Source of the DNA: an uncultured Candidatus Poseidoniales archaeon
Lineage (GTDB): Archaea; Thermoplasmatota; Poseidoniia; Poseidoniales; Poseidoniaceae
NCBI GenBank assembly: GCA_964431435.1
Contig: CAYSJV010000002.1
Span: 11,203-51,374, forward strand
DNA length: 40,172 nucleotides
Direction: 5' to 3'
Shown: one piece after another, positions 1-40,172 of the stretch
Layout: every line of letters begins with the position of its first letter
Numbering within the stretch: position 1 is the first letter of the stretch
The notes under the pieces: generated by a model
The model's database searches: none
Seen by the model: only the letters and a program-made list of their open reading frames with translations
Told to the model about the DNA's origin: nothing
Made by a program: the position numbers and the translations under genes

Positions 1-1073
1 GCCTCCTCAAAACCGCCTTTTTTAACTAATTCCTCCGTCTGGCCACATAACTCTATTGCATTTATTTTACTCATTGCTTTCAGAACATCAGTATTACCCA
101 ACGTACCAATCCACAAAGGACCTGAAACCCTATTTTTTGATATTTCATTGGGAGGTTTATCCCATGGTAAAAAACATCTTTTTTGCTTTAAGTTAGGACA
201 ACCATGTGGATGAAGGTTAGATGAAATACTAATTTTTAGTTCAGATTCAGTAGGGGAGTTAATTCTCCAGCCAAGATTGTCATAGGAATTACTTGCTTTT
301 GATGGGCTTTCTTTTACCATTACACTTACTCTAGCATGATGGTCATCAAAAATAGATATTAGCGGTTCAATAATTCTCGAATGTCTTGCAGCAATTATTG
401 ATATTTGTCCAAGAAGAACCCTTAGTGCAGTATCATGTGCAGCTTTGTCTACTACTGCAGTAATTCCATACTTTCTTTTTGCTGCAGTAGGTGAAGAACC
501 ACAAAGAGCAGCAGTATCAGTAGCACTTACTTCAAGTACGGCAGTTCTGGTAAGTGATTGCAATGCTGAATCAAGAAAGGGTATAGGACTTCCAAATGGA
601 TCAATATCAATCCAATTCCATCTTTTGTTCAATACCGTTTTTCTAAAATCACCAGTTACAAATTCAATATTGGAAAAATTAGTATTGTTAGGTGGATGCA
701 AGAGATTGTTATGTTGTGCCCATGCAGTTGCTTCTGGATTTAGGTCATTTACAGTTATATTTACATTCTTCAATAATTCGGGAGATATTTCATTCACCCA
801 TCTTCTTCCTCTTAAGCCACTTGCACCCAATCCTTCTAGTACATTAATTTCTTTAGAATTAAACCATTTCTTTGAAAGTGCATGAGATAGAAGCATGACA
901 CTTCTAGTTCTATTTGGTGCCATGGCTGTATTATGGAATACAGGCACCCCCCTTTTTCCACCAGGCCCCGCTCTAAATTCACCTTGACCTTCAGCATCCA
1001 GAACTTGCGTTAGGGTACGCCCCTCTAACCAGTTTTTACCCGGCCACCCATTTGGTATATTTTTTTCAGACAT
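1..1073 (-). CDS. trm1: tRNA (guanine26-N2)-dimethyltransferase Trm1, 3' end outside window
   Basis: Not in ORF track. Manual translation from ATG at 1073 gives MSEKNIPNGW...PVFHNTAMAPNRTRS...VLEGLGASGLRGRRW...IDIDPFGSPIPFLDSA...SATDTAALCG, which are Trm1 motifs. Purine-rich GGGAAGGT precedes the ATG. Confidence 0.9.
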   Translation of the reverse strand, partial: MSEKNIPNGWPGKNWLEGRTLTQVLDAEGQGEFRAGPGGKRGVPVFHNTAMAPNRTRSVMLLSHALSKKWFNSKEINVLEGLGASGLRGRRWVNEISPELLKNVNITVNDLNPEATAWAQHNNLLHPPNNTNFSNIEFVTGDFRKTVLNKRWNWIDIDPFGSPIPFLDSALQSLTRTAVLEVSATDTAALCGSSPTAAKRKYGITAVVDKAAHDTALRVLLGQISIIAARHSRIIEPLISIFDDHHARVSVMVKESPSKASNSYDNLGWRINSPTESELKISISSNLHPHGCPNLKQKRCFLPWDKPPNEISKNRVSGPLWIGTLGNTDVLKAMSKINAIELCGQTEELVKKGGFEE

Positions 1074-1081
1074 ACCTTCCC

Positions 1082-2218
1082 TCAATAGTGATCAAAAACT
1101 ACCTCAGGATTGATGTGAGTGACTTTATGTGTTTTTTCCACAACATTTCCGATAATTGCAGTTCCTGGAATTTTATCTTTCAACCATTCACATAATTCTT
1201 CAGATGATTCTTTTGATACTGCTAAAACTATACCCAATCCCATATTGAATGTTCTATGCATTTCTCTGTTGCTAATATTTCCTTTTCCAGCCAACCATTC
1301 AAATTCAGGGAGAATAGAAAGAGGATTGGATATGTGATATCCCATTGATGGATGTAATCTTAGTAGGTTGGATAATCCACCTCCTGTAATATGAGCAATA
1401 CCATGAATATCGGACCAATTACAAGGCCCCTCGTTATTCCAACACATTTTGAATAGATCTACTAATGGATCCACATAGATTTGTGTGGGATTGAGCAACA
1501 CTTCACCCAAGGTTACTCCTGAATTTTCAGCCGAAGAACTAAATCGATGAATTGTCCTATTTTCATGCTCGGCATCAAAAGGACAGATCTCATTTAGATT
1601 ACTTCCTTCTCTCTTAATTACTTCTCTAACTAATGAAAAACCATTAGAATGAATCCCCGATGAAGGCAACCCAATCAATACATCTTCACCTGTAATACAT
1701 TCACCAGTTAATTGATTTCCTTTAGGTAACCAACCCAATGCAGTCCCTGAAAGATCTAGATCATTAACAATTCCAGGTAAGCTTGCAGTCTCTCCACCCG
1801 CAAGAGTTACTCTTGCAATCTTTGCTGCATTACCTAGCCCAAGCCCAACTGCTCCATGTGTAATTGGATCTGGTTTTGGGGTTGCAATATAATCAACAAA
1901 CGCAAGTGGTTCTGCACCAATACAAATTAAATCATTTACATTCATAGCCATACAATCTATTCCAACAGTTTCCCATTCACCTAGTTCACTAGCTAGCATA
2001 AGTTTACTGCCGACACCATCTGTACACATTGCAAGTAACGAATCTCCAAATTCTACTAGTCCTGAAAATCCACCAGCGTGTTCTACTGGCGCACCAAATT
2101 CCCCAGGCCTTCTAAGGGCTGAGCCTTTTAGGGATTTTACGAGTGCACTTACTGCAGAACCTTCCAAATCAATATCGACTCCACTTTGTGCGTAATCAAG
2201 CGACTTTTCGTTGCCCAT
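1082..2218 (-). CDS. purM: phosphoribosylaminoimidazole (AIR) synthetase
   Basis: YAQSGVDI, TDGVGSK, GIDCMAMNVNDL, GGETA, SSGIHSNGFSL, AHITGGGL, TFNMGLG. Confidence 0.97.
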   Translation of the reverse strand: MGNEKSLDYAQSGVDIDLEGSAVSALVKSLKGSALRRPGEFGAPVEHAGGFSGLVEFGDSLLAMCTDGVGSKLMLASELGEWETVGIDCMAMNVNDLICIGAEPLAFVDYIATPKPDPITHGAVGLGLGNAAKIARVTLAGGETASLPGIVNDLDLSGTALGWLPKGNQLTGECITGEDVLIGLPSSGIHSNGFSLVREVIKREGSNLNEICPFDAEHENRTIHRFSSSAENSGVTLGEVLLNPTQIYVDPLVDLFKMCWNNEGPCNWSDIHGIAHITGGGLSNLLRLHPSMGYHISNPLSILPEFEWLAGKGNISNREMHRTFNMGLGIVLAVSKESSEELCEWLKDKIPGTAIIGNVVEKTHKVTHINPEVVFDHY

Positions 2219-2278
2219 GTCAGTCCCATACTGTTTAGGCTCTTGAGGGTGATGCCGAAGGTCAGTTTAAATCTCGGC

Positions 2279-2347
2279 GTAAATTTATAGTAAATTGCCA
2301 AATCATGTAAATCAGTGATTTTTCCTTCTTAGGAAATATTTGTAAAT
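2279..2347 (+). repeat. AT-rich tract with four GTAAAT direct repeats and a TTTCCT-N4-AGGAAA palindrome (candidate unwinding/bent element)
   Basis: GTAAAT at 2279, 2290, 2307 and 2342; palindrome at 2321-2336; lies next to the ORB-like motif. Confidence 0.5.
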
Positions 2348-2363
2348 TGAAAAATCGATTCCC

Positions 2364-2398
2364 TCCACTGTTTACACTTTCCAGTGGAAATCAAGGGG
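2364..2398 (+). promoter_or_regulatory. Origin recognition box (ORB)-like Orc1/Cdc6 binding site with inverted half-site; candidate oriC
   Basis: TTCCAGTGGAAATCAAGGGG (2379-2398) matches the euryarchaeal ORB core TTCCAGTGGAAA plus G-string; TCCACTG (2364-2370) is the reverse complement of CAGTGGA (2382-2388). Confidence 0.7.
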
Positions 2399-2454
2399 TC
2401 AAATCGCGATGATTAAGTGCCCTAGCATTTCACTTTGAGTCTCGCGGTGTTGAT

Positions 2455-4593
2455 ATGGTAGTCATGGCTTCTGAAGTTTCTGGTTTGTGGCAATCATTTT
2501 TCAAGGAAAATTCATTTGAAGAAGTTCGCAAATTAATCTTGTATTGGCCAGATATGCGCAGTTTAATAGTTTCATATGCGGATTTGCAAACATTTAATCC
2601 AGAATTTGCTCAATATGTAGTAACAAACCCACAAAATAGTATTTCCACAGGACAAAAGGATCTTAGGAAATACTGTAGGAGTATGGGCAAAAAGGACATA
2701 AATGTTTTTTTACGCCTTCAAGATTTACCAAAAGACCAACAACGACCGATTGATAAAATTAGATCTGAAGATATAGGACAATTGTTAGGGGTAGATGCCA
2801 TTGTATCTCGAATCTCAGGAGTAAGGCCCCGATTGTTTGAGGCAGCATTTCAGTGTACTTGTGGAGCCATATGGAAGGAAATGCAACCAAATGAACAACA
2901 ATTAATCGAACCAATGTGGTGCAGTAATCACGGAGACGATCACGGATGTGGGCTAAAAAGACCGAATCTTCGCTTTACACTTATCCCTCAAGAATCACAA
3001 ATGGTTAACACCCAGTTCATAGAACTTCAACAGCCACCCGAACAGATGAAAGGTGGAGGACAAACAGATAGAATAAGTTGTATTGCAGACCACGATCTTG
3101 CAGGGCAACTGTCCCCAGGAGATAGGGTGATTGCAAATGGAGAGCTATTTGTAAGAACAAAAAAGAAAGGGGGTAAAGAAACACCTGTTTTTGACATATT
3201 TTTACAATTATTATCTATTGAAAGACAAAATATACCCTTAGAAGAAGTCCACATAAGTGAGGAAGAAGAACAAGAAATCAAGGATTTAGCATCGAGGTCC
3301 GACATTAAAGATTTGTTAGAAAATAGTATTGCACCATCTATATTTGGATATGGTGAAATAAAACGATCATTGGTATTGCAGTTATTTGGAGGAGTTTCTA
3401 GAAAAAATCCAGATGGAACAAGATTAAGAGGAGACATCCACGTATTGCTTCTTGGTGATCCAGGTGTTGCCAAATCACAGATGTTACATTTCATGTCTCA
3501 AATATCCCCCAGAGGTCGCTTTACTAGTGGAATGAGCGCATCGTCTGCAGGTTTGACTGCGGCAGCAGTTCAAGATTCAACTGCAGATGGCAGATGGACT
3601 CTAGAGGCGGGGGTATTGCCACTGGCAGATCAAGGTTTAGCAGCAATTGATGAATTTGACAAAATGGGGGAGGGTGACCGTTCATCAATGCACGAGGCAA
3701 TGGAACAGCAAACAATTAGTGTATCAAAGGCAGGAATTAATGCAACTCTTTCAACAAGATGTGCAGTTTTAGCAGCAGCCAATCCCAAGGGCGGAAATAG
3801 ATTTATTACAGATTTTGATGAATATCCGTTTAACACTCAAGTGAATATAGGGCCCGCATTATTGACTAGATTTGATGTAATTTGGCTTATTACTGACACA
3901 ATAACTGGAGCAGAAGATGAACGAATTGCAGGACATATCATGAACACACGTGCAGCAGGTGTTAGTGAAGTTCTAATTGAGGAAGGCGCGGAAGCAGATC
4001 CAGCATCAGCATCGGCAAAATTAGAAACTGATAAATCAGCAGATGGAAAAGAAATCATCGGTCGAGATTTATTCAGAAAGTATATTGCTTATACAAAAAG
4101 AAACATACATCCCATTTTAGATAATGATGCACGTGCAAGGATACAAGAATATTATGTTGAGACTCGAAGGAAGAAAGGCCCTTCACACGATAGTGTAGCA
4201 ATATCTCCTCGTTCACTCGAAGCACTAGCACGTCTTGCAGAGGCTTCAGCAAAGATTAGATTATCTCAAGTGGCCTCACGTGAAGATGCTGAAAATGCCA
4301 TAATGATTACTGAGCAATGGCGAAATGATGTAATGGGCCCAAATTATGATGAAACAACAATGCATACAGGAATGACTTCTACGAAGAGAGATCTAAGGGG
4401 GAAAATCTTGTCAGTAATACATGATTATCAAAACAATAATGGTGGCAGACAAATGCCAATCAATGAATTATACGAAATACTAAAACAAGAAAACATCGAC
4501 AAAGCAGAAGCAGAACCTTTAATGGACAAATTAAGTTTAGAAGGCACAATTTTCTTCCCATCCGGTGATAAAGTAGGCGTTTCCAATAGGTAA
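2455..4593 (+). CDS. mcm: MCM replicative helicase
   Basis: Zn finger CTCG...WC...GCG, Walker A GDPGVAKSQ, Walker B IDEFDKM, HEAMEQQTISVSKAG, Arg finger LLTRFD, sensor-2 SPRSLE, C-terminal winged-helix-like region. Start could be ATG 2464. Confidence 0.98.
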   Translation: MVVMASEVSGLWQSFFKENSFEEVRKLILYWPDMRSLIVSYADLQTFNPEFAQYVVTNPQNSISTGQKDLRKYCRSMGKKDINVFLRLQDLPKDQQRPIDKIRSEDIGQLLGVDAIVSRISGVRPRLFEAAFQCTCGAIWKEMQPNEQQLIEPMWCSNHGDDHGCGLKRPNLRFTLIPQESQMVNTQFIELQQPPEQMKGGGQTDRISCIADHDLAGQLSPGDRVIANGELFVRTKKKGGKETPVFDIFLQLLSIERQNIPLEEVHISEEEEQEIKDLASRSDIKDLLENSIAPSIFGYGEIKRSLVLQLFGGVSRKNPDGTRLRGDIHVLLLGDPGVAKSQMLHFMSQISPRGRFTSGMSASSAGLTAAAVQDSTADGRWTLEAGVLPLADQGLAAIDEFDKMGEGDRSSMHEAMEQQTISVSKAGINATLSTRCAVLAAANPKGGNRFITDFDEYPFNTQVNIGPALLTRFDVIWLITDTITGAEDERIAGHIMNTRAAGVSEVLIEEGAEADPASASAKLETDKSADGKEIIGRDLFRKYIAYTKRNIHPILDNDARARIQEYYVETRRKKGPSHDSVAISPRSLEALARLAEASAKIRLSQVASREDAENAIMITEQWRNDVMGPNYDETTMHTGMTSTKRDLRGKILSVIHDYQNNNGGRQMPINELYEILKQENIDKAEAEPLMDKLSLEGTIFFPSGDKVGVSNR

Positions 4594-4613
4594 TCAATCG
4601 TAGTATCTATCAT

Positions 4614-6773
4614 ATGGCATCGATTCCAGACATCATGGCCTCCATATCTGACACACCCGAGGGGGATATTTCTAATGCTGCGGATTTTAATCCTGAAGCA
4701 TTGGGATTTATGTGTGGTTTGGAAATACATCAACAACTTAATACTGACAAATTACATTCTAGAGAACAGAGTATACTCTTTGACTATAATGCAGAAAATT
4801 TACCATCAGAATTACCACAAATCAATCGAAAATTACGTGCTGCAGAGGGTGAAAGTGGCAAGGTAGATATTGCAGCCAAATTTGAATCTAGACGCAATCG
4901 AAAATTTGTTTACATTCAATCACCGAATGCAGGATTAATTGAACTTGATGAACAACCCCCATTACCACATGATTCAGAAGCAGTAAAGGCAACCTTAACA
5001 ATTTCAGGATTAATGAATGCGCACCCACTTCCAGTAATGCAAGCAATGCGTAAAACAGTTGTTGATGGCTCAAACACCTCAGGATTTCAACGTACAACAC
5101 TTATGGCCACACATGGTTCAATAACAACTGATGAGGGAGAGGTAGGAATTTCTCTAATTTGCTTGGAGGAAGATAGTGCGAGAAAACTAAAATCTGAATT
5201 GACAACTAAAGGAGAAATTGTAACTTGGAATTTAGATAGATTAGGTATACCTTTGGTGGAGATAGCCACTGAACCCGAGATAATATCTCCAGAACACGCA
5301 AAATCTGCCGCACTCAAACTCGGGACAATATTGCGTGATACTAGAATGGTACGTCGAGGTTTAGGAACAATCCGACAAGATTTGAATGTATCAATTGCGT
5401 GCGGGGATCGTGTTGAAATAAAGGGCTGTCAAGATCTTGAATGGATCCCTAGAATAATAAGATTAGAAATGGCTAGGCAACTACATTTTTACCGAATAGC
5501 GAATGAGTTAAGAAAATCAAGTGGTTTTTCTCTACTTTCATCCGATAGAAGAAATGATTCTAAAGAAGAGGAAATGAAGATAGAAAAAGAAGTTGAGAAA
5601 TTAATGCCACTAGATGTAGTAGATGTATCTAATTGTTTTTCTTCAACAGAAGCAAAATTGGTACAGGATTCTTTCTCTAATGAGGGAGTTGTAATGGCAA
5701 TTAAGTTAGTAGGATTCTCAGGAAAACTTGGATGTAAGAAAATGGATTTAGGAGGAGCACAAATGCCTCGTTTAGGAAGAGAACTTTCTTCTGCAGCAAA
5801 AGTGGTAGGGGTAAAGGGAATTTTTCATAGTGATGAATTACCCGCTTATGGTATTTCAGAAACTGAAGTAAAACAAATAAGTGTAGAGTTAAATTTAGGA
5901 GAAAAAGATGCATTTGTTCTTTGTGCAGCACCTGAATGGCAAGCCCAACTTGCATTAGAATCTGTTATGCTTAGAGCAAGAGCAACATATCATCGTATAA
6001 GGCAAGAAGTACGTAATGTGGTGATAAGAAAAGGAGAACCAGAAGATGGAACCACTACTGCTATGCGCCCTCTTCCTGGCGGTGCTAGAATGTATCCTGA
6101 GACGGATATCCCTCCCTTAATATTAGATTCAAACCTCTGGCAAAACATAGTATCTTCACTTCCTCCTTCTACAAATGAAAGACTCCTCAATTTATCAAAT
6201 TTTGATATTTCAGATAATCAAGCAACTCAGTTAGTTTCTCAACATCTTGATGATGAATTTGTGAAAGGGACTGATGGAACTTTGATGAAAGGAATCTCTT
6301 CACTTTCATCCAAAGGCTGGGCTTCACTACTTTTAGATTCAACTCGCAAGGAAATTGCAGAAAGCATTCAAGGTACAATTGATGACGTTCCTCTTTTACT
6401 TCTAGCAGCATTACAACATGTTAGAGATGAAGGAAATTTGACTAGAGAGGGAACAATACCACTTGCAATAGAAATTCTAAACAGCACAGAATGGCCTCAT
6501 ACAAACAAACTCACCTCCGAAGTTGTGTTGGCTTTAATAGATGAAATTAACAATCGTTCTGAGCTGATGGGATATAAACCAGCATCTTCAAGTGAATTAA
6601 GTAAAGTTGTAAAACAAATTGTTGATAGCAGAATCGATTTTGTAAAAGAGCGCGGATTAGGTGCACTTGGGCCTTTGATGGGATTAGTTATGAAGGAGTT
6701 TGAAGGAGGAGCAGACGGAAAACAGGTTAGTGCCTTACTTAAGGAAGAAATTGAAAAGATAAGTAGGGAGTGA
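4614..6773 (+). CDS. gatE: glutamyl-tRNA(Gln) amidotransferase subunit E
   Basis: GLEIHQQL, MRKTVVDGSNTSGFQRT, LDRLGIPLVEIAT, RGLGTIRQDLNVSI, FHSDELPAYGI, MRPLPGGARMYPETDIPP, Yqey-like tail. Confidence 0.97.
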   Translation: MASIPDIMASISDTPEGDISNAADFNPEALGFMCGLEIHQQLNTDKLHSREQSILFDYNAENLPSELPQINRKLRAAEGESGKVDIAAKFESRRNRKFVYIQSPNAGLIELDEQPPLPHDSEAVKATLTISGLMNAHPLPVMQAMRKTVVDGSNTSGFQRTTLMATHGSITTDEGEVGISLICLEEDSARKLKSELTTKGEIVTWNLDRLGIPLVEIATEPEIISPEHAKSAALKLGTILRDTRMVRRGLGTIRQDLNVSIACGDRVEIKGCQDLEWIPRIIRLEMARQLHFYRIANELRKSSGFSLLSSDRRNDSKEEEMKIEKEVEKLMPLDVVDVSNCFSSTEAKLVQDSFSNEGVVMAIKLVGFSGKLGCKKMDLGGAQMPRLGRELSSAAKVVGVKGIFHSDELPAYGISETEVKQISVELNLGEKDAFVLCAAPEWQAQLALESVMLRARATYHRIRQEVRNVVIRKGEPEDGTTTAMRPLPGGARMYPETDIPPLILDSNLWQNIVSSLPPSTNERLLNLSNFDISDNQATQLVSQHLDDEFVKGTDGTLMKGISSLSSKGWASLLLDSTRKEIAESIQGTIDDVPLLLLAALQHVRDEGNLTREGTIPLAIEILNSTEWPHTNKLTSEVVLALIDEINNRSELMGYKPASSSELSKVVKQIVDSRIDFVKERGLGALGPLMGLVMKEFEGGADGKQVSALLKEEIEKISRE

Positions 6774-6777
6774 TATT

Positions 6778-8703
6778 ATTCGATTAAGGGTAATAGTTCC
6801 TGTATTATTATTATTCATACAATTTTCACATCCTGCGGCATCTTGGTCTACCGGTGATCCTAACTTACCTCCAATTTCATGGTCAAAAGATTTAGAATCA
6901 GGATTTATATCAACATCTCCTCTTATTGCGGAAGGAGTTGTAGTTTTCAAAACTCCTCAAGGCCTTAATGCACTAGGAATTGAGGGGGAGTCTTTGTGGT
7001 CAACAACACATGACTCCTTCTTTGAATTGAGTCCATTGATACATTTAGGAATGCAATCATCTCATCAATGTGAAGGACAGGATAAATCAGATGAAAGTGG
7101 TTGGCCAGATTTGGTAATTACGGGCTGGACTAGTGGAGAGGTTTCCGCTCATCGGTTAATAGATGGAAAACTACATTGGTCTTGGATGTCTCAAATTTCA
7201 TCAAATGGAATAACGGGTAAAATATTAGTTGAAAATACATCTAAAGGTTGGCAAGTAATTATACCCACGGAATATGGATTGGCAAGTTTGTGTCCTGCCA
7301 ATGGAGAACTTATCTGGGATGCAAACTTTAGTGAAGAAGGAGTAGGATATCGCCATAGTCCAACCATTTTTCAAAAGGATAATTTCGAATGGGTTGTGGT
7401 TGGAAATGAGTATGGAAATATGATGGAAGTAAATTTGTCAAACCCTCAATCTCAACTAATTACAACTCTTGATTATGGTTTAGTGAATCCGAAAATCCGC
7501 AGCCCAATAATTAATTTAAATTCTGAATCAGATAGGAGATTAATATCGATTCAAGGCGATAACGGTAGCCTTTTTGTTGAATGGTATACAAATTCTACAT
7601 CAGTAATTCTACATCACCTCATAGGTTCAACAGGTGTTCTAACCCATCATGATGATCTTGTCGTAGTACCAACTTCTACTAACACCACACTTTATGATTG
7701 TACAGAATCTTGCAATTTACTTGGAACCTTAACTAATGAATCAGTTACTGGAGAACCATCTTTTATTGAACACCCAGATGGAAATATTTCCGTAATTATA
7801 CCACATAATATAAATCAAGGATATTGGAGTTCTCATAAAGTTAGTTTTGATGTTAATGACTGGTATATTTCTCCAGAGCCTTATTGGGAATGGAAACCTC
7901 TGATTTCTCAGTACCTCACAGCAGGTGTGGAAATTACTGATTATGCAGCAGCAATTGGTAATGATGCAAGTTATATTGAAGTGATAATTTTAGATTTACA
8001 AGTAGCACAATATCATTTTGAAATAATGCGCCAATCAAATCAAGAATGGCTTGATGTAGATACAGATGAACAAATAGAGACCCCCTCATCGATTGTCTCA
8101 GAATCAAATTGGATTGGCTTGATGTACTTTGTTATGGTGTTATTATTCATTGGGATTGGGTCATACGCGTTATCGAGAATAAAATCCAATGATTTCCGGT
8201 GGCCTTCATTGATATTATTAATTGCATTAATTTTGGTACTTCCAGGTATAATCATTCAATGGTCCAATTTGATTGGAAGTGAGGATAGCACTGGACAAAA
8301 CACAATTCTCGAATCAAATATTCCATTAGAATGGGCAGATACTCAAATAGTTATTTTCGAATTTCCAAATAGTGAATTAAATGGAGTTGAAATTAGATAT
8401 GATCAAAATGGAAATGAAATCGAAAGAGGTCTTTCAGTAAATAATGAAACGGATAGAGTATTGATTGGAGGTTTGACAGGTTCAGAAGATGTATGGGAAA
8501 TTACATTGTTTGCTTCTAATTTATCAAATATGGATTTAGAATATGAAGATACAGCAATTGGAATGTTCATAACATCGATAAATAATTTTGAAAATAGTGG
8601 ACAAAATGGATGGGTCTATACAATTGATACAACGTATGGAACTCAGTCAGTAAATTTAGCACCTATTAGTGCCAACTCTACTATTATTTGGCAATATAAA
8701 TGA
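6778..8703 (+). CDS. Secreted PQQ-like beta-propeller + 2 TM + C-terminal DUF4430 (transcobalamin beta-domain-like) protein; putative cobalamin-binding protein
   Basis: Frame is open from 6763. Upstream of the track start (TTG 6994) it encodes a signal-peptide-like IRLRVIVPVLLLFIQFSHPAAS and a propeller blade WSKDLESGFISTSPLIAEGVVVF. C-terminus GMFITSINNFENSGQNGWVYTID...IIWQY is DUF4430-like. Start codon uncertain (ATT 6775/6778). Confidence 0.72.
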   Translation: MRLRVIVPVLLLFIQFSHPAASWSTGDPNLPPISWSKDLESGFISTSPLIAEGVVVFKTPQGLNALGIEGESLWSTTHDSFFELSPLIHLGMQSSHQCEGQDKSDESGWPDLVITGWTSGEVSAHRLIDGKLHWSWMSQISSNGITGKILVENTSKGWQVIIPTEYGLASLCPANGELIWDANFSEEGVGYRHSPTIFQKDNFEWVVVGNEYGNMMEVNLSNPQSQLITTLDYGLVNPKIRSPIINLNSESDRRLISIQGDNGSLFVEWYTNSTSVILHHLIGSTGVLTHHDDLVVVPTSTNTTLYDCTESCNLLGTLTNESVTGEPSFIEHPDGNISVIIPHNINQGYWSSHKVSFDVNDWYISPEPYWEWKPLISQYLTAGVEITDYAAAIGNDASYIEVIILDLQVAQYHFEIMRQSNQEWLDVDTDEQIETPSSIVSESNWIGLMYFVMVLLFIGIGSYALSRIKSNDFRWPSLILLIALILVLPGIIIQWSNLIGSEDSTGQNTILESNIPLEWADTQIVIFEFPNSELNGVEIRYDQNGNEIERGLSVNNETDRVLIGGLTGSEDVWEITLFASNLSNMDLEYEDTAIGMFITSINNFENSGQNGWVYTIDTTYGTQSVNLAPISANSTIIWQYK

Positions 8704-9434
8704 TAATTAATAGGAATTTTGAAGTGTGTTTGCTTGTTGAACTGATTGGTGATGAAGTGTTAGGTGCGCATGATGTAGATGCCGGAGCATTTGAAATTCT
8801 CATCATAAATGCATTATCCATCTCATTAGTATTTGCACTTTTACTGTTCAGCAAACGGAGACAAAACTCCTTTTTGAGAGAAGTAATATTAATCTCAATC
8901 TTAGCTTCAATGACAGCATCTTTAAGAATTATATTTTCATCAATACCTAACTTACAACCAGTTACAATATTATTGTTAATTTTCGGTGCACACTTAGGGG
9001 CACGTAGAGGCTCAGCAATTGCAATTCTTGTTGCATTGCTATCTAATATTCAATTAGGAGCTGGAACATGGACTGTTTTTCAGGCTACAGGATGGATTTT
9101 GGTTGCTAATTTTGGGCACTATCTTCGATTATGGTTATTTGATGAACAATCCAAACTTAACATAGGAAAATTGGCCTCAATAGGTTTTATTCTTGGATTT
9201 ATATTTGATTGGTGGGTGTCTTTGAGTGCATTACAATCTTTAAACGGAGTAGAGGAATTTATTGCTTATATTTTACGAGGAATTCCCTTTGACTTGATAC
9301 ATGGTTTTGGTAATGTCGTTTTTGCATTATGGCTTGCAAGGCCAACAATTAATCTTCTTAACAAATATGTGGAAACGGAAGAAACTAAAATTCAGAAAAA
9401 TGAATCAAATCTACCAAGTACAGCGATGGGATGA
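8700..9434 (+). CDS. ECF transporter S-component, CbrT (cobalamin)-like
   Basis: IPNLQPVT, LSNIQLGAGTWTVFQ and GIPFDLIHGFGN resemble CbrT motifs; about 6 TM helices; alternative start GTG 8757 after GGTGAT. Confidence 0.82.
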   Translation: MIINRNFEVCLLVELIGDEVLGAHDVDAGAFEILIINALSISLVFALLLFSKRRQNSFLREVILISILASMTASLRIIFSSIPNLQPVTILLLIFGAHLGARRGSAIAILVALLSNIQLGAGTWTVFQATGWILVANFGHYLRLWLFDEQSKLNIGKLASIGFILGFIFDWWVSLSALQSLNGVEEFIAYILRGIPFDLIHGFGNVVFALWLARPTINLLNKYVETEETKIQKNESNLPSTAMG

Positions 9435-9811
9435 AAATGGCTAAAACTTCTTCAAATGATGAAGTTACAATGGTAATTGTAACAAGGAAGGACTTGAAAC
9501 TCTCTGCTGGCAAGTTGGCAGCACAAGCATCTCATGCAGCGGTTAACTGCATACTTACTGGACAAAAAGTTGTGCCCGATTTAATAAAAACGTGGCAAAA
9601 TAATGGTGCAAGAAAAATAGTATGTGAAATACAAGACCTCACTTCACTAAAAAGACTGTATGGCGAAGCTAGAGAGTTGGGTTTAGTTGCTGAATTAATT
9701 TCAGACGCGGGCCACACAGAGATCCCGTCAGGCACAGTTACAGTACTTGGAATAGGACCTAATCTCAGGAGTGAAATAGATTCAATAACTGGAGATTTGA
9801 AGCTATTATAA
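9431..9811 (+). CDS. pth2: peptidyl-tRNA hydrolase type 2
   Basis: MVIVTRKDLKLSAGKLAAQASHAAV, KIV, DAGHTEIPSGTVTVLGIGP. Confidence 0.96.
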   Translation: MKMAKTSSNDEVTMVIVTRKDLKLSAGKLAAQASHAAVNCILTGQKVVPDLIKTWQNNGARKIVCEIQDLTSLKRLYGEARELGLVAELISDAGHTEIPSGTVTVLGIGPNLRSEIDSITGDLKLL

Positions 9812-9881
9812 ACAAAAAGTTGGCTTTTTTCCAAGCAGTGCGGTTATGAATTGGAGTCATTTGGCATAAGCCGGTGAGAGT

Positions 9882-10910
9882 ATGGTAGACTTGCGAAGCG
9901 ATACAGTTACACAACCCCTTCAACCAATGCGAGATGAAATAATGAAGGCACCGGTTGGTGATGATGTATTTGGGGACGATCCTACAATTAATGCACTTCA
10001 AGATATGATAGCAAATATGTTGGGAAAGGAATCAGCATTATTCGTTCCAAGCGGAACAATGTCAAATGCAGTTGCAATTAGAACACACACATCTCCTGGT
10101 GATGAAATAATCACCGAAAAAACAAGCCATATCTACCTCTATGAAGGAGGGGGTTATGCTACATTATCGGGATGTTCAATAGCATTAGTAGACAGTGTTC
10201 GAGGAATTATGAAACCTTCAGATGTTGAAAAGGCGATACGTAAGGCAGATGGAAGCGGATCACACTTTCCTGACGGCACTCTCGTTTGTGTTGAAAATAC
10301 AAGCAACAGAGGAGGAGGAACTTGTTATTCGCAAGAAGACCTAGATTCAATTTGTAAAATTGCCCGCGACAACGGATGTAAAACCCATCTCGATGGAGCG
10401 AGGTTATTCAACGCAACAATTGCTACAAGAATTACACCCAATCGTATGGTTAGAGATTTTGATTCAATATCCATTTGTTTATCAAAAGGATTGGGGGCTC
10501 CCGTTGGGTCACTTTTAGTTGGTAGCTCAGAGTTTATTGAGCGTGCACACCGGTGGAGAAAGATGTTCGGAGGGGGGATGCGACAAGCAGGTGTGTTAGC
10601 TGCTGCAGGAATTTATGCTCTTGAAAATAATATACAACGTTTGTCTGAAGATCACAAAAGAGCAAAAAATCTAGCAAATGCACTTAACTCAATTGAAGGA
10701 TTTGAAGTAGACTTAGATGGAGTACAGACGAACATGGTTTATGTTGATATCACAGATGGTAGGAATGCAAATGAAGTTGTGGAAGCATTAGCAGAGAAAA
10801 ACGTGCATGTCTTGGCACTGGGACCTCAAATGTTGAGAGCAGTGGCACATTTGCACATAGAGGATAGAGACATAGAAACTGCAATTGATGCCTTTACTCA
10901 AATTTCTTAA
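9882..10910 (+). CDS. ltaE: low-specificity L-threonine aldolase (PLP)
   Basis: DLRSDTVT, GDDVFGDDPT, PSGTMSN, HLDGARLFNA, CLSKGLGAPVGS, GGGMRQAG; SD-like GGTGA upstream. Confidence 0.95.
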   Translation: MVDLRSDTVTQPLQPMRDEIMKAPVGDDVFGDDPTINALQDMIANMLGKESALFVPSGTMSNAVAIRTHTSPGDEIITEKTSHIYLYEGGGYATLSGCSIALVDSVRGIMKPSDVEKAIRKADGSGSHFPDGTLVCVENTSNRGGGTCYSQEDLDSICKIARDNGCKTHLDGARLFNATIATRITPNRMVRDFDSISICLSKGLGAPVGSLLVGSSEFIERAHRWRKMFGGGMRQAGVLAAAGIYALENNIQRLSEDHKRAKNLANALNSIEGFEVDLDGVQTNMVYVDITDGRNANEVVEALAEKNVHVLALGPQMLRAVAHLHIEDRDIETAIDAFTQIS

Positions 10911-11901
10911 TGCATGTTCTAGAGAAGGCAGCTCCAAGTAAACAGACAATGGTCATACTTACTGAGATATTTGGCAGCATTGATGAATCTTCAACTGGGT
11001 CGATATTAATCTCGATATCTTCATTTATCCCCCAACCATTAATTTCCATTACAAGAACTAAACTTAGATCATCACCATCATATATTTCAGGCATTGTTAC
11101 TACTTTCTCACCAGATGCGTTACCAAGGCCAATTACATCTTTAACAACATAGTGATAATTAGTTAAACCGTTACTACCATCAGGGAAATATACAGTATCT
11201 TCGACAACAAATAGTGATAAAAATAATGATGGATTATAATTTTCAGGAATTAGAGAACTGGAGTTTATTTGCTTCCCCCATTCAACATTATCGAATGACC
11301 ATGTGACTTTTCCCGTTGAGTTACCATAGTTTTCCCAGGTAAAACTAAGATTTGGATTTTCATCTACTACTTTAGTTTCTGCTAAGGATTTGAAATTTTC
11401 ATACGTCCCAGATATACTTCCAATTACAGGTGTTCCACCATTTATTACTACCATTGGTTGTAACCTTTGTCCGTTTCTCCTATCCCACCACTCATCTCCT
11501 GCAATTGTTCCAAAAGGATCTTCATATTCACCTTCTCCTAAACAACATTTATGAAAATGCAATTGTGTCATAGACATATCATTTGCCACTTGATCGAGTG
11601 CTTCTTCTACTTCAACACAATTTTCACACCATGTGGCGGTATAATCTTCAGCGATAACCGGAAAACCATTCGTTCCATCTGCAGTGGAAATATTTGAAGA
11701 ATCACTATTATTCACAGCTAAACTAAGTCCGCCGATTAGAGGGCCATGGGCAAAAGTACATGCCATATTTTCAACACTATAGGATAAGCAACTATTCAAA
11801 TCATCATATTGAGTATTCTCATTTGACTCTGCAGTCACAAAATTAAAACAACTAATAGTTAATATTCCAACTAATAATATGCTGTAGACACTATTTCGCA
11901 T
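10894..11901 (-). CDS. exported thioredoxin-fold (Omp28-like) protein with C-terminal membrane anchor
   Basis: N-terminal signal peptide, EDYTATWCENC (CxxC), cis-Pro-like QPMVVING, C-terminal LPNIS + hydrophobic helix + basic tail. Confidence 0.7.
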   Translation of the reverse strand: MRNSVYSILLVGILTISCFNFVTAESNENTQYDDLNSCLSYSVENMACTFAHGPLIGGLSLAVNNSDSSNISTADGTNGFPVIAEDYTATWCENCVEVEEALDQVANDMSMTQLHFHKCCLGEGEYEDPFGTIAGDEWWDRRNGQRLQPMVVINGGTPVIGSISGTYENFKSLAETKVVDENPNLSFTWENYGNSTGKVTWSFDNVEWGKQINSSSLIPENYNPSLFLSLFVVEDTVYFPDGSNGLTNYHYVVKDVIGLGNASGEKVVTMPEIYDGDDLSLVLVMEINGWGINEDIEINIDPVEDSSMLPNISVSMTIVCLLGAAFSRTCIKKFE

Positions 11902-11914
11902 AACTTTCGCATCA

Positions 11915-11936
11915 GTTAGACAGTATTGAGTCTAAC
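11915..11936. promoter_or_regulatory. perfect 7-bp inverted repeat in divergent promoter region (possible operator)
   Basis: GTTAGAC-N8-GTCTAAC; TATA-like TTTAATATA follows near 11947-11955. Confidence 0.4.
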
Positions 11937-12031
11937 GCTCTAATGCTTTAATATACCAACTCTTCATGAAGTATTGACAGGAATAATTGAATAACCCGGA
12001 CGTTGTAGTCAATAGGTCAGGTGGAGAATAT

Positions 12032-15000
12032 ATGGAACAAATCACAATTGAACATGTACCACCGGGTAGTGGGCTGCCATGTTGGCTAATCGACCTATTT
12101 GTCAATCAGATTAGTGGTTTAAATACTAAGGGAAATAAGAGACTTCTTGTTTTGTATCCTAATGAAAAATCTCGTAAAGAGGGAATGCAAAAAATCACGG
12201 AAAAGATCAATGTACCTTTAGATTCCACTCAACATCAAACACTGAATCGCTTGATTGAATCACTTGTTGAAGATTTACGAATACCGCGTAAATTTTCAGA
12301 TGATAGTATACTTTTTGAATTGATACATAACGAATGTACAATTTCTGCGGACAAGGGAGGATTCCCCTTAATTTCTTCACCACGGGTAATTTGGAATCGT
12401 TCAAAGACACGTTTAATCAACCAGCTACATACTGAATTGTGTGAAGAAAAAATACCTGATAATTGGGACGAAGATCCAGGGATTATTGAATTTGAAAAAG
12501 TGGTAAGTAGATTAGAAAATAAGTTACACTGCTCTCATCCAAATATGATTTATAAGCATATACAACGAGAATTGCTGAAAATAATTGATAAAGGTAAGAA
12601 ACCATTCTCTCTTGCAGATATAGATGGTATAATTATGATGAATCACGCACCAACAATCTCTTTTCAAAGACATAACTTGTTACAATTAATTAGTCGTTTT
12701 TGCCCAATCCATCAATTATGTAATCCAGGAAGATTCAGACCTGGATATCATGGTGCATATCTGAAAGATGTGGAACCATGTAGGAATAAAGGGGATTTAC
12801 CACAGTGGATTCCTTCGCATGAACTGGAACAGAATTCAAATCAGAAAATTATCAATAATATTTCACGGATTGCTTTACGGCGCACCCACCACTCTGAGTC
12901 GGCAACAGTTGAACTTTTGAAAGAGTGGATTGAGAAAAATCCTAATGGGCAGGCAATTATTGTAGACCCTAGAGAAAAAAGAAATCGTGCTATTTGGATT
13001 CAATTAATGAACGAAATTGGAATAACAGTTAGTGCTGGAGAAGAAAACTTACTCAGTAGTCCAAGTGTACATTGGTTTATTGAGATGTTAAGATTAGGAT
13101 ATGGAGAAGATGCATGGTCTGCACAGAAAATTTGTGATTTTTCAGATCAAACATCTCTTCCATTTACTACAGAATGGGTAATGCCAGCGCCTCACCCATG
13201 GAAACAAGAATGGGTTCCAAAACTTCACTCAAATATGATCTTTGAAATGGCTAGAGGTCAACATCTACTTGGTGGAATAGGAAGCCTTGAAAGATGGTTA
13301 TGGATTTTGAGTAATTCAAATTTCGATTCAACATGGGAGAGTAAAGAAAGCTTAATGCAAAAACGAGAAGAATCTCAATGGTGGCTACTGTCTATTGCAA
13401 CTAGATTGAGATCAATATTGTCTGATGAAGATAAGCGAACATTAGAAAACCAAAAATTTGGCATTGGATGTGCTAGTGGGGAAAAATTACCTCTCCCCAA
13501 ATCAGAAAATATGGGAGACAATTGTTTTTCTTCCGTAATTTCAAATTTGAATTGGAATGAGTTACTTACCGAACTAACTTTTGAGAATGGAAGTATGATT
13601 AGCGGTATTCAACAATTGGTTGCATCACATAACAAATTAAGGGAATTACAAACACAATTGGGTCACAATATACCAACAGGTGGTGATGAGTGGATAGACG
13701 AATTATGTAGTTTGGTTGTTAACAAATTAGAGAAAGGGAGGACGGCGATTTCAGATCAGGTCAGGATTCTTTCACCAAAAGAAGCATTAGGATGTACCGC
13801 GGATTTGATAATATTACCTCGATTATCCCAAACAGATTGGTCACTACAAACAAAAATAATACCATGGTTAGATCCTGAAACAAGAAATAGATTAGGAATA
13901 TTAAGACCAGATAACCCAATAAGAGAAGCGAGACACTACTTTAATCATATATTGAATTCTGCTGAAGAAGTAATTCTTTTTGACCCGTCATTCGAAGAAT
14001 CAAATCAACCAGCGGGGCCACTTGCAGAATGGTTATCAAAACAAGAAACCCTGCACTCAATGCAAGTACCCAAACTTCTCCAAGATTCTTATCTTGGCAA
14101 TCCATACTGGATCTCTTGGCCAACTGAAAAACCAATTCTTTTATCCCCAAACCCGTCTCAAATTACCGTAGAAGAAGGGATTGTTAAATCTCTCACGAAT
14201 GGTACTAGAGAAAGAGATGAAAGACAAAGAGATGGGAAATTGATTAGATGCGGCCAACCATCAGGTAGAGAACCCATTCATGCACCATCTTTGATTACTC
14301 ATCTAAATTATGGGATGATGGAGGATAGGAAAAATAGAGAGCCAATATTGAGTATTGATTCAGAACTGTATCTTGATGAGCAAAGATTAACAGAATTTGT
14401 TTCAACAACCGCACTTAAAATTAAATCAAAGGTTCCAAAGAAAGACATAGTTAAGCCCAGATATAATGAATTCTGGCCAGTTATCGGAGTTAAGACAGAT
14501 AGCGGCCGCTTCACACCTTCCATCGACATCCGACCATTATCACCTGCTCCAATAGGTATAGCTTGGTATGACCAAAGTCACGGCCAATCTAAGGGAATTA
14601 CCGGAACCGAAAAAATCTGGTCTGCTACTAGATTGTCAAACTGGATTCAATGTCCAAGGAAAGGTTGGTTAGAATCAAGATTGAAAGTAAGTGAAGAGGA
14701 AGTATTAGATGAAGATATTGATTTTAGAGAGCGAGGTGCAATTGTGCATGAATCCCTTGCCGAATTAATGTGCTCAAATCTTAATTTAGAAATGGGGGCG
14801 GAAAGAACCACATTTAATCCTAGTAATTTACAATCATTACCTCAAAGTATTGAAGAAATGATGTCTGAACTAATTGATATAACTCTCAATAAAGCATCTT
14901 GGTTGAAGAGAAAAGATGCAGTTGCAGAACACAGAAGAAGGCAACTTTTAGGAATGGGATATTCGGAATTACAAGAGTGGATGGACAATCCAGATAATAT

Positions 15001-15754
15001 CTCTCCTAGGGGGATACTAGGCCAATTACTAATTTCGGAGATAGGTCTTGAAAACACAAATATTGTAGCATTGGAATGGAGATTATGTGAAAAAGAATCT
15101 AATCCATTAGACGGAATTAAAGTAGAATTACCCCCTTCACCAGAGGACAAATCTTCTGAAACAAGTTGCATTCATATTAGAGGAATGATAGATAGAGTTG
15201 AAATTCTGCCAGAATTAGAAAAAGATTCCAGTATCCCCAAATCAGAATTAGTATCCCCTCTTGATATGAATTTAGATTATTCAGAAATTCCTCAAAGATT
15301 GGTAATCATTCGCGATTTGAAATCAATAGAAAGAGGAAAGCCGGGGGAAAGGCATAACAAAGCATTGTTAGAAGAAGTACAACTTGCATTGTACGCAAGA
15401 GCTTGGGAACTCACCCATCCAGGGGATCGTGTTGTTGGAGTTGGGATAACAGAAGTAGGAGATAAAACAACACACTTTTTAGAATGTGACCCACAGTATT
15501 CGTCACACATTAGCTCATTAAATATTGGAGTTGTAACTAACACAACATCTGAAATCTTTCGCAGACCTGGAGAAACATCATCTCCTAATTCAAACCCATT
15601 TAGATCATGGATAAGGCAACGGCTTCAAACAGCTGTTAAAGCGGCCAATGCTGCAAATTCAGGAAATGTGGTACCCACACCAAATAAAGGTTGTAGTTAC
15701 TGTTCTGTAAAGAAAATCTGCGGATTATCTCATATAGGAGGGGACAGAGAGTGA
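12032..15754 (+). CDS. AddB/RexB-like subunit: degenerate helicase scaffold + C-terminal PD-(D/E)XK nuclease with 4 Cys
   Basis: WSATRLSNWIQCP, RGAIVHESL, IRGMIDRVE, IIRDLKS, QLALYARA, CSYCSVKKIC; no Walker A seen. ATG 12032 after GGTGGAG preferred over TTG 11987. Confidence 0.85.
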   Translation: MEQITIEHVPPGSGLPCWLIDLFVNQISGLNTKGNKRLLVLYPNEKSRKEGMQKITEKINVPLDSTQHQTLNRLIESLVEDLRIPRKFSDDSILFELIHNECTISADKGGFPLISSPRVIWNRSKTRLINQLHTELCEEKIPDNWDEDPGIIEFEKVVSRLENKLHCSHPNMIYKHIQRELLKIIDKGKKPFSLADIDGIIMMNHAPTISFQRHNLLQLISRFCPIHQLCNPGRFRPGYHGAYLKDVEPCRNKGDLPQWIPSHELEQNSNQKIINNISRIALRRTHHSESATVELLKEWIEKNPNGQAIIVDPREKRNRAIWIQLMNEIGITVSAGEENLLSSPSVHWFIEMLRLGYGEDAWSAQKICDFSDQTSLPFTTEWVMPAPHPWKQEWVPKLHSNMIFEMARGQHLLGGIGSLERWLWILSNSNFDSTWESKESLMQKREESQWWLLSIATRLRSILSDEDKRTLENQKFGIGCASGEKLPLPKSENMGDNCFSSVISNLNWNELLTELTFENGSMISGIQQLVASHNKLRELQTQLGHNIPTGGDEWIDELCSLVVNKLEKGRTAISDQVRILSPKEALGCTADLIILPRLSQTDWSLQTKIIPWLDPETRNRLGILRPDNPIREARHYFNHILNSAEEVILFDPSFEESNQPAGPLAEWLSKQETLHSMQVPKLLQDSYLGNPYWISWPTEKPILLSPNPSQITVEEGIVKSLTNGTRERDERQRDGKLIRCGQPSGREPIHAPSLITHLNYGMMEDRKNREPILSIDSELYLDEQRLTEFVSTTALKIKSKVPKKDIVKPRYNEFWPVIGVKTDSGRFTPSIDIRPLSPAPIGIAWYDQSHGQSKGITGTEKIWSATRLSNWIQCPRKGWLESRLKVSEEEVLDEDIDFRERGAIVHESLAELMCSNLNLEMGAERTTFNPSNLQSLPQSIEEMMSELIDITLNKASWLKRKDAVAEHRRRQLLGMGYSELQEWMDNPDNISPRGILGQLLISEIGLENTNIVALEWRLCEKESNPLDGIKVELPPSPEDKSSETSCIHIRGMIDRVEILPELEKDSSIPKSELVSPLDMNLDYSEIPQRLVIIRDLKSIERGKPGERHNKALLEEVQLALYARAWELTHPGDRVVGVGITEVGDKTTHFLECDPQYSSHISSLNIGVVTNTTSEIFRRPGETSSPNSNPFRSWIRQRLQTAVKAANAANSGNVVPTPNKGCSYCSVKKICGLSHIGGDRE

Positions 15755-18700
15755 AGGGGTATAATCGCAGTCAAAGATTAGGATTGGATATAGATAGGCA
15801 TGTTGCTATTGATGCGGGTGCAGGAACTGGAAAAACAACTGTGATGTCAGAGAGATATATACAGCATCTTCTTTCATCAATTCAAAGAGCCACCTACCTT
15901 CTTCCTCATGGTCCGAGAAGACCACTAATTGGTTCGGGAAGCATTGTTGCTCCAAAAAGAGAACAAATATCTTTGGAAGAGTGGCAAGGGTTACTACCTA
16001 GCGAATGTGTAGCAATTACATTTACAAATAAAGCAGCAGAAGAACTGAGACAAAAAATAAGAAACGGGCTTAATGCACTATTAGACAAAACATCTTCAGT
16101 CGACGGCCCCGTACAAAATAGAACAGATCCAAGAATAAAAAATGATGGGGAATTAGAGCATCTCATATCATTATTAAATGATGCACCGATTGGCACAATT
16201 GATAGCTTCTTCGCCTCTTTAGTTGGTAATTGGAAAGGACTTCTTAGTGATATACCCACCAATGAATATGTTTCAGAAGAAAGACGCCCATATCTAGTAA
16301 ATACAGCGATACAGTCTGCTTGGAGAATGCAAAATTCAAATGATGGTTTTGCACTAGGGCTCGTCGGAGATATTGAATTATTTATTGAATCTAGAAACAG
16401 ACTTTCTTGGCAAATGGGAGGGCAAAGATCCGCTCAAAGTATCATTGAAAATTTACTTGAAAAGTCTCTATTTGTAGAAGAAGCAGAGAGAAATCTCAAA
16501 AATCTCTCCTCAAATAATTCAGGCGAAGTAACAAGTACAATTTCACTTGATTCACTCAAAAAATTATTCTTATCGATGATACCTAATTTGAATGAATTGG
16601 TAGCAGAATTATTTGCTTTATATTCAGAATGGTTGGATATATGTAGGGAAAATTGGAAAGGTTTCGACCTCACATCTGCATTATCCATCAACTCAAGATT
16701 TGCTAGCATAAACGAATTAATTGAATCAGGGCCACCTGATTTAGATTGGGAAAAATTACTATGGTCACACCATTTAATTGTAGCATCTTGTCCTCTGGCA
16801 AAGATATTAGATTCAATACCTAATGTGTTTTCTGACAAAGGTTTACTTCCTCGAAATGCTGGTAAAAATCCATGGAAGAGAGGCATGGGGCCTTATGGAG
16901 GAATAGCCTCCAATGTCAGAGAATCTGTTAAACAAAAATTATCTAATATTGCGGATAAAACTAGTAACAGATTAAGTAGCCCAGACATGAGGATGCTTAG
17001 AACAATATCTAGAAGCGCATATCTTTTCAGTCCTGATTTCCCAGTACCAAAGCTACCTCAGGATTGTTCTATTTTCATAGATGAGATGGAAGACCCCCTT
17101 CCAATTTCAGATCCTTCAATAACAACACAATTAACCGCAATACAACAAATAGGACTAATCGAGGATTTATTTGTAGTTCACACCGGTGTACAATCAATTT
17201 TGAGAGATATTAAGTCTAGAGAAAGCGTGCATGATCATAGTGATATACAACGTTTAGCAGAGGATTTGTTGTTAGCACATTGCCCTCAAATATGCAGACA
17301 ATGGTACCCAACACAGGTCATTGAATCATTAGACCAATTAGAAAATGAAGCGTGGCGAGACACTCATATTGAGAGTGCTTTGCTAGCAGCATCTGAACAT
17401 CCTGATGTTTTAGAGGACTTAACAAGAAGATATGAAGTGTTAAAGAAAATACGTAGACAATATTTGTCATTCATAATTGATGAGTATCAAGATACAAACC
17501 CACAACAATTCAGATTACTGGCAAGGCTTTGGGGTTCTCGACTCAGACAGGAGGGAGACCCAGAACCACCACAAAGTGACTGGGATCCTACAATATGTTT
17601 AGTAGGAGATGTCAAACAGAGCATATACCGTTTTCGTCAAGCACAAGTAACTGTGATGAAACGTACCGCGGAATCAATCTGCAAAATGAATACAATGGAA
17701 TTTGAGCAGGAATCAAGATTAGAATCATTAAGGAAAGATGAATTTGGTAGAGATCCAAGGCCTCTTTCAGGAGGATTAGAGGATGGAACATTTGTAACTG
17801 GAAAACAAAAAGAAGTAGAACCCGAACCCTCTAAAGAATCTTGGATTGCATTTGATCTAGATGATAATGGATTAGTATTAGATTACAGCATTGCCATTCG
17901 GCGCTCAAAAGGGCATATTGATTTGTCAACAAATTATAGAACTGCAGGAGGACTTTTGCATATGATGAATGATTGGTTTGAAGACAGTTTTTCAGATAGA
18001 CACGATATCTTGAATGGGGATTGGCACGCCAGACATCAAAAATTAACTCCTTCTCCAGAGAATGAAAACAAATTAGGAAATATTGAATGGCTATTACCTG
18101 TTAATGAGGGTAATACAGTACCTCCTTCTGATTTAGAAATTCAATTGAATCCTTTTGATATCAAATCTACCCCCTCTTGGAAATTAGAAAACGAAATGAT
18201 TGCAAGCAGGCTTCATAGTTTAATTAATGGTTCATCTACAAAAGTAATTTCCTCAAATGGAAAGATGGAGAATATCCCCCCTCAACCACAAGTTAATCCT
18301 GAAGAGATTACAATTTTGTTACCTAGGAGAACGCACATCTCTGATTTGATGGAAAGATTGTCAAATTGGGGTGTTCCTGCTCAAGCAGATAGGCAAAGTA
18401 ATTTACTCAAACGACCAATAATTTCAGAATTAATAGCACTAATTCAAGCGGTAGCAAACCCAGATAATAGGCACGCACTAGCACGTTTGGCCAGAACCTC
18501 ATTTATCTCTATGAGTGACTCAAAATTGCAATCATTTTTGGTTGATAAAAATGGAAAAACAATCAAAGGGGATTTGATTGAAAGACTAGTAACATTATCA
18601 GAAAACAAAAAACAAAAGTCGATGTTTGAGACGTGGAGAAAAACATCATTATCTGGAGATATAATTTCTTTATTAGAACTAATGTTGAATCAATCAGATA

Positions 18701-20706
18701 TTTTGCTAGTACATTCGGATGATAACTCCCGGCAAGAGGCTGAACAATTCATAAAATTGGTTAGATCAATTTCACTTAGCGTGGGAGGTGATATCTCACT
18801 TCTGTCTAGAAGAATTACATCTATGTTAAATCAAGGAGTGAAGATTGAATCAGAAACATCCCCTTCCTCTAATGCAGTGAAAGTAATGACAATACATTCT
18901 GCAAAGGGTTTGGAAAATAAAGTGATTGTTATTGCTGGATTATTTGATGAAGGCCAACAAACCTTGACTTTGAGTCAAAGGGGTAATTTATTGATTACAC
19001 CTGAACTAATTGCCGGAAGAATGAGGCCATGGCAAGGTGGGACAGTACCTGAAATGGGAATCTGGGAGTTAGTAAAAACATTGACTAAAGCACAAATTGC
19101 TGCAGAAGCGAGAAGATTGTTTTATGTTGCATTAACGAGAACTCAAGATCATTTGATTTTATCAGGCGCACCAAAAGGAACAACCATAGATGCTGATACA
19201 GGAACGATTACAATCACAAGAAAACCAAGTGATATGCCAAGTATGGGGGAAATGTGGTTAGAATCTTTGAGACAAACATCGATTAAGCATTCTTATTCCG
19301 AATCTCCATGGGTCTTTTCAGAAGATTTAATCACCCCAAATCCACTCCCAATTACTGAAAATAAAAAATTATTTATTTCTCCATTTCAAATACTAGGTCA
19401 ACCATTTTTAGGTCCAAAAACCCCTACCGATTTTAGAATATATCATACACCATTATGTTTTGAAGAGGTGGGAGGCTCTAAATCCCCACTGGAAATGATG
19501 AAAACCCATGTAAATGCCCTGCATTTACCTTCTCTAAATAAATTAGATAAAATACCATACGTTAGAGGAATAAATTTAGATGTAGCACCAAATAAATTGG
19601 ATACTTCTAGTCTTTGTAAGCGTAGATATATGCTTGAAAATTATGTGGGGTTATCCGCAGAACCAATAATAATTCGAAAACAAAGTGCTAAGATAGAAAG
19701 TACAAAATCAGATATTTTACCTACCCCAGCGGAGTTGGGAACAATGTATCACCGACTCATGGAAATAGGGATCGGTAATCCAAATATTTCTAATCCATTA
19801 ACATCTGATTTACCGGATAACTGGTTACGTCGACAAAAATCCATAACTTCTAATTTACAGACAATAAATAGAGTACTAGATGAGTTATTGCCACTTGGTT
19901 ATGACTCTGAAAGAACGGCGGAAAGATTACACCAATTATCTAAACTACAAGAAAAAGGACCACTTGGTTTACTTTGTAATGGAGATGAGATTAATGGGTT
20001 AAAAGTGGAAGGGCTAATAACTGAAATGCCGTTTAGTGTTTCATTTAATCAGGAACATGGAGATTTATTCCTTGAATCTTGGACTCCATTTGGAGAGATA
20101 CAAACCCAGCAAACTCAAAGGAGTACAATTAGATTCAATGGACGTATGGATTTAGTCCTTGCATTAAGAGACTCAGATGGTAATGGATATATCCAAGCAG
20201 TAGATTTCAAAACAGAAGAATGTAGAACTGGTTTCAATTATACATACCCTGAAAATGGAAATCCATTACAACAATTCCCTGAAAGTTCTAATAATTTTGA
20301 TGATAGAACTGATGCTGAATCTAAATTGCTTTACAATCATCGAATGCAATTATCCCTCTATAATAAAGCGTTGAGTATCTGGCAAGATACTGTTGCAAAA
20401 TCATCCAAAAATTCAAGATCGGTATTACCCCCTGCAATTTTGGTTGCAGCTAATGGTAGATTGGTTAGTTGGAACAAAGAAGAAATGAAACAAAATAGTG
20501 TTGAACTTGATGAATTACTAGGCTGGATGTCTAGTGTTGCTGGCGGAGAAAAACCGCCGCTTCATGAATTACCCAGATTAGGGGATGATGAAAAGGAAAC
20601 TTGTCAAAAATGTCCCTTTTACATAGGAGATATTCGAATATGTGCACCAATTGGTGAAGATTTGGGAATTATTAAGTCGGATGAATCGCCCGAAATTGGT
20701 GCCTAA
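15751..20706 (+). CDS. AddA/RexA-like UvrD-family (SF1A) helicase with C-terminal RecB-family nuclease
   Basis: AGAGTGKT, ITFTNKAAEELR, IGTIDSF, IIDEYQDTN, VGDVKQSIYRFRQA, NYRT, MTIHSAKGLE, EARRLFYVALTR, GRMDLV...AVDFKT, QLSLY; GTGA overlap with upstream stop. Confidence 0.92.
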   Translation: MKGYNRSQRLGLDIDRHVAIDAGAGTGKTTVMSERYIQHLLSSIQRATYLLPHGPRRPLIGSGSIVAPKREQISLEEWQGLLPSECVAITFTNKAAEELRQKIRNGLNALLDKTSSVDGPVQNRTDPRIKNDGELEHLISLLNDAPIGTIDSFFASLVGNWKGLLSDIPTNEYVSEERRPYLVNTAIQSAWRMQNSNDGFALGLVGDIELFIESRNRLSWQMGGQRSAQSIIENLLEKSLFVEEAERNLKNLSSNNSGEVTSTISLDSLKKLFLSMIPNLNELVAELFALYSEWLDICRENWKGFDLTSALSINSRFASINELIESGPPDLDWEKLLWSHHLIVASCPLAKILDSIPNVFSDKGLLPRNAGKNPWKRGMGPYGGIASNVRESVKQKLSNIADKTSNRLSSPDMRMLRTISRSAYLFSPDFPVPKLPQDCSIFIDEMEDPLPISDPSITTQLTAIQQIGLIEDLFVVHTGVQSILRDIKSRESVHDHSDIQRLAEDLLLAHCPQICRQWYPTQVIESLDQLENEAWRDTHIESALLAASEHPDVLEDLTRRYEVLKKIRRQYLSFIIDEYQDTNPQQFRLLARLWGSRLRQEGDPEPPQSDWDPTICLVGDVKQSIYRFRQAQVTVMKRTAESICKMNTMEFEQESRLESLRKDEFGRDPRPLSGGLEDGTFVTGKQKEVEPEPSKESWIAFDLDDNGLVLDYSIAIRRSKGHIDLSTNYRTAGGLLHMMNDWFEDSFSDRHDILNGDWHARHQKLTPSPENENKLGNIEWLLPVNEGNTVPPSDLEIQLNPFDIKSTPSWKLENEMIASRLHSLINGSSTKVISSNGKMENIPPQPQVNPEEITILLPRRTHISDLMERLSNWGVPAQADRQSNLLKRPIISELIALIQAVANPDNRHALARLARTSFISMSDSKLQSFLVDKNGKTIKGDLIERLVTLSENKKQKSMFETWRKTSLSGDIISLLELMLNQSDILLVHSDDNSRQEAEQFIKLVRSISLSVGGDISLLSRRITSMLNQGVKIESETSPSSNAVKVMTIHSAKGLENKVIVIAGLFDEGQQTLTLSQRGNLLITPELIAGRMRPWQGGTVPEMGIWELVKTLTKAQIAAEARRLFYVALTRTQDHLILSGAPKGTTIDADTGTITITRKPSDMPSMGEMWLESLRQTSIKHSYSESPWVFSEDLITPNPLPITENKKLFISPFQILGQPFLGPKTPTDFRIYHTPLCFEEVGGSKSPLEMMKTHVNALHLPSLNKLDKIPYVRGINLDVAPNKLDTSSLCKRRYMLENYVGLSAEPIIIRKQSAKIESTKSDILPTPAELGTMYHRLMEIGIGNPNISNPLTSDLPDNWLRRQKSITSNLQTINRVLDELLPLGYDSERTAERLHQLSKLQEKGPLGLLCNGDEINGLKVEGLITEMPFSVSFNQEHGDLFLESWTPFGEIQTQQTQRSTIRFNGRMDLVLALRDSDGNGYIQAVDFKTEECRTGFNYTYPENGNPLQQFPESSNNFDDRTDAESKLLYNHRMQLSLYNKALSIWQDTVAKSSKNSRSVLPPAILVAANGRLVSWNKEEMKQNSVELDELLGWMSSVAGGEKPPLHELPRLGDDEKETCQKCPFYIGDIRICAPIGEDLGIIKSDESPEIGA

Positions 20707-20772
20707 TAAGCGGCGAATATATACATGTGAACTAATGCACATATACTGAAGACTAGCGGGGGGCGATGCAAG

Positions 20773-21450
20773 ATGTCTGAATCAGAAGGCTCAGGAACAA
20801 TAACTCCAGAATTAAAAATAAAGGAACTCGAGGAATCATTAGCACAGGAAACTGAGCGTTTGTTAAAAGTTTACGATGCATTCGAACAACAAGAAAAAGA
20901 AATTGTAAACTTACGTGCAGAAATTGAAGTATTGGAAAAGGAAATCGTCGAAAGAGAAATCGAAAAAGAGAGCTTAGAATCTTTATTATCTGAAAAAGAT
21001 AATCGTCTAAGAGAAATAGAAATGAAAGGTGCTAAAGCAAGTAAACAAGTAGACTTCTTGGAACCAGAACTACAGAAAATGGAAGAAAAGTTCACTAGAG
21101 AAAAAGATAGATTAGGAAAAGTATTCGGAATCGCAGAAGAATTAGATGGTGATTTAAAATTGGCAGTTTCTGAATTAAATGCCAGAGATAATTGGTATGT
21201 AGATCATATGGCATTATTTGAGGATTTGAATAAAGCAATAAAACTCAGATATGAAATGATTGAAACCGCAGTAGAATCTCAACGTAAGAGCCAGCATATG
21301 AGTAGAGCAATACAAGAGCGAATGGATGAAGCGATTGAAGCTCGGGCTGCAGAGGCTGTTGAAGATAATGTCAAGGCTGACGATGCTGAAAATTTGGCTA
21401 GTGGAATAGAGGTTGCAGAAGATGAATCCTCTAGCACTGAAGAAGAGTGA
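20773..21450 (+). CDS. acidic coiled-coil hypothetical protein
   Basis: Glu/Lys-rich heptad pattern over most of the length; clean 225-aa ORF. Confidence 0.8.
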   Translation: MSESEGSGTITPELKIKELEESLAQETERLLKVYDAFEQQEKEIVNLRAEIEVLEKEIVEREIEKESLESLLSEKDNRLREIEMKGAKASKQVDFLEPELQKMEEKFTREKDRLGKVFGIAEELDGDLKLAVSELNARDNWYVDHMALFEDLNKAIKLRYEMIETAVESQRKSQHMSRAIQERMDEAIEARAAEAVEDNVKADDAENLASGIEVAEDESSSTEEE

Positions 21451-21469
21451 GCCCTAAGGGGATTATCAT

Positions 21470-22321
21470 TTGAAACTAATAGCTAAAGAGGGAGTTATCC
21501 CTATATTTTTATTCATTTCTATGGGTGTTACAATCCTATTTGTGGGTTGGCTTGTTAATCCAGTTGGACATTTAGTGACACTAATGGGAATCATATGTCT
21601 ACTATTTTCTAGTTTTCTTGCAAATTTTTACCGTGATCCTGAAAGAAAAATTCCCACCAATAATGGAATAATTGTGTCCCCTGCAGATGGGCACGTTATG
21701 TTTGTAAGATTGGAACGAGCAATTGGTAAGCGTCCATCAAAAGAGGATTTAGATGCGGGAAATTATGAAACAGATAATTTAACTGGAGATTGGAGTACCG
21801 AAGTTTGTTCAGTACCCACAACTTTTGAAACAGAACAGCGTTGGAAACCAATTGATGGTGAAGTAGAAGAATTTGATTGTTGGCGAATTGCAATTTTCAT
21901 GTCTCCATTGGATGTCCATGTAAACAGGGCACCAACTTCAGGAAAAATTATCAAGATGGAGCATAGAAGCGGTAAAGGCAAAAAACGTGGGCCATATATT
22001 CGGGCTTATCGTAAAGAAAGCGAATACAATGAAAGAATAAGAACCGTAATTAAAACATCAGATGGGGAATTTATCGAAGTAACTCAAATCGCGGGATCAC
22101 TTGCTCGCACAATCATTCCCTGGAAATTCGAAGGGGACGATGTGAAACGCGGTGAAAGATATGGGATGATTAGATTGGGAAGCCGAGTAGATATAAGGGT
22201 ACCATCAAAGTATAAGCCTCAAGTCAAATCAGCAGAAGATAACGATCCCCAGATGCCAAGGGGGCAATTCGTTCTTGCAGGAACTGATATTTTGTTTGTA
22301 GATACAGAGGAAGAGGAATGA
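21470..22321 (+). CDS. psd: archaetidyl/phosphatidylserine decarboxylase proenzyme
   Basis: N-terminal TMs, FYRDPER, SPADG, IFMSPLDVHVNRAP, QIAG, YGMIRLGSRVD (LGS autocleavage site). Confidence 0.92.
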   Translation: MKLIAKEGVIPIFLFISMGVTILFVGWLVNPVGHLVTLMGIICLLFSSFLANFYRDPERKIPTNNGIIVSPADGHVMFVRLERAIGKRPSKEDLDAGNYETDNLTGDWSTEVCSVPTTFETEQRWKPIDGEVEEFDCWRIAIFMSPLDVHVNRAPTSGKIIKMEHRSGKGKKRGPYIRAYRKESEYNERIRTVIKTSDGEFIEVTQIAGSLARTIIPWKFEGDDVKRGERYGMIRLGSRVDIRVPSKYKPQVKSAEDNDPQMPRGQFVLAGTDILFVDTEEEE

Positions 22322-22392
22322 CATATTTTGATAGGCAATTCAAATTGTCTTAACGTATCATTCTTATCAACCGCGAAGACAAAGGAATACAC

Positions 22393-23313
22393 ATGGAGCC
22401 ATCTGAAATTGATGATGATTCTACAGTGCGTGGGACTACAACATCAAGTTTTGGAGTATCAAAGCGAGAAAACCACGACTCATCTAATTATTATGCTTCA
22501 CGACTTTATGATGGTATACCTAAACAAAATGACGTAGGCGAAGTACAAATTTTCCCTTCAAGTTTGAAGGATAAATTAGTGTGTGGTGATTCAAGAGATA
22601 TGCAGATAATTCCTGATAATTCAGTGCATTTAATGGTAACATCTCCCCCCTATAATGTATCAAAAGATTATGATGAAAATCTTTCATTAGACGAATATTT
22701 GAATTTGCTGAAGGATGTTTTTTCAGAAGTTTATCGCGTATTAACGCCTGGCGGCAGAGCAATAATTAATGTTGCAAATATAGGACGTAAACCGTATATT
22801 CCTCTCGCAAGCCACATCAACATAATTATGACAACAATTGGCTTTTTAATGAGGGGTGAAATAATTTGGGACAAATCTGCTTCTGCAGGAACAAGTACTG
22901 CGTGGGGCTCCTTCCAATCAGCATCTAATCCATGTTTGAGGGATATCCATGAATATATTCTTGTGTTTTCTAAAGGTAATTTTAAATTGAATAGAACTAA
23001 AGAAGAAAAAAATTCTACACGCATAGACACAATTGAAAAACAAGAGTTCATTGATTTGACAAAATCTATTTGGAAGATGCCCACTGAATCTGCCAAAAAA
23101 GTAGGACATCCTGCTCCTTTTCCAATAGAACTTCCTCGCCGCTGTATAGAATTTTATACTTTTTCAGGAGATATAATTCTAGATCCATTTATGGGTTCAG
23201 GTAGTACAGCAATTGCAGCAAAAAAATGTGGTAGAAGTTTCATAGGTTTCGATATTTCTGAGGAATATATCACTCTGGCTAATGCAAGAGTAAATCAGAC
23301 TGACAAAACATAG
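22393..23313 (+). CDS. site-specific DNA methyltransferase, N4/N6 family (beta order), apparently orphan
   Basis: VTSPPYN catalytic motif precedes GHPAPFP and ILDPFMGSGST SAM motif. Confidence 0.92.
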   Translation: MEPSEIDDDSTVRGTTTSSFGVSKRENHDSSNYYASRLYDGIPKQNDVGEVQIFPSSLKDKLVCGDSRDMQIIPDNSVHLMVTSPPYNVSKDYDENLSLDEYLNLLKDVFSEVYRVLTPGGRAIINVANIGRKPYIPLASHINIIMTTIGFLMRGEIIWDKSASAGTSTAWGSFQSASNPCLRDIHEYILVFSKGNFKLNRTKEEKNSTRIDTIEKQEFIDLTKSIWKMPTESAKKVGHPAPFPIELPRRCIEFYTFSGDIILDPFMGSGSTAIAAKKCGRSFIGFDISEEYITLANARVNQTDKT

Positions 23314-23355
23314 GTTGTACTACATTTGTCAATTTGGTTTTGAAATGTACAGCAC

Positions 23356-23514
23356 TCAAGAATCATCTTCTTTAGCTGTAAGCCCGTATGTCAGAAAACC
23401 GATCCCTGCAAAACAAAGTCCCCATGTTGAAAATGCCGGTAATGCATCTGCAACTTGTGGAACAAATCCAAGCCCAATCAAAACAACCCCTACTAATACT
23501 AATGGTAATTTCAT
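23356..23514 (-). CDS. 52-aa small membrane protein (two hydrophobic helices)
   Basis: Not in ORF track. Manual translation MKLPLVLVGVVLIGLGFVPQVADALPAFSTWGLCFAGIGFLTYGLTAKEDDS; starts 16 bp after the stop of the upstream co-oriented gene. Confidence 0.7.
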   Translation of the reverse strand: MKLPLVLVGVVLIGLGFVPQVADALPAFSTWGLCFAGIGFLTYGLTAKEDDS

Positions 23515-23530
23515 GTTGTGAACGTAACGT

Positions 23531-24154
23531 TTATTGTTTATAATTCATTCTTACAATTAATAGAATAAGTAACAATAATGCCCCTATACCTGAAATAAGA
23601 CTCAATATGAGAAGTAATTTTTTGCTTTTATCAACATCTGCTTGATTTGGCTCCTCATCAACATCATCATTATTTTCTTCAAAGACCCCATATGAATCCC
23701 CCAGTACAGGTAACGATTCATCAGGATGCGTGTCATTTATTACTGTAATAGTACCATTATATATTGCACCATTTGACAAAATATCTTGATATGAATACTC
23801 TCCAATTCCCCATGTACCATTAAACCAAATTTGAAAATTAGTTTTACATTCTTCACTATTGTTTTCATCTTCTGCACTACATTCCGAGTACAACAAACCA
23901 GAATCCCAATCTAAAGTGCCATTGTATAATCCATCTCCATCTGCGTCGTATACAATCCTATGTGTAATATTTTCACGACTATCTGTGTTATACCATAATA
24001 CTGAATCATTGTAGAGTAATTGGGGATTGCTTGGAGTTAAACCTTCTTCTTTTATGACAACTGTGAATGTATCTGCTGTATGGCTTTCAACACTGTTTGG
24101 TACGAGTATGACTGAAATCATAAATAAAATCATCAAGGATTGAAACCTTCTCAT
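23531..24154 (-). CDS. secreted cupredoxin-like protein with C-terminal TM anchor
   Basis: Signal peptide; strand pattern GLTPS..L..NDSVLWYNTD....HRI...WDSGLL...GEYSY...GTITV; acidic linker; C-terminal helix. Confidence 0.6.
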   Translation of the reverse strand: MRRFQSLMILFMISVILVPNSVESHTADTFTVVIKEEGLTPSNPQLLYNDSVLWYNTDSRENITHRIVYDADGDGLYNGTLDWDSGLLYSECSAEDENNSEECKTNFQIWFNGTWGIGEYSYQDILSNGAIYNGTITVINDTHPDESLPVLGDSYGVFEENNDDVDEEPNQADVDKSKKLLLILSLISGIGALLLLILLIVRMNYKQ

Positions 24155-24250
24155 TGAAACTCCCTCTCCTCTTGGAATACATAAAGCACATCTGTCATAA
24201 TTATTGAATCAACCCCCCATTTGAAATATCACATACACTCGCACGTATAC

Positions 24251-26257
24251 ATGCAAAGAAGGCGGTTATGCAAAGATACCGAAGCATCAGACAAAATCAT
24301 TGTTTTTGTCCTTGTGGGGCTCGTAGCACTTAGTCTTCTTTCAGTTACTGCATATTTTCTTTTAGATTCAAATGGGGAAGATGTAAATGTCAATGAAATG
24401 ACATGGATTGATCCAGTAATTGAGATTGAGGATGAAAATCATAGCCATAGCGATCTCCTTGCACACCGTTTGAGTACAGATAACATTCAACTTATTGATT
24501 ATCACAATCTTAATTGTGATGGGAATGAAAAACCACCTACTGAACTGGATAATACTGCAGGTAGACCCTGTTATCCCGAATTTAAGAATGCTGCACCCAC
24601 ACCGGGTGACTCTTCAGAAATTGCAATAGAGGGCAACTTCCTCGAAGATTGTGTAACACATCCTGATGGAACAGGTGGATGTTATGCTTACGTTTCTTCT
24701 TACAATCAATTTGAAATCCTCGATATTTCTAATCCAAATAACATAACTTTGCTTTCCACATATTATGCTGAAGTTGCCAGAATTATTGATATCAAAGTAA
24801 CTCCCGATAATAATTGGGTGTTAATTAATCACGAATTAACTAACAGTGAACTTGACCCTATTCCAAATGATGATGATGCAAACAGTGGTGCAAATCGCCT
24901 CGATGTAATTTATGTAGGAAATAAGAATGAACCAATTAAGGTTGCTTCATGGGATAATCCCCCAGCCGGATTCCATAATCAAGATGTTCACGTGTATTGT
25001 GATTGGGATCCTGCAAATCCAGTATGGGCTCAAGAAGACTGCCATCTTTTCTTATTTGGCGCTGACCCATATCCCGAAATGGTTGAAGGAAGCTCTGGGA
25101 CTTATTACAAAGGGACTCAGATATTCTATGTTCCTCTTGGCCTCGAATCTTGGATACCAACTCAAACTGACGAGGAGCAAAATACAAGTCGACAAATAAT
25201 TAGGTGGGGTGGTTATTCTCCTGAGGTAGAAACAACATGTGGGGGTTCTCTATTCAATCACGATAACGTCTTTCACGAACACCCAATAACTGGTCAAAAA
25301 TTGTTGTATATTTCTTATTGGGACGCAGGGCTTCGTATTGTAGATGTTTCAAATCCTCCCCCTATCGCTGACCCCGAGGGTATATCGTGGCCTCAGGATT
25401 ATGAGGTTGGGCGTTGGCTTGGATGCCCTTCAGATTCATCAGGGTGGTATGGTCCAGATGGCGGAGGTCATGCAGATATGTCTTCTGAAGAATGGGCTGG
25501 AGGCAGTGGTGCAGCTAATGGAAATGGTTGGATTCACTATGCGATACCTTATGATCACCTCATTTGTAATGGAATTTCACACCTAGTTGAAGAATCGAAA
25601 TGGCCAGATAATTGTGGAACAGGTCCGGATGATCCAACATATGGAATTAATTGGAGACATTATACAATCATTGCACCAGAATATGGTACAAATTCTAATC
25701 ATACAGGATTTGTTTGGACTATTGATACAACAGACCCTGCTAAACCCTTCCTTGTCAGTAAATGGAAATTACCAGGTGAAGGAACTTTGGCAAATGGAAG
25801 TAAACATCCAAACCACTACATACCTGGCGGATATATCTACAGTCCACATAACGGAGATACAGGAAGCAATGGACATGTTTACTGGGCACACTACCACGCA
25901 GGAACATGGATTACAGACCATGGAACAATCTGGGAAGACCTCGTTTGGAAAAATGGAACTGCACAACCAGAGTTAGGATACAAAGGAATACAAGAACTAG
26001 CTGAAACAAAAACGTTAGGCTATTATTTACCAGCTGGACCTACTTGGGTTGAAAATCCAAAAGAAGAACTTGGTTATGATATGGCAGATTGTTGGGCATC
26101 TTGTATGATTCCATTTGATTGGGGATTACAATATGATCCAAGAGGTTATGTATTCATTTCAGAAATGGTATCTGGAATATATGTAATCCAATTAGAGGAA
26201 GATAAAAATCCAAATTATATGTATCCTCCAACGTATACAGCAATTGAAGAAGAATGA
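24251..26257 (+). CDS. membrane-anchored LVIVD-repeat beta-propeller protein
   Basis: FEILDISNP, YISYWDAGLRIVDVSNP, VWTIDTTDPAKP; N-terminal TM. ATG 24251 preferred over TTG 24221. Confidence 0.8.
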   Translation: MQRRRLCKDTEASDKIIVFVLVGLVALSLLSVTAYFLLDSNGEDVNVNEMTWIDPVIEIEDENHSHSDLLAHRLSTDNIQLIDYHNLNCDGNEKPPTELDNTAGRPCYPEFKNAAPTPGDSSEIAIEGNFLEDCVTHPDGTGGCYAYVSSYNQFEILDISNPNNITLLSTYYAEVARIIDIKVTPDNNWVLINHELTNSELDPIPNDDDANSGANRLDVIYVGNKNEPIKVASWDNPPAGFHNQDVHVYCDWDPANPVWAQEDCHLFLFGADPYPEMVEGSSGTYYKGTQIFYVPLGLESWIPTQTDEEQNTSRQIIRWGGYSPEVETTCGGSLFNHDNVFHEHPITGQKLLYISYWDAGLRIVDVSNPPPIADPEGISWPQDYEVGRWLGCPSDSSGWYGPDGGGHADMSSEEWAGGSGAANGNGWIHYAIPYDHLICNGISHLVEESKWPDNCGTGPDDPTYGINWRHYTIIAPEYGTNSNHTGFVWTIDTTDPAKPFLVSKWKLPGEGTLANGSKHPNHYIPGGYIYSPHNGDTGSNGHVYWAHYHAGTWITDHGTIWEDLVWKNGTAQPELGYKGIQELAETKTLGYYLPAGPTWVENPKEELGYDMADCWASCMIPFDWGLQYDPRGYVFISEMVSGIYVIQLEEDKNPNYMYPPTYTAIEEE

Positions 26258-26276
26258 TTATTATTCTTCAACTCAG

Positions 26277-28322
26277 TTATTCTGTTTCAGAATTAAGTGC
26301 ATTATTACGAGCATCTTCTTCTTCAGCTACCCGCATACCTTCTTCAAGGTCTATTCTACTTGTCAAAAATGTACCAAGTAATATTACAACAGTAATTGTC
26401 ATAATGGCTACTCTACTATCAAATGCAGTACTTGTAATACCATATAAGAAAGTACCAATCATTGCAGCAGATTTTCCAAGGAAGCCGAAGAAGCCGAAGA
26501 ATTCAGATGTGCGGGTTTTTGGAGTTAATTGTGAAAACATCGAACGCGCTTGTGCACCAGCTGAACCCATTGCACAGCCAACGAATAATCCAAGAATAAT
26601 CCATTGTAGTGCAACACCTATACCGAATGGTTCCCATACTTTATCGCGCATTGTCGAGGCCCACCAATCAACAGGCCCACCTTGGTCTACAATAGTTGGA
26701 TGAATATTTCCAACTTCTGAAGAACCGGCAATTGTTTCGTTTCCACCAACGATAATAATAGAGAATCGATGCTCGTGCCTATCTTCATCACTGACATTAT
26801 CGAAAGCAGCAACAAGTGCAATAGCATCATCTTCTGTAATTGTTTTAACTTCCTTTTCTGTTATTGAAGCTTGGTCTGCAAGGAATGATGCACCAACAAT
26901 CCCAACACCAACTAGAATAAATGCAGTAAGTACACCTACCCACCCCATGTTCCTCTCTTGTAACCACATGATACCTCCACCTAGTAAAGCAACCATAGCT
27001 AAAATAAACAAACAAACTAACAATCCAGTACCTAACGTACTTTCTCCAGCATCATCTACACTGTAATCAGGTTCGGGGAAGTGTTCTTGAAATGCATCTC
27101 GGAATGCATCATCACCTTCAGAACTCTCAGCAATCCAACCTTCATATCCACGATCATACAATGTTGTCATCACATACACTCCATCATCAGTTGATGTATC
27201 TCCATCCGGATTTTGATCCCATTCAAATTGAAAATCATAACGTTTTGCATCTTCTTCTCCGTTTAGTTCCAGTGGTGCAAAACCAGCAGCAGTTACTGAG
27301 ACTGCACAATAAATGAGTAATGCCAACATCAATGCAAATTTCGTTCCTTTCCAATTTGCTAATTTACCAAAAACCCAAGTCATAGGAATGGCGACAATAT
27401 TGACAGTCAGCAAGAGCATAACATTCATGCTAGGATTTAGTCTTAAAACAGATTCTCCGAATGCACTTGCCATACTTGCGATAGTGTTGACACCGTCGTA
27501 GAATAGTAGGTATGCGACTAGGAAAAGTGCAAGGACTTTGAATTTCTTAATCTCAATTGCTGTTTTAGCGACTTGAGAATAGGCAATTCCAACAGCATTC
27601 CCAATACCTTTCCATTCCATTTGTGAAGGAATGTCGGGTTCCGGCGTCCACTTGAACATCAACGCTCCAAATCCCCACCACCATAGTGCAGAGGTTACAA
27701 ATATCACAGCAAGTTTGAAATTAGTATCCCAATTAAATGGACCCATCAAAATTAACAAGTGGAAAATGAGTAGTATTGAACCACCCATGAATCCATACAT
27801 ATATCCCCAAGTTGACACTTTATCTTGATCTTCTCTTTTACCAAGATAGGGCATGAAGGAGTAATAGATGACGTTTCCACCAGTGAATCCAATCGTACCT
27901 ATAGTGTACATTAGTGCCAGAACAATATATCCTTGCGAACCAAAATAAGGCGCTGCACCCATTAGAGCAGTGAATATGATACCAGCAACGGTATACCATT
28001 TCAGTAATTTCTTCTTAATTGGCATTTTATCCGCGATAACACCCAATGCAGGTGCGGTAATGACAACAAAAATCATTGAAAAGGTAAGTACAAACGCGTA
28101 AAACGAATCCCCAGCCTGGGTTCCTGTGGCTAAGTTGTATAGGTTAGCCATCAATGCAGGCGCAATGACGGTCATTACAGTGAGTGCATATGCTTGATTC
28201 GCCCAATCAAAAAAGTACCAACCCCTTAATGCATTCTCTTCTTCAGAAGTTTTACTTTCAAAAATCTTTTTTACAGAGTCATTTGCATCACTTGACATAT
28301 TTTCGGAAACCACATTGCCCAT
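26277..28322 (-). CDS. MFS transporter, UMF1/Atg22-like, with large insertion
   Basis: GWYFFDWANQAY, APALGVIAD, YLLFYDGVNT, ARSMFSQLTP..RTSEFFGFFG..GK. Confidence 0.88.
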   Translation of the reverse strand: MGNVVSENMSSDANDSVKKIFESKTSEEENALRGWYFFDWANQAYALTVMTVIAPALMANLYNLATGTQAGDSFYAFVLTFSMIFVVITAPALGVIADKMPIKKKLLKWYTVAGIIFTALMGAAPYFGSQGYIVLALMYTIGTIGFTGGNVIYYSFMPYLGKREDQDKVSTWGYMYGFMGGSILLIFHLLILMGPFNWDTNFKLAVIFVTSALWWWGFGALMFKWTPEPDIPSQMEWKGIGNAVGIAYSQVAKTAIEIKKFKVLALFLVAYLLFYDGVNTIASMASAFGESVLRLNPSMNVMLLLTVNIVAIPMTWVFGKLANWKGTKFALMLALLIYCAVSVTAAGFAPLELNGEEDAKRYDFQFEWDQNPDGDTSTDDGVYVMTTLYDRGYEGWIAESSEGDDAFRDAFQEHFPEPDYSVDDAGESTLGTGLLVCLFILAMVALLGGGIMWLQERNMGWVGVLTAFILVGVGIVGASFLADQASITEKEVKTITEDDAIALVAAFDNVSDEDRHEHRFSIIIVGGNETIAGSSEVGNIHPTIVDQGGPVDWWASTMRDKVWEPFGIGVALQWIILGLFVGCAMGSAGAQARSMFSQLTPKTRTSEFFGFFGFLGKSAAMIGTFLYGITSTAFDSRVAIMTITVVILLGTFLTSRIDLEEGMRVAEEEDARNNALNSETE

Positions 28323-28412
28323 GTTATTGCGAAAAGCCCTCTATTTGTAATACTAGTTATCAAAGTTGTATAGGAAATAGGAATTAGCGAGAAGTTCAAA
28401 CATACGGATATT

Positions 28413-29615
28413 TTGGAAGTAACACTGGGAGTTGCAATAATGGGTAATGATCTGAAGACTGCAGGATGCGGAATGGTTCCAGTAAATAAGAAACCCAAGA
28501 AGATTCATCACCTAATTAAAGCACCTGAGAATTATTCTTTTAATTTGGAAAGAAAGATGTCTTGGGATGCAAATGAACCAGCTACAGTATACAAAACACC
28601 TGAAATGTTACCTGATGGGACTATTTGTACCGCAGCAACAGTAATTTTGCGAACAAAAGGATGTCATTGGTGGTGGTCTTCTGGCTGTACATTTTGTGGA
28701 TATTTTAACGATACAAGAGATGACGTGAATAGTTTGAATTTACACGCTCAATGGGCTTATGCCAAACAAAAATTGGACAATTTTTCAGATTCAGAGATGA
28801 TTAAAGTGTATACCTCTGGTAGTTTTCTTGAAGATAGGGAAATCCCAATTGATTTCCAGGAAACAGTACTGAAAGAATGCCATGAAATGAAAAAGCATTT
28901 GATAATAGAATCTCGTACCGAACAAAATACAAAAGAAAAACTTTCTTGGGCGGCTTCAATTAATCCACACTTTACAATTGCAATCGGCCTCGAGGCATAT
29001 GATGATGAAGTTTTAAAATTTCATGTGAATAAGGGTTTTACTGTGAAATCATGGCATCGTGCTGTTGAAAATATACGTGAGTATAATTTGAGATTGAAAA
29101 CATATCTTATGTTCAAACCTCCCTTTATGTCAGAAGGCGACTCACTAGTTCAATGTGCAAAGTGGATTGAAAGTGTGGCACATTTGTCTGACGAGGTATC
29201 AGTTAATCCCATGAATATTCAGCGAGGCACAATAATTGACAGAATCTATCGTAGTAAAGAATACCGGCCACCATGGTTATGGTCATTGGTAGATTTGATT
29301 CAACGGGTAAATTCCTGTATTCATCCCCAGAATGGTTTGAATGGTGAAGCAGATCAAGTCACACGTCTCATTATTCATCCAACTGCTGGAGGAAAACCTA
29401 GAGGAGCACACAATTGTGGTAAATGTGACAAGGAAGTTGTTGCAGCAATAGAGAGATATTCGGTAAGTGGGAACCTTTTGGAATTCAAAGGTTTGGATTG
29501 TAGTTGTAGAAGAATATGGAAAGAAGAAATTACCTTAGATTTGGAATTACCACTGCCATTAGGATGTGGAAAAAATCGAAGAAATAACCCAATAAGTGCT
29601 AATATTTCCCCCTAG
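28413..29615 (+). CDS. archaeosine biosynthesis radical SAM protein RaSEA
   Basis: VILRTKGCHWWWSSGCTFCGY, KVYTSGSFLE, IAIGLE, INKG-like VNKGF, YLMFKPPF, YRPPWLWS, RGAHNCGKCD, CSC; start uncertain (ATG 28440/28473). Confidence 0.88.
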   Translation: MEVTLGVAIMGNDLKTAGCGMVPVNKKPKKIHHLIKAPENYSFNLERKMSWDANEPATVYKTPEMLPDGTICTAATVILRTKGCHWWWSSGCTFCGYFNDTRDDVNSLNLHAQWAYAKQKLDNFSDSEMIKVYTSGSFLEDREIPIDFQETVLKECHEMKKHLIIESRTEQNTKEKLSWAASINPHFTIAIGLEAYDDEVLKFHVNKGFTVKSWHRAVENIREYNLRLKTYLMFKPPFMSEGDSLVQCAKWIESVAHLSDEVSVNPMNIQRGTIIDRIYRSKEYRPPWLWSLVDLIQRVNSCIHPQNGLNGEADQVTRLIIHPTAGGKPRGAHNCGKCDKEVVAAIERYSVSGNLLEFKGLDCSCRRIWKEEITLDLELPLPLGCGKNRRNNPISANISP

Positions 29616-29689
29616 TATCCTTTCAAAATTAATTCTAATGGTGGAATGTTTATCATGGCTCTTCATGTCGAGGGTACTATCCCTTATGG

Positions 29690-29977
29690 GTGGATGGTGA
29701 TATTTTGAGTTCAGAGATTAATTTACCAGATGTTATACAAGGATATGAGGAGCCAGAAAATTCTAAAGTTATACTGTCATTAATCGGAGCAGGTTTGTTA
29801 GGTATAATAGTATTATTTACAGTTGTATTTAATTGGAATGATTTTCCAATAGTGGGGGAAGTTGTACCCTTTTTTGATGTAGTCGGTACTAGCGGTATTT
29901 GGTACTACATGATTGGTATTTTCATTGGTTTTACACTGATTATAACATCAATGATGGGAGAAGCACTTAGAGATTAA
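29690..29977 (+). CDS. small two-TM membrane protein
   Basis: Two hydrophobic helices; 5-bp gap to the next gene. Confidence 0.72.
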   Translation: MDGDILSSEINLPDVIQGYEEPENSKVILSLIGAGLLGIIVLFTVVFNWNDFPIVGEVVPFFDVVGTSGIWYYMIGIFIGFTLIITSMMGEALRD

Positions 29978-29982
29978 GGGGT

Positions 29983-32109
29983 TTGATTATGGTAGAATTC
30001 ACATCTTTTTCAGTAATTAGTTATCTGCTTTTCATTGGCTTTTTTGCATTTATTTATTCTAGAGGAATAGGTGAGATGAGTCAATCAGTTAGGCAACTCA
30101 GTTTGTTTATGTTAGAAAAAGCACCTGCAGGAATAGTAGATCTTTTTTCAAAAGAATCTGGGAGTGCATCAAGGAATTGGATGACACTAGGAGGAATTTG
30201 GTTCACAGTAGCTGCAACTTTAACATTTGTTGATAATTGGCTAGCATATGATCCTAGCGCCCTCGATTCAGCGTTTGGAAATTGGTACAATTCTAGTGCA
30301 ATGTTATCTGCAACACATACTGCTACAGTATTTGGATTTCTTAGTATGACATTCATTGGTGCAAGTTTTCATATTCAATCTAAATTGACAGGTAAACCAC
30401 TTGCTAGTGAAGCTGGAGCAACACTTATTGGTTTAATTTGGTCTACTTGGACACTTATTTTGGTATTGTTATCTTTGCAGTTATTACCCTATCTTACAGA
30501 ATTTTATCCTCAAACTGTAACTTCATCTGGATTTTTCCTAGTGTACGGTGTATTAGCTCTTGGAGTTTTAATTAATCATATGCTGACTGCACATGAACAA
30601 GAAGTAGAAGCCATGCAAGCTACAAGCTGGATGATTCTTTTATCTTTAGCCGCATTTATTTGGACAATGTTTTCGACAATTCTATACACGATGGGCGGCG
30701 ATTCAATGTACTCTTGGTGGATTTCTAAATCACTTTATGGATTATGGTTAGTTCCAATGTCTATTGCAATAGGTTTCTATCTAATACCAAAAGTTAGCGG
30801 CAATCCATTATGGAGTAACTCAATGTCCAAGGCGACCATGTTTTTCATGTTCATTACTGTTACACCATTTGTAGCAGCAACTGGTATGGAATCATCTACT
30901 CTAGGAACCAAATCATTTGTAGCAGCAGTAAGCACATTAGCATTATTGCCATTGATTGCAGCATCATTTAATATGATTGCAACCATGAAAGGTAAATGGG
31001 AATTGGCAGTATCTTCAGCAGGAGTATCTAGTGCAATTTTTTCAGTAAGCATTCTCCCATTAGCAGCTTGCGGCGCTCTTTTTGCAAGCATTGATGGATT
31101 TGGAGGAAACGGCAATCTAGCTGGATTGGGAGGTACACTTGATGCACTTTTCTTATGGGGTATTGCTGGAATGATGGCACTCGCATGCTTACTGGAAATA
31201 TATCCAGATAGTTGTGGACGAAATTTGTTTAGTCGAAGTAAAGCTCGCTGGGCATTCTGGCTTACAGGCATTGGAGTTTTCGGGTCATTTATTACCTCAT
31301 TAAGTGGGGATTTTACATCAATGGCTTTGTCTGATACTGCTTATGAAGGAACAAGCACTGTTCTAAAAGATTTGAGTTTATTTAGTGCAGTATTTTTCTA
31401 TCTGATAACTATGGCCTCATTTACTATGGTACTGAATGTTATTCAAACTTCTAATAGAGGAAAAGTGCTTGATGGAGCAAGTTTAGCATCAGCAGGGATA
31501 GATAGATTTGTCATCACATCTGGAAGCCACACAATTAGGGGCCTTCTGGGGAAGGGGGCATCATTAGATACCGAACTGGTGGTTGAAACAGAATCCAAAG
31601 AAAGTAAAGGTGAATCTGAAATTAAGATTTCTGCAGGGCTACATGCAGCAGAAGGTATGGAGATCAAAGAAACCGCTAGTGATGCAGCAGATGATGCATT
31701 ATGGAAGATTGGAGAATATTTAACAAAAAATAAAACATCAATTTTTGAAATGTTCAAAGAATTAGATGCAGATGAAAATGCAATGGTAAGCCCTTCAGAA
31801 CTTAAAACAGGTTTGAAAAATCTAGGCATTTCGAATATGCCCGACTCTGAAATTGAAAGAGTAGTAGATGCATTGGATATAGATTCTGATGGAATGATAA
31901 GCCTTCCAGAATTAGATTTGGCTTTTACTCACACTAATATGCCACTTAGAATCGTTACCCCTAAGGAAAAGGAATCTGAAGGAAAAGAAGTTGAGATGGA
32001 TGCTGCAAGTTTGAAGAAAATGAAGAAAGGAGAATTAGTTAAGTTGGCTAAAGAAAAAGGAGTTTCTTCATCAGGAAATAAACAAGAAATTATTGACAGA
32101 CTTCTTTGA
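29983..32109 (+). CDS. CcoN (cbb3 oxidase subunit I)-like multi-TM protein lacking metal-ligand His, fused to EF-hand pair and SAP/HeH-like domain
   Basis: YSWWISKSLYGLWL...FYLIPKVSGNPLWS, NMIATMKGKWE and RNLFS....WAFWLTGIG follow the CcoN pattern; EF loops DADENAMVSPSE and DIDSDGMISLPE; tail LKKMKKGELVKLAKEKGVSSSGNKQEIIDRL. Confidence 0.72.
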   Translation: MIMVEFTSFSVISYLLFIGFFAFIYSRGIGEMSQSVRQLSLFMLEKAPAGIVDLFSKESGSASRNWMTLGGIWFTVAATLTFVDNWLAYDPSALDSAFGNWYNSSAMLSATHTATVFGFLSMTFIGASFHIQSKLTGKPLASEAGATLIGLIWSTWTLILVLLSLQLLPYLTEFYPQTVTSSGFFLVYGVLALGVLINHMLTAHEQEVEAMQATSWMILLSLAAFIWTMFSTILYTMGGDSMYSWWISKSLYGLWLVPMSIAIGFYLIPKVSGNPLWSNSMSKATMFFMFITVTPFVAATGMESSTLGTKSFVAAVSTLALLPLIAASFNMIATMKGKWELAVSSAGVSSAIFSVSILPLAACGALFASIDGFGGNGNLAGLGGTLDALFLWGIAGMMALACLLEIYPDSCGRNLFSRSKARWAFWLTGIGVFGSFITSLSGDFTSMALSDTAYEGTSTVLKDLSLFSAVFFYLITMASFTMVLNVIQTSNRGKVLDGASLASAGIDRFVITSGSHTIRGLLGKGASLDTELVVETESKESKGESEIKISAGLHAAEGMEIKETASDAADDALWKIGEYLTKNKTSIFEMFKELDADENAMVSPSELKTGLKNLGISNMPDSEIERVVDALDIDSDGMISLPELDLAFTHTNMPLRIVTPKEKESEGKEVEMDAASLKKMKKGELVKLAKEKGVSSSGNKQEIIDRLL

Positions 32110-32164
32110 CTACTAAAACCGCACCAATCAAACCATGTGCCATCTTGGGTCTAAGTGTTGGGAC

Positions 32165-33466
32165 ATGCGAATAGGTATTGTTGGTAAACCAAATGTGGGC
32201 AAATCTACTTTTTTTGCAGCAGCAACCGCAACTAATGTTGAAATAGCGAATTATCCATTTTGTACAATTGAGCCAAATGTAGGAATTGCTTTTATTCCAG
32301 CACCAAATGCATGTCCTTGCCAAGAACTCAGACAGAAAAAAGAATCAGAAGGAAGATTAGCTCTTGAAGAAACTAATTCACGAAAAGGCAGTATTTGTAA
32401 TCCCAGAACAGGTACTTGTGAAATGAATATTAGATTAGTTCCAACAACTTTGGTGGATGTTGCAGGTCTTGTACCTGGTGCACATGAAGGTAAAGGCCGA
32501 GGAAACGAATTTCTCAACGATCTCGCTCAATGTGATGCGTTAATACAAGTTGTAGACATTGCAGGTACAACAGATATCGAGGGTAACCCAATTGGTAATG
32601 ATTCCGATTTAGAAACTGCAACATCTTCAGCAATGGAAGAGCATAATTTTCTTTTGGATGAGTTAGATGCCTGGATTGCAGGAATTATTGTGGATGGTTG
32701 GTCGAGAGGAGCAAGGAGAGTTCAGGCAGAAGGGGAAAGCGGATTGCTCAATTACCTTTCAGATAGACTCACAGGTATCGGAGGGAGACCAAAAGAGGTA
32801 TCCCAAGCAATGAATAAATTTTCACAACAAAGTAAAGATTTACCACAATATTGGGATTGGGAGCAGAAGGAATTGATCACATTTGCAAGTTATTTGCGAA
32901 GAGAGATGTTCCCCGTGTTTGTTGCTGCAAATAAAGCAGATTTAGTCACCCAAGATTATTGGATAGATTTGAAGAAAAAAGTAGAGTCAGAAGGAGGGTT
33001 GTTGATACCAACTAGTGCTGATAGTGAATTAGCCTTAAGAAGAGCATCAAAAATGAAATTAATTGACTATCAACTAGGAAATTCATCATTTTTAATAACA
33101 ACTGAAGGTGAATCTAAATTAAGTACTGCTCAGAAGAAAGGGCTTCAAACTTTGAACAGCAGGTTGAATGAAATGCAATCAACAGGGGTAACGGAACTTC
33201 TAATTCGAACAGTCTTTGAATTGCTAGACCAGATGGTTGTTTATCCAGTACAGGAAGAATCACATTGGATTGACGGAGATGGAAAAGTGTTGCCAGATGC
33301 ACTAATAGTTCCAATTGGAACTAATGCTAAGGAGATGGCATTTGCAGTACATACAGACTTAGGAAATGGATTTATCCGTGCTACAGATGCACGTACAGGA
33401 CGAACTATCGGATCAGAACACGAATTGTCTGATAATGATGTAATCAAAATACATGCAAAGCAATAA
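32165..33466 (+). CDS. ychF: archaeal YchF/Obg-family NTPase with TGS domain
   Basis: IGIVGKPNVGKST, ANYPFCTIEPN, DVAGLVPGAHEGKGRGNEFL, ANKAD, VHTDL...FIRA; ATG 32165 preferred over 32135. Confidence 0.95.
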   Translation: MRIGIVGKPNVGKSTFFAAATATNVEIANYPFCTIEPNVGIAFIPAPNACPCQELRQKKESEGRLALEETNSRKGSICNPRTGTCEMNIRLVPTTLVDVAGLVPGAHEGKGRGNEFLNDLAQCDALIQVVDIAGTTDIEGNPIGNDSDLETATSSAMEEHNFLLDELDAWIAGIIVDGWSRGARRVQAEGESGLLNYLSDRLTGIGGRPKEVSQAMNKFSQQSKDLPQYWDWEQKELITFASYLRREMFPVFVAANKADLVTQDYWIDLKKKVESEGGLLIPTSADSELALRRASKMKLIDYQLGNSSFLITTEGESKLSTAQKKGLQTLNSRLNEMQSTGVTELLIRTVFELLDQMVVYPVQEESHWIDGDGKVLPDALIVPIGTNAKEMAFAVHTDLGNGFIRATDARTGRTIGSEHELSDNDVIKIHAKQ

Positions 33467-33562
33467 TTGTATCTTATTTTAGAGATTGCAGAATTCCACT
33501 AGACAAGGTGTAATTTTGATTACTCCGTTAATGTGAAATAAGTTAGTACAGAGGAACAAATC

Positions 33563-33991
33563 ATGGGGTCTTATCTCGAACACGCCAATATCACAGCAAT
33601 CAATGTTGATGAAGTAATTCGTTTTCTTCAGACTGCGATGCCAGATTGGAAAATCCGAGCAGATGTAAGTGGGGACTCTAGGTCTTGTCAGCGGTGGGTT
33701 CACTTAGGCACAGATGTCAGTTATATTGCCATAGAGGATAGAGGAGTTACAGAGAAGGGTCCCCATGAACCTTATGTCCATCAAGGAGTAAATCATCTTG
33801 GTTTTGTGGTTGATGATTTAGATGCAGTTTCAAAAAGATTAACTGAGGGAGGGTATTCTGAAGGTTTAAAAGTCCCAATTAATCCAAATCGCAAGCGTGT
33901 TTACTTCTTTGATAACGAAGGAAATGAATATGAGTTTGTAGAGTATCTTAAACCAGAAATCACTTCACGCAACGATTATTCTGATAAATAG
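33563..33991 (+). CDS. VOC/glyoxalase family protein
   Basis: LEHANIT, GVNHLGFVVDDL, YFFDNEGNEYEFVEY; SD GAGGA upstream. Confidence 0.9.
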   Translation: MGSYLEHANITAINVDEVIRFLQTAMPDWKIRADVSGDSRSCQRWVHLGTDVSYIAIEDRGVTEKGPHEPYVHQGVNHLGFVVDDLDAVSKRLTEGGYSEGLKVPINPNRKRVYFFDNEGNEYEFVEYLKPEITSRNDYSDK

Positions 33992-34013
33992 AATCACAGA
34001 TATACCATATTAC

Positions 34014-34499
34014 TTAATCTTCCATTAAAGGCAAACGTCCAGAAAATCCAGTATTTAGACTATGCCAATATTTCACATCATTATCAGATTCTTCCCAACA
34101 ATAGTTTACAAGTTCACCATCAACAACCCCATACCAATCCAAAAGAGGGGGGTCGATACTTTTCACTTCACATCCTGTGGATGAAATTTCATCTAAGCAA
34201 TCTTTCCATTCATCTATGACAATTGCTAAATCAGTTGATACCTCTTCAACATGAGGATTTTCTATATCCAATTTTCTTAGCAACAGATCTAATTCTTCTG
34301 TCAGGCTTTGTGCTTTATCTTGTATATTTTGAAGTGTACCTATATATTTCCTTACCTTTTTCAAACCCATCCTTGCCTCTTCTATTGATACGATTTTAGC
34401 ACCATTTGGTAATAATTCATGCGCATGATTAGGGTGCATTAAATCACCAGGGGGCATCGGACGTCCAAAAAATCTTGATGTATTTTGTCTATCTCCCAT
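34014..34499 (-). CDS. DUF2203-like protein
   Basis: GCEVKSIDPPLLDW...VNYCWEESD..VKYWHSLNTGFSGRLPL; SD AGGAGG precedes ATG 34499. Confidence 0.8.
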   Translation of the reverse strand: MGDRQNTSRFFGRPMPPGDLMHPNHAHELLPNGAKIVSIEEARMGLKKVRKYIGTLQNIQDKAQSLTEELDLLLRKLDIENPHVEEVSTDLAIVIDEWKDCLDEISSTGCEVKSIDPPLLDWYGVVDGELVNYCWEESDNDVKYWHSLNTGFSGRLPLMED

Positions 34500-34559
34500 A
34501 TTTCCTCCTTTTTTCTCTTTGTCTATCAATCTAAGCATCATATATATCGGTTTTAATCA

Positions 34560-34814
34560 TTAAACTGGTTTTATTAATTTTGAGATTTTCTTGAAAAAAT
34601 ATCCTCCAATTACTACGTAAACAAATATCTCAGCTACTAACAAGATCCAATACCACTTCCCAAGTTCATTTAACAGTAAATCACTACCATATGGATAACC
34701 ATTCATTCCCATAAATATAGCCTGACTTAATACATTGGAACAAAACCATATTACAACCACCATCCATAGCAAAGTTGTATGACTCCATACATTACTATTT
34801 GTTTCAACATTCAT
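34560..34814 (-). CDS. small two-TM membrane protein
   Basis: Two hydrophobic segments, basic C-terminus; fills the gap in a minus-strand gene run. Confidence 0.7.
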   Translation of the reverse strand: MNVETNSNVWSHTTLLWMVVVIWFCSNVLSQAIFMGMNGYPYGSDLLLNELGKWYWILLVAEIFVYVVIGGYFFKKISKLIKPV

Positions 34815-34868
34815 GGTATAAAGTTCTCTTCAAACGTATAAAAGGGAACAGGTTTTATGCATCAGTGA

Positions 34869-35609
34869 TTATTCTGACTCACCTAATTTGGTACCTTGAT
34901 TTTCAAATAACATATACCCACTTAATGTTAATCCCTTTTCAATTGAATCGATCCATGAACCATCTACTGCGCTTTTTCCTCCATGCTGCATTAATAAATC
35001 ATTCCACTTTTCGGCAGCAGCTTTGTTCCCTAAAGCCAAATGTATCATGTTTAAGGCAATGTATGCCATAGCATTCAGATGCTCTTCATTAGAGTCCCAT
35101 GCCTTTTCAAAACAAGAGATTGCACCATGTTCACCTTCAATCAAACCTCTATGTAATTGTCGTAATCCAGCTTGTGACCATGCTTGAGGTAATTCACCAA
35201 TAAGTAGAGTCTTGAATACTAAATAAATCATACAACTAATCAAAATTACAATCAGAATAAACGCAAGAATTTGTTCTGAAGATGTAAAATCCCCCCATTC
35301 ATTTGAAAGTAAAACAATAGTTCCTATTGTTAAAAGTACACCTGAAAATGGAGCAATCAATACATCTCGTTTTGTGTATGATACATGCCTCATACCTACA
35401 ATGCTTCCAATTCCACCGACTATTACCATTACAGTGTGTGAAACTACTGGGTTCGGTATTCTTTCCGCTTGGTTAGCTAATAGGAAAAATGAGAATATGA
35501 GTAATAAGAACATTCCATATTTTTTTGAGAGATCTGGAAAAGGTTGTTTCGAACTCATTATAATTAACAAAGTACCTACAATTGCGAATAAAAAATATAC
35601 CCCAAACAA
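34869..35609 (-). CDS. membrane protein (about 5 TM) with C-terminal TPR-like helical region
   Basis: Hydrophobic N-terminal two-thirds; AISCFEKAW...AYIALNMIHLALGNKAAAEKW is TPR-like. Confidence 0.75.
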   Translation of the reverse strand: MFGVYFLFAIVGTLLIIMSSKQPFPDLSKKYGMFLLLIFSFFLLANQAERIPNPVVSHTVMVIVGGIGSIVGMRHVSYTKRDVLIAPFSGVLLTIGTIVLLSNEWGDFTSSEQILAFILIVILISCMIYLVFKTLLIGELPQAWSQAGLRQLHRGLIEGEHGAISCFEKAWDSNEEHLNAMAYIALNMIHLALGNKAAAEKWNDLLMQHGGKSAVDGSWIDSIEKGLTLSGYMLFENQGTKLGESE

Positions 35610-35629
35610 ATTCTAACCCTCTGTTTCGC

Positions 35630-36058
35630 TTACGATTTGTGATAGGCAGTACCGCCTATTATTTCACTTGCACGATATACTTGTTCAAGAAGTATTACAG
35701 AAACGACCTCATGTGGAAAAGTCATTTTTGAAAGACTCATAGCCCTAAAATTATTCTCAGGAAAACCCGTAGCAGGACCTATTGCAAAATGAGTTGATGT
35801 TGTAGATAAAATTGCTTGTTTTATAATTTCAGTAAATTCAAAACTTGAATATGTTTTACCATTTTCATCTAACAAGATTAATTTTGAATTTTCTGATTGC
35901 TTCACTACTGATTTAAGATATTCATCAGGTGTTTCTTTAGAGGAGTGTTCAATTAATTTCACACTCATTTTTGAAACCCTTTTCAAATATTTTTCAATTA
36001 AATTTTTGCAAGAAGGATCCTTTGTTTGGCCATGTAAATGAATTACAATTCTTGCCAT
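35630..36058 (-). CDS. rlmH: 23S rRNA (pseudouridine1915-N3)-methyltransferase (SPOUT)
   Basis: LILLDENGKTYSS.EF, FAIGPATGF, SLSKMTFPHE...ILLEQVYRA..I..G.AYHK; true start ATG 36058 (track ORF is over-extended). Confidence 0.93.
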   Translation of the reverse strand: MARIVIHLHGQTKDPSCKNLIEKYLKRVSKMSVKLIEHSSKETPDEYLKSVVKQSENSKLILLDENGKTYSSFEFTEIIKQAILSTTSTHFAIGPATGFPENNFRAMSLSKMTFPHEVVSVILLEQVYRASEIIGGTAYHKS

Positions 36059-36140
36059 ATGTAGTCCGAGATGGGGGATGTACTCAATCTTTTCAGGAAA
36101 AAGGGAAAACTCAAGTTGTAGTGTTATGTGCGTATAAATC

Positions 36141-36470
36141 ATGGGATGGTGGCCTTTTTCAAATCGAAAAGAGAAAGCGACCATTAAAGATAAGGTGCAC
36201 ATAAAGGGTACTACTTTTTGGCTCACAGAAATGAGGGAACTTTGTGAAAAATATTTTGATGACTTCGAAGAAGGAAAATTAGAAGTAGTTAAGCTAAAGG
36301 AAAATTGGCTTGAATCCCAATCAAATGGAGAATTGGATGAAGCACTCACCGAGGGACTTGAATTAAGAGCAAATAATTTATTGAAATCAAGTGAAAATGA
36401 ATGGTTGGAGATATTGGATGATGATGATTTTTGGAAACCAGGATGGAGACCGCCTGTAGAAGAAGAGTGA
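36141..36470 (+). CDS. hypothetical acidic helical protein
   Basis: 109-aa ORF divergent from rlmH and 4 bp upstream of the next + gene. Confidence 0.78.
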   Translation: MGWWPFSNRKEKATIKDKVHIKGTTFWLTEMRELCEKYFDDFEEGKLEVVKLKENWLESQSNGELDEALTEGLELRANNLLKSSENEWLEILDDDDFWKPGWRPPVEEE

Positions 36471-36474
36471 GAAT

Positions 36475-37320
36475 ATGGACAATTTCTTTTTTTTTGAGTG
36501 CGGACCCGGATCAATATTTCTTGGTAATGATAAAGGTAGTCAGATGTATGTACAGGAGCAGCCACGACATGAAGTGATTTTCAAATCAGAATTTGAAATT
36601 TCAGAATGTGTAACTAAAGCCCAATGGGCACAAATAATGTCAGCAAGTAACTCTGAAGAATTCAATTCTGAAAAGTACCAACAACCCGCAGATGGGGTTA
36701 GCGCAAAAGAGATAGATATATTTTTGAAGAAATTAAATGATAAAGTTAGTAATGAAAAAGGGGGAATATTTAGGCTACCAAGTGAAGCAGAGTGGGAATT
36801 AGCCTATTCTACATTGGGTGAAAAATTCCTTATGCCACCACAAGGAGAGATTATTGCAGATTCCCCATTTCCAAATTATTGGGGTGCACCATGTGATGGT
36901 AGACCTCGAATTGATAGTTCTAGGAGTCAAGAGAGTCAATTTAAAATCACTAAGAAACCACATTTGATTAAGAAAAAAAATCCAGTAAGAGGTGTAATTA
37001 GGATTGATGAAGGACAAGAGGGGGTAGGTTTTAGGATAGTTTGGAGAAAGGGCAACATTGAGAAACAAGATTGGCTAAACTTACCGAACGAACCAGAAAA
37101 AATACCTATCTTGAAGCGGGAATTTTTATTTTTTTTATTATTAGGCGCAATTCCATCTTCATTAATTGCAGGATACAATAATTTTGAGTATCTCAAAGAT
37201 AGCATCATGAGTATACTTCTAGGCGGTTTGTTTTTTTCTTTAATTACATCTTTTGTTTGGAGGCCAAAACGTCCTACTTGGATTGTTGATGTTGAAAATT
37301 CCAAATTGATACAGAAATAA
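36475..37320 (+). CDS. FGE-sulfatase/SUMF1-like domain protein with two C-terminal TMs
   Basis: GSIFLG, EQPRHEV, VTKAQW, FRLPSEAEWE, VGFRIV. Confidence 0.8.
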   Translation: MDNFFFFECGPGSIFLGNDKGSQMYVQEQPRHEVIFKSEFEISECVTKAQWAQIMSASNSEEFNSEKYQQPADGVSAKEIDIFLKKLNDKVSNEKGGIFRLPSEAEWELAYSTLGEKFLMPPQGEIIADSPFPNYWGAPCDGRPRIDSSRSQESQFKITKKPHLIKKKNPVRGVIRIDEGQEGVGFRIVWRKGNIEKQDWLNLPNEPEKIPILKREFLFFLLLGAIPSSLIAGYNNFEYLKDSIMSILLGGLFFSLITSFVWRPKRPTWIVDVENSKLIQK

Positions 37321-37323
37321 GTT

Positions 37324-38397
37324 GTGGATAACATAATTACCAGTTTCCATTACGATAGGTTAGGTGACATTTTGCCACAACACCCATTTGGTCGAATAAA
37401 AGGAACAATTGAAGTAATTAATATTACTTCTAAATCTCTTCAAAATAACATGCTAGGAGATCCATATGAAAGGGCGGTGTCAGTATATTTACCTCCAAAT
37501 TACCATAACTCTGAAGAAAAGTATCCATTGATGGTAGATTTAGTAGGTTTCACAGGAAGTGGTTTTTCTCATACAAATTGGAAAGCATTTCAAGAATCTG
37601 TACCACAGAGGGTTGAACGACTTATAGAAGAAGGAAAAATGGGTCCAGTGATATTAGTACTTCCTGATTGTTTTACATCATTAGGCGGCAATCAATATAT
37701 TGATTCAATTGCCATGGGTAATTGGGCAGAATATCTTACCGAGGAGATGCTTCCAATTATTGAAGAATCTTATCGAGTACTAAAGGGACGAAATTCAAGA
37801 GCAGTGTTTGGAAAATCAAGTGGGGGCTATGGAGCAATGGTTCACGGAATGCTAAAAGCAAATTATTGGTCAGCAATTGCTGTACATTCAGGTGATGTAG
37901 GATTTGATAGAATCTATTTTGGCGAGTTTCCAAAAACAGTAGATGTTGTAAACAAATATGACGGTATTCACGGATTTTTGACACATATTGAAAAATCAAA
38001 TAAATTATCACACAGTGAATTTACTGCATTGATGGTATTAGCAATGTGTGCATCATTTGATCCAGATCCAAGTGGGCCAAAAGGTGTACGTCTTCCAGTA
38101 GATTTACACACCTGTGAACTAATCAATGAAAGGTGGGAAGCGTGGCAATCTTGTGATCCAATCTTTATGATTGAAGATGAGGAATGTCAAAAGAACCTCA
38201 ATACATTGTTGGGGATATACATAGATTGCGGATCTAGGGATCAATATAATATTCATTTTGGAACTAGACAATTAGTGAACCGTTTAAACGAGTTAGGCAT
38301 AGAACATTATTATGAAGAATTTGATGACACACATTCTTCAATAGATTATCGTATGGATATTTCATTGCCCTATTTGTATAGCAAAATTAAAAATTAG
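37324..38397 (+). CDS. alpha/beta-hydrolase esterase (Fes/putative esterase family)
   Basis: VYLPPNY, nucleophile elbow GKSSGGYGA, IYIDCGSRD, EEFDDTH. Confidence 0.88.
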   Translation: MDNIITSFHYDRLGDILPQHPFGRIKGTIEVINITSKSLQNNMLGDPYERAVSVYLPPNYHNSEEKYPLMVDLVGFTGSGFSHTNWKAFQESVPQRVERLIEEGKMGPVILVLPDCFTSLGGNQYIDSIAMGNWAEYLTEEMLPIIEESYRVLKGRNSRAVFGKSSGGYGAMVHGMLKANYWSAIAVHSGDVGFDRIYFGEFPKTVDVVNKYDGIHGFLTHIEKSNKLSHSEFTALMVLAMCASFDPDPSGPKGVRLPVDLHTCELINERWEAWQSCDPIFMIEDEECQKNLNTLLGIYIDCGSRDQYNIHFGTRQLVNRLNELGIEHYYEEFDDTHSSIDYRMDISLPYLYSKIKN

Positions 38398-40172
38398 AAA
38401 TCTAGTGTTTTTTGTTGAGGAAGAGAACGAACAGCATCTTGTGCACAAATTGCAGCTAAATGTACAATATCTCTTACCCCATCATTTCTTGCTAAAAGCT
38501 GAACAGGTTTTGCAAGCCCTTCTAAGATTGGACCAGTCATTTCAGCATCAGCTAATTTTTGTAGCAGTTTGTATGCAATATTTGCAGAAGCTAAATTGGG
38601 ACAAATCAATACATTTGCCGAGCCATCCAATACCATAAATTCAAATTGCTCTTGAATCGAAGAGTCAAGTGCAGTATCTGCTTGCATCGGGCCATCAATG
38701 ATTAAATCATGTTCAATTTCTCTTGCGATATTTATCGCATCTTCTATACGATCAGATCGTTGACCTCTACTAGACCCAAAATTTGAAAATGAAAGCATTG
38801 CAACTTTAGGAGTTAAACCAAATTTTTTGGCTACTTTAGAGGTTTGTACTGCAATTTCCGCCAAGGTTCTTGCATCTGGATATATGTTAACTGTAGCGTC
38901 AGCAAGGAACATCAATTTACCATTAACCGTCATCATATAACAACCAACTAAACAATGCGCATCAGAATCTTTACCAATTATTTGTAAACAGGGTCTTAGG
39001 ACATCAGGATAGTGTCGAGTAATACCCCCTAGGAAACCATCAGCATCACCTATTGCTACCATTTGTGCTGCAAAGTATGGTCGACTTTTAAGCAACCTTT
39101 CAGCGTCATCTAATGTCACCCCCTTTCTATTCCGATGCTCGTATAATTGTTGAGCATATTTCTCAATCCTACGTAAATCTTCACGAGGATTAATTACACT
39201 ACATTCAAATTCGAGGGAATGCTCTTCTTTCAATGCATCAATAGTTTCTTCATTACCCAACAAAATTGGTTCACAAATTCCTTCAAGGATACATTCTGAA
39301 GCAGCCTTGAGTATCTGAGGGTTATCTCCCTCTGGAAATACAATTCTCTTTTGTTTCCCTTTAACTTCATCAATTACATGCCGCATAACACTTCTAGTTA
39401 GACCTAAGCGCGCTTCTAATTCATCTCTATATTTCTCAATGTCGAATTTATCTGCATCTATACCTGCAACACCTTCTTCTACAGCAGCTTGCGCTACTGC
39501 AGATGCTTCCCATATCAATACCCTGCTATCAAATGGTTTTGGAATGATATAATCTCTTCCGAAACGTAATTCTTCACCATCATAGGCATTGCTAACTTCT
39601 TCAGGTACAGATTCGTGTGCAAGTTTAGCCAAGGCAAGAGTGGCAGCCATTTTCATTCCTTGTGTGATGTTTTTTGATCTAACATCTAAAGCGCCTCGAA
39701 AAATGTAGGGAAATCCAAGGACATTATTTACTTGATTAGGAAAATCCGATCGCCCAGTAGCAACGATTGCATCATCACAAACCGAATGCACCTCCGAGGG
39801 CATTATCTCTGGGGTAGGGTTTGCCAGTGCAAATACAATTGGCTTTTTGGCCATACGTTTAATCATTTCTTTAGTTACAATCCCTCCTTTTGATAATCCT
39901 AAGAATAAGTCAGCATCTTTTATTGCATCTGATAATTTTCCATCAGGCACGTCACGTGCAAATTTAGATTTATATTGATTCAAATTACCACCATCTACTC
40001 TTTTTTTGGTGATTATTCCCTTTGAATCACACATCAAAATATTTTCCTTTATTACACCCAAGATTACATAGTGTTCGGCACAAGATATTGCACTTGCACC
40101 AGCTCCGGAAATGACTACTTTAATTTTAGAAATATTTTTTCCTTGGACTTCAAGAGCATTAAGTAATGCTGC
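38394..40172 (-). CDS. maeB: NADP-dependent malic enzyme fused to PTA-like domain, 5' end outside window
   Basis: Frame open to the window end (AALLNALEV...VISGAGASAI); FALANPTPEI, ATGRSDFPNQVNNVLGFPYIFRGAL; PTA domain VFPEG, VAMLSFSNFGS, DGPMQADTA. Confidence 0.96.
   Translation of the reverse strand, partial: AALLNALEVQGKNISKIKVVISGAGASAISCAEHYVILGVIKENILMCDSKGIITKKRVDGGNLNQYKSKFARDVPDGKLSDAIKDADLFLGLSKGGIVTKEMIKRMAKKPIVFALANPTPEIMPSEVHSVCDDAIVATGRSDFPNQVNNVLGFPYIFRGALDVRSKNITQGMKMAATLALAKLAHESVPEEVSNAYDGEELRFGRDYIIPKPFDSRVLIWEASAVAQAAVEEGVAGIDADKFDIEKYRDELEARLGLTRSVMRHVIDEVKGKQKRIVFPEGDNPQILKAASECILEGICEPILLGNEETIDALKEEHSLEFECSVINPREDLRRIEKYAQQLYEHRNRKGVTLDDAERLLKSRPYFAAQMVAIGDADGFLGGITRHYPDVLRPCLQIIGKDSDAHCLVGCYMMTVNGKLMFLADATVNIYPDARTLAEIAVQTSKVAKKFGLTPKVAMLSFSNFGSSRGQRSDRIEDAINIAREIEHDLIIDGPMQADTALDSSIQEQFEFMVLDGSANVLICPNLASANIAYKLLQKLADAEMTGPILEGLAKPVQLLARNDGVRDIVHLAAICAQDAVRSLPQQKTLDF

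Follow-up and report, generated by a model that had tools for sequence, protein, structure and literature searches.

The window, by which we mean the whole stretch of 40,172 nucleotides analysed here, is contig C2:11203-51374 of the genome assembly of an uncultured Candidatus Poseidoniales archaeon (1.75 Mb in 141 contigs, 84% complete, 38% G+C). Near its left end lies mcm (2455-4593, + strand), the sole replicative helicase gene and present in one copy in the assembly, whose 712-aa product matches the Pfam families MCM (5e-82), MCM_lid and MCM_OB. It is followed by gatE (4614-6773, + strand) and shares an intergenic region of 236 nt (2219-2454) with a divergent PurM-like (AIR synthase-related) gene (1082-2218, - strand; Pfam AIRS and AIRS_C), beyond which lies trm1 (3-1085, - strand). 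The closest MCM match was 59% identical over a partial gene and 56% identical at full length, and no congeneric genome was found among the species representatives searched. A reading of these letters alone (the sequence-only reading) had proposed that the intergenic region is either an mcm-linked origin of replication or an Orc1/Cdc6 operator of mcm. The switch in gene direction on which it drew is real locally, with trm1 and the PurM-like gene pointing away from mcm, but four large ORFs further upstream are again on the + strand; the contig holds only five genes left of the mcm site, two of them giant ORFs. The raw GC skew of the window tracks gene orientation only. As had been stated, no orc1/cdc6 gene is found within the window, and the two copies in the assembly lie on contigs C112 and C72; a match to NF001625 at 517.5 bits, above the cut-off of 501, indicates the presence of an Orc1-type gene. 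In complete relatives the orc1/cdc6 genes are at least 216-315 kb away from mcm.

The intergenic region contains a full origin-recognition box (ORB), TTCCAGTGGAAATCAAGGGGTCA, at 2379-2401 on the + strand, which precedes mcm by 57 nt. The 20-mer TTCCAGTGGAAATCAAGGGG named earlier is indeed found at 2379-2398, and the box continues as GGGGTCA to end at 2401. It begins with the dyad core TTCCAGTGGAAA (2379-2390, + strand; an exact match), followed by the spacer TCAA, the G-string GGGG (2395-2398) and a final TCA, with the G-string on the side of mcm. The GGGG starts four bases after GGAAA, which is the spacing of the Methanomassiliicoccales consensus GTTCCAGTGGAAATGG-AGGGGTA as listed in Table 2 of Borrel 2014 (PMC4153887), a source that also gives a consensus for archaeal ORBs in general. 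To the left of the box, the inverted half-site TCCACTG (2364-2370, + strand) is present as claimed and is the exact reverse complement of CAGTGGA at 2382-2388, 11 nt apart, but it is specific to this genome; in a profile of 110 unique relatives anchored on the ORB, positions -16 to -10 carry low information. The two 7-nt arms are 100% complementary and the possible hairpin is unremarkable (z = -1.67), and a search of 2100-2600 gave no Rfam match at E <= 1, so that we rejected a non-coding RNA reading of this stretch. Further left, TTCC-N6-GGAAA at 2322-2336 (+ strand) may be a decayed distal mini-ORB; we infer this assignment with caution because it matches poorly the weak mini-ORB TTTCCAGTGGAC that most relatives carry at -54 to -43 from the main ORB (majority bases of 44-65%).

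The exact 12-mer core occurs once in the window and three times in the whole assembly. When up to two mismatches were allowed, the window gave 8 matches against 5.99 expected, a number reached by 29 of 100 shuffles; such loose matches are thus at chance level and only the exact site stands out. A genome-wide scan for the 23-mer with up to five mismatches returned two sites, the mcm ORB and one on contig C23 at 19522, which are the only two full ORBs of the assembly. With a weight matrix trained on relatives only, for which the background maximum among five shuffled genomes was 17.7 bits, the mcm ORB scored highest (32.8 bits), followed by the C23 site (28.4 bits) and, at a distance, by the next match at 19.3 bits. 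Matches at or below this last score all lie inside ORFs and within or near the range of the shuffles, and were not retained as ORBs; the same applies to the one-mismatch cores on C72, which are inside coding sequence and have no G-string. No ORB was found near either orc1/cdc6 gene of this genome. The element upstream of mcm is described here as what it most likely is, a single near-consensus Orc1/Cdc6 binding site, which the cognate protein of this organism would be expected to bind.

Conservation of the motif upstream of mcm in related MAGs had been set beforehand as a test, and the result is clear. Among Candidatus Poseidoniales (Marine Group II, mostly Poseidoniaceae or MGIIa), the ORB has the same location and orientation in 30 of 30 mcm loci from three families, even though the MCM proteins are only 40-59% identical, and it was also found in 9/9 further genomes of the order, giving 39/39; in a second set, which overlaps the first in genomes, it was found in 77 of 80 named contigs, the three misses having at most 77 nt of upstream sequence (hence 77/77 informative contigs), and all these counts overstate independence since the sequences share descent. 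In all loci examined the G-string is oriented toward mcm. Across the 110 unique relatives the TCC, GGAA and GGGG elements are 91-99% conserved, GGGG alone reaching 98-99%, and the spacer positions vary freely, with 49 distinct 20-mers in 77 loci. Of 118 loci from relatives, 95 have the PurM-like gene next to mcm and 23 lack it, yet the ORB is kept wherever upstream sequence exists; the box follows mcm, independent of the upstream neighbour. Such order-wide conservation implies that the mcm ORB is functional and tied to mcm. Outside the order, no ORB was found at this place in 29 genomes (9 loci and 20 upstream regions), one of them from the sister order in this class; three regions had moderate reverse-strand matches further upstream, and the matrix may miss diverged ORBs.

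The box also has a constant position with regard to what is predicted to be the mcm promoter. The profile of the 110 unique sequences was anchored ungapped on the ORB, and most flanking positions hold less than 0.3 bit; it nonetheless revealed a TTATATA-like box at +41 to +47 (84% of the sequences have A at +43) that follows an A-rich patch, as well as a conserved CCGG..G block at +71 to +77. After refinement, a 10-mer TATA-like box starts at +38 to +41 in 93 of 107 unique sequences (at +39 in 83). The refinement was seeded at +39, which biases it to this offset, but the peak is seen independently in the ungapped profile. Seven of the 107 sequences have their box at +31 to +33, and among them are this genome (+31) and its two nearest relatives. 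Here the box reads GATTAAGTGC (2411-2420, + strand; core ATTAAGT at 2412-2418) and, judging from its conservation, it is presumably the core promoter of mcm. A look-up of sequencing runs matching 1500-4500 of the window listed no RNA run, only assembled contigs of DNA runs. A putative Shine-Dalgarno-like GGTG (2446-2449, + strand) stands 6 nt before the ATG of mcm. Centre to centre, the ORB dyad and the TATA-like box are separated by about 32 bp here and, in most relatives, by about 40 bp; codon 12 of MCM follows the ORB at 113-137 nt in 77 loci and at 108 nt in this genome. For an operator, two properties were looked for: a constant position and orientation relative to the predicted BRE/TATA, and staying with the gene when the neighbours change. 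Both are seen here, and the constant spacing between ORB and TATA-like box lends the operator reading support from sequence.

The region shows little of the architecture of an origin. The AT-rich tract said to lie left of the motif turned out to be ordinary, as the intergenic region has 60.6% A+T and ranks at the 36th percentile among 154 such regions from this genome, and neither its length nor its most AT-rich 60-nt window is unusual. In two relatives of higher G+C content, A+T even falls to 41-43% over the 100 nt that precede the mcm ORB, against 47-48% for the locus. An archaeal oriC is recognised by inverted ORBs flanking an AT-rich element, and no conserved inverted full ORB was found at mcm in the profile of 110 unique relatives. 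Nor does an initiator gene lie beside the box, although this feature is usual in an oriC rather than obligatory. In two complete relatives, no step in strand composition and gene orientation was detected at the mcm ORB (t = -0.9 and +0.2). That the main oriC of this organism lies at mcm, unlinked to orc1/cdc6, would agree with the presence of the ORB and with the local divergent transcription, and the canonical locus described below is missing from the 84%-complete assembly. Still, we regard this as very improbable given what was found elsewhere in the relatives, and the mcm ORB is not supported as the main chromosomal origin.

A pattern search of five good relatives revealed three recurrent ORB loci. 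At one of them, just upstream of a gene for a beta-CASP metallo-beta-lactamase, two ORBs form an inverted pair with their G-strings facing outward and a start-to-start distance of 146-232 bp, and the spacer between the boxes is 8-20 points more A+T-rich than the locus. This corresponds to the arrangement ORB(-)/DUE/ORB(+), which is given as the minimal origin pattern in the Ori-Finder-Arch preprint, and it stands far from both orc1/cdc6 genes. The inverted pair was kept in 29 of 30 relatives' loci found with the beta-CASP gene, which weighs against a main origin at mcm. In the three genomes that have both on one contig, the pair is 102, 121 and 109 kb away from mcm, and mcm is transcribed away from it. 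In this genome the locus was not found by tblastn and genome search of the 84%-complete assembly, where only a 634-aa aCPSF1-type paralogue on C28 (27% identity) was detected; the alternative origin is thus attributed to this organism from its relatives.

We then turn to composition, using strand-corrected third-position skews and gene orientation in two closed relatives, G011 (family f1) and G039 (family f3). A skew extremum at mcm would have been expected of an origin there; instead, the sharpest step is on the inverted pair in both genomes, being the strongest within the first 536 kb of G011 (combined t +4.2 at 200 kb) and the first 414 kb of G039 (+6.5 at 185 kb), and none of 100 permutations reached the observed GC3 and AT3 maxima. 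That these two complete genomes, which belong to different families, both have their step on the pair is another point against a main origin at mcm. Genes diverge from the pair: in G011 the counts are 53-/24+ on its left and 58+/29- on its right, and G039 has 47-/39+ and 67+/34-, respectively. Forks that leave the pair region would run in the direction in which the rRNA and L14 operons are transcribed. Moreover, G011, of which 39% was sampled, shows an opposite large-scale AT3 switch at 1.19-1.24 Mb, which fits the position of the pair plus half a genome (1.236 Mb) and not that of mcm (1.338 Mb). Taken from the pattern of the boxes and from composition, the oriC of Poseidoniales is probably best placed at the inverted ORB pair beside the gene of the beta-CASP nuclease, a pair which in complete relatives lies some 100-120 kb upstream of mcm.

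One aspect of the signal does not agree with this placement. The + strand is rich in G and T on the left of the pair and in C and A on the right. With the pair as the origin, this is opposite to what the leading-strand rule of bacteria predicts; the polarity is unexplained and counts against placing an origin there. The signal spans only about 100-130 kb on each side, and both gene orientations shift. A model with classical polarity, having origins near 100 and 335 kb and forks that meet on the ORB pair, would have a divergence point not on the ORB but some 25-30 kb past mcm. We judge this model unlikely, as the genes of both local domains would face oncoming forks and a terminus would hold an ORB(-)/AT-rich/ORB(+) pair. 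With the polarity reversed, a major origin near 1.2 Mb of G011 was also considered and rejected, as the rRNA operons, the ribosomal-protein operons and about 650 kb of + strand genes would be replicated head-on.

Besides the main origin at the pair, the region directly upstream of mcm may be thought of as a further origin, weak or dormant, or as a site for loading MCM, made up of the full ORB together with the distal mini-ORB. The box is a full ORB close to the consensus, most relatives carry a mini-ORB about 52 bp upstream of it, multiple origins are well known from archaea (PMC4010727), and a minor origin is beyond the power of skew to exclude. In addition, both complete relatives show a diffuse composition transition of opposite sense at about 25-30 kb past mcm. 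Nonetheless, we hold such an origin to be rather unlikely. An inverted full ORB is absent from mcm, where the pattern of the Ori-Finder-Arch preprint would call for one, and the 40-nt gap between the ORB and the mini-ORB is not AT-rich. The step at the mcm ORB is within noise when compared with +4.2 and +6.5 at the pair, and the genes between the pair and mcm point to mcm (58+/29- and 67+/34-), so that an origin at mcm would replicate them head-on. Finally, an origin has no need for a constant spacing to a TATA-like box. All these points apply equally to a main origin at mcm.

Another possibility is that the box serves to titrate or inactivate the initiator in the manner of E. coli datA; being replicated early, about 100-120 kb from oriC, it would buffer free Orc1 without affecting mcm transcription. 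In fact, the mcm ORB is the best-matching ORB in the genomes, with a mean of 0.53 mismatches to the dyad and G4 against 1.25 at the sites of the inverted pair and 1.21 at the third locus, a comparison which favours the mcm ORB since the sites were chosen with a matrix trained on mcm sites. Its distance to the pair is also similar in the three genomes out of three in which it could be determined. Yet a titration site would have no need to keep its orientation and its distance to the TATA-like box of mcm constant, or to follow mcm from one neighbourhood to another, and one site would offer little capacity. We therefore consider this analogy improbable, more so than a weak origin.

On balance, the reading that we find somewhat likelier to be right than wrong is that the mcm ORB is an Orc1/Cdc6 operator at the mcm promoter. 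It is further supported by the occurrence of the same motif family as a canonical inverted pair in the same genomes, and by the mcm ORB matching the consensus better than the other ORBs of these genomes. The AAA+ side of Orc1 is located on the G-string side of the ORB, and archaeal activators bind upstream of the BRE. The Orc1-1-type protein encoded on contig C112, most likely the cognate initiator, would bind the mcm box with its G-string side, and hence its AAA+ side, directed toward the mcm promoter. Bound Orc1/Cdc6 may then aid or hinder the recruitment of TBP and TFB, and the supply of helicase would in this way be tied to the amount or the nucleotide state of the initiator. The sign of the regulation may be either, with the position of the box upstream of the BRE/TATA leaning slightly to activation. 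Binding by Orc1, the assignment of the promoter and the regulatory effect are all put forward here as inferences. Perhaps, and with a chance that we place just under even, Orc1/Cdc6 doubles throughout this globally abundant order of marine archaea as a transcription factor of mcm through a lone ORB of highest affinity, in a feed-forward or feedback loop from initiator to helicase resembling the DnaA regulon of bacteria, and oriC is unlinked from orc1/cdc6 and lies beside the beta-CASP gene.

Published work on the initiator bears on this reading in both directions. A single full ORB was reported to bind Cdc6 well, and a mini-ORB weakly, in Matsunaga 2007 (PMC1904270). According to the same source, the Pyrococcus initiator bound in vivo practically only the oriC region; with ORBs being defined as origin elements, an initiator-type Orc1 acting as a gene regulator has little precedent. 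The mini-ORB found upstream of the box in most relatives is another point against an operator, as two initiator sites could make a minimal loading platform.

The mcm ORB shares its dyad core, its G-string and the spacing between them with the ORBs of archaeal origins such as Sulfolobus oriC1, Pyrococcus oriC and those of Methanomassiliicoccales. Unlike these, it is alone, with no inverted partner, unwinding tract or orc1/cdc6 neighbour, and it is constant with respect to the mcm TATA-like box. DnaA boxes are found in bacterial promoters (dnaA, nrdAB) and in datA, where the initiator box is reused outside the origin for expression coupling or titration. The logic would be the same at mcm, although the proteins are unrelated. 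Orc1-2 of Sulfolobus recognises a different short motif and is not known to use the ORB, and its targets are damage-response genes and not mcm. This non-initiator paralogue is described in PMC9738581 as a transcription regulator of the DNA-damage response, and the likeness is that a protein of the Orc1/Cdc6 family can be a promoter-binding regulator in archaea. Conserved initiator boxes tied to a replication gene are likewise found in Thermococcales, where a cluster of ORBs lies in dp1, the gene of the PolD small subunit (as described in PMC1904270); that cluster is in coding sequence within a 5-kb oriC/cdc6 region, whereas the mcm box is in a promoter about 100 kb from the candidate origin. 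In 'Ca. Methanomassiliicoccus intestinalis', isolated ORBs are listed downstream of ftsZ and of nifH/nifE (Table 2 of PMC4153887). They resemble the mcm ORB in being single full sites away from an orc1-linked origin, in a related phylum-level group, and they differ from it in that the table reports for them no conservation, promoter geometry or link to mcm. The portions available of Samson 2013, Wu 2014, Raymann 2014, Berthon 2008 and a 2025 Nature Communications paper make no mention of an ORB at mcm. Among the papers listed by our literature search, none describes an Orc1 box at an mcm promoter or a replication origin of Poseidoniales, the supplementary tables of Ori-Finder-Arch being a place where such origins may be listed.

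Archaeal Orc1/Cdc6 initiators are regarded as origin-specific. If the full ORB that has been kept at a constant distance from the predicted mcm promoter through the history of Poseidoniales is a gene-control element, it would be the clearest case at the sequence level of an initiator-type ORB that is reused, and if the operator reading is true, the supply of a licensing factor would be linked to the status of the initiator. The candidate oriC matters as well for growth rates of Marine Group II estimated from metagenome coverage by peak-to-trough methods. As the pair is far from both orc1/cdc6 genes, predictors that scan beside these genes would miss it.

The third recurrent locus is the one to which the second full ORB of this genome belongs. 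Here the box at C23:19522 is inside a gene of 884 aa with an ArsR-like N-terminus; its product matched no Pfam or NCBIfam family and gave a weak lead to clusters of ArsR-type HTH proteins (0.79-0.81). A mini-ORB at C23:19021 lies about 97 nt upstream of this gene and is followed by tandem ATGTAAC repeats. In relatives, where the gene is about 5 kb from orc1-1, 29 of 30 loci have the internal ORB at an unchanged codon position, and 22 of 30 have the mini-ORB upstream. The central triplet departs from AGT at all three ORB loci in one genus, an observation that is suggestive only, as it comes from a single lineage.

Across the relatives, two origin-recognition boxes (ORBs) in inverted orientation, with outward G-strings and an AT-rich spacer, lie upstream of a beta-CASP metallo-beta-lactamase gene, their start-to-start distance being 146-232 bp. 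This inverted pair was found in 29/30 loci of relatives, and both orc1/cdc6 genes are distant from it. It is located at C1:203746-203929 in G011 and C1:186219-186390 in G039 (both closed genomes), at C1:682659-682830 in G037 and at C13:23743-23925 in G009; relatives' loci carrying the region beside the beta-CASP gene also include L251-L279. We consider the inverted ORB pair upstream of the beta-CASP gene the candidate oriC of the Poseidoniales, and the pair was not found in the assembly of our archaeon (G000). In both closed genomes the ORB pair sits at the middle of a local domain of strand composition (~100-330 kb on C1 of G011 and ~90-330 kb on C1 of G039), and the polarity of this domain is the reverse of the classical G,T-rich leading strand. 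Unlike this local domain, the genome-scale strand-corrected A/T skew at third codon positions in G011 follows the classical sense.

The second ORB locus of G000 is found on contig C23, where a mini-ORB (19021-19032; 3022-3033 of the extracted locus L311), followed by tandem ATGTAAC repeats, lies upstream of a gene of 884 aa, and a full ORB (19522-19544; L311: 3523-3545) lies within it. The gene product has an ArsR-like N-terminus and matches no known family. The full ORB is placed ~400 nt into the gene, reads in frame as S-S-G-N-K-G and occupies the same codon position in 29/30 relatives, in which this internal ORB lies ~5 kb from orc1-1. The C23 locus could be the origin of a captured element or, alternatively, an autoregulatory region.

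In the genus comprising G001, G012 and G023 (mcm loci L021, L022 and L031), the ORB dyad at the mcm site has ACC as its central triplet, where most other genera have AGT. In this same genus, most sites at the beta-CASP locus and at the counterpart of the C23 locus carry AC[CA] or A[TA]C, and it is possible that initiator specificity has shifted there in concert.

Between mcm and the purM-like gene, the intergenic region holds a direct repeat, GTAAATTGCCAAATC / GTAAATTGAAAAATC, at window positions 2290-2304 and 2342-2356 (spacing 52 nt), similar to the TGTAAC repeats of the C23 locus, together with a third GTAAAT at 2308. Immediately 3' of mcm lies gatE (window 4614-6773), encoding Glu-tRNA amidotransferase subunit E, as in 113/118 loci; mcm-gatE is a conserved adjacency of replication and translation genes, of the kind treated in Berthon 2008. 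Very large plus-strand ORFs occupy window 11987-15754 (1255 aa) and 15751-20706 (1651 aa). Two more, also on the plus strand, lie upstream of the window at C2:~390-4840 (1483 aa) and ~5680-10430 (1584 aa), and both show an atypical third-position composition.
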